Position numbers and translations under genes: made by a program | Shown here: positions 1-64,000 of the stretch, piece after piece | Layout: each line of letters starts with the position of its first letter | Position numbering within the stretch: the stretch's first letter is position 1 | From: an uncultured Actinomycetota bacterium | GTDB taxonomy: Bacteria; Actinomycetota; Actinomycetes; JAHEKZ01 | DNA: 64,000 bases | Direction: 5' to 3' | Assembly (NCBI GenBank): GCA_963718235.1 | Contig: CAVQYR010000002.1 | Location: 320,001-384,000, forward strand | Notes under the pieces: generated by a model | The model's input: the letters and a program-made list of their open reading frames with translations, nothing else | Databases searched by the model: none | Told to the model about the DNA's origin: nothing

Positions 1-120
1 CTCGACTGGCTGGCGGAGCGGGACTTCTCCGCCGTCGAGGAGGTCACCGCGGCCAGCGAGAGCCTCGTCTTCGCGCTGCCCCCAGAGCTGCGGCGCGACC
101 AGAAGGCCGCTGCTCGCTGA
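1..120 (+). CDS. ispH: 3' end of 4-hydroxy-3-methylbut-2-enyl diphosphate reductase (partial)
   Basis: Frame 1 reads LDWLAERDFSAVEEVTAASESLVFALPPELRRDQKAAAR*, resembling actinobacterial IspH C-termini; usual synteny with rmuC and ychF. Confidence 0.75.
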   Translation, partial: LDWLAERDFSAVEEVTAASESLVFALPPELRRDQKAAAR

Positions 121-123
121 CGC

Positions 124-720
124 TCAGCGAGCGCGCAGGCGACGGACCAGCAGCAGGGTCGCGCTCACGGCGACGGCTGCGACCAGCATGGGCGCCGCCG
201 AGGCCAGCACGGTGATGACGCCGGAGGCCAGCAGCCGCAGATCGACCAGGCCGTGGTCGAACACGGTGTCGACGATGGCGACCAGGAACAGGGTCAGCGG
301 TGGTGCGAGCAGGGCCGCGCGCTGGTCGCTCGTTCGCACCTCCCACGCGCAGTAGGCGGCCACCAGGACGAAGGGCACGGCGAACAGCCACCCCAGGCCG
401 CCGGTGAACAGGATCGACAGCACCCCGAAGACCAGGCCTACGCCGGTGGAGAGCACGGCCACGCCGGGTGTGGTCAGTCCGGGCCGGCGCGCAGCCCGGT
501 AGGTCGTTGCGGCCTCTGAGGGGGGTTGTGGCTTGACCGGCTGGCCGGCCGGGGTGGGGACGGGTCGAAACGGCTCCGGCGGCTGGTCCCCCGAGGTGGT
601 GCTCACCACGACCGCCGGGCGATCTCCGGGGCGCTGCGCCACCGGCGACGAGGGCTGAGTCGACGGGGACGCGACCGGGCCGGCCGAGGCACGGGCTGAG
701 GACATGGGTGGTACGGACAC
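124..720 (-). CDS. Membrane protein (DUF6542-like)
   Basis: Pro-rich N-terminus plus ~4 hydrophobic helices; TACCGT -10 six nt before GTG; typical position next to ispH. Confidence 0.65.
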   Translation of the reverse strand: MSVPPMSSARASAGPVASPSTQPSSPVAQRPGDRPAVVVSTTSGDQPPEPFRPVPTPAGQPVKPQPPSEAATTYRAARRPGLTTPGVAVLSTGVGLVFGVLSILFTGGLGWLFAVPFVLVAAYCAWEVRTSDQRAALLAPPLTLFLVAIVDTVFDHGLVDLRLLASGVITVLASAAPMLVAAVAVSATLLLVRRLRAR

Positions 721-756
721 CCCACCACGGTAAGGGGTCCGCGGCGGTGCCCGGGT

Positions 757-1851
757 TCACCCGGTGTCAGCGACCACCGTGTCGCGCAGGCTGCGGACGG
801 TGGGGTCGACCGGGCGAACCACGGTTTCGCCGGTGAGCCGGCCGTCCCCGACCTGTAGCTCGTCGAGCCGACGAGCGCTCACCGTGACCCGGCTCTCCCA
901 GGAGCCGACCGCCTGGTTGTAGGCGGTGACCGCCGACTCGAGCGAGTGGCCGACCCGGCCCAGGTGCCCGGCGAACGTGGTCAGCCGGGCGTAGAGGTCG
1001 CGCCCGACCTGGTGGACCTGCAGCGCGTTCTCGGCCAAGGCCTCCTGGCGCCAGCCGAGGGCGACCGTGCGCAGCAGCGCGACGAGCGTGGCCGGGGTGG
1101 CGATCACCACGTTGCGCGAGAACGCATGCTCGAGCAGTGCGGGATCCTGCTCGAGGGCGGCTGTGAGGAAGGTCTCAGCCGGGACGAACAGCACGACCAG
1201 CTCGGGGGAGTCGCCAACGTGGCTCCAGTAGGCCTTGGAGGCGAGGTCGTCGACATGGGCGCGCAAGTGGCGGGCATGGGCACGCATCCGCTCGTCGTGC
1301 ACTCCGGGGTCGTCGGTCGTGACGGCGTCCAGGTAGCCCGCAAAGGGGACCTTGGCGTCGACCACGAGATGACGGTCACCGGCCAGGTGGACGACGAGGT
1401 CAGGGCGCAGCAGGCCGTCGTCGGTGGTGAGGGTGCGCTGCTCCTCGAAGTCGCAGTGCTCGACGAGCCCGGCGAGCTCGACGACCCGTCGCAGCTGCAT
1501 CTCGCCCCAACGGCCGCGCACCTGGGGAGCGCGCAGGGCGGTGACCAGTGAGGCGGTCTCGTGGCGCAGCGCCTCGGAGGTCTGACCCATGCTCGCAACC
1601 TGGGCCCTCAGCTCGCCATGCGCCTGATCGCGCAGCCGCTCGCTGGTGGCCAGGTGCCGCTCGACCTGCTGCAGGGAAGCCTGGAGGGGTGCCACCAGGT
1701 GCTCAACCGCCTGCTGGCGGTGGGCGAGGTCGGTGGCCAACGCCTGCTGGTGCTCGCGCTGCCACGCGCGGGCGAGGGCCCACCCGGCCCCGACCCCGAG
1801 GAGGAGCCCGAGCGCCAAGCCGGCCAGGAGGGAAGCGGCAGAGAGGTCCAT
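757..1851 (-). CDS. rmuC: DNA recombination protein RmuC
   Basis: N-terminal TM, coiled coil, [29 protein letters not shown] and ATPATLVALLRTV motifs; ATG at 1851. Confidence 0.93.
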   Translation of the reverse strand: MDLSAASLLAGLALGLLLGVGAGWALARAWQREHQQALATDLAHRQQAVEHLVAPLQASLQQVERHLATSERLRDQAHGELRAQVASMGQTSEALRHETASLVTALRAPQVRGRWGEMQLRRVVELAGLVEHCDFEEQRTLTTDDGLLRPDLVVHLAGDRHLVVDAKVPFAGYLDAVTTDDPGVHDERMRAHARHLRAHVDDLASKAYWSHVGDSPELVVLFVPAETFLTAALEQDPALLEHAFSRNVVIATPATLVALLRTVALGWRQEALAENALQVHQVGRDLYARLTTFAGHLGRVGHSLESAVTAYNQAVGSWESRVTVSARRLDELQVGDGRLTGETVVRPVDPTVRSLRDTVVADTG

Positions 1852-1953
1852 GAGCCCACAGTGACGGGTCCCTCTGACAATTCGCCCCAACGCCGTGCGC
1901 GGGTGCTACCGCGCCGAAGGCCACGGCCTGGTCGCCGCCTAGGATCCTGCGCT

Positions 1954-3027
1954 GTGGCACTCACCATCGGCATCGTCGGCCTGCCGAACGTCGGCAAGTC
2001 CACGCTGTTCAACGCGCTGACCAAGAACGACGTCCTGGCGGCCAACTACCCGTTCGCGACGATCGAGCCGAACGTTGGCGTGGTCGGCGTGCCGGACCCG
2101 AGGCTGGGCACGCTCGCCGGGATCTTCGGATCGGCCAAGCAGCTCCCGGCCACCGTGTCGTTCGTCGACATCGCGGGCATCGTCAAGGGGGCCAGCGAGG
2201 GTCAGGGTCTGGGCAACAAGTTCCTGGCCCACATCCGTGAGGCCGACGCGATCTGCCAGGTGATCCGGGTGTTCACCGACCCCGACGTCGTCCACGTCGA
2301 CGGTCGGGTCGACCCGAAGGACGACATCGAGACGATCAACACAGAGCTGTGCCTGGCTGACCTGCAGACGATCGAGAAGGTACTGCCTCGGCTGCAGAAG
2401 GAGAGCCGGCTCGTCAAGGAGAAGTCGAGCGTGGTGCCGGCGGTCGAGGAGGCGCAGGCGGTCCTGGAGTCGGGTCGAACCATCTGGTCGGCGGATCTGG
2501 ACCTCGACCCTCTGCGCGAGCTGTTCCTGCTGACCGCCAAGCCGTTTCTCTACGTCTTCAACATGGACGAGGAGGAGCTCGCCAACGAGGCGCTGAAGAG
2601 CGAGCTGCGCGCGCTCGTGGCGCCGTCCGAGGCGATCTTCCTCGACGCCAAGATCGAGGCCGAGCTGGTCGAGCTCGACGACGCCGAGGCGCTGGAGCTG
2701 TTGCAGTCGATCGGTCAGGACGAGAGCGGGCTCGACCTGCTCGCACGAGTGGGCTTTGCCACCCTCGGGCTGCAGACCTACCTGACGGCGGGGCCGAAGG
2801 AGGCGCGCGCGTGGACGATTCCCAAGGGCGCCACTGCTCCGGAGGCGGCCGGGGTGATCCACACCGACTTCCAGAAGGGCTTCATCAAGGCGGAGGTCGT
2901 GTCGTTCGACGACCTGGTGACCGCCGGCTCGATGGCCGAGGCCAAGGCGGCCGGAAAGGTGCGGATCGAGGGCAAGGACTATGTGATGTCCGACGGCGAC
3001 GTCGTGGAGTTCCGCTTCAACGTCTGA
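1954..3027 (+). CDS. ychF: Redox-regulated ATPase YchF (Obg family)
   Basis: [49 protein letters not shown], ends [10 protein letters not shown]; true start GTG 1954. Confidence 0.97.
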
Positions 3028-3539
3028 CGGCGTCGCCCTCAGGGCGCCGACCTGCGGGTTTGCCTCGCCCGAGACCGCCAAGTCCGCAGCCAGTGCACAA
3101 GAGACCGAGGCGGATCGACCGATGGACATCGGCAGAGCTGCACAGCCGGCCGCACGGGAGGCGATCGTCCGAGCATCCCTCGATCCGGACGGGCTGCTGC
3201 TCTCGACCTGCTTGAGCTGCTCGGACTGGCACGGCCCGACTGCTACGGCGATGTCACCCCGCCCGACGACGCCATCGATGCGGTCCTCGTCGTCCCTCAG
3301 GACGGCGTGGCCCCCTCGCCCTGGGGGCGTGACTGCGGAAGTCGGTGTGTGCACCCGTGCTGCCTCCCTAGCGTGGGACCAGGCCGCGAGGCTTGTCGCA
3401 GCAATCCCGAAGCGCCGTCTGGGTGACCGCGTCGCTGATGGGTCGGTCCCCGCGGTGGCCTTCGTCGGGGCGCCGGGGACCGTAGCCTCTAGTCGGTTGC
3501 TGCCCCAGGGTGGAGGCTGATCTCGTACCGGAGGTCGGC

Positions 3540-4334
3540 ATGAAGACTGCCTCGGCCAGTCAAGTGGAAGCCTGCTGTGACGCGCTGGTCGTCAGCCGTG
3601 CCCGGTTGTCGGCGGTCATGCGCCAGGTCACGGACCCGAGCGCGACGGCTGTGGGGACGTGGACGATCGGGGAGACCGCCCAGCACTTGTCTGGCTCAGC
3701 GGAGTACTGGCTGGCCGCGATCCGCGGCGACACCGACTTGGAGCGCCTGGACGAGGTTGCCGCATCCAACGCCCGCGCGCTCGCGGCGAACCCCGAGCGC
3801 GACCCGCGCGTCCTAGCCGACCGGCTCGACCGGGGCGAGGACGCCCTGGTCGCCTTCGCCCGGCAGGTCGACGGGGACCCCACCATCGCGCCGTTCGTGG
3901 GCGCGGAGATGCCCCTGTCCACCGTGCTCGGCCTGGAACTGGGGGAACTCCTCGTCCACGGCCACGACATCGCCCGCGCGGCCGGCCTGGCCTGGCCCAT
4001 CGACCCGCACCACGCGCAGCTCACCCTCCAGGGGTACCTCCCGCTGTTCCCCTACCTGTTGAACCGGGAGCGTGCCGCGGGCGTCCACCTCGCGCTGGAC
4101 CTACGGGTGCGAGGCATGCGCCCGGTGGTCGTCCGGATCGAGGACGCAATCTTGACCGTGGAGGACTCCCGCGGCCAGCCGGTCGACGCCCACCTGTCGG
4201 CACAGCCTGCGACTTACCTGCTGCTGACCTGGAACCGGATCTCCCCATGGAAGCCCATACTGCGCGGCCAGCTGACCGTGTGGGGACGCCGGCCATGGCG
4301 TGTGACCGAACTGGGCCCCCTCCTTCTGACCTGA
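3540..4334 (+). CDS. Maleylpyruvate isomerase-family (DinB-like MDMPI) protein with SCP2-like C-terminus
   Basis: WTIGETAQHL and ELLVHGHDIARA metal-site motifs; GGAGG upstream of ATG 3540. Confidence 0.8.
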   Translation: MKTASASQVEACCDALVVSRARLSAVMRQVTDPSATAVGTWTIGETAQHLSGSAEYWLAAIRGDTDLERLDEVAASNARALAANPERDPRVLADRLDRGEDALVAFARQVDGDPTIAPFVGAEMPLSTVLGLELGELLVHGHDIARAAGLAWPIDPHHAQLTLQGYLPLFPYLLNRERAAGVHLALDLRVRGMRPVVVRIEDAILTVEDSRGQPVDAHLSAQPATYLLLTWNRISPWKPILRGQLTVWGRRPWRVTELGPLLLT

Positions 4335-4757
4335 CCCCTGGGAGACGCACGCGATCGGCACCTCGGTTCGGCCCGCCCTCGCCGCTGCGCGATTCAGGTC
4401 GACCATGGCTGCCCGTGCTGAGCGAGCAAGCCGCCGAGCCGTGGCTTCCGCGCCTTCCTCGATGCCTGCGTGCTCGTCTCGAGCCGCACCGCCTCAGCCC
4501 CTAGCCGCAAGGTCGCCTTCCGCTGCCGCAACCAGGCTGACAGAATCCAGAGAGTGGACCCACTTGGCCAGAGCACCGCCGGCTCGAAGACGATCGACAA
4601 GGCACGCCACCTCGGCGGACGGCTGCGCCGACGGGCAGCGAATCTGTGGGCACGGACGGCCGCCGGGGGCCGAGGCAGTCGCCACGATGCAGCGACCCAC
4701 GAGGTGCGGCTGGCGTCGGACCTCTCCATCGTGGAGCAGAGTCCCAAGCAAGGCGAC

Positions 4758-5654
4758 ATGCTCAAATGGGTGAGACTCGACCAGGACGCTGTTGTCCTCG
4801 CCCGCGGCTCGAAACCGAAGCTGACTCGGCTGGACGCACACACAACCGTGATTCGAAGTGGTGCCCCCGAGCCGAAGAATCGCGGTGGCTGGCTGGTTGA
4901 GGGCCGACAAGTCACCCCCATTGCCGGGCCCAAGGCACTCATCGACACCGTGGCAGCGCGCGAGATGCGGCGTCTGCTCCGCATGCACAAGGTCAACTGC
5001 GTGATCGATGCCGGGGCGAACATCGGTCAGTTCGCGGGCCGGGTGCGCGAGTCGGGCTTCACCGGCCGGATCATCTCCTTCGAACCGGTCCCGCAGCTGT
5101 TCAGCGTCTTGGCGGAGTCGGCTGCGAACGACTCGGAGTGGCGGACAGTCCAAGCCGCTTTGGGCCGCGAGGACACGACGGCGACCATCAACGTGACTCC
5201 CGGTGCGGGCCGCTTGAGCTCGCTGCTGCCGTCGAGTGAGTACGGGCGACGGAGGCAGGAGCGGCTGGCGGATGCGTACCCGGTCACGGTTGATGTCCGC
5301 CGCCTCGAGTCGCTGCTGCCGGAACTGCTCGACGGCATCGACGAGCCGCGTATCTACCTCAAGATGGACACCCAGGGATACGACCTCGAGGTGTTCGGCG
5401 GAGTGGGCAGCGGATTGGACCTGGTCGTTGCAGTGCAGTCCGAGGTTTCGTCGATCGCACTCTACGAGGGGATGCCCCACCTGACCGAGGCGCTCGACGC
5501 GTACCGCGAAGCAGGCTTCGACCTGTGCGGGCTCTGGCCGATCACCTTCGAGCCTGGCACCCATCGAGCTCTTGAGTTCGACGCGTTGATGGTGCGCGGG
5601 CCGCAGGAAGACCAGGCACGGCCGTCGCGCAGCCCATCACACGCCATACCCTGA
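4758..5654 (+). CDS. FkbM-family methyltransferase
   Basis: VIDAGANIGQF SAM motif, ISFEP, YLKMDTQGYDLEV; start uncertain (4470-4758). Confidence 0.85.
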   Translation: MLKWVRLDQDAVVLARGSKPKLTRLDAHTTVIRSGAPEPKNRGGWLVEGRQVTPIAGPKALIDTVAAREMRRLLRMHKVNCVIDAGANIGQFAGRVRESGFTGRIISFEPVPQLFSVLAESAANDSEWRTVQAALGREDTTATINVTPGAGRLSSLLPSSEYGRRRQERLADAYPVTVDVRRLESLLPELLDGIDEPRIYLKMDTQGYDLEVFGGVGSGLDLVVAVQSEVSSIALYEGMPHLTEALDAYREAGFDLCGLWPITFEPGTHRALEFDALMVRGPQEDQARPSRSPSHAIP

Positions 5655-5783
5655 CCGGACTCGAGTGTCCCATCGTCTTCAACGTCGTTGCCCTGGCACC
5701 GTCCTCCAGCGGGGATCCATGCAGTCGGGTGCCAGTTCAATCCGATCAGTATCGGATCGGGAACGGATCCCCCCGGCCAGGCT

Positions 5784-6455
5784 TCACGCCCCCGCGGCAC
5801 TCCCCGCCTCGTCCGTACCGAAGTAGGCATCGAACGCCTTGTACCGTCCGGGTGCGAGATAGTCCAAGATCTTGGCGCGAAACGCGCCATCGGGCTGCGG
5901 GAAGGCCAAGAAGTCGGCGACCTCGTTGACCAGTTCCTCGGTCTTGACGATTGCCTTCTCGTGACTCACGAGCAGACAGGGCCGCCCGCTCGCCAAGACG
6001 AATCCCGTGTTGGTGTTGGCGTTGGCGTTGGACTCATGCAGGGACATCCGGGGCGAACGCCGACGGCCGGGTCGGTCCTTACCCGCCTGACTCAGCGCCG
6101 CGGCGACGGCGTCTCGGTAGACGACGATGAAGTAGGGGTTCCGGATGGCGGGTGCCACCTCTGGCAGGTACCCGGCAGCGGCCGGGAACTTCCAGCCCCA
6201 GACGTCGAACTCGGCGTTACGCGCCTCGATCGTCTCCAACATCTCGGCGCGGGTCCGGTACTGGAAACGAGCGTCCTCGTTGTTCTTGCGCGCACCCACG
6301 TTGCCCAGGTCGAGCCCCAGCGCACGGACGAGCCCCGCGATCATGCTCGTTCCGCCCCGCCGGGTACCGAAGATGACATACGTGCGCTGGGACTCAGGTT
6401 CGGCTGCTGGGTTGATGACCACGCTGGTCTCATTCACCAAGTCGGAGTCGGCCAT
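5784..6455 (-). CDS. Sulfotransferase-like P-loop protein
   Basis: IFGTRRGGTSMIAG (5'-PSB-like), WGWKFP, VVYRD; own strong SD AAGGAG before ATG 6455. In frame with the upstream GT in this assembly. Confidence 0.6.
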   Translation of the reverse strand: MADSDLVNETSVVINPAAEPESQRTYVIFGTRRGGTSMIAGLVRALGLDLGNVGARKNNEDARFQYRTRAEMLETIEARNAEFDVWGWKFPAAAGYLPEVAPAIRNPYFIVVYRDAVAAALSQAGKDRPGRRRSPRMSLHESNANANTNTGFVLASGRPCLLVSHEKAIVKTEELVNEVADFLAFPQPDGAFRAKILDYLAPGRYKAFDAYFGTDEAGSAAGA

Positions 6456-7706
6456 GGGTCTCCTTGGTCGCTGGTCGTGAACCTGGCGGCTAGGCGCTCG
6501 AAGCCTGGCTGCGGTGTAGAGGGTCTGCAGTCTGGTCGGTTTGTCGGCAGCCACGTCTTTGGCTGCGGCCAGCTCGCTGATGAGCTGCTCCCAGCGGGCA
6601 GAGATCACCGACTGCGACCGCGTCCGGGCGGTACTCAAGGCCGCGGCCGCAAGCACCTGGCGGCCGTCTTGGCCCAGGTCGATCGTCGCGATGATCTGGT
6701 CGGCAAGGGCCTGCACGTTGCCATTGGGGACGAGGAACCCATTCTTACCTTGCTCGATGATGCTGGCCGGGCCGGAAGGGCAGTCGAAGCTGACCACGGG
6801 GAGCCCGCAGGACATGGCCTCCGCGATCACCATCCCGTATCCCTCGGCTCGGGAGCTGAGCACGAAGATCGATGCCGCTGCGAGCTCGGCGGTCAACCGC
6901 GTGGTGTAGCCCGCCAGGGTGGCCGAGTGCTGCAGACCAAGGCGTTCAATCTGGCTCAGCAGCTGACCGTGCTCAGGCCCCTGGCCGAAGATCTTCAGCT
7001 GCCAGCTCGGGCGGGCCTTCGCCACGATCACCCAGGCGTCCAGCAGCAGGTCGAAGCCCTTGCTGCGCTTCAGTTGTCCCGCTGCCACCACGACCGACTG
7101 CGACAGGTCCGACGGTGGCCCTGGGTAGTCCGGAGTGGCGTTCGGCATGCACTCGATGCGTAGGCCGCGGCCCAGCAGCTTTCGGTATCGGACCGCATCG
7201 GGCTCGGTCAACGTGAGAAACGCGTCCAGGCGCGGCAGGTCCTTCACCATCGCCTGCTTCAGGTCACCGCGGCGGTCCTGGAACGGCCGGTGGTCTTGGC
7301 CGATCCGGACCACCTCGGGTCGACCAAGCCGAGCAACAGCCAAGTTCACTCCGGGTTGCATCCCGACAAGCGCGCCGTCGTGAACGTCAGCCAGGTACCT
7401 CTCCAACGCCCTGTCGGAAGCGATGCTGTAGGCCCGGAAATGCGGCTCGTTCGGTGGCATGAACACGCTCGGAGCCGCTAAGTCCTCGCGCGTCAGGTCA
7501 GACGAAGGCGCCCCCGGCCAGTTCTCGACCAGCGACCGCACGGTCACCCCACGCGGCAGCGCATGCACGGGTTCCTCTTGGTTGCGCACGACGCTGACGA
7601 GCTCTACCTCATGGCGCGTAGCCAGATCCTCAGCGAGGTTGCGGACGACCGTCAGCACTCCTCCGCCTGCACCGAAAACGGTGTGCATGAGAAATCGGAT
7701 CTTCAC
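6434..7706 (-). CDS. Glycosyltransferase family 4 (GT-B)
   Basis: GGVLTVV, KGFDLLLDAW, SSRAEGYGMVIAEAMSCGLPVVSFDCPSGP; 3' end uncertain (possible +1 error near 6501). Confidence 0.85.
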
Positions 7707-7778
7707 GAGACTCCAGATCGGGTTAGGTCACCGAGTCGGCATCCTACGGGCAACTCTCGCGGACGTCGTTGTGACAGG

Positions 7779-8882
7779 ATGGGAGTCGTGGAGCTGCCGC
7801 GGGGGCCGGGTTCTTCACCCCCCGTCGTCTTCGTGCACATTGGTTGCCCGAAGTCTGGAACCAGCCACATTCAGGCACGGTTGTCGGCCAACCATGACGA
7901 GGCTGCCCGGCAAGGCCTCTATTGGCCGATGCCGTGGGGCCGCCAGGTCCGGGCTGTCCGGGACGTCCGGTCGCTGGGTGTCGACGACCGACTGAAGCCA
8001 GCTGGAGCCTGGACCCACTTGTGCCGCGAGATCAACAGCTGGGAGGGCGGCGCGGCGCTCGTGTCCATGGAGTGGTTGGTAGGTCTTCGGCCACATCAGA
8101 TCAAGTCCTGCATCGAAGCACTCGAGCCGGCGAGGGTCGAGGTAGTCTGCAGCGCCCGGGACCTGGGGCGCACCTTGCCTGCTCACTGGCAGGAGTCCAC
8201 GCAGAACTACAAGCAGTGGACTTGGGACGAGTTCGTCTCAGCCGTCACCAGCGACAGCGACGTCAGACATCCCGCCAAAGCGGAGTTCTGGAATCAGCAC
8301 AACGTCCCGAACATCCTGCGACGGTGGAACGCAGTCGTGCCAATGGACCGCATCCACCTGGTGACGATCCCACCTGCGGGCACCGACCCCGATGCGCTCT
8401 GGCAACGCTTCGCATCGGTGCTACCGATTGACGGCAGTCGATTCCACCCTCCGGATCGGCAGAACACTTCCCTTGGGGTGGTCTCGGCCAGCCTCATGCG
8501 GCGGGTCAACGAGGAGGCTCGAGTCCGCGGCGTCTCCAAGGCCGTTTACACGCGCTACATCAAGCAGTTGCTGGGCAAACAGGTACTAGCACAACGAAGC
8601 GAGTCGGAGGATCCGATTGCCGTTCCACGGCGCGTCGAAGCCTGGTTGCGCCGCAGAGCCGACTCCATGGTCCGAGAGCTGGCTGACATGCCCGTTGACG
8701 TCGTCGGAAGCCTTGATGACCTTTTTCCCCGCCCCGCCCCATCTGATGGCCGGTCGCCCAATGCGGTCAACGACCACGAGTTGCTCGCAGCCGCGGTCAG
8801 CACGTTGGTGGAAGTTCTAGAGGTGATGGCCCGTGGCGACGCCGGCCCGGAACCGCTCGGGGACACCGGCGCGACGCAATGA
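7779..8882 (+). CDS. Sulfotransferase-like P-loop protein
   Basis: VFVHIGCPKSGTSHIQ N-terminal motif, VSMEWL, ARDLGRTLPAHWQE. Confidence 0.7.
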   Translation: MGVVELPRGPGSSPPVVFVHIGCPKSGTSHIQARLSANHDEAARQGLYWPMPWGRQVRAVRDVRSLGVDDRLKPAGAWTHLCREINSWEGGAALVSMEWLVGLRPHQIKSCIEALEPARVEVVCSARDLGRTLPAHWQESTQNYKQWTWDEFVSAVTSDSDVRHPAKAEFWNQHNVPNILRRWNAVVPMDRIHLVTIPPAGTDPDALWQRFASVLPIDGSRFHPPDRQNTSLGVVSASLMRRVNEEARVRGVSKAVYTRYIKQLLGKQVLAQRSESEDPIAVPRRVEAWLRRRADSMVRELADMPVDVVGSLDDLFPRPAPSDGRSPNAVNDHELLAAAVSTLVEVLEVMARGDAGPEPLGDTGATQ

Positions 8883-8912
8883 GCTCCACGTCAGGGCTGG
8901 TACGCTCCCGAA

Positions 8913-9959
8913 GTGGCCAAGGGCTTTCTGCACATTGGAACAATGAAGTCGGGCAGCACCTTCCTCCAGAGCACGTGCGCCGAGAACCGTCGGGTCCTTC
9001 GACGGGCAGGAATCGGTTTCTACGGACCGGAGACGAGAAGCGCCGTCCTTGACCTGAAGCAGGCGCGCAAGCTCCCCGAAGAGAATGTCGGCGACTGGTC
9101 GAGGTTCGCCGCCAAGGTGAGAGCAACACCAACCGACGTGTTGATCTCCAACGAGTTGCTGTTCCCCATTCCGACCGAGACGATCCGGGAGGTGGCGACC
9201 TCACTCAGCAGCCACGAGTTGCATGTCATCGTCACGCTTCGAGACATCACGAAAGTGGCACCTTCGCACTGGCAGGAGCGCATTGCCGAGGGCTCACGCG
9301 TCGGATGGACCGAGTTCTGCAACGCGGTGTGTCGCGACTCTCGAGTCACGAACGCCTCTCGGGGCTTCTGGGCTGCCTACGACGTCGTACCGGTGATCTC
9401 GAAATGGTCGCAGCTGCTGCCCGCTGAGCGATTCACCGTCGTGGTGGTACCGCCGTCCGGGAGCGACCCCCGGTTGCTGTGGGATCGGTTCCTCGCGGCC
9501 ATCAACGTGCCGGGCGCCGGTACGGAGCTGGCTTCGCACAGCAACCCGTCGATGGGCGCGACTTCCACTGAGCTGCTCCGAGAGGTTGCCGCGCAAGCCA
9601 CGGATCTACCTGGTCTTGACCGACGGCGCGCATTCAGGAACGTGCTCGCAAAGCAAGTCCTGACCCAGCGCAGCTCGAAGGAGCCTCGTTTCACACTCAC
9701 GCCCGCACATCAGACAATTCTCAAGGCACGAGCAATCGAGATGGCAGACGGTATCCGGGCCGCGGGGGTTCGGGTGATCGGCAATCTGGACGACATGATT
9801 CCAGCTGACGAGCCTTCGCCCGGGATCCAACCGGACGAGATCACCGAAGCCCAGCTGCTCGAGGCGGCCGTCTTCGGGTTGGCCGAGATGTGCCGCCAGA
9901 TGGCACAAGACCGAGCGCAGATCATTGCTCTGAAGAACGAGAGCGCCACCGAGCGGTAG
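8913..9959 (+). CDS. Sulfotransferase-like P-loop protein (paralog of previous gene)
   Basis: FLHIGTMKSGSTFLQ, ISNELL, LRDITKVAPSHWQE; colinear with 7779-8882. Confidence 0.7.
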   Translation: MAKGFLHIGTMKSGSTFLQSTCAENRRVLRRAGIGFYGPETRSAVLDLKQARKLPEENVGDWSRFAAKVRATPTDVLISNELLFPIPTETIREVATSLSSHELHVIVTLRDITKVAPSHWQERIAEGSRVGWTEFCNAVCRDSRVTNASRGFWAAYDVVPVISKWSQLLPAERFTVVVVPPSGSDPRLLWDRFLAAINVPGAGTELASHSNPSMGATSTELLREVAAQATDLPGLDRRRAFRNVLAKQVLTQRSSKEPRFTLTPAHQTILKARAIEMADGIRAAGVRVIGNLDDMIPADEPSPGIQPDEITEAQLLEAAVFGLAEMCRQMAQDRAQIIALKNESATER

Positions 9960-9965
9960 CGGCGG

Positions 9966-12521
9966 TCAGCGGATCAGAGCGTGCACAGCCTCCCGGATCG
10001 TGCGCGACCCGGGCGCGACGCTCGTGGTCCAAGCTGGAAGCTGGTCTGGGTCCATCGACCTGGCGAACAGGTAGCCCTGCCCGTACTCGCAGCCGAGCTT
10101 GCGCAGCCGGTCCCGCACGACCGGCTCCTCGATCCCCTCGGCGATCACCTGCAGACCAAGGTGGTGCGCGAGGTCGATGAGCGAGGTCACGATCGCCGCG
10201 TCCCGGTTGGAGTCGATGATCCGGGCAACGAACGAGCGGTCGATCTTCAGCTGTTGGATGGGGAGCGCACTGAGGTAGGTCAGCGAGGAGTAGCCGGTCC
10301 CGAAGTCGTCCAGGGCCAGTCTGATGCCGAGAGCCCGCAGCTCGCCGAGCAGGGCCAGCGCCCTGGCTTCGTCGCTGATCACGATGCTCTCGGTGATCTC
10401 CAGGGTCAGCAGGTGCGCGGGCAGAGCGTGCCGGGCGAGAACCTCCGCCACCTTCTGCGGCAGGGTCTGGTCGAGAAGTGACCGGGTCGACAAGTTCACC
10501 GAGATGCTGATGGGAAGGCCTTGGCGCTGCCATGTGGCGCAGGCAGCCACCGCCTGGTCGAGCACCTGCTCGGTGAGAGCGGCGATGAGTCCATTGCGCT
10601 CGGCCAGCGGGAGGAAGACCCCGGGGGCCAGCGTGCCGCGCGTCGGATGGTGCCATCGGACCAGCGCCTCAGCGGCGATCACCCGACCGGAGAGCAGGTC
10701 GAGCACCGGTTCGACCTCGATCGCGATCTGACCCTGGCCGATGGCCGAGCGCAGCTCGGCGGTGAGCGACAGCAGGGAGGGGTCGTTCAGGTCGATGTCC
10801 GGCCGGTAGACGACGACGCTCTCGGCTCCGTTCTTCGCGGCATACATCGCGATGTCCGCCCGGCGCAGCAGGTCGGAGACGGTGGTGGCGTGGTCGGGTG
10901 CCAGCGCGATCCCCATCGAGCCGGCGAGGTGGAGCCGTTCCTCCCCGACGACCATCGGCTCGAGCAAGGCCTCGCACAGGGTCTCGGCGACGCCGAGGCC
11001 GTCGTCCTCCACCGGCTCGACCAGCACGGCGAACTCATCGCCGCCGAGCCGGGCCACCGTGACGCCCGGCCCGGCGGCTGCACTCAGGCGGCGTCCGACC
11101 TCGGTGATCAGCGTGTCGCCCACATGGTGTCCGAGGGTGTCGTTGACCGCCTTGAACCCGTTGAGGTCGATGATCAGCATCGCGACGCGCCCCTGGCCCG
11201 ATGTTGCTCTCGCCACTGCTGCGGTCGTCAGAGTCATCAGCTGAGCGCGGTTGGGAAGACCGGTCAGGGGGTCGTGCATGGCCTCGTGTCGGAGCCGGCC
11301 CATGAGCGACTCGTTGTGCATGGCCATCGAGGCGTGGTTCGCAACGGTCTTGATCAGGGTGACGTCGGTCTCGGCGAACCCGCGCACCTCACCGAGGCGG
11401 TCGTAGGCGGCGATTGCGCCCACCGTCTCCCCGTCGACGACCAGCGGTGCCATGACTGCCTCGCGGGCCCCCCGGAGCAGCAAGAACCCGGCCGCCTCGG
11501 TCTGGGTGCAGCTCAGCAGCCGCGCCTCTCCGTCTGCGACGAGCCGGGAGACGGCGAGCAGGACCTGCTTGACGACTTCGCCGCCCTCCGGTTCCACCCG
11601 CTCACCGTCGTAGCGCCAAAGGCTGCCGCTGCCAGCATGGCGGGCGAGTGTGAACACCTCCACGACCTCGGCTCGCAGCAGCTGCCGCGCCTGGCCGAGC
11701 ACGGCCGGCAGCACGTTGGCCGCCGCGGGCGCCGAGCTGAGCTCGCGGCTGAAGCTGAACAGCCGCTCCAGGCTCGTGTGCCGGTCGGACAGGCGGGAGT
11801 AGGCGCGGTAGGACAGCATGAGGGCGATCCCGGAGGCGAGCAAGGGAATCGCTGCCAGTGGTCCGAGTCGCAGGGTCAGCACCGCCACGATGCCGATCGT
11901 CGAGCTCGCGGCGGCCATGACCACCGCCGGCCACGACCCGCGAAGGCCGTCCCTGGGGTTCGCCTCGGTGTACCAGCTGAGGATCAGGGTCAGCACGAGC
12001 AGGTCGACGACGATCGCCAGGGTCGACGCCGCGACCGCGGCGAACCACTCGCGCAGGCCGTCATGCGTGCTGGCCCCGGAGAGCAGGGTGAAGGTGAAGA
12101 GCGCGACGGCCCCGTTCGCGTAGAACAGGGCCAGGTTGAGTGCGGACTTGACTGCGGTCTGACGCCGCAAGAAAAGCACGACGACGGCGGGGCCTACCAC
12201 CTTGGCCAGCATCAGGTCGCCTGGCGTGGAGCAGAACAGGGCGATCACCAGCGGGATCTCGCTGATCGAGATGCTCTTGGCTTCCCGGCCGAACTGGATG
12301 TGGACCACCCACATCTCAGTGGCTGCGAAGGCAGCGGCCAGCACCCACCAGGGGATCTGCTGGTCCGGTGGTGGCCCGGCCAGCTCCAGAGCAGCCAGGA
12401 ACAGGCCCGTTCCGAGGAGGAACAGCAGCACGGTCAGGCCCAGAACGCGCCGGGTCGGGCGGACCACCCCCCGTGGGACCGCCGGGCTCGACCCGCTGAT
12501 GGCGCTCATCCCGGGAGTCAT
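9966..12521 (-). CDS. Membrane-bound GAF-GGDEF-EAL diguanylate cyclase/phosphodiesterase
   Basis: ~7 TM N-terminus, GAF, HDPLTGLPNR, DLNGFKAVNDTLGH, RLGGDEF, EALVRW, DDFGTGYSSL. Confidence 0.95.
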   Translation of the reverse strand: MTPGMSAISGSSPAVPRGVVRPTRRVLGLTVLLFLLGTGLFLAALELAGPPPDQQIPWWVLAAAFAATEMWVVHIQFGREAKSISISEIPLVIALFCSTPGDLMLAKVVGPAVVVLFLRRQTAVKSALNLALFYANGAVALFTFTLLSGASTHDGLREWFAAVAASTLAIVVDLLVLTLILSWYTEANPRDGLRGSWPAVVMAAASSTIGIVAVLTLRLGPLAAIPLLASGIALMLSYRAYSRLSDRHTSLERLFSFSRELSSAPAAANVLPAVLGQARQLLRAEVVEVFTLARHAGSGSLWRYDGERVEPEGGEVVKQVLLAVSRLVADGEARLLSCTQTEAAGFLLLRGAREAVMAPLVVDGETVGAIAAYDRLGEVRGFAETDVTLIKTVANHASMAMHNESLMGRLRHEAMHDPLTGLPNRAQLMTLTTAAVARATSGQGRVAMLIIDLNGFKAVNDTLGHHVGDTLITEVGRRLSAAAGPGVTVARLGGDEFAVLVEPVEDDGLGVAETLCEALLEPMVVGEERLHLAGSMGIALAPDHATTVSDLLRRADIAMYAAKNGAESVVVYRPDIDLNDPSLLSLTAELRSAIGQGQIAIEVEPVLDLLSGRVIAAEALVRWHHPTRGTLAPGVFLPLAERNGLIAALTEQVLDQAVAACATWQRQGLPISISVNLSTRSLLDQTLPQKVAEVLARHALPAHLLTLEITESIVISDEARALALLGELRALGIRLALDDFGTGYSSLTYLSALPIQQLKIDRSFVARIIDSNRDAAIVTSLIDLAHHLGLQVIAEGIEEPVVRDRLRKLGCEYGQGYLFARSMDPDQLPAWTTSVAPGSRTIREAVHALIR

Positions 12522-12602
12522 CGACGGACCGGTGCGTGAGCCTTAGGCGACGGTGGGCACGGGTGGGTCAGATCCACGAGGCGCCGGCGGCGCGGGTGGC
12601 GG

Positions 12603-14354
12603 TCACGAGTAGTCCTCACTGGCCCAGTTGCACCCGGCCCAGGAGGCACCCGACCAGGAGGCACCCGACCAGGAGGCACCCGACCAGGAGGCACCCGACC
12701 AGGAGGCACCGGCCCAGGACGCTCCGGCCCAGGACGCTCCGGCCCAGGACGCTCCGGCCCAGGACGCTCCGGCCCAGGAGGCTCCGGCCCAGGACGCTCC
12801 AGCCCAGGAGGCTCCAGCCCAGGAGGCTCCAGCCCAGGACGCTCCGTTCCACGATCCGCCGTCCCACATGCCGCCGTTCTCACGCTGCGCGGCGACCGCT
12901 GCCGCATCGAACGGGTTGCCGAAGATGTCTTGCTCACCCACGAGGTCGGTGGTGCCGTCGGACAGGTGGACGCCGCCGCGCGAGGTCTCGAGCGACCCAG
13001 CGCCCGAGCCACGCGTCGCCGTCTGGCGCCAGCTGGACGCAGACCATGTCACGCCCCGTTGGAGGTCCACAGTGCGTGGGTTACCAGGAACCCCCCAGAG
13101 GTAGGTCCCCTTCGCGAGCAGCCGCTTCACCTGGTCCGGCGACAGTCCGGGGCGAGCGCTCAGCAGGACCGCGGCGGCCCCGGACGTGAGTGCTGCCGCC
13201 TGGGAGGTTCCGCTGCCCCTCAGGTACTCGGAGTTGATCCCACCCGACTCGCCGAGCTTCGTATCCACGTACGAACCGGGGACTCGCAGTCCCTGCACCC
13301 GCGTGCCCGGTGCGACCACGTCGAGGCGACGTTCGCTCGTGCCCTTGGCGCTGAACGAAGCGAGCCTGTCGTCACTGGCATCGAGCGTGCCCTTGGTGTC
13401 GAGCGCACCGACGGCGATGACATAGGGGTCGGCGGCCGGCATGTCGATCGGGGTACCCCCACGGTTGCCCGCCGAGGCGACCACCACGATGCCGGAGCGC
13501 CAGGCGACCTCGGCGGCGTGGGCCAGGGGATCCAGCGTGTAGTCCTGGGCCGACTCGGTGCCGTAGGACAGGTTGAGCACCCGGATGTTCAGTCCGTCGT
13601 CGTGCGCGTGCTGCACGACCCAGTCGATGCCGGCGATGACCTGAGAGACGTCCGCGCGCCCGACCGCGTCGCCCACCTTGACGTTGACGATCCGAGCGTC
13701 GGGTGCGATGCCCTGGTAGGCACCGGGCTCCGACGAGGAGGCCCGCCCGGCGATCAGGCCGGCCATGAACGTCCCGTGCCCGTTCAGGTCGAGGTAGCGG
13801 GTCGAGTCGGACTGGCCGTCGAAGGACAGGTCCGGCCCGTTGACCACGGTGCTGGGGTCAGCGAGCGGACCCACGGGGGCCACACCGGTGTCGATGAGCG
13901 CGACATCGATGCCCTGTCCCGAGGCTCCGGCGTCCCACGCCGCCGGAGCCTTCATGAGGCGTGCGCTGTTGGAGACCGATCCAGCGTCGCCGACCGGGTC
14001 ATAGCTGTCCGCGCTCGACTCGAGGCTCACATCGGGGCTGACGGTGGCAACGTGGGACAGGGCGCGCAGGGCGGGAACGGCTGACTCCGGGACCCGGACG
14101 ACGGCTGTGTCCATGGTCTCGAAGGCCTGCTCGACACCGACCCCGCTCTCTCCCAGCTCGTCCAGCAGGGCTGGGAGCTGACCGGGCTCGGCGCGCACGA
14201 TGTATGCGGCGGTGGTGTCCGAGCCCGATGGCAAAGTCGTCGCGTGTGCTGTGGCAGGCACGGCCAGTCCGAGCACGACTGCTGCTGCGAGCAGCCGAGC
14301 CGCACGACGGCGGATCCACCCCATGCCCGGCGCGCCGGAGTACAGGTCTTCCAT
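12603..14354 (-). CDS. Secreted S8 subtilase (AprX-like) with propeptide and Trp-pentapeptide C-terminal repeat
   Basis: Signal peptide; catalytic triad VALIDTG / NGHGTFMAG / GSGTSQA; C-terminal (W-x-G-A-S)n. Confidence 0.93.
   Translation of the reverse strand: MEDLYSGAPGMGWIRRRAARLLAAAVVLGLAVPATAHATTLPSGSDTTAAYIVRAEPGQLPALLDELGESGVGVEQAFETMDTAVVRVPESAVPALRALSHVATVSPDVSLESSADSYDPVGDAGSVSNSARLMKAPAAWDAGASGQGIDVALIDTGVAPVGPLADPSTVVNGPDLSFDGQSDSTRYLDLNGHGTFMAGLIAGRASSSEPGAYQGIAPDARIVNVKVGDAVGRADVSQVIAGIDWVVQHAHDDGLNIRVLNLSYGTESAQDYTLDPLAHAAEVAWRSGIVVVASAGNRGGTPIDMPAADPYVIAVGALDTKGTLDASDDRLASFSAKGTSERRLDVVAPGTRVQGLRVPGSYVDTKLGESGGINSEYLRGSGTSQAAALTSGAAAVLLSARPGLSPDQVKRLLAKGTYLWGVPGNPRTVDLQRGVTWSASSWRQTATRGSGAGSLETSRGGVHLSDGTTDLVGEQDIFGNPFDAAAVAAQRENGGMWDGGSWNGASWAGASWAGASWAGASWAGASWAGASWAGASWAGASWAGASWAGASWSGASWSGASWSGASWSGASWAGCNWASEDYS
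12624..12866 (-). repeat. 15-bp tandem coding repeat, 17 Trp at 5-residue period (WDGGS, WNGAS, 9xWAGAS, 4xWSGAS, WAGCN, W)
   Basis: Counted from the translation and the DNA (cccaggacgctccgg and variants). Confidence 0.95.
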
Positions 14355-14676
14355 GACAGGCCCCCCCTGTCCGCCACCGCGGGTGCGGTCGGCGTCCTAC
14401 CTGGATGCGTTGCGTAACCGATCCACCACGCATCGTGGGGTCGGGGGCGGGCCCGCACAATCCCTCGTGCGGCGTATTCACCCGTAGGGGCGTACCGATT
14501 GCCACTGGTTGGCCCAGCCTTGCGCCCAGTGACCGCGTGGCCGGCTCCGGGCGCAGCGGCGAGGCCCTACGCCTCTAGCCGTGCTCCTCGGGAACGACGA
14601 CCCTTGCAAGTGGGCGGAGGCGACCTCTCGGCAGGGCGGCCTGTCCCGACGCCTCCGGGATCGATGGGGGTGCGTG

Positions 14677-15876
14677 ATGATCACCCGCAAGTCCTTCTTC
14701 GCTGCTGCGGCTGCCTTGGTGCTGGGCTGCACCGCAAGTGTCTCGGTGGGAGCAGCCGTGGCCGCACCGGCAGAGGCGGCGGCGTCCGGCTCGGTGGTCT
14801 CTCGGGTCGGGGTGCCGTGGACGGCGGAGGACGCCACCAGCGGCTCGGCGGTGTTGACGTACGGCAACGCGGGCTGCGAGGCGGTCGACGCCGACGGGTT
14901 CTGCACCAGCGGCCAATGGCCGACCATTCCTGGGGCTCACTGGATCTGGCGCAGCCAGAACGTCACGCCCGAGGAGGACGCGAGCGGCACGCCAGTCGTC
15001 ACGTTCACCGACACCTTCCAGATCGACCAGGCAGGCGGCAGGACCACCCTGAGGGTCTCGGCCGATGACTACTACACCGTCACGCTGAACGGCGAGACGA
15101 TCGGGTCCGGGTCCCTCTCCAGCATCGACACCTACAGGTTGGCTCCGGTCGTCGGGCTGAACACGATCACGGTCGCCGCTTCGAGCAGTTCGGGGCCAGC
15201 CGGGGTGACCTATCGGGTCGACACGACCTGGAAGTCCGCGCTGACCCTGACGGCGTCTGCGGCTCAGGTCACCTACGGACGGTCCACCGTTCTGAACGCG
15301 AGCCTGACTTCGGCGTCGACGAACCGCACCGTGTCGGTGTTCGCTCAGCCGGTCGGGGGCAAGAAGGTTCTCTTGACGAAGGACGAGGTCAACGCCGCCG
15401 GAAGCCTGGACATCCGGGTGACGCCGCGCGCGACCACGACCTACACCGCCAGCTACACCGGGGGTGACGGCTGGTCGGCTGCAAGCTCCAAACCCGTGAA
15501 GGTGGCGGTGGCGGGTCGCTGGGCGGCCAGGAGCCTGGGCGGCTACGACACGGTAGGCAGGTACCGGCTGTACCACTACCGGACCAGTTGCCGACCGCCC
15601 GAGTACAACGGCTGTCCGACCGAGCGCTTCACGCTGGCCCCGGGGCACCCTCGCGAGCGGGTCACGATGACCTTCCAGTACTGGGCCAAGGGTCGCTGGA
15701 GCACATACAGCACGCATCGCTGGCTGCTGAGCAAGCGGAGCGTCATGACCGTGTTCACGTGGTACGACTCACGGGGCATCATCGGCACGCGAATCCGCGT
15801 GGGAGCGACGTTCAACGGAGACGGCAGCCACGCTTCCGCTGCCTCGCCGTGGGTCTACTGGAGGGTGACCCGCTGA
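14677..15876 (+). CDS. Secreted protein with lectin/beta-sandwich-like and Ig-like domains
   Basis: Signal peptide MITRKSFF...AEA; PGAHWIW and SADDYYTVTLNG motifs; Thr/Ser-rich beta strands. Confidence 0.6.
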   Translation: MITRKSFFAAAAALVLGCTASVSVGAAVAAPAEAAASGSVVSRVGVPWTAEDATSGSAVLTYGNAGCEAVDADGFCTSGQWPTIPGAHWIWRSQNVTPEEDASGTPVVTFTDTFQIDQAGGRTTLRVSADDYYTVTLNGETIGSGSLSSIDTYRLAPVVGLNTITVAASSSSGPAGVTYRVDTTWKSALTLTASAAQVTYGRSTVLNASLTSASTNRTVSVFAQPVGGKKVLLTKDEVNAAGSLDIRVTPRATTTYTASYTGGDGWSAASSKPVKVAVAGRWAARSLGGYDTVGRYRLYHYRTSCRPPEYNGCPTERFTLAPGHPRERVTMTFQYWAKGRWSTYSTHRWLLSKRSVMTVFTWYDSRGIIGTRIRVGATFNGDGSHASAASPWVYWRVTR

Positions 15877-15902
15877 GTCGCCACGGGGTGAGCGAGACGT
15901 GG

Positions 15903-16688
15903 TCAGCGCGGGGGACGGCGGTAGGCCTGCGCGTTGCCGACGTCCGGCTCGAACCCGACCCGGCGGTAGACCCGCCCGGCCGGGTTCGTCGCCTCGGTGA
16001 TGATGACCCACCGGTCACAGCCGTGCGACGCCGCCCATCGGGCGGCCACGCCGAGCAGGTGTGAGGCGAGCCCCTGGCGCCGGTGCTCCACCTCGGTGCT
16101 GACCGCCTGGTAGCGCGCCGTGGTGCCGCACCGGACGATGCCGAGGTCGGCCACGAGGGTGTCACCGGAAAACGCGCCGAAGAACGCTGCGACCTCCCGG
16201 TCGGAGAGGTCGCGACGGGTCTGGACGCGCGCGCGGACGAAACGCTCGTGCCCGGTCGGCTCGTACTCGCCGGTCCGGTCGTTCTCGGCCAGCTCCCGCC
16301 CCACGCACTGCTCCCAGTCGTCGCCGCCGAGCCGGCGGACGGTGTAGTCCTCGGCCAGCGGCGTCTGCCTCGGCAGCGTGCGCGTGCTGAGCACGTCGTC
16401 CAGCTCCAGGTCGAGTCCCTGCGCCACCCACGCGTCCGCATCGTCGGGCATCCGGGCCAGCCCGATCGCGACCCAGGTGGCCCGGGGGAAGGTGTCGTGG
16501 AATGCGGCGACCCAACGCGGGGCGTCGTCCACGGTGTCCGCGGCGGTCACGAACAAGCAGTTGCCCCAGTGGTAGTCGGGGTTCAGCGGGGTGCGGACGA
16601 CGAGGTGGTCCCCCCGGTCCTCCACGACCGACCCGCTGTACTCAAGCACGGCGAGGTCGGTGGCCCATCCGGGGGAGAGGTCGCGCAT
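15903..16688 (-). CDS. GNAT-family N-acetyltransferase
   Basis: HRRQGLASHL acetyl-CoA motif, AGRVYRRVGF; TAGCGT -10 before ATG 16688. Confidence 0.85.
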   Translation of the reverse strand: MRDLSPGWATDLAVLEYSGSVVEDRGDHLVVRTPLNPDYHWGNCLFVTAADTVDDAPRWVAAFHDTFPRATWVAIGLARMPDDADAWVAQGLDLELDDVLSTRTLPRQTPLAEDYTVRRLGGDDWEQCVGRELAENDRTGEYEPTGHERFVRARVQTRRDLSDREVAAFFGAFSGDTLVADLGIVRCGTTARYQAVSTEVEHRRQGLASHLLGVAARWAASHGCDRWVIITEATNPAGRVYRRVGFEPDVGNAQAYRRPPR

Positions 16689-16777
16689 GCCCCTCACGCT
16701 AGCCAACACGCCGCGTGATGTCGTCAACAGCGCCCTGCTCACCATCCCTGTCGCACTGAGGTGCACCTGGGCGGGGC

Positions 16778-18091
16778 TCAGTAGGCCCCGAGCCTCGGGT
16801 TGGTCGGGGAGAGCCGGCGCGCCTCGGCCAGTGCAGCCGAAGCCGCGGCACCCTCGCCTGCCTCACGGTGCAGGCGGGCCGAGGTGATCAGCGCGTCGGC
16901 CCGCTCGGGCGCGGGGCGGTGCCAGGCCAGGACGTCGTCGATCTCGCGCCGCGCGGCGACCTCGTCTCCGCCGAGGGCGTGCATGAGCGAGGCCTTGTGG
17001 GCGAACGCCGCACTCCCCGTCATGGCTGCCGCTTGGCGCATGGCGTCAGTGACCTCGGCTCGCGTCTCTTCGGTGTAGGGCAGCTGCCCGGACTCCGCGG
17101 CGCACAGCAACGACCATCCGTAGGTGGTGACCGCCTCGCGCCGGGCGTTGCCTCGGCCACCGACGAGTGAGATCCGCTTGCGCGAGGTCTGCGCCGCCTC
17201 GTCGAACCGGCCTTGGGCGAACTGTGCCCCCGCCAGGACCCCGAGGGCGGCCTGGTCGCTCGGCTTGTCCACCAGGCGGGCGCGGGCGGCCTGCTCGGCG
17301 CCGGTGACGTCACCGCGTTGAAGCGCCTGCGCGGCTTCCTTGTCCCCCCGCGTGGGGATCCTCGTGCCGATGACGAACACCGGGTCGTACTTGGCGTCGA
17401 CGACGCGCTCCTTCATCGGGATGATCGCGTTGTCGGTGATGTGGATGCCTTCGGGGCACACCTCGGTGCAGCACTTGGTGATGTTGCAGTACCCGATTCC
17501 GGCGTCGGCCTGCGCATCGCGACGCCGGTCGCGGGTGTCCAGCGGGTGCATGTCCAGCTCGGCGATCCGGATGAAGAACCGAGGCCCGGAGAACTTGGGC
17601 ATGTTCTCCTCGTGGTCGCGGATCACGTGACACGTGTTCTGGCACAGGTAGCACTCGATGCACTTGCGGAACTCCTGGCTGCGCTCGACGTCGACCTGCG
17701 ACATCCGGAAGTCCCCGGGTCTGAGGTCCGGCGGTGGTGCGAAGGCGGGCACCTCGCGCGCCTTCTGGTAGTTGAACGAGACGTCGGTGACGAGGTCGCG
17801 AATGATCGGGAACGTGCGCATTGGTGTGACGGTGACGGTCTCGGTCTCGTCGAAGGTGCTCATCCGGGTCATGCACATCAGACGAGGCTTGCCGTTGATC
17901 TCGGCGCTGCACGACCCGCACTTGCCGGCTTTGCAGTTCCAGCGCACGGCCAGGTCGGGGGTCTGGGTGGCCTGCAGGCGGTGCACGATGTCGAGGACGA
18001 CCTCACCCTCCTTGACCTCGACGGTGTAGCTCTCCAGGCTGCCCCCGGTGTCGTCTCCGCGCCAGACCCGGACGTTCGCGTCGTAGCCCAT
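16778..18091 (-). CDS. sdhB: Succinate dehydrogenase/fumarate reductase Fe-S subunit with C-terminal TPR-like extension
   Basis: CKAGKCGSC, CIECYLCQNTC and CNITKCCTEVCP clusters, then ~190 aa helical extension. Confidence 0.9.
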   Translation of the reverse strand: MGYDANVRVWRGDDTGGSLESYTVEVKEGEVVLDIVHRLQATQTPDLAVRWNCKAGKCGSCSAEINGKPRLMCMTRMSTFDETETVTVTPMRTFPIIRDLVTDVSFNYQKAREVPAFAPPPDLRPGDFRMSQVDVERSQEFRKCIECYLCQNTCHVIRDHEENMPKFSGPRFFIRIAELDMHPLDTRDRRRDAQADAGIGYCNITKCCTEVCPEGIHITDNAIIPMKERVVDAKYDPVFVIGTRIPTRGDKEAAQALQRGDVTGAEQAARARLVDKPSDQAALGVLAGAQFAQGRFDEAAQTSRKRISLVGGRGNARREAVTTYGWSLLCAAESGQLPYTEETRAEVTDAMRQAAAMTGSAAFAHKASLMHALGGDEVAARREIDDVLAWHRPAPERADALITSARLHREAGEGAAASAALAEARRLSPTNPRLGAY

Positions 18092-19989
18092 CAGGCCGCC
18101 CCTCCTTCGGTGTCCAGCGGCGCCAGCTCAGCATCGGTCATGTACTTCGAGAGCTCACTGCGGTCGAACAGCCGCAGCAGCTCCGGCGGCATGACCGGCA
18201 GGGGCTGCTGGTCCACCCGGATGCCGTCGCCGTCGACCCGGCAGATCAGGTTGATGTCACGCCACCGCGGGCTCATTCCAGGGAAGTCCTCCCGGGTGTG
18301 GCCCCCACGGGACTCCTGGCGGGTCAGCGCCGCGCGGGCGACGCACTCCGAGACCTGCAGCATGCGCCGGAGGTCGAGCGACAGGTGCCAGCCGGGGTTG
18401 AACTGTCGGTGACCCTCGACCGTGAGCCGGCGAGCGCGCTGTTTGATCGACTCGAGCTGCTCGAGCGCCTGCTCGACCTCGTGGGCGCTGCGGATGATCC
18501 CGACGAGGTCGTTCATGGTCTGCTGCAGCTCGTGGTGAAGCGTGTAGGGGTTCTCACCGCCCTCCTCCTCGAACGGCTCCAGGGCAGCGACTGCTGCCTG
18601 GTCGATGTCGTCCTCGGCGACGCTCGGACGACGCTCCAGCGCTTGGACGTAGCTCGACGCGCCGAGCCCGGCGCGACGCCCGAACACCAACAGGTCGGAC
18701 AGCGAGTTGCCGCCGAGCCGGTTCGACCCGTGCATCCCCCCGGCGACCTCCCCGGCGGCGAACAGCCCGGGAACCCCGACGGCTGCCGCGGTGTCCGGGT
18801 CGACCTCGACCCCGCCCATCACGTAGTGGCAGGTCGGCCCGACCTCCATCGGCTGGGCGGTGATGTCGACGTCGGCGAGCTCCTTGAACTGGTGGTACAT
18901 CGACGGCAGCTTCTTGCGGATGGTCTCGGCCGGGAGCCGGGAGCTGACGTCGAGGAACACCCCTCCGTGGGGTGAGCCGCGTCCGGCCTTGACCTCGGAG
19001 TTGATGGCGCGGGCGACCTCGTCGCGAGGGAGAAGCTCGGGCGGACGTCGGTTGTTGTCGGCGTCGGTGTACCACCGGTCGCCCTCCGCCTCGTCCTTGG
19101 CGTACTTGTCGACGAAGACGTCGGGGACGTAGTCGAACATGAACCGACGACCCTCGGAGTTGGTGAGCACGCCGCCGTCACCGCGCACCGACTCGGTGAC
19201 CAGGATCCCCTTCACACTGGGTGGCCAGACCATGCCGGTCGGGTGGAACTGGACGAACTCCATGTTCACCAGGGAGCCGCCGGCCTCGAGTGCGAGTCCG
19301 TGCCCGTCACCGGTGTACTCCCAGGAGTTGCTCGTCACCTTGAAGCTCTTGCCGATCCCCCCGGTGGCGAGGACGACGGCCGGTGCCTCGAACAGCACGA
19401 AGCGCCCGGACTCCCGCCAGTAGCCGAAGCCCCCCGCGATGCTTCCGTCCTCGAGCATCAGCCGGGTGATGGTGCACTCGGCGAACACCTTCAGCCGGGC
19501 CTGCGCGTCGCCGTGCTCGTGCTCGTCCTCCTGCTGCAGCGAGACGATCTTCTGCTGCAAGGTGCGGATGAGCTCGAGCCCCGTCCGGTCGCCCACGTGG
19601 GCCAGGCGTGGGTACTCGTGGCCCCCGAAGTTCCGCTGGCTGATCCGGCCGTCGGGCGTGCGGTCGAACAGCGCCCCCCAGGACTCGAGCTCCCACACCC
19701 GCTGCGGAGCTTCGCGCGCGTGCAGCTCGGCCATCCGCCAATGGTTCAAGAACTTGCCGCCGCGCATCGTGTCACGGAAGTGGACCTGCCAGCCGTCGTT
19801 GCTGTTGACGTTGCCCATGCTGGCGGCGATACCGCCCTCGGCCATGACGGTGTGGGCCTTCCCGAACAGCGACTTGCAGACGATGGCCACGCTGTGGCCC
19901 TGCTCGCGTGCCTCGATCGCCGCACGCAGGCCGGCCCCTCCGGCGCCGATCACGACGACGTCGTACGTGTGCCGTTCGAGGTCGGTCAT
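18091..19989 (-). CDS. sdhA: Succinate dehydrogenase/fumarate reductase flavoprotein (mycobacterial Sdh1 type)
   Basis: GAGGAGL, KAHTVMAEGG, QFHPTG, HYVMGG, HGSNRLGGNSL. Confidence 0.96.
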   Translation of the reverse strand: MTDLERHTYDVVVIGAGGAGLRAAIEAREQGHSVAIVCKSLFGKAHTVMAEGGIAASMGNVNSNDGWQVHFRDTMRGGKFLNHWRMAELHAREAPQRVWELESWGALFDRTPDGRISQRNFGGHEYPRLAHVGDRTGLELIRTLQQKIVSLQQEDEHEHGDAQARLKVFAECTITRLMLEDGSIAGGFGYWRESGRFVLFEAPAVVLATGGIGKSFKVTSNSWEYTGDGHGLALEAGGSLVNMEFVQFHPTGMVWPPSVKGILVTESVRGDGGVLTNSEGRRFMFDYVPDVFVDKYAKDEAEGDRWYTDADNNRRPPELLPRDEVARAINSEVKAGRGSPHGGVFLDVSSRLPAETIRKKLPSMYHQFKELADVDITAQPMEVGPTCHYVMGGVEVDPDTAAAVGVPGLFAAGEVAGGMHGSNRLGGNSLSDLLVFGRRAGLGASSYVQALERRPSVAEDDIDQAAVAALEPFEEEGGENPYTLHHELQQTMNDLVGIIRSAHEVEQALEQLESIKQRARRLTVEGHRQFNPGWHLSLDLRRMLQVSECVARAALTRQESRGGHTREDFPGMSPRWRDINLICRVDGDGIRVDQQPLPVMPPELLRLFDRSELSKYMTDAELAPLDTEGGAA

Positions 19990-20029
19990 GCAGGAGACCT
20001 TTCCCGTGTCGTCGCTGACGGTCGCAGCA

Positions 20030-20818
20030 TCAGAAGAACCGGATGTCGGTGATCGTCCCGGTCGCGAGCAAGCGGATGTAGAAGTCCGACAGCGCCACGC
20101 TGAACAGGGAAAGCCAGGCGAACATCGGGTGGCGGGTGTTGAGCCGCGACACCCAGGTCCACAGGCGGTAGCGGACCGGGTGCTTGGAGAAGTGCTTCAG
20201 GCGACCGCCAACGGTGTTGCGGCAGGAGTGACAGGACGCCGTGTAGAGCCACAGCAGCGTGGCGTTGGTGACCAGGATCAGCGTGCCGAGCCCCATGTGA
20301 CCCCAACGCAGCTCGGCGTCACGGAAGGAGATGATCGCGTCGTAGGTCAAGATCAGGTTGAAGACGAGCCCGAAGTAGAAGAAGTATCGATGGCTGTTCT
20401 GCAGGAGCAACGGCATCCGGGTCTCGCCCGTGTACTTGCGATGCGGCTCGGCCACGGCGCATGCGGGTGGAGACAGCCAGAACGAGCGGTAGTACGCCTT
20501 GCGGTAGTAGTAGCAGGTCATCCGGAACCCGAGCGGGAAGACCAGGATGAGCAGGGCCGGGGAGAAGGTCCACCAGTCGCCGACCAGGCGCCCCAGGTCG
20601 TCTGAACCCGGCGTGCAGTTCTCCGAGACGCACGGGGAGTAGAAGGGCGACAGGTACGGAGCGGCGAAGTAGTGGGCGTTCTCGAAGGCACGCCAGGTGG
20701 CATAGACGACGAAGGACAGCAGGACGAGCATCGTGATCCCTGGCATGACCCACCATCGGTCGGTGCGCAGGGTGCGGAAGGGGATGTGCGCGCGTACGGT
20801 CGTGCTCTGGTTCGCCAT
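20030..20818 (-). CDS. Sdh1-type membrane anchor (Rv0249c-like)
   Basis: RTDRWW, YLSPFYSPC, FRMTCYYYRKAYYRSFW, SCHSCR; directly upstream of sdhA. Confidence 0.85.
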   Translation of the reverse strand: MANQSTTVRAHIPFRTLRTDRWWVMPGITMLVLLSFVVYATWRAFENAHYFAAPYLSPFYSPCVSENCTPGSDDLGRLVGDWWTFSPALLILVFPLGFRMTCYYYRKAYYRSFWLSPPACAVAEPHRKYTGETRMPLLLQNSHRYFFYFGLVFNLILTYDAIISFRDAELRWGHMGLGTLILVTNATLLWLYTASCHSCRNTVGGRLKHFSKHPVRYRLWTWVSRLNTRHPMFAWLSLFSVALSDFYIRLLATGTITDIRFF

Positions 20819-20843
20819 CGGGGCCTCCGGCCGTCGCGTCGGG

Positions 20844-21098
20844 TCAGTCGTGGTCGGCGTCGCGGAAGAACTCCGGCGGGTAGGCGTGGTCGGGGACGAC
20901 GATGTGGGGCTCGTCGTTGGTCGGCGGCGCCTCTGGACCGACGAGCAGGTCGAGGTCCTCGGAGATCCGCTGGGCGTCGGCGAGCAGACGACGCATGTCG
21001 ACGGAGTCCCCGTGGTGGTCCTTGAGGACCTCCACGGCCGCGACGAGGTCTCGGGCCGCCTTCCGGGCTGTGGTGATCTCCGACTGCGACACGCTCAT
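20844..21098 (-). CDS. Small Sdh1-operon protein (Rv0250c-like)
   Basis: DMRRLLADAQRI...VPDHAYPPEFFRDAD; first gene of the operon. Confidence 0.7.
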   Translation of the reverse strand: MSVSQSEITTARKAARDLVAAVEVLKDHHGDSVDMRRLLADAQRISEDLDLLVGPEAPPTNDEPHIVVPDHAYPPEFFRDADHD

Positions 21099-21239
21099 GG
21101 GGCGACCTCCGGACGGGCTGCGCCGGCCTGCGACGACGCTGTGCGTGGGCAGTCTGTCTCAGGAGAGCATCGGCCGCCAGCACCTCGGCCAAGTCCGCGG
21201 ACCGGTGGGTGCGACGTCACCCGTGGCCGGGGGCCGGGG

Positions 21240-21881
21240 TCACTCGTCGACACACACGCACAGCTCGTTGCCCTCGGGATCGGTCAGGACCCAGAACGTC
21301 TCGAACGTGGCGACCAGGGACCCCCCGAGGGACACGAGGAGGTCACGCTTGGCTGCTGCCTCGTGGCGGGGCAGGTACAGGTCGAGGTGCAGTCGGTTCT
21401 TCACCGACTTGTCTTCGGGCACCTCCTGGAACCACACGGTCGGTCCGTGCCCCTCGGGGTCGATCAGGACACCGTCGTGGTCGATGTACCGCAGCGCGGT
21501 GGCCCACCAGGGACGCAGGATGGTGGCGTCTCGGCAGTCGATTCCGACCTCAAGTCGCGGCTTGCGGTCGAGCGCGTCGTCGGTGTGGACGCCGTGGTCC
21601 GCGGCGATCGCGGAGATCCGGTGAGCCATCTCGACGTCGAGCTGGGTGACCCCGCCGGCGGAGTGGGTCGACAGGGTGAGGTGCAACGTGCGCCACCGGA
21701 TGTCGATGTCGGGGTGGTGGTCCATGTCCTCGGCGGCGGTGGCGATGTCGTCGACCATGCGCACTGCGGTCGGGAAGTCGGCGGCGGAGATGCTGCGCAG
21801 CAGCGAGCGGTCGGCCAACCGCCATCCAGGGAGGTCGACCAGCTGGCGGGTGATCTCTTCGGTGTCGAGGAGGCGCGGCAT
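21240..21881 (-). CDS. Pterin-4a-carbinolamine dehydratase fused to VOC/glyoxalase-like domain
   Basis: DHHPDIDIRW...THSAGGVTQLD, then KNRLHLDL...DPEGNELCV. Confidence 0.88.
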   Translation of the reverse strand: MPRLLDTEEITRQLVDLPGWRLADRSLLRSISAADFPTAVRMVDDIATAAEDMDHHPDIDIRWRTLHLTLSTHSAGGVTQLDVEMAHRISAIAADHGVHTDDALDRKPRLEVGIDCRDATILRPWWATALRYIDHDGVLIDPEGHGPTVWFQEVPEDKSVKNRLHLDLYLPRHEAAAKRDLLVSLGGSLVATFETFWVLTDPEGNELCVCVDE

Positions 21882-21911
21882 GATCCCCACCCTGGCTGAC
21901 CCGCCCCACAG

Positions 21912-21946
21912 TGTCACTTCCGCTGTCACTTCCGCTGTCACTTCCG
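21912..21946. repeat. 3x 12-bp direct repeat TGTCACTTCCGC in divergent promoter region
   Basis: Copies at 21912, 21924 and 21936 (third copy 11/12). Confidence 0.9.
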
Positions 21947-21970
21947 GCCGAGGAGCCGGCGGGTGGCGGG

Positions 21971-21993
21971 TTGAACAAGATGTGAACTAGTTT
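21971..21993 (+). promoter_or_regulatory. 11-nt-spaced TGAAC direct repeat (PHO-box-like) abutting -10 TAGTTT of a leaderless start
   Basis: TTGAAC 21971 and GTGAAC 21982 (= GTTCAC-N5-GTTCAA on the minus strand); TAGTTT 21988-21993 is 6 nt before ATG 22000. Confidence 0.4.
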
Positions 21994-21999
21994 GGGCTC

Positions 22000-23100
22000 A
22001 TGTCCTTCGCGCTGCTGGAGATTCGTCGGGCAGCCCTGAAGTACGGCCTGCTCGCCGCAGCGGTCGCGCTCCTCGTCTTCCTGGTGCTCTTCCTGTGGAC
22101 GCTGTCCGGCGCGCTCATCCGCTCCTTCATCGGCACCCTGGAGGCCGCCGAGCTCGACGTCGTGGTCTACAGCGCGCAGGCCCGGGACAACGTCCAGGCC
22201 AGTCGACTCGAGCCCGACGTGGTAGCGGCGGTGGCGGCGGTGGATGGCGTGTCCGCCGCGGCGCCGTGGTCGACGACGACGCTCACCGGTGAGCTCGACG
22301 GTGAGCCGTCGGACCTCGGGTTGTTCGGGATCGACCCGCAGGGACCTGGGGCGCCGGCCGGGCTGACCGACGGCCGGCTGCCCACGGCGCTCGACGAGAC
22401 GGCGGTCGATGCGGGTGGTCAGGCGCAGATCGGCGACCTCATCGTGCTGCGCCCCAGCGGCATCGAGCTGAAGGTCGTCGGGCTGCTGAGAGGGGCCCAG
22501 TTCCTGGCCCAGCCCACTGCGTTCGTCGACCAGGCGACGTTCGACGAGGTGACCCGCGCCGCGAACCCCGAGGTGCCGTTCGTGCCGATCAACGCGGTGG
22601 CTGTCACCGCCGACGCCGGTACCGACCCCGGCGTGGTGGCTCAACGGGTCGAGGACGCAGTGCCAGGGGTGACCGCATACACCAAGCGGGCCGCTGTCGA
22701 TGCGGTGCCGGGAGTCGACCAGGTGGGCAGCACCTTCGTCATCCTGATCGCCGTCACCTTCCTGATCGCCGTGGTGGTCGTCGGCTTCTTCTTCCTCATC
22801 CTCACCGTCCAGAAGCAGCGGGTGTTCACGCTGCTCCGCGCGCTCGGTGACCCACCGCACCGTCTGGCCGCCGGACTCGCGCTCCAGATCACGGCCGTGG
22901 TCGCCGTGGCGTCGGTGGTCGCAGTCGGCGTGACGGCGTTGGCGATCGCCGGGCTCAACACCGGCATCCCGGTCTCGTTGTCGCCTCAGAGAGTGGCGAT
23001 CGTGGTGGCCGCGGTCCTCGCCTTCTCCTTGCTGGCCGGGATGGTCTCGGTGTCTCGCATTGCCCGACTCGACCCCGCGGCTGCCGCAGGTGCCAGGTGA
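22000..23100 (+). CDS. ABC exporter permease (MacB/FtsX-like)
   Basis: N-terminal TM, extracytoplasmic domain, three C-terminal TMs, LLRALG, IARLDP. Confidence 0.88.
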   Translation: MSFALLEIRRAALKYGLLAAAVALLVFLVLFLWTLSGALIRSFIGTLEAAELDVVVYSAQARDNVQASRLEPDVVAAVAAVDGVSAAAPWSTTTLTGELDGEPSDLGLFGIDPQGPGAPAGLTDGRLPTALDETAVDAGGQAQIGDLIVLRPSGIELKVVGLLRGAQFLAQPTAFVDQATFDEVTRAANPEVPFVPINAVAVTADAGTDPGVVAQRVEDAVPGVTAYTKRAAVDAVPGVDQVGSTFVILIAVTFLIAVVVVGFFFLILTVQKQRVFTLLRALGDPPHRLAAGLALQITAVVAVASVVAVGVTALAIAGLNTGIPVSLSPQRVAIVVAAVLAFSLLAGMVSVSRIARLDPAAAAGAR

Positions 23101-24200
23101 GGGTCGGGATCGCCGAGATCCGGCGACAGAAAGGCCGATTCCTGTTCATCACCGGTGCGCTTTCGTTCCTCGTCCTGCTCGTCCTGCTCCTGTCCGCCCT
23201 GTCCGACGGGCTGTTCTACGGCAACACCGGCGCCATCCGGAACGCTGACGCCCAGGCTTTCGCGTTCAGCTCCGACGCCGAAGGTTCCTTCGTGCGGTCG
23301 CGACTGCCAGATGCGGCGGTTGCCGAGCTGTCTTCGACGCCGGGGGTGAGTGCCGCCTCCCCCCTCGGCCTGCTGCTCACCGGCGGTGAGGGCCCGGACG
23401 GCGGCGTTGACGTTGCCCTGTTCGGTTTCGAGCCCGACGGCGCGGGTGCGCCGACGGGGCTCGTCGAGGGGCGGTTGCCCCGGCCTGAGGAGAACAATGT
23501 CTCGGCCGTGAGCACCGCAATGCGGGACCAGGGGGTCGTCCTCGGCTCGACCATCACCCTGGGCACGGTTGCGATCGAGGTGGTCGGGTTCGTCGAGGAC
23601 GCCGAGTACCAGGGGCAGTCCTCGATGTGGGCCACCGTGCCGACCTGGGCCGAGGCTCGGGCAGCAGTGCGCCCTGAGACCCGCGGGGAGACCGGCGTCA
23701 TCACCGCGGTGGCGCTGCAGCTCGACGACGGCGTCACCGTGGACGACCTCGAGGCGCCCGCTGGCACCAGCATTCTCACCACGGCCGAGTCCTACCTGGC
23801 GATCCCCGGGGTCGAGCAGCAGCGTTCGACGTTCTCCAGCATCGTCACCACGACCTACCTGGTCGCGGCCATCGTCGTCGCTCTCTTCTTCGCCCTGCTC
23901 ACCTTGGAGAAGCGTGACCTGTTCGCCGCACTGAAAGCCCTGGGTGCCTCGACCCGACGCCTGGCCGGGATCCTGTTCTCCCAGGCCATCGTGACGTCGG
24001 CCATCGCGCTCGTGGCGGGGGCAGGTCTGGCGTGGCTGCTCGGTGGCGCTGTGCCCGACCAGGTGCCGGTCCTGTTCCTGCCCGGCACGTTGATCACCGT
24101 CGCGATCTCCACGTTCGTGTCATCCCTCGTCGGCGCCGTCTTCTCGTTACGTCGCATCGCCCGGATCGATCCAGCCACCGCACTCGGAGGAACCCTGTGA
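23097..24200 (+). CDS. ABC exporter permease (MacB/FtsX-like), second paralog
   Basis: Same architecture, ALKALGAS, IARIDPATAL; GTGA overlap. Confidence 0.88.
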   Translation: MRVGIAEIRRQKGRFLFITGALSFLVLLVLLLSALSDGLFYGNTGAIRNADAQAFAFSSDAEGSFVRSRLPDAAVAELSSTPGVSAASPLGLLLTGGEGPDGGVDVALFGFEPDGAGAPTGLVEGRLPRPEENNVSAVSTAMRDQGVVLGSTITLGTVAIEVVGFVEDAEYQGQSSMWATVPTWAEARAAVRPETRGETGVITAVALQLDDGVTVDDLEAPAGTSILTTAESYLAIPGVEQQRSTFSSIVTTTYLVAAIVVALFFALLTLEKRDLFAALKALGASTRRLAGILFSQAIVTSAIALVAGAGLAWLLGGAVPDQVPVLFLPGTLITVAISTFVSSLVGAVFSLRRIARIDPATALGGTL

Positions 24201-24916
24201 ACGCGCTCACCGATGTCCGCTCGCTGCTGGTCGCCGAAGACGTCACGAAGACGTACGGCAGTGGGCACACCGCCGTCACCGCCGTGGAGAATGCGTCGCT
24301 TGCGGTGAACGAAGGTGAGTTCGTCGCCCTCGTCGGACCGTCGGGCTCGGGCAAGACGACGCTGCTGTCCATCCTCGGGGGGCTGCTCACGCCGACGAAT
24401 GGTCGGGTCCTGATGGGTGACACCAGGGTCGACGAGCTCAGCAAGAAGGACTTGACCAAGTTCCGCGCTGCCCGGGTCGGCTTCGTGTTCCAGACGGCCA
24501 ACCTCGTGCCGTTTCTCACCGCGCGGGAGAACATCACCCTGATGAACGACCTGGCCGGTGGTCGGCTCTCGCGCAAGGACGCTCGACTTCGGGCCGAGCG
24601 ACTCATGGCCGAGCTTGGCCTTGCCGAGCGTGCCGACAACGTGCCGGAGAAGCTGTCGGGCGGTGAGCGGCAGCGAGTGGCCATCGGCCGGGCCCTGATG
24701 AACGACCCCGAGATCCTGCTCGTCGACGAGCCCACAGCCTCGCTGGACACCGAACGTGGGCGGCAGGTCGTCCAGCTGTTGGCGCGGGAGATCAAGGAGC
24801 GTTCCAAGACCGGGATCATGGTCACCCACGACCTGCGGATGGTGGAGTACACCGATCGGGTCTACGAGATCCTGGACGGGCACGTCACCGAGGAAGCGCG
24901 CACACAGGAGGCATGA
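24197..24916 (+). CDS. ABC transporter ATP-binding protein (LolD/MacB-like)
   Basis: GPSGSGKTT, LSGGERQR, LLVDEPTASLD. Confidence 0.93.
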   Translation: MNALTDVRSLLVAEDVTKTYGSGHTAVTAVENASLAVNEGEFVALVGPSGSGKTTLLSILGGLLTPTNGRVLMGDTRVDELSKKDLTKFRAARVGFVFQTANLVPFLTARENITLMNDLAGGRLSRKDARLRAERLMAELGLAERADNVPEKLSGGERQRVAIGRALMNDPEILLVDEPTASLDTERGRQVVQLLAREIKERSKTGIMVTHDLRMVEYTDRVYEILDGHVTEEARTQEA

Positions 24917-25839
24917 TGTCGCTGGAGAGGTCGGTTCGGCATCACCTTCTGGCAGGTCGTGACTTCGACCTCCGCCACCATCCTTCCGACTGGTTGCCTG
25001 ACGAGTGGCGACACCTTGACAAGGATGCGCTCAAGCAGGCGAGCTCGGAGGCACTCGAACGCAGCAAGGACGACCTGGACCGGGCCCAGGAGCTGCTCTA
25101 CGCGGATGACCGCTACTCGTTGCTGCTCGTGTTCCAGGCCATGGACGCTGCGGGCAAGGACGGCACGATCCGACATGTCATGTCGGGGGTGAACCCACAG
25201 GGCTGCCAGGTCACGTCGTTCAAGCAACCGAGCGCCGAGGAGCGCGACCACGACTTCCTCTGGCGGTGCACGAAGGCACTCCCCGAGCGCGGAAGGATCG
25301 GGATCTTCAACCGCTCCTACTACGAGGAGGTGCTCGTCGTCCGGGTGCACCCGGAGATCCTGGACGGCCAGCAGCTGCCGCCCGGGCCGCGCGGTGAGGA
25401 GCTCTGGGCGCAGCGGTACGCGTCGATCGTCGCGTTCGAGCGACACCTCGTCAGCAACGGGACTGTCGTGGTGAAGTTCTTCCTGAACGTGGGCCCTGAC
25501 GAGCAGAGGAAGCGGTTCCTCGATCGACTGGAGGAGCCGGCGAAGAACTGGAAGTTCAGCGCCGGTGACGTCGCCGAGCGCCAGCACTGGGACGACTACA
25601 TGGCTGCCTACTCCGCGGCCATCCGCGCGACGTCCACGCAGGAGGCGCCCTGGTACGTGATCCCGGCCGACCGCAAGGGCGTCATGCGGGCCCTGGTGGC
25701 CGAGGTCGTCACCGAGACCGTGCGGCGGCTCGACCTGCGCTTCCCGCAGGTGAGCGACGAGCAGCGCCGGGAGTTCTTGCGGGCGCGGGCGCTCCTCGAC
25801 GCCGAATCCGCGGGAACCGGGTCGGTCGGGACGGCGTAG
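24913..25839 (+). CDS. ppk2: Polyphosphate kinase 2 family protein (class III-like)
   Basis: [46 protein letters not shown]; ATGA overlap with the ATPase. Confidence 0.92.
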
Positions 25840-25941
25840 GATAGGCCCTCGTCTGCTGCAGACGGCGTTCCTCGGGTGCGGTCTCGGCGTTCCGCCCGCG
25901 GGCTCCGTTCGCGGCATCCCTCCTCTGAAGTGAGCCTTGGC

Positions 25942-27802
25942 ATGTCCACGCCCGTCCCCACGACCAGCCGCGCCGACCTGCGCAACATCGCCATCGTCGC
26001 CCACGTCGACCACGGCAAGACCACCCTCGTCGACGCCATGCTGTGGCAGTCAGGGGCGTTCCGGGAGAACCAGGACGTGGCCGACCGGGTCATGGACTCC
26101 GGGGAGCTGGAGCGGGAGAAGGGGATCACGATCCTGGCCAAGAACACCGCCGTGAAGCACGGTGGGATCACCCTCAACATCATCGACACCCCCGGACACG
26201 CCGACTTCGGCGGTGAGGTCGAGCGAGGGCTGGAGATGGTTGACGGCGTCCTGCTCCTCGTCGACGCCAGCGAGGGGCCACTGCCGCAGACCCGTTTCGT
26301 GCTGCGCAAGGCACTTGCAGAAGCGGCTGCCCGTCGTCCTGGTGGTGAACAAGGTCGACCGCCCTGATGCCCGGATCAAGGAGATCGTCGACGAGACCTA
26401 CGAGCTCTTCCTCGACCTCGACGCCACCGACGACCAGATCGACTTCCCGATCGTCTACGCCTCTGCGAAGGCGGGGCGGGCGTCTCTGCAACGCCCCGAC
26501 GACGGTGGGATGCCCGACGCGGAGGACCTCGAGCCGCTGTTCGAGACCATCGTCGGCACCATCCCGGCCCCCGCCTACACCGAGGGCGCGCCGCTCCAGG
26601 CGCACGTCACGAACCTGGATGCGTCGCCCTACCTGGGTCGGCTGGCCCTGTGCCGGGTGCACGAAGGCTGGATCCGCAAGGGTCAGCAGGTCGCCTGGTG
26701 CCGCACGGACGGAAGCATCGTCCCGGTCAAGGTCACCGAGCTGCTCGTCACCGAGGCCCTCGACCGCGTCCCCGCAGACGAGGCGGGGCCCGGCGACATC
26801 ATCGCCATCGCAGGAATCCCCGAGATCACCATCGGTGAGACGCTCGCCGACGCCGACGACCCCCGTCCGCTCCCGGTGATCACCGTCGACGAGCCGTCGA
26901 TCTCGATGACGATCGGCATCAACACTGCCCCGCTGGCCGGGCAGAGCGGCAAGAAGCTCACCGCCAGCCAGGTGAAGAGCCGGTTGGACGCCGAGCTCGT
27001 CGGCAACGTCTCGATCCGGGTACTGCCCACCGAGCGGCCTGACACCTGGGAGGTACAGGGCCGCGGCGAGCTGCAGCTCGCCGTCCTGGTCGAGCAGATG
27101 CGTCGAGAGGGGTTCGAGCTGACCGTGGGCAAGCCCCAGGTCGTGACCCGTGAGATCGACGGCAAGGTGCACGAGCCGGTCGAGCGGCTGACCGTCGACA
27201 TACCCGAGGACTACCTGGGCGTCGTGACCCAGCTGATGGCCCTGCGCAAGGGGCGCATGGAGCAGATGGTCAACCACGGCACCGGCTGGGTCCGGCTGGA
27301 GTACATCGTGCCGGCCCGGGGCCTGATCGGCTTTCGGACCGAGTTCCTCACCGAGACCCGCGGCACGGGGCTGCTGCACCACGTCTTCGACCGGTACGAG
27401 CCGTGGTTCGGCGAGCTGCGCACCCGCCCGACGGGCTCCCTGGTCGCTGACCGTCGCGGCGCCACGACCGGGTTCGCGCTGGCGAACCTGCAGGAGCGCG
27501 GCACGATGTTCGTCGGCCCCGGTACGGAGGTGTACGAGGGCATGATCGTGGGCGAGAACTCCCGGTCCGACGACATGGACGTCAACGCGACCAAGGAGAA
27601 GAAGCTCACCAACATGCGTCAGTCATCCGGCGACGTTCTGGTGCCGCTTATCCCCCACAAGCAGGTGTCGATGGAACAGGCGCTGGAGTTCTGCCGCGAG
27701 GACGAGTGCGTGGAGGTCACCCCCGCTGCGGTCCGGATCCGCAAGCAGGTGCTGGACGCCGCCACCCGAAATCGGACCCGGGCCCGGGCCAAGCGGGACT
27801 GA
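25942..27802 (+). CDS. typA: Translational GTPase TypA/BipA (apparent +1 frameshift at ~26315)
   Basis: [18 protein letters not shown] and [14 protein letters not shown] in one frame; [15 protein letters not shown] and the remainder in the +1 frame. Confidence 0.95.
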
Positions 27803-27979
27803 CCAGGGGGCCCGGCCGGGGGCCGAGGTCGCCGTCCGGTAAACGGGCGGTCTCGACTGGGCGCAGGTGGGGTCACGATTCGGCATACCCGGCGCCACAC
27901 GTTCCGCCAGTGGCGGTTCAGGCTTTAGTGTTCGCAGGGTTCGCCCCCCTGAACCGTTCCCGGAGGATCGCGCCGCCCT

Positions 27980-29011
27980 ATGTCGAGCCCGCACTTCCCG
28001 AGCCCCGTCGAGGAGCAGATCCTCGACCAGGCACCGACGTCGACCCTGGTCGACGTCGAAGAGCCCAAGGCGGTCGCCGGGCGGTCCCTGACCCAGCTGG
28101 CCTGGGCCCGGCTGCGGCGGGACAAGTGGGCGATGGCCGCACTCATCTTCATCATCCTGCTCACGCTGACCGCTCTGCTGGCCCCGCTGGTCGCCAACGT
28201 GCTGAACATCGACCCGAACGAGCCCGACCGTGACTACCTCGACGACGCGACGGGCGGGCTTCCGATCGGGTGGCTCAAGTCGGGAATCAGCTGGGACCAC
28301 CCACTGGGCGTCGAGCCCGGTAGTGGGCGCGACATCGCGGCCCTTCTGCTCTACGGCGCCCGGATCTCGCTGCTCATCGCGGCTGCGTCCACGATCATGG
28401 TGGTCATCCTGGGCGTCGTCATCGGTGCCGCCACGGGCTACCTGGGTGGCCGGTTCGACGCGGTGGTCGGCCGGATCATGGACTTCGTCCTCGTGTTCCC
28501 CCTGCTGCTGATGCTGGTGGCCCTGTCCAAGCCACTCACCGAGCGGCTGCAGGACGCGCTGAGCCTCACCGGCCTCCAGGCCCGGATCCTGTACATGATC
28601 CTGGTCTTCAGCTTCTTCGGCTGGCCCTACCTGGCCCGGATCGTGCGTGGCCAGGTGCTCAGCCTGCGTGAACGTGAGTTCGTCGAGTCGGCGATTGCGA
28701 TGGGCGCCGGCAGCCGACGGATCATCTTCAAGGAGGTCGTCCCCAACCTCTGGGCGCCGGTGATCGTGTACGCGACGCTGGCGCTGCCGACGTTCATCGC
28801 CGCCGAGGCGGCCCTGTCCTTCCTGGGCGTGGGCATCGTCCCACCGGAGGTCACCTGGGGCAAGATGCTGGCCGACTCGGTGGTCTACTACAACGTCGTC
28901 CCGACCTACCTCTTCATCCCGGGCACCCTGCTGTTCCTGGTCGTGCTCGCCTTCAACCTCTTCGGCGACGCCGTCCGTGACGCGCTCGACCCACGGGCAG
29001 GCCGGGTATGA
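27980..29011 (+). CDS. Oligopeptide ABC permease (OppC/BldKA-like)
   Basis: HPLGVEP..GRD, ARIVRGQVLSLREREFVESA, EAALSFLGVG, FGDAVRDALDP. Confidence 0.92.
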   Translation: MSSPHFPSPVEEQILDQAPTSTLVDVEEPKAVAGRSLTQLAWARLRRDKWAMAALIFIILLTLTALLAPLVANVLNIDPNEPDRDYLDDATGGLPIGWLKSGISWDHPLGVEPGSGRDIAALLLYGARISLLIAAASTIMVVILGVVIGAATGYLGGRFDAVVGRIMDFVLVFPLLLMLVALSKPLTERLQDALSLTGLQARILYMILVFSFFGWPYLARIVRGQVLSLREREFVESAIAMGAGSRRIIFKEVVPNLWAPVIVYATLALPTFIAAEAALSFLGVGIVPPEVTWGKMLADSVVYYNVVPTYLFIPGTLLFLVVLAFNLFGDAVRDALDPRAGRV

Positions 29012-29112
29012 ACCCAGACTCGCACGACCCAACCGGTCGGGCAGAAAGCCGCCCTTCGTGGCGGTCCGACGGACCGGGGCAACCGCCCCGGCCGCAGATC
29101 AGGAGGAGATTC

Positions 29113-30843
29113 ATGGGCAAGGCCACGACTGGCCTGCGCGCGGCAACTCTCGTCGGTGTGGGCGCTCTGCTCCTCACCGCGTGTGGTGGCAGCGGCGGCG
29201 GAGATGACAACACGGCAGCGGCAGGTGACGCCCAGCAGGGTGGCACGCTGCGAATCCTGTCCCAAGGAACCCAGATCCTGAGTCTGGACCCGCAGCGCAA
29301 CTACACCGGCGAGGACCTCGCGTTCGCGAACGGCTTCCTGACCCGGAGCCTGACCTCGTACGTGTACGAGGAAGGATCCGCGGGGTGGAACATCGAGCCC
29401 GACCTCGCCACCGACACCGGTACGTCCAACGAGGACGCCACCGAGTGGTCGTTCACCCTGCGTGACGGTGTGACCTGGCAGACCGGTGACCCGGTCACCT
29501 GCGAAGACGTGAAGTACGGCGTCTCCCGCACGTTCGCCCAGACGGTCATCACCGGTGGCCCCACCTACGCGATCTCGATGCTGGACATCCCCAAGGACAA
29601 GGACGGCAACTCCGTCTACAAGGGACCGTACGAGACCAAGAACAACGACACCGCCGCGTTCGACGAGGCGGTCACCTGCTCCGACGACAACAAGACCATC
29701 ACCTTCAAGATGTCGCGACCGGTGCCGGACTTCAACAGCGCCGTGACGCTGTCGGCGTTCTCCCCGGTGCCCAAGGATGCCGACACTGGTGAGAAGTACC
29801 AGGACAACATCGTCGCGACGGGGCCTTACCAGATCCAGGAGTACAAGAAGAACCAGCAGCTCGTGCTGGAGCGCAACCCGAACTGGGACGCCGCCTCCGA
29901 CCCGAGCCGCCCGGCCTACCCCGACGAGATCATCATGGAGTTCGGCCTCGACGGGAACACGATCGACCAGCGGCTGATCGCCAGCCAGGGCGACGACACG
30001 ACGGCGCTCTCGAACTCCGACCTCCAGTCGACCGTGCTGAACCAGGTCTTCAACGACCCGCAGTACGAGGACCGCAGGTTCAACGAGCCCGACCCGTACA
30101 CCAGCTACATCGCCATCGACACCCTCCAGGTGCCGAACGTCAAGCACCGTCAGGCGCTGGCAGTCTGCCTCGACCGGGCCGCTCGCCGCACGATCGCCGG
30201 TGGCGACTTCGCCGGTGACCTCGCCGACGGTGTGATCAAGAACAACTTCATCGGCTACGAGCCCACGGGCATGTGGGACGGCGCACTCGGCGAGACCATC
30301 CCGGCCGAGGGCAACGTCGAGTTCGGCAAGAAGCTGCTGGCCGAGGCCGGAGAGCCGATGCCGAAGATCCGCTACGACTACTCGCAGAGCCCCACGGCCG
30401 ACAAGTCGGCAGCGTCGCTCGTCGAGTCCGAGAAGCGCTGTGGCATCGAGGTCGAGGCCAACCCGATCGACTCCGGTCAGTTCTACGGCATCGTGCTCGA
30501 CCCCGCCAAGCGCGGTGCGATGATCAGTGGTGGCTGGGGTGCCGACTGGGGCAACGCGTCCACCGTCGTGCCTGAGCTGCTCGCCAGCTTCGGCGGGTGG
30601 AACCTGTCGGACTGGAAGAACGCCGAGTTCGACAAGGGTGTCGAAGAGGCACTCGTGACGCTCGACCCGGAGGAGCAGCAGGGTCAGTGGAACGCCCTCA
30701 ACGCGCAGGCGATGACGGAGGCTCCGGTGATCCCGACGCTGTTCGGCAACCTGCAGCGGATGGTCGGCACCGACATCGGTGGCGAGTTCATCTGGGCGCC
30801 GTACGGGTCCTGGAACTACGGCACGATCTACATCAACCAGTAG
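29113..30843 (+). CDS. Oligopeptide ABC substrate-binding lipoprotein (OppA/BldKB-like)
   Basis: AGGAGG SD; lipobox LTAC; SLDPQRNY, PDLAT, WSFTLRDG, TGPYQI. Confidence 0.92.
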   Translation: MGKATTGLRAATLVGVGALLLTACGGSGGGDDNTAAAGDAQQGGTLRILSQGTQILSLDPQRNYTGEDLAFANGFLTRSLTSYVYEEGSAGWNIEPDLATDTGTSNEDATEWSFTLRDGVTWQTGDPVTCEDVKYGVSRTFAQTVITGGPTYAISMLDIPKDKDGNSVYKGPYETKNNDTAAFDEAVTCSDDNKTITFKMSRPVPDFNSAVTLSAFSPVPKDADTGEKYQDNIVATGPYQIQEYKKNQQLVLERNPNWDAASDPSRPAYPDEIIMEFGLDGNTIDQRLIASQGDDTTALSNSDLQSTVLNQVFNDPQYEDRRFNEPDPYTSYIAIDTLQVPNVKHRQALAVCLDRAARRTIAGGDFAGDLADGVIKNNFIGYEPTGMWDGALGETIPAEGNVEFGKKLLAEAGEPMPKIRYDYSQSPTADKSAASLVESEKRCGIEVEANPIDSGQFYGIVLDPAKRGAMISGGWGADWGNASTVVPELLASFGGWNLSDWKNAEFDKGVEEALVTLDPEEQQGQWNALNAQAMTEAPVIPTLFGNLQRMVGTDIGGEFIWAPYGSWNYGTIYINQ

Positions 30844-30857
30844 TAGCTGGTACCGAG

Positions 30858-30896
30858 GGTCTGGTCCGGGGCGCCACGAGCGTCCCGGACCAGACC
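30858..30896 (+). terminator. Intercistronic stem-loop after the binding-protein gene
   Basis: GGTCTGGTCCGGGGCGC-cacga-GCGTCCCGGACCAGACC, 17-bp stem with one G-U pair. Confidence 0.7.
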
Positions 30897-30938
30897 ACGG
30901 TTCACGCAACACTCTGATCTTCTCGAGAAGGGGCAGCC

Positions 30939-31928
30939 GTGACGGGTTTCGTGATCCGACGACTCATCGCCATGGTGCTGATGCTGGTCGCGCTCTCGAT
31001 CGTCACCTTCTTGATGTTCGCCGTGCTCCCGTCCGATCCGGCAGCGCTCACCTGCGGCAAGTCCTGCAGCCCCCAGGTGATCGAGGCCAACCGGATCCGA
31101 CTCGGGCTGGACAAGCCGCTGGTCGAGCAGTACACGACCTTCGCCAAGGCGATCTTCGTCGGTCGTACCTACGGATCCGGAAGCCAGACCTTCGAGTGCC
31201 CCGCCCCGTGCTTCGGTTACTCGTTCAACCGGGGCGAGGAGGTCCGGACCCTCATCCGCGACGCGCTCCCGGCCACGATCTCGGTGGCGATCGGGTCGTT
31301 CATCGTCTGGATGGTCACCGGTGTCCTGTTAGGGATCTTCGCTGCCCTTCGAAGAGGTAGGTGGCAGGACCGTTCGGCGATGGGGTTCGCACTGATCGGC
31401 TACTCGTTCCCCTCCTTCTTCATCGGGTACGTCCTGCTCTTCTTCCTAGTGTTCAAGTTCCCGGTCTTCCCTCCACCACGCTACGTGCCGTTCGCCGAGG
31501 ACCCGGGTCTGTGGTTCCAGGGCCTGATCCTCCCGTGGATCACCCTGGCCATGCTCTACGCCGCGTACTACGTGCGGCTGACCCGCAACCAGATGCTGGA
31601 GACCCTCGGCGAGGACTACATCCGTACCGCGCGGTCCAAGGGGCTGAGCGAGCGCACGGTCATCTACAAGCACGGTTTCCGGGCCGGCCTCACACCGCTC
31701 GTCACCTCCGCAGGGCTCGACCTCGCCGGACTGCTGGGCGGGGCGATCATCGTCGAGTCGATCTTCAACATCCCCGGTCTCGGCCGGCTGGCCATCCAGT
31801 CGGTGCTCGACTCCGACCTGCCCGTGGTGATCGCCATCGTGCTGGTGACGGCGGTCTTCATCATCGTGGCCAACATCGTCGTCGACATCCTGTACGCGGT
31901 CATCGACCCACGGGTGAGGCTCGCATGA
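30939..31928 (+). CDS. Oligopeptide ABC permease (OppB-like)
   Basis: FVIRRL, LGLDKPL, EDYIRTARSKGL, DILYAVIDPRVR. Confidence 0.93.
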   Translation: MTGFVIRRLIAMVLMLVALSIVTFLMFAVLPSDPAALTCGKSCSPQVIEANRIRLGLDKPLVEQYTTFAKAIFVGRTYGSGSQTFECPAPCFGYSFNRGEEVRTLIRDALPATISVAIGSFIVWMVTGVLLGIFAALRRGRWQDRSAMGFALIGYSFPSFFIGYVLLFFLVFKFPVFPPPRYVPFAEDPGLWFQGLILPWITLAMLYAAYYVRLTRNQMLETLGEDYIRTARSKGLSERTVIYKHGFRAGLTPLVTSAGLDLAGLLGGAIIVESIFNIPGLGRLAIQSVLDSDLPVVIAIVLVTAVFIIVANIVVDILYAVIDPRVRLA

Positions 31929-32995
31929 CCCAGCCCTTCCTCGACGTCACCGACCTGACCGTCGCCTTCCCGACCGAGGACGGCATCGTCCATGCGGTCA
32001 ACGGCGTGAGCTTCACCCTCGAACGTGACGAGACCCTGGCCATCGTCGGTGAGTCCGGCTCCGGCAAGAGCGTGACCAGCCAGGCGATCATGGGGCTGAT
32101 CAACCGCAAGGCGGCCAGCGTCACGGGGACCGCCTTCTTCGACGGGCTGGACCTCGTGTCCGCAAGCGACGATGCCATCCGCTCGCTGCGCGGCAGCAAG
32201 ATGGCCATGATCTTCCAGGACCCCCTGTCGTCCCTGCACCCCTTCTACTCGGTGGGCAAGCAGCTGGTCGAGGCCGTCCGGGTGCACCAGGACGTAAGCA
32301 AGCAGCAGGCGCGCACCTTGTCGATCGAGATGCTCGACCGGGTGGGCATTCCTGCCCCGGACCGCCGGATCGACGACTACCCCCACCAGCTGTCCGGGGG
32401 CATGAGGCAGCGAGTCATGATCGCGATGGCGCTGATCAACTCCCCGCAGCTGTTGATCGCCGACGAGCCGACCACCGCTCTCGACGTCACGGTGCAGGCG
32501 CAGATCCTGGAGCTCATCAAGGACCTGCAGCGGGAGTTCCACGCAGCGGTCATCGTGATCACCCACGACCTGGGCGTGGTCGCAGAGGTCGCCGACAAGG
32601 TCGCGGTCATGTACGGCGGTCAGATCGTCGAGCGCGGGGGAATCGACGAGGTGTACCACCACCCCGAGATGCCCTACACGATCGGTCTGATGGCGTCGGT
32701 GCCGCGCATGGACAAACCGCGGACGGCGCGCCTGGAGCCCATTCCCGGGCAGCCCCCTTCGCTGCTCGGGATGCCCGACGGATGTGTCTTCCGGCCACGG
32801 TGCGCGTACGTCGACCAGGTGGCCGAGGGCCGGTGCCACGACCAACGTCCCGACCTGCTGCCGACCATCCCGACCGAGCACCTGGTGCGCTGCCACATCG
32901 AACCCGAACAGCGCAGAGCCAACGCGCTTGCGGTGCTCGGTGAGCGGCGCACTGCGGTGGCCGCGGCCGAGGGCTCGTCAGGAGAGGCATCGTGA
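31925..32995 (+). CDS. Oligopeptide ABC ATPase (OppD-like)
   Basis: [37 protein letters not shown]-terminal Cys motif. Confidence 0.94.
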
Positions 32996-34086
32996 CCGAG
33001 ACCCCGCAGACCACGGCCGGCGCCCCGACCGGTGAGCCGCTGCTCAGCGTCAGCGGTCTCAAGAAGTACTTTCCGGTCACCAAGGGCAGCCTGATCCGGC
33101 GGCACACGGGTGACGTCAAGGCGGTCGACGACATCACCCTCGACGTCCACCCGGGTGAGACGGTCGGTCTGGTGGGCGAGAGCGGGTCGGGCAAGTCGAC
33201 CGCCGGTCGCACGATGCTGAAGCTGCTGGAGCCCACGGCGGGCAACCTGGTCTTCAACGGCCGCGACATCACCGGGCTCAGCCGCCGCGAGATGGTGCCG
33301 CTGCGCCGGGAGATGCAGATGATCTTCCAGGACCCCTACTCCTCGCTCAACCCGAGGCACACGGTGGGCACGATCATCTCCCAGCCGTTCAAGGTGCAGA
33401 AGATCGACCCGCCCGACGGTCTGAAGTCTGCGGTGCAGCAGCTCATGGAGCGGGTGGGGCTCAACCCCGAGCACTACAACCGCTACCCGAACGAGTTCTC
33501 CGGCGGGCAGCGGCAGCGCATCGGGGTCGCGCGTGCGCTGGCCCTGAACCCCAAGCTGATCGTGGCCGACGAGCCCGTGTCCGCGTTGGACGTTTCCATC
33601 CAGGCCCAGGTCGTCAACTTGTTGGAGGACCTGCAGAACGAGTTCGGCGTCGCCTACCTCTTCATTGCACACGACCTGTCGGTCGTTCGCCACATCTCCG
33701 ACCGGGTCGCCGTCATGTACCTCGGTCACATCGTCGAGTTCACCCCGGCCGACGCGTTGTACTCCAGGCCGCGGCACCCGTACACCGTCGCCCTGCTGTC
33801 CGCGGTTCCCCTGCCCGACCCGGAGCTGGAGCGTCAACGGACCCGGATCCTGCTCAAGGGAGACCTGCCCTCACCGATCGACCCGCCGTCGGGGTGCGTC
33901 TTCCGGACGCGCTGCTGGAAGGCCCAGGAGATCTGCTCCGTCGAGTCGCCGCCGCTGCAGAACGAGGCGCCGAACCACCTGGTGGCCTGTCACTTCCCGG
34001 TGACGGAGGAAGAGCTCGCCAAGGCCGGTGGCGTCACGCCCGCTGCGGCTGCGGCTGCGGCCGGGATCGTCACCCCCAGCGCCTGA
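32992..34086 (+). CDS. Oligopeptide ABC ATPase (OppF-like)
   Basis: [46 protein letters not shown]. Confidence 0.94.
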
Positions 34087-36182
34087 CCCAGGAACTCCAC
34101 CTGCAGCAGCAGCAGGTTCTCCGCGACCTCCTCCTGCGGGGTCATGTGGGTGACTCCCCCGGACAAGGGGAGAACCGTGTGCGCGCAGCCGGACGCCATC
34201 AGCCGTCCGGACAGCTGGAGGGTGTGCCCGACGGTGACGTTGTCGTCGGCGAAACCGTGGATCAGCATGAGCGGCCGCTCGAGGCGGTCGGCCAACGGCA
34301 GCAGTGAGGTGTCCCGGTAGGCCCGGGGCTGCTCCGCCGGGAGCCCGAGGTACCGCTCGGTGTAGGCGGTGTCGTACAGGGCCCAGTCGGTGACCGGTGC
34401 GCCGGCTACCGCGGCATGGAAGACGTCGGGCCGACGGAGCACTGCGAGCGCAGCGAGGTAGCCACCGAACGACCAACCGCGGATCGCCACCCGGTCCAGG
34501 TCGAGCGCAGGGAACCGGTCCGCGGCGGCATGCAGTGCCTCGACCTGGTCGGCGAGCACGTCGGTGGCCAGGTCGAACCGGACGGCACGCTCCCACTGCG
34601 GGTCGCGTGGAGTGCCCCGCCCGTCGGCGACGACCACGGCGAAGCCCTGGTCGGCGAACCACTGCGCCTCGCGGAAGGCTCCCTGCGCCTTGAGCACCTG
34701 CTGGGCGTGCGGGCCGCCGTAAGGATCGAGCAGGACGGGCAGCGACCCGTCCTCGACGTCCTCGAGGGCCATCCCGGAGGGGAGCAGTACGGCGATCCGC
34801 AGGTCGTGGTCGGTCGACGTGATCAGCGTCGGCTGCGGACGCAGCCGGGGTGCCGTCGCCGTACTCGCGACCGGCCAGTGCCCTCCGTCGGAGGTGCGGA
34901 TCACGGTGCGGGGAAGGGCAGCCTCGAGCGTGGCGCTCGAGATGACGTGGCAACCCCCACCGGACACGCCGGAGTGGACCCCAGGGTCTGTGGTCAGCGC
35001 CCGCAGGGCGTCAGGCGTCCACGACCACAGGTGCAGCTCGGTCGGCTCTGAGGTGGCAGACAGCACCACCTCCCGGTCGGTCACCGCCGCGACGCCCCTC
35101 ACCTGCAGGCCCGACGGGGTGGCGGGGACGCCGTCGACGCAAAGCGCGTAGCGGCCGTCATGCACCTCGACGGTGAGCAGCTGCCCGCTGGGGCCCCAGG
35201 CCGGAACCCCGGGCACCACGTCGACCCAGCAGGGGTCGGACTGCTCACGCACGAGCGTGGTAGACCCCGACGTCGGGTCCACGGACAGCACCTGCGCACG
35301 CCCCTGCCGACGGTCGAGCACCTGGACCAGCGGCAGTCCACGGTCGGACCAGTGGACGGCTGAGAGGTACTCGAACGTGTCCCGGTCCCACGTCACCTCC
35401 CGACGTTCGCCGTCGAGCCCGACCAGCCAGAGCGTGACGTCGGCATTGCTTGTGCCAGCGGCGGGGTACCGATGCTCGACCGGGCGCACGGACGGGTTGG
35501 CCGGGTCGCTGACCCACCACGTCTCGACGGGGGACTCGTCGTACCGCTCGACCAGGAGCTGGTCGCTGTCGGGGGACCACCAGCAGCCGCGCGAGCGCTC
35601 GAGCTCCTCGGCGGAGGCGAAGTCGGCCAGGCCCCACACCACGTGCTCGCCGTCCGGTTCCACCAGGCTGCGATCGGATCCGGTCGCCACCTCCGCGAGT
35701 CGCAGCGCGCCGCTCGACGCGTAAGCCACGAACCCGCCGTCGGGCGAGAGCCGCGGGTCGACGATCGGAGTCTGCGCGGGCAGCTCGCGTGACGTGTGCG
35801 ACTCGACGTCGGTGACGAAGAGCCGCCCGGACAGGGCGAAGGTGAGCAGTGCGGCCGCGCTGTCGCTGGCGTAGCCGACGATTCCGCCGGCACTCTCGCG
35901 CATCCGCTCCCGCCGTGCCCGCTCTTCGGGGGACAGGTCCTCACCGCCGGTGCCCAGAAGGAGGGCTGGGTCGGCCAGCAGGTGCTCATGACCCGTGGCG
36001 GTGTCCAGGCGAAACAACCGGCCGACCCGGTCGGTACCGCTCGCGGACCGAACGAACAGGACCCGACGACCGTCGGGGCTGACCGCGAAGCTTCGGGGCC
36101 GCCCCAGGGTGTAGCGCTGGGTCCGCGCGTTCTCCCGCGGGTAGTCCCTGGAGGTCTCGGACGTCGAGGAGGGGTGGGTCAT
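33990..36182 (-). CDS. S9B dipeptidyl-peptidase IV-like peptidase
   Basis: Propeller repeats, YGGP, GWSFGGY nucleophile, DDNV, TH; ATG at 36182. Confidence 0.92.
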   Translation of the reverse strand: MTHPSSTSETSRDYPRENARTQRYTLGRPRSFAVSPDGRRVLFVRSASGTDRVGRLFRLDTATGHEHLLADPALLLGTGGEDLSPEERARRERMRESAGGIVGYASDSAAALLTFALSGRLFVTDVESHTSRELPAQTPIVDPRLSPDGGFVAYASSGALRLAEVATGSDRSLVEPDGEHVVWGLADFASAEELERSRGCWWSPDSDQLLVERYDESPVETWWVSDPANPSVRPVEHRYPAAGTSNADVTLWLVGLDGERREVTWDRDTFEYLSAVHWSDRGLPLVQVLDRRQGRAQVLSVDPTSGSTTLVREQSDPCWVDVVPGVPAWGPSGQLLTVEVHDGRYALCVDGVPATPSGLQVRGVAAVTDREVVLSATSEPTELHLWSWTPDALRALTTDPGVHSGVSGGGCHVISSATLEAALPRTVIRTSDGGHWPVASTATAPRLRPQPTLITSTDHDLRIAVLLPSGMALEDVEDGSLPVLLDPYGGPHAQQVLKAQGAFREAQWFADQGFAVVVADGRGTPRDPQWERAVRFDLATDVLADQVEALHAAADRFPALDLDRVAIRGWSFGGYLAALAVLRRPDVFHAAVAGAPVTDWALYDTAYTERYLGLPAEQPRAYRDTSLLPLADRLERPLMLIHGFADDNVTVGHTLQLSGRLMASGCAHTVLPLSGGVTHMTPQEEVAENLLLLQVEFLGQALGVTIPAAAAAAAGVTPPALASSSSVTGK

Positions 36183-36218
36183 GGCCCGATCCAACCAGTC
36201 GCGTCTACCCTGCACGAC

Positions 36219-37145
36219 ATGTCCCACCAAGCTCAGGTCCCCACCCCCTCCGCCGAGCGCCGGATGGTCCTGGTGCACGCCCACCCCGACGACGAGTGCA
36301 TCGGCACCGGGGTGACGATGGCGCGCTACGTCGCCGAAGGGGCCAAGGTCACCCTCGTCACCTGCACCCGCGGAGAGGAGGGCGAGGTCCTCGTTCCCGC
36401 GCTGACCCACCTCGCTGCCGAGCACACCGACGAGCTCGGTGCGCACCGTGAGGACGAGCTGGCGGCGGCGATGGCCGAGCTGGGGGTCAGCGACTTCCGC
36501 TTCCTCGGGGGTGCCGGTCGGTACCGCGACTCCGGAATGATGGGGACGCCGAGCAACGACCGGGAGCAGTCATTCTGGCGGGCCGACCTGCTCGAGGCGG
36601 CTACCTCGTTGGTTGAGGTGCTGCGCGACGTGCGCCCGCACGTGCTCGTGACCTACGACGACTTCGGCGGCTACGGGCACCCCGACCACATCCAGGCCCA
36701 CCGGGTGGCCATGTACGCCGCGCTGCTGGCCGCGGCGCCGTCGTTTCGCCCCGACCTCGGTGAGGCGTGGGACGTCCCGAAGATCTACTGGACCGCGCTG
36801 CCGAGGTCGTTCATCCAACAGGGGATCGATGCGCTCGTGGCTGCGGGTGGCACGGGCCTGTTTGGTCTGGAGAGCGCGGACGACCTGCCCTTCGCGATCG
36901 AGGACGACGTGGTGACGACGCGGATCGACGGGCGTGCGTTCGAACCACGCAAGATGGCGGCGTTGCGCGCGCACGAGACGCAGATCGAGGCCGAGAGCGA
37001 GTTCTTCACGATGGCCGACATGATCGGTCCGGATGCGATGGGCGTCGAGTTCTTCCGGCTGGTGCGCGGCCCCCTGGGCGAGCGGGACCCCGACGGCTAC
37101 GAGTCAGACCTGTTCTCCGCCCTTTCCACTCCGCCGTCCGGGTGA
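36219..37145 (+). CDS. mshB: GlcNAc-Ins deacetylase MshB (mycothiol biosynthesis)
   Basis: VHAHPDDE, TCTRGEEGE, YRDSGMMG, GGYGHPDHIQAH; conserved position after the S9 peptidase; TACCCT -10 seven nt upstream. Confidence 0.9.
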   Translation: MSHQAQVPTPSAERRMVLVHAHPDDECIGTGVTMARYVAEGAKVTLVTCTRGEEGEVLVPALTHLAAEHTDELGAHREDELAAAMAELGVSDFRFLGGAGRYRDSGMMGTPSNDREQSFWRADLLEAATSLVEVLRDVRPHVLVTYDDFGGYGHPDHIQAHRVAMYAALLAAAPSFRPDLGEAWDVPKIYWTALPRSFIQQGIDALVAAGGTGLFGLESADDLPFAIEDDVVTTRIDGRAFEPRKMAALRAHETQIEAESEFFTMADMIGPDAMGVEFFRLVRGPLGERDPDGYESDLFSALSTPPSG

Positions 37146-37237
37146 CGGGCGGGGGCTACGCCGTTCGGGTGGTCGCCCCGCTTCCGCTCGCACACGCGGA
37201 CGAAGCCGGTCAGAGTGACACCACGGGCTGACGGACA

Positions 37238-39256
37238 GTGACGACCGAGCCCTCGAACCGTAGGGGAGATGACGTGACGGACACGCAGCGCGAGGAGGCA
37301 CGAGCCGGAGCCTCGGCGGCCCTCGGGGGTCAGACCCGGGACGTGATGTCCGTGCACGGCGCCGACGTCGGACAAGGTCGTGAGCGTCAGCGGATCCGCC
37401 GGCTTCGCCGGCTGACCGTCTTCCTCGTCATCCCGGGGCTCTACCTTTGGTTCCGGATCCTGTCCGGGGACCCCGTGCGGTTCGGCCTTCCGGAGTTCGA
37501 CCTCTACCTGCTGGTCCCCGTGCTGTTCTTCGTCACCCTGATCGCCATCCTGGTCGGGAGCTCGGTCGGAGCCGGCCGCTCTCCCCACGTCACCTACCGT
37601 CCCGAGCAGATCACCACGCGGTTGGACGACGTCAAGGGCATCGACCCGGTCAAGGAAGACGTGATCCGGTCGCTCAACCTCTTCCTGGCCCACAAGACCT
37701 TCGCCAGCGAGATGGGGGGAACACCTCGCCGTGGCCTGCTCTTCGAGGGCGACCCCGGGACGGGCAAGACCTTTCTCGCCAAGGCGATGGCTCGCGAGGC
37801 AGGCGTCCCGTTCCTGTTCGTCTCGGCCACGAGCTTCCAGTCGATGTACTACGGCGCGACCGCGCGCAAGATCCGGTCGTACTTCAAGAAGCTGCGGAAG
37901 ATGGCTCGCCAGGAAGGAGGAGTGATCGGCTTCATCGAGGAGATCGACGCGATCGCGACGGCCCGTGGCGGGCTGTCCGCCACGACCATGCCGGAGTCGA
38001 TCGCCGCGTCAGGGCTGCATGCCTGCGGTGCGGTTGCCGCGATGCCCTCGACCTACCTTCGGCTCGGGGGTTCGGTCACCGGTGGCTCGGGCACGGTGAA
38101 GCACCCCTCCATGGTGAGCGAGGGTGTGGGCGGGGTGGTCAACGAGCTCCTGGTGCAGATGCAGTCGTTCGACGAGCCCACGGGCTGGCAGAAGCTGCAC
38201 ACCCGGGTCGTCGAGTGGGTCAACCTCCTCCTGCCGCTGCACCGGCAGCTCAAGCGTCCGGAGCCCCCCGCCACCAACATCCTGCTCATCGCGGCGACCA
38301 ACCGGGCAGACAACCTCGACCCCGCGCTGCTGCGGCCCGGACGCTTCGACCGTCGACTGACCTTCGAGCGCCCGAGCAAGCCCGGACGACGCGAGATCAT
38401 CGACCACTACCTGACCGTCAAGGCGCACGACAGCGAGCTGGACGACGACGTGACGCGGGACCAGCTGGCAGCCGCGACCCAGGGCTACACCCCCGTCATG
38501 ATCGAGCACCTCTTCGACGAGGCGCTGGTCAACGCAGTCCGTCGCGGAGACGGTGCCATGACGTGGCCGGACGTGGAGCGCGCCCGACTCGTCGAGGAGG
38601 TCGGGCTCGGGCAGCCCGTCACGTACACCGAGCACGAGCGCCGGCTGATCGCGACGCACGAGGCCGGCCACGCCACGGTCGCGTACCTGGTGGCCCCCCA
38701 CCGGCGGCTGGAGATCCTCACGATCATCAAGCGCCGCAGTGCTCTCGGGATGCTCGCCCACGGCGACGTCGAGGAGGTCTACACCCGCTCCCGCAAGGAG
38801 ATGCTCGGGCTGATCCAGATCGCCTTCGGTGGGCAGTGCGCCGAGGAGATCTTCTTCGGTGACGTGACCACCGGGCCCGGGGGTGACCTCCTCTACGCAA
38901 CCAATGTGGCGGCCGACATGGTCGGTTCGTGCGGGATGGTGGACTCGCTGGTCTCCTACGCCGCGATCCAGAACAGCGCCTTCAACGACAGCAACATCGC
39001 CGGCCGCGTGCTCAGCGACCCCGACGGACGAGCTCAGGTCGAAGACCTCCTGCAGGAGCAGAAGGTGCTCGTTCGAGGGCTGCTCGACTCCAACGCGCAC
39101 CTCGTCGAGGCGCTTCGGGACGCACTCATCGAGCGTGAGGAGCTGATCGGGGGGCAGATCAGCGAGGTCCTCGACGCGGCCAGGGCGGCGCACGAGGGCG
39201 CGTCGCAGGTCATCGACCTTCGCGCCGACGCGGCAAAGGCGCCGGTCAGCGGCTGA
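37238..39256 (+). CDS. FtsH-like membrane AAA+ ATPase / M41 Zn protease paralog
   Basis: 2 TM, GDPGTGKT, FIEEIDA, ATNRADNLDPALLRPGRFDR, HEAGH; start may be 37274. Confidence 0.88.
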   Translation: MTTEPSNRRGDDVTDTQREEARAGASAALGGQTRDVMSVHGADVGQGRERQRIRRLRRLTVFLVIPGLYLWFRILSGDPVRFGLPEFDLYLLVPVLFFVTLIAILVGSSVGAGRSPHVTYRPEQITTRLDDVKGIDPVKEDVIRSLNLFLAHKTFASEMGGTPRRGLLFEGDPGTGKTFLAKAMAREAGVPFLFVSATSFQSMYYGATARKIRSYFKKLRKMARQEGGVIGFIEEIDAIATARGGLSATTMPESIAASGLHACGAVAAMPSTYLRLGGSVTGGSGTVKHPSMVSEGVGGVVNELLVQMQSFDEPTGWQKLHTRVVEWVNLLLPLHRQLKRPEPPATNILLIAATNRADNLDPALLRPGRFDRRLTFERPSKPGRREIIDHYLTVKAHDSELDDDVTRDQLAAATQGYTPVMIEHLFDEALVNAVRRGDGAMTWPDVERARLVEEVGLGQPVTYTEHERRLIATHEAGHATVAYLVAPHRRLEILTIIKRRSALGMLAHGDVEEVYTRSRKEMLGLIQIAFGGQCAEEIFFGDVTTGPGGDLLYATNVAADMVGSCGMVDSLVSYAAIQNSAFNDSNIAGRVLSDPDGRAQVEDLLQEQKVLVRGLLDSNAHLVEALRDALIEREELIGGQISEVLDAARAAHEGASQVIDLRADAAKAPVSG

Positions 39257-39260
39257 GGCT

Positions 39261-39299
39261 GGGCCGATCGGGCTACAGATGGGACAACCAGTGGTCGAT
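39261..39299 (+). promoter_or_regulatory. GGCCGATCGGGC box + sigma28-like promoter TACA-N16-GTCGAT before cheW
   Basis: Same arrangement and spacing at 48615 and 50359. Confidence 0.6.
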
Positions 39300-39819
39300 G
39301 TTGGCCGATGTGGAGACCGTCGACGCGCTGACCCGAACGACTGACGATGCCGACAGCGGTGTCGCGGTGCCGATCCGTGGGGTGATCCTGCGCTTCGCGG
39401 GGGCCCGCTACGCCGTCGACATGGCTACGGTGGCCGAGGTCGTTCCGGTGCCCTTCGTCACCCGAATCCCCGGGGCGCCCGCGTGGCTGTCCGGAGTCGT
39501 GAACTGGCGTGGGCGGGTCCTGCCGGTGATGGACCTGCGCCCTCTCGTGGGAGCTCCGTTGGCCCCGTCGCCGACCAGCGCCCGTCTGGTCGTGCTCAGC
39601 GTCGACGACGTGGAGTGCGGCCTGGTCGCCGACATGGTCCCGGGCCTGCTCGACTGCGACGCGTCGACCCTCGAGCCCATGCCGGCCACGGCGGCACACA
39701 GCATCGGGCCGCTCGTCCGCGGGATCCTGGACGACGGGGGACCGGTGGCCCTCCTCGACAGTGCGGCGGTGCTGAGCCTGCGTGAGCAGCTTCCGACGGC
39801 ACGCCGAGCCACCCGATGA
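39298..39819 (+). CDS. cheW: Chemotaxis coupling protein CheW
   Basis: [38 protein letters not shown]; real start possibly GTG 39310. Confidence 0.92.
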
Positions 39820-41474
39820 ACGCCATCTTCAGTCGCCGGGACATGGCGGCCACCATGTCGGTGCATCTGCTGTTCGCCGCGATGGTCGTGGTCGCGCTCG
39901 TGCTCGAGCAGCGGTACACGCCGGCCGTGGTCCTGTCCCTGCCGCTTGCCATGCTCGCCGTGGTCGTGGCGGTCGCCACTAGCGTCTTCACCTCGGGGGT
40001 GGCGGTCTGGACCTGGCGCACCCGGCGAGGGATCGACACCACGTCGGTCTGGGACCCGGTCACCTCGCTGGTCCAGCTCGGCGTGGCGCTGGTCGCGACG
40101 TACTCCCTTGGCGGGTTCGCGGGCGTCGGATGGATGCTCGTGCTCGTCCTGGTGCCCTACTTCGGGGTGGTCTTCGGCACCGGTCAGCTGCGAGTCCTCG
40201 CAGTGGTGGCAGGAGTGGCCACGACCGCGATCGGGGTGGTGAGCGAGAGCTGGGGCGCCGCCCGACTCCCGACCGCCGTGATGGCGGTAGGGACGGTCGT
40301 CCTCACTCTGTGGTTCACCGAGCAGTCGGCGTCCTACCTCTTCAGCATGAGGCGGCACGCGCAGCTCCAGCAGCAGGCGGTCGAGGGCCGCGCCCAGGAG
40401 ATCTCCGAGGCACTCAGTGCGGCGGCCGTCGGTGACCTGACGGTCCACGCCCCCGCGCACGGCGAGCGCTCCGAGCTCGACGTCGAGTCGACCCGATCGT
40501 TGGACGACCTGGCTGGGTCGTTTGATCACACGGTGGCGGCGTTGAGGGTGTTGGTGGGTCAGGTTCGGTCGGGTGGGGAGCAGATGGGGGCTGCGGCGGG
40601 TCAGGTGTTGGTGGCGGCTCAGGAGCAGGCGGTGTCGGCGGCGGAGCAGTCGTCTGCGGTGGCGCAGACGACGGCGACGATTGAGGAGTTGGCGGCGACG
40701 GCGGCTCAGATTGCTGAGACGTCGGAGTCGGTGGCGCGGTTCGCGTCGGAGACGTTGGGGTTTGCTGAGCAGGGTCGTTCGGCGGTGGCTGCGTCGGTGG
40801 CGGCGATGGACAGTATTGCGTCGCGGGTGGATTCGATTGCTTCTCGGGCTTTGGGGTTGGGGGAGAAGGGTCAGGAGATCGGTCGGATTCTGCAGGTGAT
40901 TGATGAGTTGGCTGATCAGACGAACTTGTTGGCGTTGAATGCTGCGATTGAGGCGGCTCGTGCGGGTGAGCATGGGCGTGGGTTCGCGGTGGTGGCTTCT
41001 GAGGTTCGTAAGTTGGCGGAGCGTTCTCAGGAGTCCGCGGGTCAGATCCAGGCGATTGTGACTCAGATTCAGGCTGAGACGAATGCGACGATCTTGGCGT
41101 CTGAGGCTGGGGCCCGTGAGGTGCATCAGGGGGCGGGGTTGGCCCAAGACGTGGTGGTGGCGTTGGAGCGGATCTCCGGGATGGTGGATGAGACGACCAC
41201 TGCGGCCAAGGAGATCAGTATTGCCACTCAGCAGCAGCGCAGTGCTTCTGACCAGGTGGTCTCGGCGATGACCCAGGTCTCTGATGTGTCTCGGCAGTAC
41301 GCGGTGGGTTCCAAGCAGGCCGCGGCCGCGGCCGGTCAGCTGACCACGTTGGCTGCGGAGCTGCGGGCCTCGATCGCCCAGTTCAAGACCAACGAGGCAC
41401 CGGGGCGGCCATCGAGTGCGACCCACGCCGCACCTCATCACGATCGGGAGCGAGTCGGTGTACACCAGGCGTAA
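39816..41474 (+). CDS. Methyl-accepting chemotaxis protein 1 (multi-TM sensor)
   Basis: [39 protein letters not shown] hairpin; ~6 TM N-terminus. Confidence 0.95.
40509..41395 (+). repeat. G/T-skewed signalling-domain cassette, copy 1 (887 bp)
   Basis: Near-identical to 42145-43031, 49539-50267 and 51297-52140. Confidence 0.93.
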
Positions 41475-43038
41475 CGCGTACGAGTCGTCGGGACAGCACT
41501 GGTTGGTGCTGACTCTCGCTCTGCTCATGTCGTGGCTGGCCTGGCAGGACGGGGGCACCTCGCTCCAACCGGGTCCGACCGGCGTCGCTCTGGTCGTCCT
41601 GGCCGGGATCGCGCTGGTCACGACGATGCTGGCCGTGCGCGCCGTTCGGGTCGGGCAGTCCCTGGTCGAGACGATGGTCTGGGAGAGCGCCGTCTGCATC
41701 CTGGGAATCCTCACCCTGACCGGGCTGGTCGGCGTCTCCGGAGGGCTCACGTCCCCCACGGTGTTCGTCCTGCTGGTCTGGGCTCCCTACCTCGGGATGT
41801 CGGTGAGCCGCTGGTACACGGTGACCACCCTGGTCCTGCTCGTCGGCGGCCTGTTCGTCTCGGGCTGGCTGTCCGGCACCCTGACCGGGCACTGGCCGAC
41901 CGCCGTGGCCTACGGCGCCGCGCTCACGGCCGCGGTGCTGGTGACCTATCTCTACGCCTCGGACCTGTACCGCGAGCGTTTCGTCGCCGAGGAGCAGGAG
42001 CACGGGCTCCGGGAGCAGGTCGAGGCGCTCGCGAGCGCGCTGCAGCAGACCGCGCAGGGCAACCTCACGGTCTCGGCGCCCGACGTGGCGACGACCCACT
42101 CCGACGACGAGCTGCTGAACGAGCGGGCGCAGCAGATGGCTCTGCTGGCTGGGTCGTTTGATCACACGGTGGCGGCGTTGAGGGTGTTGGTGGGTCAGGT
42201 TCGGTCGGGTGGGGAGCAGATGGGGGCTGCGGCGGGTCAGGTGTTGGTGGCGGCTCAGGAGCAGGCGGTGTCTGCGGCGGAGCAGTCGTCTGCGGTGGCG
42301 CAGACGACGGCGACGATTGAGGAGTTGGCGGCGACGGCGGCTCAGATTGCTGAGACGTCGGAGTCGGTGGCGCGGTTCGCGTCGGAGACGTTGGGGTTTG
42401 CTGAGCAGGGTCGTTCGGCGGTGGCTGCGTCGGTGGCGGCGATGGACAGTATTGCGTCGCGGGTGGATTCGATTGCTTCTCGGGCTTTGGGGTTGGGGGA
42501 GAAGGGTCAGGAGATCGGTCGGATTCTGCAGGTGATTGATGAGTTGGCTGATCAGACGAACTTGTTGGCGTTGAATGCTGCGATTGAGGCGGCTCGTGCG
42601 GGTGAGCATGGGCGTGGGTTCGCGGTGGTGGCTTCTGAGGTTCGTAAGTTGGCGGAGCGTTCTCAGGAGTCCGCGGGTCAGATCCAGGCGATTGTGACTC
42701 AGATTCAGGCTGAGACGAATGCGACGATCTTGGCGTCTGAGGCTGGGGCCCGTGAGGTGCATCAGGGGGCGGGGTTGGCCCAAGACGTGGTGGTGGCGTT
42801 GGAGCGGATCTCCGGGATGGTGGATGAGACGACCACTGCGGCCAAGGAGATCAGTATTGCCACTCAGCAGCAGCGCAGTGCTTCTGACCAGGTGGTCTCG
42901 GCGATGACCCAGGTCTCTGATGTGTCTCGGCAGTACGCGGTGGGTTCCAAGCAGGCCGCGGCCGCGGCCGGTCAGCTGACCACGTTGGCTGCGGAGCTGC
43001 GGGCCTCGATCGCCCAGTTCAAGACCAACGACGGCTGA
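41458..43038 (+). CDS. Methyl-accepting chemotaxis protein 2
   Basis: Same signalling domain; GGGAG SD 7 nt before GTG 41458 (alternative start 41416). Confidence 0.93.
42145..43031 (+). repeat. G/T-skewed signalling-domain cassette, copy 2
   Basis: Offset 1636 from copy 1; one difference seen by eye. Confidence 0.93.
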
Positions 43039-43189
43039 GTGCGGCGGGGCGGCGTCCACGTCCTCGGAGCCCCGACTCCGGAAGTCGGATGCCTGCCCGC
43101 AGGCGCCTGTCGAAGCGTGAACCCCGGGTCTGGCTCGTCTAGGCTGCCTCGAAGCTCGCTGAAGGCTCGAGCAGACCCTGGAGCAGTCC

Positions 43190-46100
43190 ATGTTCTCCCT
43201 GAGGTGGCGCGACGGCGCCCTGCGGGTCACCGCATGGGTCGCGTCGTCGTCGACGGCCGCACTGGCCGTCACGGGGCTGCTCGTCCTGGGGGCTCCCTCG
43301 GCGGGTGCAGCCGGGCTCTGTGCCACCCCCGGCGGCTCGGGGGCAGGCGGCACCCTCACCGGTGTGGTCAACACGTACTACCCCGGCACAGGGGTGGTCG
43401 CCGCTGGAGCGACGAGCATCAACGTGGGATCGGCGTCCGGGGCGGCGAACCCCATTGCGGCCGGTGACCTGTTGCTCGTCATCCAGATGCAGGCCGCCGA
43501 CTTCGACTCGACCAACACCAACGCGTACGGACACGGTCCTCCCGCGGTGGCGCCGGCGTCCGGCTACACCGGCCTCAACCAGGCCGGACGTTACGAGTAC
43601 GTGCGCGCGACATCCGGTGTCGTCGCGGGGTCGGTCGGTGTGAGTGGGCTCGGCCCCGGCGCCGGACTGGTCAACGACTACGTCTCCGCAGCCGCGACCG
43701 GCGTCAGCGGCCAGCGCACGTTCCAGGTCGTCCGGGTCCCGCAGTACACGACCGCGACGACCAGCTCGACGCTCACCGCCTCGCCGTGGAACGGGTCCGT
43801 CGGGGGAGTCCTGGCCGTCGACACGACCTCAACCCTCACCCTCAACGGGACCGTGAGTGTTGACGGTCTTGGCTTCCGCGGAGGGGCCGGGATCCAGCGC
43901 GGTGGTGCGGCCGGGTTGGCCAACACCGACGTGGTGACCAGTGCCACGCTCGCCGCCAACGGCAACAAGGCCGAAGGCATCGCCGGAACTCCGGTCGGGA
44001 CGAGCGCCGGCAACGGCTACCCGGGCGGAGATGCCGCGCGCGGGGCGCCGGGGAACGCAGGTGGTGGGGGCACCGACGGTCAGCCGTCGGCCAACGACCA
44101 GAACTCAGGTGGTGGCGGCGGGGGCAACGGCGGAGCCGGCGGCCAAGGGGGCAACACCTGGTCGTCCAACCTGCCCCGTGGCGGATACGGCGGGGTGGCC
44201 CTGCCGGCCGGTGCGAGCCGAGCCTTCCTCGGTGGTGGCGGTGGTGCCGGTACCTCGAACAACTTCCCGCCACCAGCGGCCAACGGGGCCGCAGGGGGCG
44301 GCATCGTGATGATCCGCGCCGGGTCGGTGGGCGGTGCGGGCACGATCTCGGCCAACGGCGCGGACGCGTACAACCTCACCGCCAACGACGGCGCAGGTGG
44401 GGGCGGCGCCGGGGGGACGGTCATGCTGACCTCGCCGAGCAGCTCGCTCGCCGGGGCGACGTTGAGGGCGAACGGTGGCCGCGGTGGCAACGCGTGGGCC
44501 ACCCAGGCCGGGGCCGGGAGTGCGCACGGTCCTGGTGGCGGCGGCGGTGGTGGCTGGGTCCTCACCTCGAGCCCGCCCACCTCCGCCAGCGTCACGGGCG
44601 GGGCGAACGGCATCACCACCACCGGCAACCTCCCCTACAACGCCACGCCCGGTGGCGCCGGGCAGACGGCCACGGTGGCCCCGTCGTCGATCCCCGGAGT
44701 CAGTGGTGGCGCTGAGTGCGCCGACCTGTCGGTGACGAAGTCGGGTCCGGGGTCGGTGTCGGCGGGTGGGGCGGTCAGCTATGACCTGACGGTGGCCAAT
44801 GCTGGTCCGTCGGATGCGGTGGCGGTGTCGGTGGTGGACACGTTGCCGGCTGGGGTGTCGTTCGTGTCGGTGTCGGCGGGTGGGGCGTGGTCGTGCTCGA
44901 ACGCGGGGGACGTGTCGGTGACGTGTACTCGGCCGTTGTGGGCGGCGGGGTCACCGCCGGAGACGATCACGGTCGTGGTGACCGCTCCGGCCCAGGCGAG
45001 CACGCTGGTCAACAGCGTGTCCGTGTCGGCGACGACGCCCGACCCCGACCCGACGAACAACACCGCAACAGCTACCACCGACGTGACTCCGCTCGCCGAC
45101 CTCTCGGTCCTGAAGTCGGGTCCGGTCACCGTTCTGGCGGGTGGGACGGTCAGCTATGACCTGACGGTGGCCAATGCTGGTCCGTCGGATGCGGTGGCGG
45201 TGTCGGTGGTGGACACGTTGCCGGCTGGGGTGTCGTTCGTGTCGGTGTCGGCGGGTGGGGCGTGGTCGTGCTCGAACGCGGGGGACGTGTCGGTGACGTG
45301 TACTCGGCCGTTGTGGGCGGCGGGGTCACCGCCGGAGACGATCACGGTGGTGGTCACTGCTCCGGCCCAGGCTGGGTCGTTGACGAACACGGTGTCGGTG
45401 TCCTCGACCACCTCAGACCCCGATCTGACCAACAACACCGACTCGACCACCACCGGGGTGGCTGGTTCGGCTGACTTGTCGGTGACTAAGTCGGGTCCGG
45501 GGTCGGTGTCGGCGGGTGGGACGGTCAGCTATGACCTGACGGTGGCCAATGCTGGTCCGTCGGATGCGGTGGCGGTGTCGGTGGTGGACACGTTGCCGGC
45601 TGGGGTGTCGTTCGTGTCGGTGTCGGCGGGTGGGGCGTGGTCGTGCTCGAACGCGGGGGACGTGTCGGTGACGTGTACTCGGCCGTTGTTCGCCGCGGGT
45701 GCCCCGGCGTCGGTGATCACGGTGGTGGTCACGGCTCCGGCTTCGGCTACGACGTTGACCAACTCGGTGTCGGTGGCGTCCACGACGGCTGACCCGGACT
45801 CGACGAACAACTCTGACTCGGTGGACACCACGGTGACGGCGTCGGCTGACTTGTCGGTGACTAAGTCGGGTCCGGGGTCGGTGTCGGCGGGTGGGACGGT
45901 CAGCTATGACCTGACGGTGGCCAATGCTGGTCCGTCGGATGCGGTGGCGGTGTCGGTGGTGGACACGTTGCCGGCTGGGGTGTCGTTCGTGTCGGTGTCG
46001 GCGGGTGGGGCGTGGTCGTGCTCGAACGCGGGGGACGTGTCGGTGACGTGTACTCGGCCGTTGTTCGCCGCGGGTGCCCCGGCGTCGGTGATCACGGTGG

Positions 46101-48601
46101 TGGTCACGGCTCCGGCTTCGGCTACGACGTTGACCAACTCGGTGTCGGTGGCGTCCACGACGGCTGACCCGGACTCGACGAACAACTCTGACTCGGTGGA
46201 CACCACGGTGACGGCGTCGGCTGACTTGTCGGTGACTAAGTCGGGTCCGGGGTCGGTGTCGGCGGGTGGGACGGTCAGCTATGACCTGACGGTGGCCAAT
46301 GCTGGTCCGTCGGATGCGGTGGCGGTGTCGGTGGTGGACACGTTGCCGGCTGGGGTGTCGTTCGTGTCGGTGTCGGCGGGTGGGGCGTGGTCGTGCTCGA
46401 ACGCGGGGGACGTGTCGGTGACGTGTACTCGGCCGTTGTGGGCGGCGGGGTCACCGCCGGAGACGATCACGGTGGTGGTGACTGCTCCGGCCCAGGCTGG
46501 GTCGTTGACGAACACGGTGTCGGTGTCCTCGACCACCTCAGACCCCGATCTGACCAACAACACCGACTCGACCACCACCGGGGTGGCTGGTTCGGCTGAC
46601 TTGTCGGTGACTAAGTCGGGTCCGGGGTCGGTGTCGGCGGGTGGGGCGGTCAGCTATGACCTGACGGTGGCCAATGCTGGTCCGTCGGATGCGGTGGCGG
46701 TGTCGGTGGTGGACACGTTGCCGGCTGGGGTGTCGTTCGTGTCGGTGTCGGCGGGTGGGGCGTGGTCGTGCTCGAACGCGGGGGACGTGTCGGTGACGTG
46801 TACTCGGCCGTTGTTCGCCGCGGGTGCCCCGGCGTCGGTGATCACGGTGGTGGTCACGGCTCCGGCTTCGGCTACGACGTTGACCAACTCGGTGTCGGTG
46901 GCGTCCACGACGGCTGACCCGGACTCGACGAACAACTCTGACTCGGTGGACACCACGGTGACGGCGTCGGCTGACTTGTCGGTGACTAAGTCGGGTCCGG
47001 GGTCGGTGTCGGCGGGTGGGGCGGTCAGCTATGACCTGACGGTGGCCAATGCTGGTCCGTCGGATGCGGTGGCGGTGTCGGTGGTGGACACGTTGCCGGC
47101 TGGGGTGTCGTTCGTGTCGGTGTCGGCGGGTGGGGCGTGGTCGTGCTCGAACGCGGGGGACGTGTCGGTGACGTGTACTCGGCCGTTGTTCGCCGCGGGT
47201 GCCCCGGCGTCGGTGATCACGGTGGTGGTCACGGCTCCGGCTTCGGCTACGACGTTGACCAACTCGGTGTCGGTGGCGTCCACGACGGCTGACCCGGACT
47301 CGACGAACAACTCTGACTCGGTGGACACCACGGTGACGGCGTCGGCTGACTTGTCGGTGACTAAGTCGGGGCCGGGGTCGGTGTCGGCGGGTGGGACGGT
47401 CAGCTATGACCTGACGGTGGCCAATGCTGGTCCGTCGGATGCGGTGGCGGTGTCGGTGGTGGACACGTTGCCGGCTGGGGTGTCGTTCGTGTCGGTGTCG
47501 GCGGGTGGGGCGTGGTCGTGCTCGAACGCGGGGGACGTGTCGGTGACGTGTACTCGGCCGTTGTGGGCGGCGGGGTCACCGCCGGAGACGATCACGGTGG
47601 TGGTGACTGCTCCGGCCCAGGCTGGGTCGTTGACGAACACGGTGTCGGTGTCCTCGACCACCTCAGACCCCGATCTGACCAACAACACCGACTCGACCAC
47701 CACCGGGGTCGGGGACTCCGCCGACCTGACCATCACCAAGACCGGCCCGGCCACGGTCAGGGCCGGTGGCAGCATCGAGTACGGGCTGCAGGTGCGGAAC
47801 CTCGGTCCGTCGGCCGCTGACTCGGTCGTGGTGACCGACACCCTTCCCGGCGGCGTGGTCTTCGGGTCCGCCTCGGGCATGGGCTGGTCGTGTGGCCACA
47901 GCGGGAATGTGTCAGTCACCTGCACCCGCCTGGCCCTGGGGCCTGGGGTGCAGGCCCCGGAGATCTCCGTGGTGGTGTCCGCACCCGGTCGGGCGAGCAC
48001 CCTTCGGAACGTGGCGTCGGTGGGGTCGGCCACCCCGGACCCTGACCCGACGAACGACACGGACTCGGCTCGGACCCGGGTCTCCGCGGCCGCAGACCTC
48101 TCCCTGGTCAAGGTCGGCCCCGCCCGCACCTCGGTCGGTGCGACCATCGCCTACCGACTGGTCGTCACCAACGCCGGCCCCGACCCGGCGGTCGGGGTCA
48201 GGGTCACCGACCGGCTGCCGTCCGGTGCGACGTTCAGATCCGCGGCCGGGCCAGGGTGGTCGTGCAGCGCCACCGCGGCGCACCGGGTCGTATGCGACCG
48301 GGCGCGGTTGGCCGACGGCGCGAGCGCCCCCGCGATCACCGTCTCGGTCACGGCGCCCGCGTCACCGGTCGACCTGGTCAACACCGCTGGGGTGACGGCG
48401 GACACCTACGACCCCGTCGATGACAACAACGCTGCCTCTGCAGCCACCTCGGTGCTGGCGCACTTCGGAGGTTCGGGGGGCGAGCTCCCGCGCACGGGGG
48501 GCGGGGATCTGCGCCTGCTGACCCTGCTGGGGGTCGTTCTCCTCGCGTGTGGCACCGCCTTGTCCAGTGCCTTGCCCTCCCGGTCGCGGCGGGCCGGTTG
48601 A
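43190..48601 (+). CDS. Large cell-wall-anchored adhesin-like protein: Gly-rich N-domain, 10 DUF11-type repeats, LPRTG sortase signal
   Basis: Signal peptide; ADLSVTKSGP...YDLTVANAGPSDA...VVDTLP...DPD..NN repeats; LPRTG + hydrophobic segment + RSRR tail. Confidence 0.9.
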   Translation: MFSLRWRDGALRVTAWVASSSTAALAVTGLLVLGAPSAGAAGLCATPGGSGAGGTLTGVVNTYYPGTGVVAAGATSINVGSASGAANPIAAGDLLLVIQMQAADFDSTNTNAYGHGPPAVAPASGYTGLNQAGRYEYVRATSGVVAGSVGVSGLGPGAGLVNDYVSAAATGVSGQRTFQVVRVPQYTTATTSSTLTASPWNGSVGGVLAVDTTSTLTLNGTVSVDGLGFRGGAGIQRGGAAGLANTDVVTSATLAANGNKAEGIAGTPVGTSAGNGYPGGDAARGAPGNAGGGGTDGQPSANDQNSGGGGGGNGGAGGQGGNTWSSNLPRGGYGGVALPAGASRAFLGGGGGAGTSNNFPPPAANGAAGGGIVMIRAGSVGGAGTISANGADAYNLTANDGAGGGGAGGTVMLTSPSSSLAGATLRANGGRGGNAWATQAGAGSAHGPGGGGGGGWVLTSSPPTSASVTGGANGITTTGNLPYNATPGGAGQTATVAPSSIPGVSGGAECADLSVTKSGPGSVSAGGAVSYDLTVANAGPSDAVAVSVVDTLPAGVSFVSVSAGGAWSCSNAGDVSVTCTRPLWAAGSPPETITVVVTAPAQASTLVNSVSVSATTPDPDPTNNTATATTDVTPLADLSVLKSGPVTVLAGGTVSYDLTVANAGPSDAVAVSVVDTLPAGVSFVSVSAGGAWSCSNAGDVSVTCTRPLWAAGSPPETITVVVTAPAQAGSLTNTVSVSSTTSDPDLTNNTDSTTTGVAGSADLSVTKSGPGSVSAGGTVSYDLTVANAGPSDAVAVSVVDTLPAGVSFVSVSAGGAWSCSNAGDVSVTCTRPLFAAGAPASVITVVVTAPASATTLTNSVSVASTTADPDSTNNSDSVDTTVTASADLSVTKSGPGSVSAGGTVSYDLTVANAGPSDAVAVSVVDTLPAGVSFVSVSAGGAWSCSNAGDVSVTCTRPLFAAGAPASVITVVVTAPASATTLTNSVSVASTTADPDSTNNSDSVDTTVTASADLSVTKSGPGSVSAGGTVSYDLTVANAGPSDAVAVSVVDTLPAGVSFVSVSAGGAWSCSNAGDVSVTCTRPLWAAGSPPETITVVVTAPAQAGSLTNTVSVSSTTSDPDLTNNTDSTTTGVAGSADLSVTKSGPGSVSAGGAVSYDLTVANAGPSDAVAVSVVDTLPAGVSFVSVSAGGAWSCSNAGDVSVTCTRPLFAAGAPASVITVVVTAPASATTLTNSVSVASTTADPDSTNNSDSVDTTVTASADLSVTKSGPGSVSAGGAVSYDLTVANAGPSDAVAVSVVDTLPAGVSFVSVSAGGAWSCSNAGDVSVTCTRPLFAAGAPASVITVVVTAPASATTLTNSVSVASTTADPDSTNNSDSVDTTVTASADLSVTKSGPGSVSAGGTVSYDLTVANAGPSDAVAVSVVDTLPAGVSFVSVSAGGAWSCSNAGDVSVTCTRPLWAAGSPPETITVVVTAPAQAGSLTNTVSVSSTTSDPDLTNNTDSTTTGVGDSADLTITKTGPATVRAGGSIEYGLQVRNLGPSAADSVVVTDTLPGGVVFGSASGMGWSCGHSGNVSVTCTRLALGPGVQAPEISVVVSAPGRASTLRNVASVGSATPDPDPTNDTDSARTRVSAAADLSLVKVGPARTSVGATIAYRLVVTNAGPDPAVGVRVTDRLPSGATFRSAAGPGWSCSATAAHRVVCDRARLADGASAPAITVSVTAPASPVDLVNTAGVTADTYDPVDDNNAASAATSVLAHFGGSGGELPRTGGGDLRLLTLLGVVLLACGTALSSALPSRSRRAG
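44720..47719 (+). repeat. 8 x 375-bp tandem G/T-skewed repeats (DUF11 units); two diverged units follow to ~48460
   Basis: Units start at 44720 + 375n; variant order A' A B B A B B A. Confidence 0.95.
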
Positions 48602-48614
48602 CCGACCGGCACTA

Positions 48615-48652
48615 GGCCGAACGGGCTACAGGTCGCCCGCGCTCCCGCCGAT
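48615..48652 (+). promoter_or_regulatory. GGCCGAACGGGC box + TACA-N16-GCCGAT sigma28-like promoter before MCP3
   Basis: TACA 48627-48630, GCCGAT 48647-48652. Confidence 0.65.
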
Positions 48653-48709
48653 CCTCCGGGGAGGCCTCGGCGTGCGTCGAGGTTCCACGGCAAGGAGTGG
48701 AGCGGGATC

Positions 48710-50359
48710 GTGAGCGTGACTGACATCGAGGCGAGCTCGCCGGTCGACGTTGCGCTGTGCTTCACCCGTCGCAACGCGGTCGAGACCGTCTCCCTGCACT
48801 GGGGCCTGGTCGCGCTCGCCGGATCGCTGGGTGTGCTCTGGTCCTGGGCGGCCGAGAGCGCGCTGCCCCTGATGGTCGTCGGCGGCCTTGCGGTCCAGCT
48901 GCTCACAGCCATCGCGGTCACGTGGCTCGCGGTCGACGCGGTCCGGTCGACCGCCACCTTCGACAGTACCGACCGGTGGGACGGTCCGACCGCGGTCGTG
49001 CCGGCCGTGGCGATCGTCATCGAGACCGTGGGCACCGGCGGAGCGACCAGCCCGCTCTGGCTGGCCCTCGTGGTCTCCGTCGTCTACCTGGGGACTGCGC
49101 TGGTCTACGAGCTGCGGTACTTCGTCGCAGCCGGACTGGTCGCCGCTCCCTGGCTGTCGACGATCGCCGTCGGTGAACCCACCCGGATGAGCTGGGTCTT
49201 CGCCGCAGGTCTCAGCGTGAGCCTGCCGGCGGTCTACCTCGTGGTCCGGGGTGCGTCTCGGGCCCTGTACGACGAGGCGGAGCGGATCGGGCTGAGTCAG
49301 GCCGAGCTCGACCGGCAGGTCCGCGAGCTGTCCGGAGCACTCGGACGGGCCGCCAAGGGCGACCTGGTCACCGATGTCGCTCGGGTGGCGGGAATGCATG
49401 CTGAGGGACTCGGGACCAGTGCGCTCGCCCAGCTGTCCGACGCCTTCAACGAGACGCTCGGTGCCCTGCGTGACCTGGTGGGTCAGATCCGTTCGGGTGG
49501 CGACCAGCTCGGCGCGTCGGCTACCCAGCTCGTCTCGACGGCTCAGGAGCAGGCGGTGTCTGCGGCGGAGCAGTCGTCTGCGGTGGCGCAGACGACGGCG
49601 ACGATTGAGGAGTTGGCGGCGACGGCGGCTCAGATTGCTGAGACGTCGGAGTCGGTGGCGCGGTTCGCGTCGGAGACGTTGGGGTTTGCTGAGCAGGGTC
49701 GTTCGGCGGTGGCTGCGTCGGTGGCGGCGATGGACAGTATTGCGTCGCGGGTGGATTCGATTGCTTCTCGGGCTTTGGGGTTGGGGGAGAAGGGTCAGGA
49801 GATCGGTCGGATTCTGCAGGTGATTGATGAGTTGGCTGATCAGACGAACTTGTTGGCGTTGAATGCTGCGATCGAGGCGGCTCGTGCGGGTGAGCATGGG
49901 CGTGGGTTCGCGGTGGTGGCTTCTGAGGTTCGTAAGTTGGCGGAGCGTTCTCAGGAGTCCGCGGGTCAGATCCAGGCGATTGTGACTCAGATTCAGGCTG
50001 AGACGAATGCGACGATCTTGGCGTCTGAGGCTGGGGCCCGTGAGGTGCATCAGGGGGCGGGGTTGGCCCAAGACGTGGTGGTGGCGTTGGAGCGGATCTC
50101 CGGGATGGTGGATGAGACGACCACTGCGGCCAAGGAGATCAGTATTGCCACTCAGCAGCAGCGCAGTGCTTCTGACCAGGTGGTCTCGGCGATGACCCAG
50201 GTCTCTGATGTGTCTCGGCAGTACGCGGTGGGTTCCAAGCAGGCCGCGGCCGCGGCCGGTCAGCTGAACTCCCTGGCGATCCACCTGAGCGCTGCGATCG
50301 CCCAGTTCAAGACCGACCGCAACGGGGGTTCGCACACCCCCGCGGACCTCGATCGCTAG
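48710..50359 (+). CDS. Methyl-accepting chemotaxis protein 3
   Basis: Multi-TM sensor plus the same MCP hairpin. Confidence 0.95.
49539..50267 (+). repeat. G/T-skewed signalling-domain cassette, copy 3 (729 bp)
   Basis: Matches 40615-41343. Confidence 0.92.
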
Positions 50360-50396
50360 GCCGATCGGGCTACAGCAGTGCGCCCGGGCTTCCGAT
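50359..50396 (+). promoter_or_regulatory. GGCCGATCGGGC box + TACA-N16-TCCGAT sigma28-like promoter before MCP4
   Basis: TACA 50371-50374, TCCGAT 50391-50396. Confidence 0.62.
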
Positions 50397-50452
50397 GACG
50401 TCGAGAAGGCGTCGTTCGACGTCTGCGGTCTCCGGCCGAGGAGGGATGAGCG

Positions 50453-52201
50453 GTGCCCAGCCACGAGCAGACCACCGCTGCCCCCGACGCGGCCCCACAG
50501 CTGACTGCTGCCGAGCTGCTCGAGGCCATCGACCGGAGCAAGACGGGCGGCGCCTCACTTCCCTTCACCCAGCGCAACCTGGTCGAGACGACGGTGCTGC
50601 ACTGGGGACTCACCGCCTTCGCGGGCGCGATCGTCGTGCTCTGGTCGCAAGCGATGCGAACGACCGTGGACCCCCTGCTGTGGGTGACCCTGGGACTGCA
50701 GGTCCTGATCGCCGTCGTGGCGACTGGCCTCGCCGTGCACGCTCGTCGGGCCCGGCTGACGTATGAGTCGACCGACGCGTGGGACGGGCTCACCGGGGCA
50801 CTCCAGGTCGCAGCCGCTGCCGCCGGAACGATCTGGACCGGCGGCGTGACCAGCCCGCTGTGGATCGCCGTCATCGTGGGCTCGGGCTACCTCGCCACCG
50901 TGCTCGTCTACGCCAGCGGCTGGGTCATGGTCGGACTGCTGGCGGTCGCCGCTCCCCTGAGCGGCTACCTGTCCGGCACCCTCGACCCCGACGTCGTGCC
51001 CGCCGCCGTACCGGTGACCTTCGCGCTGACCCTCGGCATGCCCGCCCTGTACGTGGTCGTGCGTGGGACGTCGCGGGCGCTCTACGACGCGGCGGAGGGG
51101 GTCGGCTGGGACCAGGCGCTCCTGACCGCCCAGGTGCGGGAGATGGCGCTCGCCCTCGACCGGGCCTCGGCAGGCGACCTCTCGGTGCGGACCACCCTCG
51201 TCGCCTCCGACCTGCAGTCGAGAGGCGATGAGACCACCGGCCATGTCGTGGCCCTGGCATCGACGTTCGACCACACGCTCGAGTCCCTTCGACGCCTGGT
51301 GGGTCAGGTTCGGTCGGGTGGGGAGCAGATGGGGGCTGCGGCGGGTCAGGTGTTGGTGGCGGCTCAGGAGCAGGCGGTGTCGGCGGCGGAGCAGTCGTCT
51401 GCGGTGGCGCAGACGACGGCGACGATTGAGGAGTTGGCGGCGACGGCGGCTCAGATTGCTGAGACGTCGGAGTCGGTGGCGCGGTTCGCGTCGGAGACGT
51501 TGGGGTTTGCTGAGCAGGGTCGTTCGGCGGTGGCTGCGTCGGTGGCGGCGATGGACAGTATTGCGTCGCGGGTGGATTCGATTGCTTCTCGGGCTTTGGG
51601 GTTGGGGGAGAAGGGTCAGGAGATCGGTCGGATTCTGCAGGTGATTGATGAGTTGGCTGATCAGACGAACTTGTTGGCGTTGAATGCTGCGATCGAGGCG
51701 GCTCGTGCGGGTGAGCATGGGCGTGGGTTCGCGGTGGTGGCTTCTGAGGTTCGTAAGTTGGCGGAGCGTTCTCAGGAGTCCGCGGGTCAGATCCAGGCGA
51801 TTGTGACTCAGATTCAGGCTGAGACGAATGCGACGATCTTGGCGTCTGAGGCTGGGGCCCGTGAGGTGCATCAGGGGGCGGGGTTGGCCCAAGACGTGGT
51901 GGTGGCGTTGGAGCGGATCTCCGGGATGGTGGATGAGACGACCACTGCGGCCAAGGAGATCAGTATTGCCACTCAGCAGCAGCGCAGTGCTTCTGACCAG
52001 GTGGTCTCGGCGATGACCCAGGTCTCTGATGTGTCTCGGCAGTACGCGGTGGGTTCCAAGCAGGCCGCGGCCGCGGCCGGTCAGCTGACCACGTTGGCCG
52101 CGGAGCTGCGGGCCTCGATCGCCCAGTTCAAGACCAACGACACAGCGGACCGATCACCTGACCGCAAGGTCGCGTCGAGCGGACTGGAGGCGCGCGCATG
52201 A
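50453..52201 (+). CDS. Methyl-accepting chemotaxis protein 4
   Basis: Multi-TM sensor plus the same MCP hairpin; ATGA overlap with cheA. Confidence 0.95.
51297..52140 (+). repeat. G/T-skewed signalling-domain cassette, copy 4 (844 bp)
   Basis: Matches 40552-41395. Confidence 0.92.
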
Positions 52202-54421
52202 GCAGCTGGGCCAACGATCCCGAACTGGTCGCGACCTTCCGCCAAGAGGTGGAGGACCGGCTCGTCTCGCTGTGTGACGGCCTTCTGAAGCTCGAGGGTC
52301 ACCCGCAGCCCCGACAGCTGGTCGCCGCGCTGTTCCGCGACGCCCACACCGTCAAGGGCTCGGCGAGAATGCTGAGCCTGGACGAGGTCGTCGAGGTGGC
52401 TCACCGCTCGGAGGACCTGCTCGGCGCGGTGCGCGACGGCCGGTTCGAGCCGCGCAAGGACCTCGTCGACCTGCTCCTGATGGCAGCTGAGGGGATCCGG
52501 CGTGGTCTCCCCGGCTCCGAGCGCTCGGTGGCCGCGGACGAGCTGGCAGCGCTGGTCTCCGCCCTCGACCAGGCGCTTTCGGGCATGGACCCGGTCGTGG
52601 TCCCGAGACTGCGGCCACTGTCCGACGAGACCGAAGAGGTCGCGATGGTCGAGAGCGGGCGGGTGCGGACGGGTGAGTCCGTGCGCGTACCGGTCCGTCG
52701 GGTCCACGGGCTGCTCGATGTCGTCGGCGAGGCCGAGCTGGAGTCGCGCAAGGTCGAACGCTACGTCCATGAGCTGGCCGGTCTCTCCGGCGAGCACCTG
52801 CGCCTGGCCCGACAGCTGCGTGCGGCCGCGACCGCGAGCAGCTCTCTTCCCCCGGAGCTCGCGCAGGGGGTCCACGCACTGGTCTCGCTGGGCGACCAGC
52901 TCCAGGCCTCGGTGCGTGAGCTGCGGGGCACCGTCGAGGACGAGCAGAACCGTCTCGCCCAGGTCCGTGAGGGAGCCATGGGCCTGGCCATGGTTCCGGT
53001 CCGTCGGGTCGTCACCGTCTTTCCCCAGCTCGTGCGCGAGCTGGCCACCGAGACGGGCAAGGAGGTCCGCCTCGCGCTGGTCGGGGAGGACGTCGAGCTC
53101 GACACCCGGGTGCTCGACGGCGTCGCCGACGCCCTGCGCCACCTCGTCACCAACGCGGTCGACCACGGATGTGAGCCGCCGGCCGAGCGGACCGCGGCTG
53201 GCAAGCCGGCCTCGGCCACGGTGACCGTCTCGGCCAGGGCGTCCGGCTCGACCGTCGTGATCGAGGTCGCCGACGACGGCTACGGCATCGACGAGACGCA
53301 GCTTCGCGCGGCGGCGATCGAACGAGAGCTCCTGGCAAGCGACTCCCTGCTGTCGGGCCAGCAGCTGCTCCAGGTGCTCTTCCACCCGGGGTTCTCCACC
53401 CGGGAGGAGGTCACGCAGACCTCCGGACGCGGGGTCGGCCTCGACGTCGTCCTCACCGCGGTGGAGGAGCTCGGTGGCACGATCGAGGTCGAGACCCAGC
53501 CAGGGACGGGCACGTCGTTCATCATGACCCTCCCAGTGACGTTGGGTGTCATGCGCTGCCTGGTCGCACGCCTGGGTGAGGAGCGCTACGCCGTACCCGT
53601 CACCAACGTCGTCGAGACGCTGAGCCTGACCGACGTGGCGATGTCGACGGTCGCCGGAGCGCCCGTCCTCGTCCGGCACGGGACCACGGTGCCGCTCGCC
53701 GACCTGGGCCGGGCCCTGGGGGTGCCCGGCGAGCGTGAGACCCGGGTCGGCGTCGTGGTGCGCTACGGCGGTGCCGGCGAGCAGCTCGCCTGGGCCGTCG
53801 ACGCCCTGGAGGGCGAGCTCGAGCTCGTCGTGAAGGACCTGGGTCGCTTTCTCGGCCGCCCACCGTTCATCGGTGGCGGGACGATCGACAGCGACGGCAG
53901 CGTGATGCTGCTGCTCGACATCCGCGAGCTCGCAGTGGAGCAGCTCACCCATGGCACGCCCACTCGACCTGGCCCGACCGGTCCCTCGGGCGACGGCATC
54001 GACCGAGGACGCGCCACCGGCACGGTCGACGGCGACCGGCGGGACCGCCAGGAAGGCCCGGGTGCTCGTCGTCGAGGACTCCGTGGGGGTCCGGGAGCTC
54101 CAGCGCGTGATCCTCGAGGGAGCCGGCTACGACGTCGTGACCGCCGTCGACGGAACCGACGGGGCGGCCCGGCTGACCGGAGACCCGGTCGACCTCGTGC
54201 TCTCCGACGTGGAGATGCCGGGCATGGACGGCTTCACCCTCACCCGGGCCATCCGGCGCAGCCGAAGCTGGCAGAACGTACCGGTCGTCATCATGACCTC
54301 CCGGGGCGACGAGGCGGACCAGCGCGCGGGCATGGACGCCGGCGCCAACGCCTACCTGCTGAAGAGCGAGTTCGACCAGTCAGAGCTCGTGGACACCGTC
54401 CGTCGGCTGGTCGGCAGGTAG
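52198..54421 (+). CDS. cheA: CheA-REC hybrid kinase (FrzE/WspE-like architecture), apparent +1 frameshift at ~53959
   Basis: HPt [38 protein letters not shown], CheW-like P5 domain; REC (VLVVEDS...[11 protein letters not shown]...LLKS) lies in the +1 frame. Confidence 0.9.
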
Positions 54422-54439
54422 TCCGAAACGACCATCTCG

Positions 54440-54476
54440 GGCCGGTCGGCTCAGGTCCCGGCCCGGTCGGGCCGAA
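54440..54476 (+). promoter_or_regulatory. CTCA-N17-GCCGAA sigma28-like promoter with degenerate GGCCGGTCGG box
   Basis: CTCA 54450-54453, GCCGAA 54471-54476, upstream of SD GAAAGG and ATG 54508. Confidence 0.5.
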
Positions 54477-54507
54477 GCATCCTGGAGACAACGAGAAAGG
54501 GCACCTG

Positions 54508-55467
54508 ATGCCGACCGTGGTGATTGCCGACGACAGCCCGGTAGTACGTTCGATCGTGCGGAAAGTGCTCGCGACCGAGGGGTTCGACGTCGTCGAGGCC
54601 GAGGACGGTGTTCTTGCCGTGCAAGCCGTCTTCCGCACCATGCCCGATGCGATCGTGCTCGACGTGCAGATGCCACGGGTGTCCGGCTATGTCACGGCCC
54701 GCCTGCTCAAGGACGACTGGCGGACCGCTGACATCCCGGTCCTGCTCCTGACCTCGCTGGACGCCGCCTCCGACCGCTACTGGGGAGACCGGGTCGGGGC
54801 CGAGCGGTTCCTCACCAAGGACTTCGAGGCCCCCGAGCTCGTCGCGGCGGTGCATGAGGTGCTCGAGAGTGCCGACGCGGCCCGTGGTGGTCGCCCGCCC
54901 CTGCGCCCTGAGCCGGTCGAGATGACCGATGACGACGTGTTCGGCAGCGTCAGCGACATCCTGGACCGCAAGCTGTTCGAGTCATCAATCGCCTCAGAGG
55001 TGATGGGCATCGCTGCGGATGCGAACGGCTTCGAGGCAACGATCGCGCAGGTGCTCGAGGTGCTGAGTCGGGTGGTCGACTACGACCTGGCCGCGGTCTT
55101 GATGCTGGACGACCGGTCGACCTACATCCGGGTGGCGCGCGAGACCTCCCACCAGCAGTACGCGGAGTTCTTCGACGCCGTCGCCGATGCCGTCTCCGAC
55201 TCCACCGGGCAGCGCGTCGCGCCGTCCGACCTGCAGGCGAGAGTGGCCGACCCGGACCGCAACCTGGGCGCCGACGACGAGGGAGAGATGGCAACGTTCT
55301 TGTCGATGCCGCTGAAGTCCGCGGGTGGGATGGTCGGTCTTCTGGCCCTGTCGAGTGCGAGCACGAACGCCTTCGGTGAGACGTCGCTGAACACGCTTCG
55401 GCTGGTCAGCTCGCCGGCGGGCATCGTGGTGGCGAACGCTCGGTATGCAGGGGCACAGGTTCTCTGA
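54508..55467 (+). CDS. Response regulator REC + GAF-like domain, no enzymatic output domain
   Basis: VIADDS...VLDVQMPRVSG...LLTS...LTK; C-terminal FLSMPLKSAGGMVGLLAL GAF-like region. Confidence 0.85.
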   Translation: MPTVVIADDSPVVRSIVRKVLATEGFDVVEAEDGVLAVQAVFRTMPDAIVLDVQMPRVSGYVTARLLKDDWRTADIPVLLLTSLDAASDRYWGDRVGAERFLTKDFEAPELVAAVHEVLESADAARGGRPPLRPEPVEMTDDDVFGSVSDILDRKLFESSIASEVMGIAADANGFEATIAQVLEVLSRVVDYDLAAVLMLDDRSTYIRVARETSHQQYAEFFDAVADAVSDSTGQRVAPSDLQARVADPDRNLGADDEGEMATFLSMPLKSAGGMVGLLALSSASTNAFGETSLNTLRLVSSPAGIVVANARYAGAQVL

Positions 55468-55519
55468 GGGCGCCCGGCGCCCCTGAGCGTCCTGCATGGT
55501 ACGCAGGTAGGGTCGCGCC

Positions 55520-56051
55520 GTGAGCAACAGCGGAGACACCACGAGACGACGACTTCCGCGAGGTCGTGAGCCGGTTCGCCACGGGGATCACCGTGGTGAC
55601 GTGCGTCGACGCGGCCGGGGTGGACCACGCCATGACAGCCAGCTCGTTCGTCCCGCTCTCGCTCGACCCCTTGCTCGTCTCGGTGTGCGTGGAGGGCGAC
55701 TCGAGGTTCCATGCGGCGCTGGCGAGCACCGACCACTGGGCCGTGTCCATTCTCGCGTCGACCAGCGAGGACGCCGCGCGATGGTTCGCCACTCGCGGAC
55801 GACCGCTGGCCGGGCAGCTGGAACGGACGACGTACCACCGCGGGCAGCACAGCGGCGCGGCCGTCCTCGACGACGCGCTGGCCGGCCTCGAGTGCGCGAC
55901 CTGGGCCACCTACAACGGCGGGGACCACGACATCGTCGTCGGCCAGGTGATGGGCCTGGAGCTGCTGCGCGAGGAGTCCGAGCCGCTGGTCTACTTCCGT
56001 CGAGGGTTCCGACGGTTGGTCGATCCCGGAATCCAGCCACCTGTCGCCTAG
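55520..56051 (+). CDS. Flavin reductase-like protein (apparent +1 frameshift near 55544)
   Basis: DDFREVVSRFATGITVVT, SLDPLLV, GGDHDIVVG, PLVYFR; TAGGGT -10 before GTG 55520, which is out of frame with the body. Confidence 0.85.
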
Positions 56052-56090
56052 GCTGGGGGAGCCCCGTCTCGCCCAGTCGTTCGGATCCCT

Positions 56091-57920
56091 GTGAACTCAG
56101 TGCACCACGCCCGCCCGCAACCCGACCCCGAGCACCACCACGCTCGCCCGAGGCGCTGGGTGCGCCCCGCCCTCCTCGTCGCCGGTGCCGCGGTGGCACT
56201 GTGCGCCGTCGGCTACGTGGTCGCCTGGACGATGGTCGGCTCCGACATCCCGCGTGGGGTCACCGTCGCAGACGTTCCGATCGGCGGGCTGTCCCCGGCG
56301 GCCGCCGAGGACCGGCTGGTGGAGGAGCTCGGACCACGATCGACCACGGTGCAGGTGAGTGTCCAGGGCGACGACGTCACGGTCGAGGCCCAGCAGGTGG
56401 GTCTGGCCTTCGACCCTTCCGGCACGGTCGCCGCTGCCGGCGAACGAAGCCTGAACCCGTTCCGGCTCGTCCCGCAGCTGTTCGGTCGGGAGGTGGCCCC
56501 TCGGCTCGTCGTCGACGACGCCTCGCTCGACCGGGCGGTCGACCGCCTGGCCCGATCCGTCGACGACGACCCGCGCCAGGGTGGGGTTCGCTACGACGGG
56601 CTCGACATCGTGGCCGTCGTTCCCCGATCCGGAGTCGCCCTGGACCAGGAGGCGGCTCGGGAGGACATCCTCGCCGGCTACATCGTGACCGACGGACCGA
56701 TCGACCTGCCCATGGTGACCGTCGAGCCGGCTGTGACCGCCGAGGAGGTCGCCCGGGTGGCCCAGGGCCCCGCCGTGGAGGCCATCAGCGCGCCCGTGAC
56801 TCTGACCGTGGCGCGCGAGGAGCTCGTGGTCAGTCCCGCGCTGATCGCCCGCACGCTGGCGTTCGTGCCCCAGGGGGGTGCTCTGGTGCCGAAGGTCGAC
56901 GGCGCCGCCGTCCACGAGGCGTTGGCCAAGGACCTCGCCCCGGCGGAGAAGCCGGCGGTCGACGCCACGTTCGAGATCAGCAAGGGCCGCCCCGAGGTCG
57001 TGCCGTCCCGCGACGGCGAGGGGGTCGACGACGCGGAGATCGCCCGCGTCCTGGCGGCGGCGGCACTGCCCGAGCCGGGCGGCGCGCGCGAGGGCGAGCT
57101 GACCTTGTCCCCCCAGCCCGCCTCGCTGACCACCAAGGAGGCCCGTGGGCTCGGTGTGAAGCGCGTGATCTCCTCGTACACGCAGTACTTCCCTTATGCG
57201 GCCTACCGGGTCACGAACATCGGCATCGCGGCGCAGAAGATCAACGGCACGGTGCTGAAGCCGGGCGACGTGTTCTCGCTGAACGGGATCGTCGGTGAGC
57301 GAACGCCGGAGAACGGCTTCGTCAAGGGGTACGTGATCGCCAGCGGCAACCGGCTCGTCGAGGACTACGGCGGCGCCGTCTCGACGATCACGACCGCCAC
57401 CTGGCACACCGCCTTCTACGCCGGGATGACCAGGCTCGAGCAGCGGGCGCACGGGTACTGGATCTCGAGGTACACCGCAGGACTGGAGGCGACGGTCTCG
57501 TGGGGCTACCTCGACCTGAGGTTCCGCAACGACACGCCCCACGGCGTGCTCATGACGGCGAGTGTCACCGACTCGAGTGTCACGGTGACGATGTGGAGCA
57601 CCAAGTACTGGGACATCGACGCCGAGTTCGGGCCGCGCACGAACGTGGTCGGCCACGGAACCGTCTACGACACTGGTTCGGAGTGTGTGGCGCAGGACGG
57701 CGTCGACGGGTTCGACATCGTGGTGACCCGGGTATGGAGCCGCGACGGCACCGTCGAGCGGCGCGAGCCGCTGAAGACCCACTACGCCCCGGCGCCTACG
57801 GTGAACTGCTCGGCGCCTCCCGGTCCCAAGCCGAGCGACAAGCCGACGCCCAAACCCAGTGACAAGCCGACGCCCAAACCCAGTGACAAGCCGACGCCGA
57901 AGCCTTCGCCCTCTCAGTAG
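56091..57920 (+). CDS. VanW-family protein with peptidoglycan-binding-like domains
   Basis: N-terminal TM, NIGIAAQKINGTVLKPGDVFSLN, GGAVSTITTA, GLEATVSW, DLRFRND. Confidence 0.88.
   Translation: MNSVHHARPQPDPEHHHARPRRWVRPALLVAGAAVALCAVGYVVAWTMVGSDIPRGVTVADVPIGGLSPAAAEDRLVEELGPRSTTVQVSVQGDDVTVEAQQVGLAFDPSGTVAAAGERSLNPFRLVPQLFGREVAPRLVVDDASLDRAVDRLARSVDDDPRQGGVRYDGLDIVAVVPRSGVALDQEAAREDILAGYIVTDGPIDLPMVTVEPAVTAEEVARVAQGPAVEAISAPVTLTVAREELVVSPALIARTLAFVPQGGALVPKVDGAAVHEALAKDLAPAEKPAVDATFEISKGRPEVVPSRDGEGVDDAEIARVLAAAALPEPGGAREGELTLSPQPASLTTKEARGLGVKRVISSYTQYFPYAAYRVTNIGIAAQKINGTVLKPGDVFSLNGIVGERTPENGFVKGYVIASGNRLVEDYGGAVSTITTATWHTAFYAGMTRLEQRAHGYWISRYTAGLEATVSWGYLDLRFRNDTPHGVLMTASVTDSSVTVTMWSTKYWDIDAEFGPRTNVVGHGTVYDTGSECVAQDGVDGFDIVVTRVWSRDGTVERREPLKTHYAPAPTVNCSAPPGPKPSDKPTPKPSDKPTPKPSDKPTPKPSPSQ
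57825..57908 (+). repeat. 24-bp coding repeat (PKPSDKPT)x3.5
   Basis: Direct reading of the VanW tail. Confidence 0.9.
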
Positions 57921-58055
57921 TGTCGGTTCGACGGTCGTCTCCCATCGACCTTGCGATCCTGGTGCCGTACGTGACGTGCCGCGGCAACCTCGGCTTCGAG
58001 GTCACCGATCCGCCGTTTCGGCGCGGGCCCGGACAGGGCGAGCTACGGTGCACGG

Positions 58056-58592
58056 ATGACCGAACGAGAGGTCCGGACGCTGGACCCGATAGCTGAGACC
58101 CCGGAGGTGGGTCGGTGGCTGTCTGCCATGGAGGACGCGCGCCGCGACACCCTGCGTGAACTGGTAGGGGTGTCAGACGACTTGATCGATCTCCGCCCCC
58201 CGGGCAGCGAGAACAGCGTCGGAACGGTGCTCTACCACGTTGCACTCATCGAGGCGGACTGGTTGTTCGATGACCTCTTCGGCATCCCGCTGGACGACTC
58301 GGAGGTCGCGGCGTGGTTCCCCGAGGACGACCGTGACCCCGGGGGCCAACTCACCGACGTTCAAGGCGAATCACTGGACCTGCACCTGCGGCGGCTGGCG
58401 GCTGTTCGTGAGCTCTTGATCGAGCGGCTCTGGCCGATGTCGGTCGCCGACTTCCATGCGCCACGCACCCGTGACCAGTACGACGTCTCGCCGGCGTGGG
58501 TGATTCACCACTTGCTCCAACATGAGGCTGAGCATCGCGGCGAGATCGGATGGCTCAAGAGGCACCTGGCGCCGGCATCCGGAGAGCGATGA
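58056..58592 (+). CDS. DinB-family protein
   Basis: SVGTVLYHVALIEADW, HLLQHEAEHRGEI; TACGGT -10 six nt upstream. Confidence 0.85.
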   Translation: MTEREVRTLDPIAETPEVGRWLSAMEDARRDTLRELVGVSDDLIDLRPPGSENSVGTVLYHVALIEADWLFDDLFGIPLDDSEVAAWFPEDDRDPGGQLTDVQGESLDLHLRRLAAVRELLIERLWPMSVADFHAPRTRDQYDVSPAWVIHHLLQHEAEHRGEIGWLKRHLAPASGER

Positions 58593-59081
58593 CAGTCGGC
58601 CGCGGCTAGGAGTCGGTCGATGGGAGAACCTGCCACACGCCGCTCCCTCTCTCACGCCATCGACGGGGACACCGAGTTGGCCTACCAGGGCCACCTGTGA
58701 CAGGTGCTCCCCGAACCGGCGCCACCCACGAGCACCACATCTGGGACGTGGCTCGACTGTGGGACTGGATCGCCGATCAGACGGACCCAGTGACGTTCTA
58801 ATGCGGTGGCTCACGCAGCTTCTGCAAGTTCGTTGCCCCGTTCGACGGCATCTACGTGCTCCAGATCGACATCACCTTGACCCAGCGCCTGGACTGACGG
58901 CCAGTGGACGATTGGGGTGGCAGACCGGCGGAACGGGAACTCATCGTGCGCCTGCACCGAACGCAGGAGGACGGCCCAGGGGAGGCCATCGTCATCGACG
59001 TAGAACGGCACCAAGGCGCTCGGCGAGCAGCGTCTGATCGGACGTGAACAGATTGGCACGTTTGGGCGGTCGGTGGCTGAC

Positions 59082-60071
59082 TCAGCCGGCGCCGCACGAG
59101 ACCAGGATCTTGCCTGAACGCCCGCCGCGTGCGGCGTGCGCTACTGCCTCCTTGAGTCTGCTCAGCGGGTAGACCTCCTCGACCTCGACGGCGAGGGCAC
59201 CGTCGGCGAGCTTTGACGCCAGCATCCGGTACAACGTCGCGATCTCATCCGGCGGCGTCTCCGCGAACCAGCGGCGCAGCCAGAAGCCGGTCAAGGTCAC
59301 GCCACGGAAGATCAACTCGCGCCCGTCGATCATCGAGGACTCGCCACTCAGGACGCCGTAGTTCACCACGGTGCCGCCATCGGTCAGGCAATGCGCCAGG
59401 CGCTGGGTGGCCGCCCCACCGACCGCGTCGAGGGCGAGCGGCACGACGCCGTCGCCGATCGCATCGCGGACGCGGGCAGCCAGTTCTGGGCCATCGAGGA
59501 CGACGACGTCAGTCCCCGCATCGCGCAGTGGCTCGATCAGTTGCGGCCGGCGGACCACGCTGATGGTCCTCATACCGATCTCGCGGGCGAGCTCGACGAC
59601 GAGGCGCCCGACTCCGGAGTTCGCGGCGTTCTGCACCACCCAGTGACCGGGCTCGGGAGCGACGTACTGGTGCAGCAGTAGATATGCGGTGGGCGGGTTG
59701 ACCCTCAGCATGGCGAGCTGGCGAGGGTCGACCCCGGCGGGCAGCGCAAACAGGGAGGCGGCGTTACCGACCACCCGATCCCGCCAGGTGCCGGGACCGG
59801 GCAGCAACACCCGATCGCCGGGCTCCAGGTGCGTCACGCCCGGGCCGACCATCGCTACCAGCCCGACCCCTTCTGTGCCGACGACCATCGGAAGGTCCGG
59901 CGGCGTCGCGCCGTAGTTCCCTGCCACGTTCTCCAGGTCAGCCGGATTGACCGGGAACAGCTCCGCCTCGATCAGCACCTCACCGGCACCAGGTTCGCCC
60001 GGATCGGGCTGCTCGACGAGCTCGATCACCTCGTCGGCTCGGCCAAACCTCGACAACTGAGCAACCAGCAC
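59082..60071 (-). CDS. MDR-family NADPH enoyl-thioester reductase-like oxidoreductase
   Basis: VNPADL, GTEGVG, RVNPPTAYLLL, QNAANSGVG, LDAVGG, GFWL. Confidence 0.88.
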   Translation of the reverse strand: MLVAQLSRFGRADEVIELVEQPDPGEPGAGEVLIEAELFPVNPADLENVAGNYGATPPDLPMVVGTEGVGLVAMVGPGVTHLEPGDRVLLPGPGTWRDRVVGNAASLFALPAGVDPRQLAMLRVNPPTAYLLLHQYVAPEPGHWVVQNAANSGVGRLVVELAREIGMRTISVVRRPQLIEPLRDAGTDVVVLDGPELAARVRDAIGDGVVPLALDAVGGAATQRLAHCLTDGGTVVNYGVLSGESSMIDGRELIFRGVTLTGFWLRRWFAETPPDEIATLYRMLASKLADGALAVEVEEVYPLSRLKEAVAHAARGGRSGKILVSCGAG

Positions 60072-60126
60072 GGCTATCTCCCTCGAAACCGGCCCGCACG
60101 GACAGGCTCGATCATGCCCCGGCGGT

Positions 60127-60543
60127 CTAGCGAGCGGAGTCCTCAGGTTCCGAAGCGCGGCCCGTGACCGCAGTCAGGTCGGCGATCTCCCATGCTTCGG
60201 CGACCTTCCCGTCGCGGAGGTGGGTGATCACTGCCTGGTCAATGCGGAATCGGCGTCCGGTGGCCTCAACGCCGCCGAAGCCCGCCGCCAAGGTGCCGGT
60301 GACCACGACGCGAGCCATCTCAACGTCTCCGTCGACGAGGACCTCCTGAACATCGTGGAGTAAGTCTGGAACCGCTGCCCTGGCCTCCTTCCAGACCGCC
60401 TTCTCCGCTGCTGCGCTGGTCGTCGACAGGCCGCCGGGGGCGTGGACAGTCACGTCAGAGTGGAGCAGTTCGTCGAACACGTCGAGCTGTCCAGCGTCGC
60501 CAGCGGCGAGCCACTGGGCGACGACGCTGCTCTTCCGGTCCAT
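60127..60543 (-). CDS. SnoaL-like ester cyclase family protein
   Basis: AVPDL, VDGD, TGT, ATGRRF, DGKVAEAW pattern. Confidence 0.82.
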   Translation of the reverse strand: MDRKSSVVAQWLAAGDAGQLDVFDELLHSDVTVHAPGGLSTTSAAAEKAVWKEARAAVPDLLHDVQEVLVDGDVEMARVVVTGTLAAGFGGVEATGRRFRIDQAVITHLRDGKVAEAWEIADLTAVTGRASEPEDSAR

Positions 60544-60607
60544 GCAGACAGCATCGGGTCAGACGGCTCGTCATCGCAAGAGCGACCGCGAACGGTTCCC
60601 CTCTGTG

Positions 60608-61773
60608 TCAAGAAGCTGCTTTCGTGGGGCGTCTGGTCGGCGTAGCCTCGGCGGTGAACCCGGGTTGTGGCTTGTCCGAAGTGTTGGCTTTGGGGATCTG
60701 GTCAACCGCGCTGGCTGTGAGTGTCGCCCCCATCTGCCCTCCCGGGTTCGTCCTTGCCTGGTCCTCGAGCAAGACGCGGAAGACGACGTCGGACAGCTGC
60801 CGTTTCAGGCTGCGTAGCGCGCCCATGTGGCCCTTCTGCGGCGGCGAGCTTGCGCTCGTAGTAGGCGCGCCCGCGGGGGTCGTGGCGCTTGTTGGCCATC
60901 GCGGCGATGTGCAGCGCGGAGTTCAGCCTGCGGTTGCCGGCCCGGGAGAGTCGGTGTCGGACGATCTCACCGCTCGATGCCTCGATCGGTGCGGTTCCGG
61001 TGTAGGTGGCGAAGTTGTCTGCGGTGGCGAACCGGGCCACGTTGCCGACCTCGCCGATGATGGTCGCTGCGGTGACCGCGGCGACCCCGACGATGTCGGT
61101 CAGGTGCGTCCCGGTCGCAGCGACGGCATCGCTCGAGCCGAGCCTCCATGGATTTGATCTTGCGGTCCAGGACGACGACATCGTCGATGAGGTCGACCGC
61201 GAGCTGACGTCGGGCCTTGCCGACGGCATCACGCGGGCGCACGGTCGCGACCAACGCCTTGGCCTGGGCAACGCTGAGCGCCTTGGGAGCCCCGGAAGCA
61301 ATGAGCTGCATAAAGATCTGGTGCAGCCGGTTCACCGCTTGAGTCCGTGACCGGACCAGGTCGCGGCGGCGCTCGGACATCAACTTCAACGCGACCGTCT
61401 CGTCATCGAGGCTGACTTCCCGCAGCCCCGGGCTGCGCAGTCCGACCACAGCGACGGCATGCGCGTCAGCGGGGTCGTTCTTGCGACCATGGCCCGTGTC
61501 CATGGCACGGACCCGCGTCGACAGCTTCGCCGGGACGTCGAGGACCCGCTCACCATCGGAGACCAGGCGCTGCGCGAGATGCAGACCGACACCGGTCGCG
61601 CCCTCGATCACCCAGAACCGGTCCGGCCACTTCCTCGCCAGCGCACGCATCTCCCGATACCCGACCGTGGAGTTGTCGAACCGCCCCGTGGCCAACGTCT
61701 TCTCCGAAGCGTTGATCACCTCGATCGTGTTCGACCGCTTCGCCGGATCCACACCGATCAGCACTGCACCCAT
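60608..61773 (-). pseudogene. IS110 recombinase/transposase split by two +1 frameshifts (~61135, ~60837)
   Basis: IGVDPAK, VIEG, KNDPADA; GTAPIEASSG..RHRLSRAGNRRLN; ALRSLKRQLSDVVF spread over three frames. May be intact in vivo. Confidence 0.85.
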
Positions 61774-61779
61774 CCCGCG

Positions 61780-61990
61780 CTCCACTCATCGAAGGAGAGA
61801 CGGGAGGGCATGCCTACCTCGGGCGACGCAGACCCCTCTTGAGCCACTTCCCGTCCACGATGGCCGGCAGGACGCACTCCGCTCTAGAGCCACACGAATC
61901 ACCCCGCGAGCAGGCACTTCGAGAGCGACCCGCCGACCACCTGACCCCCAGCCTGGCCGGGCCGGGAGCTGACCGCAGTCAACAGGTAGG
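61780..61990 (-). ncRNA. Candidate IS110 bridge RNA / non-coding end
   Basis: Non-coding region 5' of the recombinase containing short matches to both element ends. Confidence 0.5.
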
Positions 61991-62074
61991 CACATCGCGT
62001 TCGCCCTCAGGGGAGGCCAGGTACCAAGCGTTCAGGGAAGCGCGCCAGCAGCGTGGTGGCCGTAGATTCCCAGG

Positions 62075-62332
62075 ATGGGTCCGGAATGGGAGCAAGTGGT
62101 CGTGGACGCCGCTGACCCGGTGATGTTGGGCCGGTGGTGGGCTAGCGCTCTCGGATGGGTCGTGCTGAATGACGCGCCGGATGAGTTCGAGATACGGCCG
62201 ACGGCGGATCGGCTGCCCGGCCTGATCTTCGAACCAGTTGGAGAGGCGAAGGGCGGCAAGAACCGGCTCCACTTGGACTTTCGGCCTGACGATCAGCAGG
62301 CCGAAGTCGCGCGCCTCCTGGGCCTCGTCTGA
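62075..62332 (+). pseudogene. Truncated VOC/glyoxalase-family gene
   Basis: VVDAADP..LGRWW...KNRLHLDFRPDDQQAEVARLLGLV*; lacks the usual GA...DPEGNEFC end seen in 21240-21881. Confidence 0.65.
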
Positions 62333-62353
62333 GCCATGACAATGACGAGCCCT

Positions 62354-63415
62354 TCAGTTCGTTGGCATCAGAATCGGACCCCCAACTGAAAGGGTCTCGC
62401 ACATCCGGGACGTTGGGTCACAGGCCAAGAAATCAGAGTCTGTGCTTACCAGCGCGATGTCGCCGTAGGACCACGCGACGTGGGGGTCCGTGCTCTTCGA
62501 TATCCGCCAAAGTTCGGCGTTCTTGGTGTTAACGATTACCGCAAGGTGCTCTTCCCCGGGCTCGACCCCCAGAACATAGGCACCGCTGAAGCTCGGCCGC
62601 CCGACTTCAAGGTCGGCATACGCTTCCCCAGCCCGACCTGGCACTCCCAGCACGAAGGGCAACCCGGGATTGGGACCTGGCACATCCTCTTGCAAGTTTG
62701 TCGAGGTCTTCCCGGTCGCCACGTCGTGGCTATGGGTCCTGTCTCCCGACGGCCCGCCTGCCCAGACGACGCGCACGTCGGAGACACGCAGGAAGCGGTT
62801 ACCCTGGAAGTGCTCAGCGCAGAGGAAGTTGCAGTCGGCGACAGCCTGCGATTGCGTGGTTCGTGAGACTTCACGGCCCTCGGCGGTGTCGTAGATGACT
62901 AACTCGGATCCTTCGAACCAAGCAGCGATGTCGCCGTTCGGGTCTGCTCCGGGGCCTTCCCATGAGTTGTGTCCCACGATGCGGGGGTCGCCGCCCCAGG
63001 GGTGGAACCAGACATCGCCTGTAGCGGGGTCGGAGTACACCGCGCCGGTACGCACCAGCGCCAGTGCACCATCCACGCCAAGCTCGTCCGATTGGCGCAG
63101 CTCTACTGGGGTTTGTTCCACCAGGTCGCCGCGGTGGAGGCCAGCGTCGTCGTACCAGACCGGCACAGCACCGATCTCGAGCCCGGGTGCCGGCTTCATC
63201 GGCTGCGGTGTCGAATCTGCAGTTAGCGTGTTCTGCGCGACCAAGACTGCGAACGCAGCGACCACCACAGCAGCAGCCAGTGTCAGGGTGCGGTTGCGCC
63301 GCTGTGACCGGCGACGGTCCATCAAGGTGCCGTAGTCGAGCACCACATCCGTGGACGTCTCAAAGATCGCCACCGTCTGTTGACCCGCGGCACGGGCACG
63401 CTCCTCAACGCTCAC
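62354..63415 (-). CDS. Single-TM protein with extracytoplasmic beta-rich domain (putative anti-sigma/ECF partner)
   Basis: RRRSQRRNR then TM; overlaps the stop of the ECF sigma gene. Confidence 0.6.
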   Translation of the reverse strand: MSVEERARAAGQQTVAIFETSTDVVLDYGTLMDRRRSQRRNRTLTLAAAVVVAAFAVLVAQNTLTADSTPQPMKPAPGLEIGAVPVWYDDAGLHRGDLVEQTPVELRQSDELGVDGALALVRTGAVYSDPATGDVWFHPWGGDPRIVGHNSWEGPGADPNGDIAAWFEGSELVIYDTAEGREVSRTTQSQAVADCNFLCAEHFQGNRFLRVSDVRVVWAGGPSGDRTHSHDVATGKTSTNLQEDVPGPNPGLPFVLGVPGRAGEAYADLEVGRPSFSGAYVLGVEPGEEHLAVIVNTKNAELWRISKSTDPHVAWSYGDIALVSTDSDFLACDPTSRMCETLSVGGPILMPTN

Positions 63416-63998
63416 TGCTCTGGCCCCTCTCGCTGAGAGTCTCAGCCAGGCTCGCCCGAGCCCGTGACAGATGGGTCTTGGTCGTTCCCTGACTCATCTC
63501 CAATGTCAATGCCACATCAGTGACCGAGAGGTCGTACAGGTAGTGCAGCGCAACCACCTGTGCCTGCCTCCGCGGCAGCGTCCGCACCGCCGACCAGAAC
63601 TCCTCATCAGTCGGCTCCGGCATCGCATGTTCGTGGCGGCGGCCGCGCAGCCGGAGCAGCGCACGTGCCTCAGCCGTCCGGCGCCGCAACTGTGACGTCG
63701 CGATGTTGGCGCACACCCGGCGCACCCACATCGCCGGATCAGTCATCTGGCCGACTTCACGCCACCGCCGATACGCCACCAACATGGCGTCTTGCGCGTG
63801 ATCCTCAGACCCTTCGGGACCGGCCAAAACCCGCGCCAACGCAGCAACCCGCGGGTATTCACGCGCATAGAAGACTTCGAACGACTCGGCCTCACGGATC
63901 CTGGCTGAGCGCCAAGACGAGATCTCAGCAGACGACACAACGTCGGCATCGATACCCTCTCCGGCAGTGCTCACATCCCACTCTCGCTTCAGCCACAC
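63405..63998 (-). CDS. ECF RNA polymerase sigma factor (SigE-like); start uncertain
   Basis: FEVFY, EDHAQDA, WVRRVCAN, LPRRQAQVVALHY, GTTKTHLSRARASL. Confidence 0.9.
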   Translation of the reverse strand: MWLKREWDVSTAGEGIDADVVSSAEISSWRSARIREAESFEVFYAREYPRVAALARVLAGPEGSEDHAQDAMLVAYRRWREVGQMTDPAMWVRRVCANIATSQLRRRTAEARALLRLRGRRHEHAMPEPTDEEFWSAVRTLPRRQAQVVALHYLYDLSVTDVALTLEMSQGTTKTHLSRARASLAETLSERGQSSER

Positions 63999-64000
63999 CC

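Follow-up and report, generated by a model that had tools for sequence, protein, structure and literature searches.

A four-receptor chemosensory locus in an uncultured actinobacterium fits the ACF (Wsp-like) kind and encodes a REC-GAF regulator as its likely output

What kind of pathway is encoded by a locus in which four chemoreceptors, a CheA kinase carrying a receiver domain and a REC-GAF protein stand together with a gene for a surface protein, and where might its signal go? To our knowledge, non-flagellar chemosensory pathways have barely been studied in Actinobacteria. All coordinates given here refer to the window, the whole 64,000-nt stretch GCA_963718235.1 CAVQYR010000002.1:320001-384000 of an uncultured Actinomycetota bacterium, for which a first-pass annotation had proposed an undescribed contact-sensing system. 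The genes lie on one strand in the order cheW, MCP1, MCP2, DUF11 gene, MCP3, MCP4, cheA and REC-GAF:

39298..39819, + strand: cheW, coupling protein, 173 aa (Pfam CheW, 100.3 bits)
39816..41474, + strand: MCP1 (Pfam MCPsignal, 150.6 bits)
41416..43038, + strand: MCP2, start uncertain (in-frame alternatives 41458, 41503, 41506, 41527)
43190..48601, + strand: LPXTG/DUF11 surface-protein gene, 1803 aa (AgmC_N-like N-domain, 10 DUF11)
48710..50359, + strand: MCP3
50453..52201, + strand: MCP4, its stop overlapping the cheA start (ATGA)
52198..54421, + strand: cheA-REC hybrid kinase gene, frameshifted as assembled
54508..55467, + strand: REC-GAF response regulator, 319 aa (Pfam Response_reg, 77.2 bits; GAF_2, 36.6 bits)

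The two ATGA couplings described earlier, cheW/MCP1 at 39816-39819 and MCP4/cheA at 52198-52201, are both present. The genes are co-oriented as claimed, but cheA(REC) followed by REC/GAF is obtained only if the frame is corrected by 1 nt: the assembly reads 52198-55467 as a single 1089-aa open frame, and the receiver domain of CheA is encoded in frame +1 (about 54053-54421, Pfam score 92.7 bits). The frameshift upstream of the REC consists of one extra nucleotide near 53958, beside a C run. An independent short-read contig (run X1), 99% identical, has one base fewer at 53958; cheA-REC is in frame at 33 of 34 related loci, and the REC is present in 119 of the best 120 CheA homologues, most of them about 725-760 aa long. 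If genuine in the strain, the frameshift could yield a kinase without its REC, joined out of frame to REC-GAF. The corrected protein comprises a single Hpt with His50, HATPase_c, one CheW domain, a linker and the C-terminal REC. Some of the CheA homologues carry NCBI names that, read as far as "Ws", start like a WspE annotation.

Comparison with other genomes indicates a conserved unit made up of cheW, between one and six or more multi-pass receptors (about six TM, 40 heptads), CheA-REC and REC-GAF, which occurs across many Actinomycetes families. The same order of cheW, MCP(s), cheA-REC and REC-GAF, for which the first-pass annotation had suggested a search, was found in 18/18 loci of 13 other families and throughout the genome's own family. 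REC-GAF lies directly 3' of cheA-REC in all 18 of these distant loci and in 32 of 34 related ones (one match is cut by a contig end; the remaining two contigs end before the gene). Of 120 genomes sampled from the class, 47 have a full-length REC-GAF orthologue, beside cheA-REC in all loci checked; the pathway is thus not confined to one genome, and an uncharacterised output protein would therefore end a widespread pathway.

The surface-protein gene behaves differently from this unit. Its product has a signal peptide (called by eye), 10 Pfam DUF11 stretches, and a C-terminus in which LPRTG at residue 1766 is followed by hydrophobic LRLLTLLGVVLLACGTAL and an RSRRAG tail; together with two sortase genes in the genome, these are the signs of an LPXTG surface protein. 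The gene contains eight 375-nt repeats with 89-95% identity to the reference copy and skew at GRINS level (see below for GRINS). Its co-oriented position, flanked by MCP2 and MCP3, and an N-domain weakly like that of the gliding-motility protein AgmC (142.9 bits against AgmC_N, below the cut-off of 275), would suit a contact-sensing pathway with this adhesin as input or output, as had been suggested. However, a search of 35 related loci, of which 19 extend 8 kb or more upstream of cheA, gave no adhesin match, and neither did 18 loci of other families. Among the family's 19 other genomes, only 4 have an orthologue of the N-domain, in two of them on another contig than the REC-GAF gene and in two at distances of 136 kb and 830 kb from it; in all four, the flanking 8-9 kb (approximately) contain no chemosensory gene. 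As regards the adhesin, the proviso attached to the suggestion was that it be never linked to homologous loci, and this is the situation found; we consider such a role scarcely credible. Because it is missing from related loci and far from chemosensory genes in relatives, the surface-protein gene does not appear to be part of the system; on this comparative evidence, it is best read as an insertion into the receptor array in one genome, outside the pathway.

Six MCP genes were found in the genome, four in tandem here and two elsewhere. MCP1 consists of a multi-pass sensor (about six TM, by eye), a HAMP-like segment below threshold and a 40-heptad signalling domain; residues 241-524 align without gaps to residues 266-549 of 6s18 and also to the CtpM model, and the signalling domain has 28 residues more than that of Tsr, where we take 6s18 and CtpM to be 40H references and Tsr to be a 36H reference. 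A Pfam search with the sensor part of MCP1 gave no family, and the hydrophobic segments and Pfam results indicate that the receptor sensors are membrane-embedded and that a large outside domain is absent.

A single cheA gene was found in the genome, which is 95% complete. Whole-genome family searches gave no cheR, cheB, flagellin, FHIPEP or T2SSE match inside the window, in agreement with the earlier statement that it holds no flagellar or pilus gene. The companion statement of "no CheR/CheB" is true within the window but not of the genome, as cheB(REC), cheR(TPR) and a second cheW form a group on contig C1 (about 563.7-566.8 kb); this CheR scores 173.1 bits, and its TPR_16 match has an E value of 1.6e-5 (25.7 bits, below the Pfam curated cut-off of 32.7). 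The genome-wide search that had been proposed thus recovered cheR and cheB, and also a type IV pilus cluster on C1 (PilB, PilT, PilC, pilins and PilN), but neither flagellin nor FHIPEP/FlhA matched anywhere in the 95%-complete genome. The idea of a non-flagellar system with CheA-REC was borne out by these results.

F5 is the usual flagellar class of later Actinobacteria, with 38H receptors. The class survey in PMC10782961 places CheA-REC mostly in the F3, F5, ACF and Tfp classes and gives F5 CheA two CheW domains; with one CheW domain, 40H receptors and no flagellin or FHIPEP match in the genome, F5 was rejected. A CheR-TPR together with a multidomain response regulator, GAF included, is presented as the ACF hallmark (PMC3447774), and 40H is listed as the cognate receptor type of ACF in Actinobacteria (PMC10746217). 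Here the REC-GAF protein is a multidomain response regulator encoded with the cluster, CheR-TPR is present (its TPR_16 match being below the curated cut-off), and the receptors are 40-heptad according to the alignments to 6s18, the CtpM model and Tsr. Judged by architecture against these published features, the predicted pathway fits the ACF (Wsp-like) kind, and the locus probably encodes the central part of the only chemosensory pathway in the genome, one of Wsp-type ACF rather than flagellar nature. To call the system undescribed was an overstatement, given that ACF hallmarks are published (PMC3447774) and an ACF system in split layout is tabulated (PMC10746217).

A Tfp-class (Pil-Chp-like) system directly steering type IV pilus twitching motility would also account for the C-terminal REC of CheA and for a genome without flagellar genes that has PilB, PilT, PilC, pilins and PilN. 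To compare carriers of the cluster with other genomes, a cross-tabulation was made by hand from the 120 sampled class genomes minus 5 unpublished ones (46 carriers, 69 non-carriers). PilT exceeded the cut-off in 44/46 carriers versus 31/69 non-carriers, an association that is weak evidence, given those 31 non-carriers and the lack of independence between related genomes; FlhA was found in 10/46 versus 17/69, and a CheR-TPR orthologue (E < 1e-59) in 43/46 versus 0/69. Against a Tfp assignment, CheA has a single Hpt whereas multi-Hpt proteins prevail in the Tfp class as surveyed in PMC10782961, the locus has no single-domain REC gene of the PilG/PilH (CheY) type after frameshift correction, the pilus genes lie on the other contig, C1, and the combination of CheR-TPR and multidomain response regulator points to ACF (PMC3447774). 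We therefore regard the Tfp reading as rather unlikely and retain the ACF reading.

How far does the likeness to Wsp extend? The Wsp system of Pseudomonas (WspA-F, WspR) comprises two CheW, a CheA-REC hybrid, CheB and membrane receptor(s). Its WspC is a CheR-TPR and its WspR a REC-GGDEF protein (PMC3447774). The present pathway shares two CheW, CheA-REC, CheR-TPR, CheB, membrane receptors and a multidomain response-regulator output; unlike Wsp, it has a 319-aa REC-GAF output without GGDEF, unlinked adaptation genes, multi-pass (about six-TM) sensors, a homogenised receptor array and an actinobacterial host. The ACF system listed for Acidothermus cellulolyticus 11B in Table S3 of PMC10746217 resembles it in its cheW..cheA and cheB-cheR-cheW loci, as implied by the accession numbers, and in one 40H receptor (Tables S3 and S4), but that organism also has flagella and an F5 system, and a REC-GAF gene is not in the table. 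If this system is an orthologue, the pathway would be open to study in a cultured species.

The REC-GAF protein is likely the output of the pathway, judging from its sequence and position. D8, D9, D52, T82 and K104 are invariant across 31 orthologues, and the AF2 model has a pLDDT of 89.7. No enzymatic or DNA-binding domain was found, and GGDEF is absent from the 319-aa protein and its 30 aligned orthologues. The matches of a fold search were limited to REC proteins, sensor kinases with REC+GAF, and stalks of the WspR type. The protein shares 35% identity over 310 aa with a REC-GAF-GGDEF protein, and six of six relatives of 478-505 aa proved to be REC-GAF-GGDEF (Pfam REC and GGDEF in 6/6, GAF in three; the profile covers the REC-GAF span in all). 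Among 10 loci with full-length relatives of this type, several of them short, only metagenome contig L132 (Ga0265292_1004119) has the arrangement CheW, MCP, CheA-REC, CheB, REC-GAF-GGDEF, and a second, L176, has chemosensory genes nearby. L132 resembles our locus in gene order, in REC-GAF (34% identical, residues 4-312) and in the MCP signalling domain (56%), but it has a linked cheB and a regulator that terminates in a diguanylate cyclase domain. By sequence comparison, REC-GAF is similar to the regulatory half found in REC-GAF-GGDEF cyclases linked to chemosensory genes, minus the cyclase domain.

The neighbours of the conserved unit might instead suggest an envelope-homeostasis pathway, tied to the membrane FtsH-like protease encoded upstream and the VanW/peptidoglycan-binding protein encoded downstream. 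The FtsH-like gene precedes cheW in 18/18 distant loci, this FtsH paralogue retains GDPGTGKT and HEAGH, the VanW gene follows in 6/18 distant and most family loci, and the receptor sensors sit in the membrane without a large outside domain. However, genes further upstream, PIG-L (18/18), an S9 peptidase and Opp genes, are conserved too, and the FtsH/VanW adjacency is thus background synteny and not specific evidence, which leaves this explanation improbable.

Within the four receptors of the array, the signalling half is nearly the same DNA:

40545-41390, 42181-43026, 49469-50314 and 51290-52135, + strand: homogenised signalling tract, four copies (95-100% DNA identity)

The tract measures about 0.7-0.85 kb, with copies of 846 nt. 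Over 840 nt, copies 1, 2 and 4 are 98.9-99.9% identical in pairs and copy 3 is 95.0-95.4% identical to them, and within a core of about 706 nt the four copies differ by one mismatch. Third codon positions show extreme G/T skew (G180 C33 A1 T68). GRINS, described in polyketide synthase genes, are defined as duplications of >500 bp and >80% identity with GC and TA skews whose absolute values average >0.15; their skews are correlated and strongest at third codon positions, and they are associated with gene conversion. In 150-nt windows with a 30-nt step, the four receptor tracts exceeded these same thresholds (mean absolute GC skew 0.30-0.33, TA skew 0.18-0.19, r 0.58-0.69). They match the GRINS of polyketide synthases in size, identity and skew but occur in a different type of gene, and the word "chemotaxis" is absent from the main text of the GRINS paper. 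As shown by trees and codon skew, the signalling half of the four receptors is kept identical by GRINS-type gene conversion.

It is very unlikely that the identical tracts and the frameshift both arose as artefacts when a metagenome-assembled genome was assembled or polished from long reads. The frameshift does lie beside a C run and is missing from the 99%-identical short-read contig, and split matches are seen in other long-read loci. The tract pattern, however, recurs in 8 other species, with subtype structure in two (L037, L038); at least 8 contigs, whose names and lengths suggest short-read assemblies, start inside the tract just upstream of cheA, as expected of repeats; and polishing cannot create the G/T codon skew. 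Gene conversion remains our reading of the tracts. Tlp2, Tlp3 and Tlp4 of Campylobacter jejuni likewise combine identical signalling domains with sensors of about 30% identity (PMC9769880), but these receptors belong to a flagellar system, are of the 28H type and sense through periplasmic dCache domains, and the account of them in PMC9769880 neither links the identity to gene conversion nor mentions codon skew.

Considering these results, we propose a plausible model. The four tandem receptors and the two encoded elsewhere would be different multi-pass (about six-TM) sensors, all with a 40-heptad module, and, because four signalling modules are near-identical and all receptors are 40-heptad, they would join CheW and the second CheW in assemblies built on a single CheA-REC kinase. 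Cues from the membrane or envelope would tune the autophosphorylation of CheA on His50, from which the phosphoryl group may be handed on to the REC within CheA, to CheB and, in the neighbouring REC-GAF, to Asp52, with adaptation through the unlinked CheR-TPR and CheB. REC-GAF would likely act by a phosphorylation-dependent change in GAF-mediated binding of a partner or ligand, the leading guess for its target being the type IV pilus or surface behaviour. More tentatively, and with considerable doubt, we suggest a clade-wide actinobacterial pathway built on a WspR-like regulator that lost its cyclase domain, with REC-GAF switching type IV pilus or surface behaviour and GRINS conversion making plug-in receptor cassettes. 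REC-GAF, as a bare output, would then switch by phosphorylation-controlled partner binding, and we infer a benefit of the gene conversion, in that a new membrane sensor would automatically receive the signalling half that matches the kinase.

The receptor array offers a clean natural case of concerted evolution limited to one domain and would broaden the occurrence of GRINS-type skewed repeats beyond polyketide synthases to include signalling receptors; such homogenisation bears on how a sensory repertoire may grow while staying compatible with a single kinase. A short repeat of another kind was also found between the genes:

39262-39278, 48615-48631 and 50359-50375, + strand: 17-nt intergenic motif GGCCGA[T/A]CGGGCTACAG

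These three exact copies are the only ones genome-wide and all lie within the chemosensory locus, with 0.10 expected by chance in the window. Six related loci have variant copies upstream of cheW or an MCP gene, and the motif is possibly a shared control site.

The locus belongs to a real and complete chemosensory pathway resembling the Wsp-like "alternative cellular function" (ACF) class, with an uncharacterised REC-GAF output protein and a gene-converted receptor array. The window covers 320001-384000 of contig C2 of a host genome of 3.17 Mb (70% G+C, two contigs, 95% complete), and the genes of the locus are as follows:

39298-39819, + strand, cheW
39816-41474, + strand, receptor gene MCP1
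41416-43038, + strand, receptor gene MCP2
43190-48601, + strand, adhesin gene (1803 aa, 10 DUF11 stretches)
48710-50359, + strand, receptor gene MCP3
50453-52201, + strand, receptor gene MCP4
from 52198, + strand, cheA
54508-55467, + strand, REC-GAF gene

Both ATGA overlaps described in the first-pass annotation (cheW/MCP1 and MCP4/cheA) are present in the sequence. A scan for promoters and terminators gave nothing exceeding shuffled expectation. The 17-nt motif GGCCGA[T/A]CGGGCTACAG has exactly three copies in the whole genome (window 39262-39278, 48615-48631 and 50359-50375), each directly past the stop codon of an FtsH-like gene, the adhesin gene or MCP3 and preceding cheW, MCP3 or MCP4, respectively; variants with up to two mismatches stand before cheW or receptor genes in six related loci. 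Most of the public sequencing runs matched to the stretch cover small shares of it, too little for a conclusion on habitat.

As assembled, 52198-55467 is a single open frame of 1089 aa, in which residues ~590-770 are arginine-rich nonsense; it is the +1 frame that encodes CheA's true receiver domain, closed by the TAG at 54419-54421. Of 34 related loci, 33 have the CheA core and REC in a single stop-free frame, and the one that does not is another long-read assembly; among the 120 best homologues of CheA, mostly ~725-760 aa long, 119 contain REC. A contig of 463 nt from an independent public sequencing run, a single contig at a depth of 4.2, differs from the window in just 4 letters and has one base fewer at 53958, which restores the CheA frame. 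Most likely the frameshift is an assembly error, one extra nucleotide next to a run of C, and possibly it is strain-specific; the linker of cheA varies too much for its DNA alignment to locate the indel. Split tblastn hits in L028, L031, L034, L046 and L050 point to frameshifts in several more long-read records of the lineage, among which single-base indel errors seem common.

Aligned to the CtpM model and to the Pseudomonas receptor of 6s18, the receptors show no gaps, and they have 28 more residues than Tsr. With the heptad classes that we assume for these references, the alignments indicate the 40-heptad (40H) class. CheA carries a single Hpt, a single CheW domain and, at its C-terminus, REC. 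According to the excerpt of PMC10782961, CheA-REC proteins are mostly of the F3, F5 (flagellar), ACF or Tfp (type IV pilus) class, F5 CheA carries two CheW domains, and most Tfp CheA proteins are multi-Hpt. ACF pathways are marked by CheR-TPR and by multidomain response regulators, among them ones with GAF; as of 2012, CheR-TPR was "almost absent" from Gram-positives (PMC3447774, in excerpt). The excerpted text and tables of PMC10746217 give 40H as the ACF-cognate receptor type in Actinobacteria, record ACF in six flagellated species, and list an ACF system (Table S3) and one 40H receptor (Table S4) for Acidothermus cellulolyticus 11B. The accession numbers of that system, a candidate orthologue, imply a split layout, with cheW..cheA apart from cheB-cheR-cheW (PMC10746217). 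A literature search on CheA and chemotaxis in Acidothermus gave no match.

Whole-genome family searches found a single cheA, six receptor genes and three genes with a CheW domain in the host, and cheB(REC), a TPR-domain cheR and a second cheW adjoin one another on the other contig, C1. The earlier statement that CheR and CheB are lacking thus holds for the window but not for the genome. The genome-wide check for flagellar and pilus genes, also advised by the first-pass annotation, found no match to flagellin or FHIPEP in this 95%-complete genome; type IV pilus genes form a cluster that includes PilB, PilT, PilC, PilN and two pilins. This cluster (C1, ~1932000-1952000; L018) adjoins a small Ras-like GTPase (PF03029) and a DUF4388 protein, which may form a polarity or control module.

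A hand cross-tabulation of co-occurrence covers the first 120 genomes sampled from the class, with carriers defined by a REC-GAF match at E < 1e-60; the main counts omit five unpublished genomes, leaving 46 carriers and 69 non-carriers. A CheR-TPR orthologue was found in 43/46 carriers and 0/69 non-carriers (44/47 and 0/73 with the unpublished genomes), PilT over the cut-off in 44/46 and 31/69 (45/47 and 35/73), and FlhA in 10/46 and 17/69 (10/47 and 21/73). Since relatedness makes the genomes non-independent, the counts are descriptive; they connect the unlinked adaptation genes with the cluster and show it mostly in genomes with pili and without flagella.

The gene order is conserved well beyond the host. 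All 18 REC-GAF-centred loci drawn from 13 other families of the class have an FtsH-like gene, cheW, one to four receptors, cheA-REC and REC-GAF, so that the search of actinobacterial genomes recovered the core order, minus the adhesin, in 18/18; the family of the host has the same order throughout, with one to six or more receptors. In six loci of more distant families (L111, L112, L113, L116, L053 and L054), a second, diverged receptor, whose signalling domain is 43-55% identical, stands directly upstream of cheA beside the conserved one. The FtsH-like gene (window 37238-39256), which immediately precedes cheW at every locus checked, encodes a divergent membrane paralogue with two TM segments, intact GDPGTGKT (Walker A) and HEAGH motifs and 32% identity to the housekeeping FtsH on C1. 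This adjacency was rejected as evidence of a functional tie after a synteny control: because the PIG-L, S9 peptidase and Opp genes farther upstream are likewise conserved, it represents background synteny.

The acidic pocket is intact in all 31 aligned orthologues of REC-GAF, as are Asp52, Thr82 and Lys104, and the predicted model of REC-GAF consists of REC, long helices and GAF (pLDDT 89.7). Foldseek with this model matched REC+GAF sensor kinases and WspR-type regulators at a TM of only ~0.38, with no functional lead for the GAF domain, and a protein-atlas search and a profile search of the PDB gave nothing past "GAF" and "REC". A profile search of 1.84 billion representatives returned about a dozen close family representatives, followed by many full-length REC-GAF matches within longer proteins. 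A REC-GAF-GGDEF architecture was found in 6/6 tested proteins of 478-505 aa (Pfam matched REC and GGDEF in 6/6 and GAF in three, the profile covering the REC-GAF span in all), one such protein being 35% identical to REC-GAF over 310 aa, linker motif LDRKLFES included; among other long relatives, a kinase ATPase, a nucleotide cyclase and an HD_5 domain each form the end of a single example. The metagenome contig L132 has the order CheW, MCP, CheA-REC, CheB, REC-GAF-GGDEF, and is alone in this among 10 loci with full-length relatives, several of them short; L176 also has chemosensory genes nearby. The actinobacterial REC-GAF thus resembles a WspR-type output that lacks the cyclase. A GAF-GGDEF-EAL protein is encoded at window 9966-12521 (- strand), ~27 kb upstream of cheW; a GAF-GAF partnership with REC-GAF found no support, and the two have no sequence similarity.

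Over ~270 residues the protein sequence is the same in all four receptors; their sensor halves share only ~35-65% DNA identity and match no Pfam family at E up to 1. The core of the shared tract (~706 nt) has one mismatch across all four copies. Copies within each of eight related multi-receptor genomes are 98.2-100% identical, bar one diverged copy each in L026 (2129-2974, 63% DNA identity to the others) and L028 (5687-6532, 73.5%), and the tract has 82-86% protein identity between genomes. In trees built without three rows with broken sensor halves, the signalling half clusters by genome and the sensor half by orthologue across genomes (starred support). At least eight related contigs start within the tract, which argues against an artefact of polishing. 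Identical signalling domains on diverged sensors also occur in C. jejuni Tlp2/3/4 (PMC9769880, in excerpt).

The tract is strongly skewed at third codon positions (G180 C33 A1 T68; sensor half G112 C109 A10 T12); for the two receptors whose genes lie elsewhere in the genome, the GC3 skew is 0.03-0.10. Single-receptor relatives are without skew (-0.06 to 0.24) except L025, a contig whose single receptor could be a collapsed repeat. The diverged copies in L026 and L028 are signalling halves that escaped homogenisation; the skew is still strong in the L028 copy (0.70) but not in that of L026 (0.10). Both the tract and the DUF11 repeats reach the thresholds for GRINS, skewed duplicated regions described in polyketide synthase genes, as given in the excerpt of the source.

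At the C-terminus of the adhesin, LPRTG is followed by a hydrophobic stretch and a basic tail; two sortase genes are present in the genome. Its proposed role as input or output of the pathway was refuted: tblastn with its N-domain, repeat unit and C-terminus gave no match in 35 related loci (19 extending at least 8 kb upstream of cheA) or in 18 loci from other families (at least one a duplicate record, L108 = L051). N-domain orthologues occur in 4/19 other genomes of the own family, two on other contigs than the REC-GAF gene and two at 136 kb and 830 kb from it, with no chemosensory genes within ~8-9 kb in any of the four. The glycine-rich N-domain (window 43190-44719) scores 142.9 bits, under the cut-off of 275, against the NCBIfam model of the N-terminus of AgmC, a gliding protein of Myxococcus. 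Eight DUF11 repeats of 375 nt (window 44720-47644) are 89-95% identical to the reference copy, with GRINS-level skew (mean |GC| 0.227, |TA| 0.318, r 0.88).

Follow-up and report, generated by a model that had tools for sequence, protein, structure and literature searches.

The classical cases of concerted evolution of duplicated genes in bacteria are the rRNA operons and the tuf genes, whose paralogues are homogenised by RecA-type gene conversion like the repeats described below, but unlike for these repeats, we know of no strand-asymmetric synonymous recoding in them. Genetic repeats with intense nucleotide skews (GRINS), which have been described recently and were investigated nearly exclusively in the giant genes of polyketide synthases (PKS), for which orthology is difficult to follow, are defined operationally as sequences of more than 500 bp that are duplicated with more than 80% DNA identity within a cluster or genome and in which the mean absolute GC and TA skews each exceed 0.15, using 150-nt windows and a 30-nt step (Nivina et al., 2021; PMC8256042). 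According to the portions of that publication drawn on here, their GC and TA skews are correlated and strongest at the wobble position, they are linked to gene conversion, and positively skewed tracts are enriched in Gly, Val, Cys, and Trp and depleted of Pro, Thr, His, and Gln. A further related case are the group A Tlp chemoreceptors of Campylobacter, which, like the four receptors of the present locus, combine variable ligand-binding halves with highly conserved signalling halves, and whose C-terminal sequences cluster by species just as the repeats reported here cluster by genome (PMC6433261). Homologous recombination between the conserved stretches of C-terminal DNA has been proposed as a possible mechanism by which an element flanked by two Tlp genes was inverted (PMC6433261). 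However, the Tlp genes are dispersed, whereas the chemoreceptor genes described here form a tandem array; the term “gene conversion” does not occur in the main text of PMC6433261, and the portions of it considered here make no mention of nucleotide skew or recoding for Tlp genes.

Here, we describe such repeats in a window of 64,000 nucleotides from an uncultured Actinomycetota bacterium (contig CAVQYR010000002.1, positions 320,001 to 384,000 of the forward strand), to which all coordinates refer. What is new is the occurrence of GRINS in chemoreceptor genes, outside antibiotic-synthesis genes, whereas the kind of repeat itself was already known. The word “chemotaxis” does not occur in the main text of PMC8256042.

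Organization of the chemoreceptor locus

The gene order of the locus is FtsH-like gene, CheW, chemoreceptor array, and CheA, a synteny that is conserved among relatives, and all features named in the following lie on the + strand. The conserved upstream flank is a gene for an FtsH-like AAA/M41 protease (37238..39256; Pfam Peptidase_M41 and AAA), which has the identical placement in all seven loci of relatives inspected. It is followed by CheW (39298..39819; Pfam CheW, E 9e-29), and the conserved downstream flank is a hybrid CheA with Hpt, HATPase, CheW, receiver, and GAF domains (52198..55467; Pfam and synteny). The array consists of MCP1 (39816..41474, 552 aa; MCPsignal, E 5e-44), MCP2 (41416..43038 for the open reading frame as listed, the true start codon being uncertain; MCPsignal, E 4.8e-44), MCP3 (48710..50359, 549 aa), and MCP4 (50453..52201, 582 aa). 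All four match the Pfam MCPsignal domain (PF00015) with 150.5-150.7 bits, compared to a curated cut-off of 34.6. By this domain and by their context, with CheW upstream and CheA downstream, they are predicted to be methyl-accepting chemotaxis proteins. The N-terminal half of MCP1 appears, from its hydrophobic segments, to be a multi-pass membrane sensor followed by the signalling half; no Pfam family scored above the cut-off in this sensor half. Inside the array lies a gene for a DUF11-repeat surface protein of 1803 aa (43190..48601; Pfam DUF11 in 10 stretches, E 2e-211), the translation of which combines a signal-like segment at the N terminus with an LPRTG-type sorting motif and a hydrophobic tail at the C terminus. 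Among eight arrays inspected, only that of this genome contains the DUF11 gene, which is absent from those of the seven relatives.

Near-identical cassettes in four diverged receptors

The signalling halves of the four receptors carry near-identical cassettes, which the earlier note had placed correctly to the base. Copy 1 (40509..41395, 887 bp) extends in MCP1 from the helix immediately preceding the signalling domain up to the end of the latter. Copy 2 in MCP2 (42145..43031, 887 bp) differs from it only at one internal site, 40637, with the first outer mismatches at 40508 and 41396. Copy 3 in MCP3 (49539..50267) is with 729 bp the shortest tract and has two differences to MCP1, and copy 4 in MCP4 (51297..52140, 844 bp) matches from 51297, has one difference at 52099 and ends at about 52140. 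The common core (40620-41340) contains two variable sites in 721 nt, with any pair of cassettes differing at 0-2 sites. The sensor halves are just 28-67% identical per 20-codon window and are thus as diverged as the earlier note had claimed. The near-identity of the core would also be expected if a single recent domain swap or duplication had supplied four sensors with one and the same signalling module, without continuing conversion. However, the 5′ ends of the cassettes are nested and unequal among the copies (40509, 40552, and 40615 in MCP1 coordinates), and the two internal variable sites separate copies 1 and 4 from 2 and 3, and copies 1 and 2 from 3 and 4, respectively. Since these two splits fit no single tree and the ends are nested and unequal, the pattern argues for conversion and not for one duplication.

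Trees of the cassettes across related genomes, which the earlier note had suggested, showed clustering by genome in all seven genomes with three to five copies (the source genome included); all seven are monophyletic, six with SH-aLRT >=95, and they span at least three genera codes, although genomes from a single family do not count as independent samples. Within a genome, cassette identity averages 95.9-99.0%, and between genomes of the skewed group it is 76-97%. The sensor halves group with their orthologues from other genomes, and these orthologues can be followed into other genera: no genome is monophyletic in the sensor tree (24 changes, with a minimum of 7 and a shuffled mean of 21.7), and each sensor of G000 falls into a group with sensors of other genomes (supports 87-99). 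As the cassettes group by genome and the sensors by orthologue, this is concerted evolution by gene conversion, and the proposed homogenisation of the signalling domains holds. With genome-specific cassettes and cross-genome orthologous sensors in seven genomes, the single swap is a highly improbable explanation.

It could also be assumed that divergent copies were collapsed into one consensus by assembly or polishing, as the source genome (3.17 Mb in 2 contigs, 95% complete, 2% contamination) resembles a metagenome-assembled genome and the cross-check is at the level of contigs. In a comparison by eye, run X5, which belongs to a different study, has a contig of 801 nt that reads as the MCP3-type variant at 41344-41360 and whose loose end of 30 letters equals MCP3's own tail codons; an X2 contig extends from the cassette into the beginning of the MCP2 tail, and a 537-nt X1 contig spans the boundary between sensor and cassette in MCP1. 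Moreover, an in-frame wobble skew cannot come from polishing, skewed multi-copy cassettes recur across many separately assembled genomes, and fragmented assemblies break at the cassette. An artefact of this kind is therefore extremely improbable.

Nucleotide skew and assignment to GRINS

The third codon positions of the cassettes consist of G 0.63, T 0.24, C 0.12, and A 0.00, whereas those of the sensor halves have G at ~0.43 and C at ~0.47, which means that the keto bases G and T are enriched and C and A reduced. At position 3 the GC skew is +0.66 to +0.69 and the TA skew +0.97, and position 2 is negative. The GC3 skew lies between -0.13 and +0.04 in the sensor halves, CheW (-0.04), CheA, and the FtsH-like gene. 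The step-up of the skew coincides exactly with the start of identity in each copy, which bears out the switch to T/G-ending codons described before at the block edges; the hand counts given for 40801-40860 (G25 C11 T18 A6) and 40381-40440 (G23 C20 T8 A9) are exact. For Leu, the cassette has TTG 16, CTG 4, and CTC 0 times, and the pooled sensor halves 2, 75, and 57 times, respectively; the corresponding numbers are 0 and 40 for GGC (Gly), 2 and 80 for GTC (Val), and 10 and 0 for ATT (Ile). Over the identical 36 alignment columns, the GC3 skew is +0.93 in the converted MCP1 and MCP2 and -0.07 in the unconverted MCP3, and hence the skew travels with the tract. The unconverted flanks of MCP3 outside the cassette retain ordinary C-ending codons.

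These data support the assignment of the cassettes as GRINS elements by the published definition, as far as it is given in the portions of PMC8256042 used here, and the designation “GRINS-like” of the earlier note was appropriate. With 729, 844, 887, and 887 bp they exceed the required length, they are duplicated in a whole-genome self-BLAST, and the 0-2 differences between core copies correspond to far more than 80% identity. In 150-nt windows the mean absolute GC skew is 0.33-0.34 and the mean absolute TA skew 0.18-0.20; since the genome-wide mean absolute TA skew is already 0.145 at 70% G+C (GC skew 0.074; 105,709 windows), only the GC threshold discriminates strongly, the TA threshold being weak. 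The GC and TA skews correlate with r 0.55-0.72 in the four blocks vs. 0.12 genome-wide, the skew is strongest at position 3, and paralogous cassettes are closer to each other than orthologues, in line with the link of GRINS to gene conversion. In the 3.17-Mb genome, there are seven stretches of >=500 nt with a GC skew >0.35, all of them within the MCP locus.

Judged by the same portions of PMC8256042, GRINS and cassettes have in common that they are intragenic repeats of >500 bp and >80% identity with correlated, wobble-strong skews, that paralogues are more similar than orthologues, that actinobacteria are the commonest hosts, and that either sign of the skew occurs. Whereas GRINS were described in assembly-line PKS modules, the genes carrying the cassettes encode chemoreceptors and belong to a chemotaxis operon. 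Unlike GRINS, each cassette has a single sign without abrupt internal sign switches, and flat single-copy orthologues serve as control. In amino-acid usage, Gly plus Val amount to 46-53 in skewed and 37-42 in flat cassettes, an enrichment as in GRINS, while Pro, Thr, His, and Gln are not depleted (together 44-50 in skewed and flat cassettes alike) and Cys and Trp are absent from both; the cassettes may share the amino-acid shift of GRINS in part. A second family of GRINS type is located in the DUF11 gene as eight tandem 375-nt units (44711..47720; 89-95% identical) with G 0.63, C 0.22, T 0.14, and A 0.01 at the wobble position, mean absolute GC and TA skews of 0.225 and 0.32, and a skew correlation of r 0.89. 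As these unrelated repeats share the wobble skew of the cassettes, the process is not specific for chemotaxis.

Skew and copy number among relatives

Among 73 orthologous loci, each of the 14 with at least two copies is skewed (+0.43 or above), every one of the 53 flat loci is single-copy within the stretch examined, and the six skewed single-copy loci are each cut by a contig end within ~1 kb. Flat single-copy orthologues, the proteins of which are 69-81% identical, have GC3 skews of -0.18 to 0.00, and the two other chemoreceptor genes of the source genome are unskewed. Therefore, the skew can be attributed neither to chance nor to amino-acid composition, and it exceeds that of non-repeated MCP genes. 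Where flat orthologues have C at 4-fold sites (on average 69 such sites per pair), the skewed cassettes have G at 45 and T at 16. Differences confined to a single paralogue are chiefly G>C and T>C, about as base availability predicts, and thus give no sign of a present point-mutation bias toward G and T. The skewed state arose more than once, with at least two origins including one mirror-image case: the AU test rejects a grouping of the 20 positively skewed rows in a single clade (p 0.00015), and one orthologous cassette is C/A-rich (C3 0.72, A3 0.16). A lineage that has lost its paralogues has a weak residual skew of +0.23.

Since the skew is conserved across genera, one may think of selection on the message, with G/T-ending codons being favoured in the signalling domain for the rate of translation, the structure of the mRNA, or a balanced expression, and synonymous identity being due to purifying selection. 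However, the flat orthologues, the two other flat MCPs, the skewed DUF11 repeats, and the oppositely skewed cassette all speak against this, and identity continues through the final ~75 codons despite a skew of only +0.2 to +0.3 there. Message selection is highly improbable as an explanation of the cassettes.

Gene conversion and the origin of the skew

It is very probable that the locus consists of four old sensors whose signalling halves have been overwritten repeatedly by gene conversion, the overwritten tract being a GRINS element. The tandem copies would overwrite one another's 729-887 bp signalling halves by non-reciprocal homologous recombination, so that all four receptors would present the same putative CheW/CheA-facing module, and the tract would be recoded nearly without C- or A-ending codons. 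It is plausible that the purpose is to keep one common, putative CheW/CheA-docking module. The skew itself would arise as a side effect, asymmetric between the strands, of how DNA is synthesised and mismatches are handled during conversion, and would not be selected for chemotaxis.

In a reverse order, which we regard as possible but rather doubtful, a skewed low-complexity tract would arise for unrelated reasons and make the tract recombine, with conversion as the consequence. In recombination theory, a tract that attracts breaks is the recipient and tends toward erasure, which counts against this order. In its favour, G008_m2, a divergent array member of a relative, has a GC3 skew of +0.9 to +1.0 along most of its length, yet shares with its neighbours an identity of only 47-89% per window, which shows that skew can occur without near-identity, and G009_m2, the orthologue of its sensor, is flat; likewise, a cassette of G044 with +0.39 is just 74% identical to its other copy. 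The GRINS authors themselves proposed this model and report single-copy skewed regions in the portions of PMC8256042 considered. On the other side, no flat locus (0/53) is multi-copy and no multi-copy locus (0/14) is flat, a pattern that fits either order of skew and conversion.

Returning to conversion as the driving process, we suggest, very tentatively, that the keto (G+T) skew may be the footprint of conversion synthesis escaping mismatch correction by NucS/EndoMS, with the direction of replication setting its sign. NucS/EndoMS cleaves G/T, G/G, and T/T mismatches, but not C/A, according to the portions of PMC6159521 considered. If left uncorrected, these mismatches would replace C or A by G or T in the new strand, and repeated re-synthesis with one strand polarity would thus make the tract lose C and A on that strand; the direction in which replication passes the array would fix this polarity and with it the sign of the skew. 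The source genome (95% complete) has NucS and gave no match to MutS_V, and the G-rich strand of its contig is also that of the operon. Measured along the operon strand, the flanks have a background skew of +0.009 to +0.047 in six of eight positively skewed genomes, ~0 in the other two, and -0.047 in the sole genome with the mirror C/A cassette. The net flow from C to G and from C to T at 4-fold sites, the presence of NucS with no MutS found, the G-rich operon strand, and the signs of the flank skew are consistent with a NucS footprint. GRINS are, however, also reported in phyla having MutS/MutL (PMC8256042, in the portions used), which limits an explanation by NucS only.

Significance

The chemoreceptor locus presents the GRINS signature in a small, ordinary family of signalling genes with built-in controls, as the sensor halves prove that the paralogues are old, single-copy orthologues of ~80% protein identity have no skew, one lineage has lost its paralogues, and the skew has at least two origins with one mirror case. 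Due to these controls, “repeat plus skew” is separable from amino-acid composition and protein-level selection, and chemoreceptor arrays make the question whether skew is cause or consequence testable. If the NucS reading is true, flat, positive, and mirror arrays would be a compact natural system for the cause of GRINS. For genome work, it matters that such arrays break short-read assemblies and that trees of signalling domains mislead on receptor history. With regard to chemotaxis, this actinobacterial lineage diversifies its sensors and at the same time keeps a near letter-identical putative kinase-control module in each receptor, so that a change in the module can reach all receptors at once.

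The chemoreceptor locus and its repeated cassettes

The source genome (3.17 Mb, 70% G+C, two contigs named C1 and C2, 95% complete), of which the window is C2:320001-384000, carries on the plus strand a locus that consists of an FtsH-like protease (37238-39256), CheW (39298-39819), the chemoreceptors MCP1 (39816-41474) and MCP2 (ORF 41416-43038), an 1803-aa DUF11-repeat protein (43190-48601), the chemoreceptors MCP3 (48710-50359) and MCP4 (50453-52201), and a CheA extended by receiver and GAF domains (52198-55467). Each of the four chemoreceptors has a Pfam MCPsignal match of about 150 bits, and none of their N-terminal 225-281 aa, which include several hydrophobic segments, matches a Pfam family above the cut-off. 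The 1089-aa CheA unites CheW and receiver domains with C-terminal GAF domains; the CheA proteins of relatives align well with its initial ~600 aa and more poorly with the rest. The DUF11 gene between MCP2 and MCP3 encodes a sortase-type surface protein with an LPRTG motif and is present in none of the seven relatives' arrays inspected; its repeat units are of two variant types in alternation, the pattern expected from unequal exchange. A transposase ORF of the IS110 family (60967-61785, minus strand) lies beyond the che locus, some 5.5 kb further downstream.

The signalling halves of the four receptors are near-identical in blocks whose limits the earlier note had read correctly to the base. 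The tract of MCP1 (40509-41395) equals that of MCP2 (42145-43031) except for a single difference at 40637, and the shared tracts of MCP3 and MCP4 extend from 49539 to 50267 and from 51297 to ~52140, respectively. This cassette encodes 296 aa, from the helix preceding the signalling domain through the end of that domain, and is followed in each gene by a unique C-terminal tail. The N-terminal sensor halves are highly diverged, as had been claimed, with 28-67% identity per 20-codon window. The tract ends are unequal among the four copies, and two variable core sites partition the copies in conflicting ways, {1,4}|{2,3} and {1,2}|{3,4}, so that either exchange among the copies or repeated mutation is needed.

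Nucleotide skew and GRINS membership

In 150-nt windows the blocks have a mean |GC skew| of 0.33-0.34 and a mean |TA skew| of 0.18-0.20, compared with genome means of 0.074 and 0.145, respectively, and the two base counts that the earlier note had made by hand are exact on recount. Stretches with a GC skew >0.35 over at least 500 nt occur seven times in the genome, all of them within the chemoreceptor locus. The skew resides at the wobble positions, where the cassette has G 0.63, C 0.12, T 0.24, and A 0.00, and the sensor halves have G 0.39-0.49, C 0.45-0.51, and T 0.04-0.09. The switch to T/G-ending codons that the earlier note had seen is a rewritten codon choice: counts in one cassette versus the four sensor halves pooled are 16 versus 2 for TTG, 4 versus 75 for CTG and 0 versus 57 for CTC (Leu), 0 versus 40 for GGC (Gly), 2 versus 80 for GTC (Val), 10 versus 0 for ATT (Ile), and 6 versus 2 for GAT (Asp). 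In the first ~90 codons the GC skew at third codon positions (GC3 skew) amounts to +0.9 to +1.0, and it goes down to +0.2 to +0.3 over the last ~75, with identity still complete. Identity of MCP3 begins 36 codons after that of MCP1, and over those 36 homologous codons the GC3 skew is +0.93 in MCP1 and MCP2, +0.57 in the partly converted MCP4 and -0.07 in MCP3. The skew is a property of the copied tract. The two other MCP genes of the same genome (C1:334289 and C2:276360) have GC3 skews of +0.02 and +0.09, respectively. Gly plus Val residues rise from 37-42 in flat cassettes (|GC3 skew| <0.3) to 46-53 in skewed ones. Two of the 11 plus-strand G-quadruplex motif starts of the window are located in cassette 1, and none in the DUF11 repeats. 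A foreign origin of the cassette, to which its G+C content of 0.64 versus 0.70 might point, was rejected because the cassettes group in their tree as the genomes do; the drop is due to the gain of T at third positions.

GRINS are defined, in the passages of Nivina et al. (2021; PMC8256042) that give the thresholds, as duplicated regions of >500 bp that share >80% identity and whose GC and TA skews both average >0.15 in absolute value in 150/30-nt windows. All four blocks fall within this definition, so that the designation "GRINS-like" was justified, and GC and TA skews correlate with r 0.55-0.72 in the blocks versus 0.12 genome-wide. Since the TA threshold is near the genome mean at 70% G+C, it is the GC skew that carries the test. 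Ten duplications of 500 bp or more came out of a whole-genome self-BLAST, and six of them are above the skew thresholds: each of the four cassettes, the repeats of the DUF11 gene and a tandem peptide rich in Lys and Ala. The latter (C1:1391071-1391670) is a 600-bp tandem repeat on the minus strand encoding a Lys/Ala/Thr/Arg-rich peptide of histone-like composition with a TA skew of 0.84; it was rejected as GRINS despite passing the thresholds, as its skew comes from amino-acid composition, which shows that the definition alone over-calls. Self-BLAST of this genome yielded no unskewed repeats of high identity that could serve as a control. Two PPK2-like genes (C2:500412-501146 and C2:637366-638100) form an unskewed 735-bp pair that is just above the 80% floor in self-BLAST and gives no megablast match between the two; they are ordinary paralogues without homogenisation. 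An 11-kb inverted match between the end of C1 (2254245-2265288) and C2 (875208-886281), 90.5% identical with 196 gaps, may be strain-variant redundancy of the assembly.

Concerted evolution of the cassettes

A syntenic locus with three to about seven receptor genes is present in all seven relatives' loci inspected. The related loci come from metagenome-assembled genomes of uncultured Actinomycetota or Actinomycetes, with the labels Frankiales, Mycobacteriales, Acidothermaceae, Motilibacteraceae, and Sporichthyaceae, and their cassettes share 82-85% protein identity with that of the source genome. On average, cassettes are 95.9-99.0% identical in nucleotides within a genome, and comparisons across genomes in the skewed group give 76-97%. 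The clustering of cassettes by genome that the earlier note had named as a sign of concerted evolution was found in a nucleotide tree of 40 rows, in which all seven genomes with three to five copies are monophyletic, six of them with an SH-aLRT support of at least 95 and one (G008) with 61. No genome is monophyletic in the tree of the sensor halves (31 rows), where 24 label changes are required; the minimum is 7, and shuffled labels need 21.7 on average. There, the MCP1 sensor groups with G008_m3 and G010_m4 (support 97-98), the MCP2 sensor with G005_m2, G008_m1, and G009_m1 (99), and the MCP3 sensor with G005_m3, G010_m3, and G017_m1 (88-91), where G-numbers denote relatives' genomes and m-numbers their receptors, and the MCP4 sensor falls within a five-genome group (93). 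The paralogues therefore predate these genera, whereas the cassette is genome-specific. The claimed homogenisation of the signalling domains is thereby supported, with cassettes clustering by genome and sensors by orthologue, and there is good support for gene conversion among the tandem direct repeats as its cause. In the relatives, the 5' ends of the blocks lie within about 0 to +60 nt (approximate) and the 3' ends at about +860 to +940 nt, except for copy 5 of G009, where the ungapped comparison stops at +592; for two sensors that were duplicated recently, found in G012 and G017, the tract reaches 260 nt further upstream.

Public Logan contigs of four sequencing runs (X1, X2, X5, and X6), which carry no copy number, depth or linkage and are uninformative for the parts that they leave uncovered, were compared with the locus. 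No contig of these four runs covers a complete MCP gene. In X1, which may be the source sample, a 537-nt contig runs across the MCP1 sensor/cassette boundary, and in X2 a contig continues out of the cassette into the letters expected of the MCP2 tail. An 801-nt contig of X5, a run from another study, agrees at 41344-41360 with the letters in which MCP3 differs, and the 30 letters of its loose end are those of MCP3 tail codons (compared by eye). These contigs support that the junctions are probably real and copy-specific.

Copy number and skew

The GC3 skew is +0.35 to +0.87 in all multi-copy genomes. The earlier note had made its reading depend on a skew greater than that of non-repeated MCP genes, and single-copy orthologues from other families, with protein identities of 69-81%, are flat (-0.18 to 0.00); G003, a single-copy genome that falls inside the skewed family, has +0.23, which may reflect a decay of the skew once paralogues are lost. 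Among 73 orthologous loci from a genome collection, some of which coincide with the relatives' loci and in which kin are not independent, 14 have at least two copies within 3 kb, all with a GC3 skew of at least +0.43, and 53 are flat, each of them single-copy in the stretch examined. The remaining six are skewed yet single, and all have a contig end within ~1 kb of the cassette, which makes the true copy number there uncertain. The skewed state requires six changes on the protein tree, and the AU test rejected the placement of all 20 rows with positive skew in a single clade (p 0.00015); this group was set by a GC3 skew of at least +0.3, after the protein tree had been seen. In a second lineage (locus L102) two copies are 98.4% identical over their full length and 100% past the first 90 nt, with GC3 skews of +0.60 to +0.62. 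The locus L107 (the same as L115 and L122:166-1044) has a mirror, C/A-rich cassette with G3 0.13, C3 0.72, T3 0.00, and A3 0.16, which begins 165 nt from the contig end; in the other genes of this contig, the cassette strand is C-rich at wobble positions irrespective of the gene strand.

In the model of the GRINS authors (PMC8256042) the skew comes first. We regard this order as rather unlikely here. It is kept alive by G008_m2 (L032:4403-5290), a divergent array member with 64% protein identity to the cassette of the source genome, which is fully skewed (GC3 skew +0.9 to +1.0 along the greater part of the module) without a near-identical partner; the orthologue of its sensor in another genome is flat.

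Origin of the skew

Of the 4-fold sites with C in the flat orthologues (mean 69 per pair), 45 carry G, 16 carry T and 8 retain C in skewed cassettes, and between flat and skewed cassettes 20 of 29 pyrimidine-only 2-fold sites changed from C to T. The process thus strips C and A from the coding strand and adds G and T. Third-position differences private to a single paralogue (n=57 in seven genomes) comprise 36 changes from G/T to C/A, 9 from C/A to G/T and 12 within class, a spectrum that is close to the expectation from base availability and has no G/T-ward bias beyond it. The source genome itself has 46 private sites over all codon positions, mostly in the unconverted flanks of MCP3.

NucS is present in the source genome, and no match to MutS_V was found in this 95% complete assembly. 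The relevant passages of PMC6159521 describe that NucS/EndoMS cleaves G/T, G/G, and T/T mismatches, not C/A, and that mutations on the leading strand of Corynebacterium run preferentially towards T and G. Keto-keto mismatches left uncorrected would replace C or A by G or T in the newly synthesised strand, the same direction as in the cassettes, and a NucS-linked mismatch route to the keto skew is a conceivable, though rather unlikely, lead. In contig C2 the operon lies on the strand that is rich in G. For the background skew of this strand, six of eight positively skewed genomes have values of +0.009 to +0.047 and the other two ~0. The mirror-skew genome, the single negative case, has -0.047, and a minus-strand gene there likewise shows the strand effect.

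Relation to known systems

The word "chemotaxis" does not occur in the main text of PMC8256042, the supplements of which list GRINS gene families and may mention chemoreceptors, and none of the papers listed in our literature search links GRINS or nucleotide skew to chemoreceptors. Similar to the receptors described here, the Tlps of Campylobacter have signalling halves common to paralogues, with recombination between them proposed in the passages of PMC6433261 on these receptors; skew is unmentioned in those passages. The chemoreceptor cassettes are a GRINS element in a gene family that is not named in the main text of PMC8256042, and the value of these arrays lies in being an unusually well-controlled natural system for the study of GRINS.
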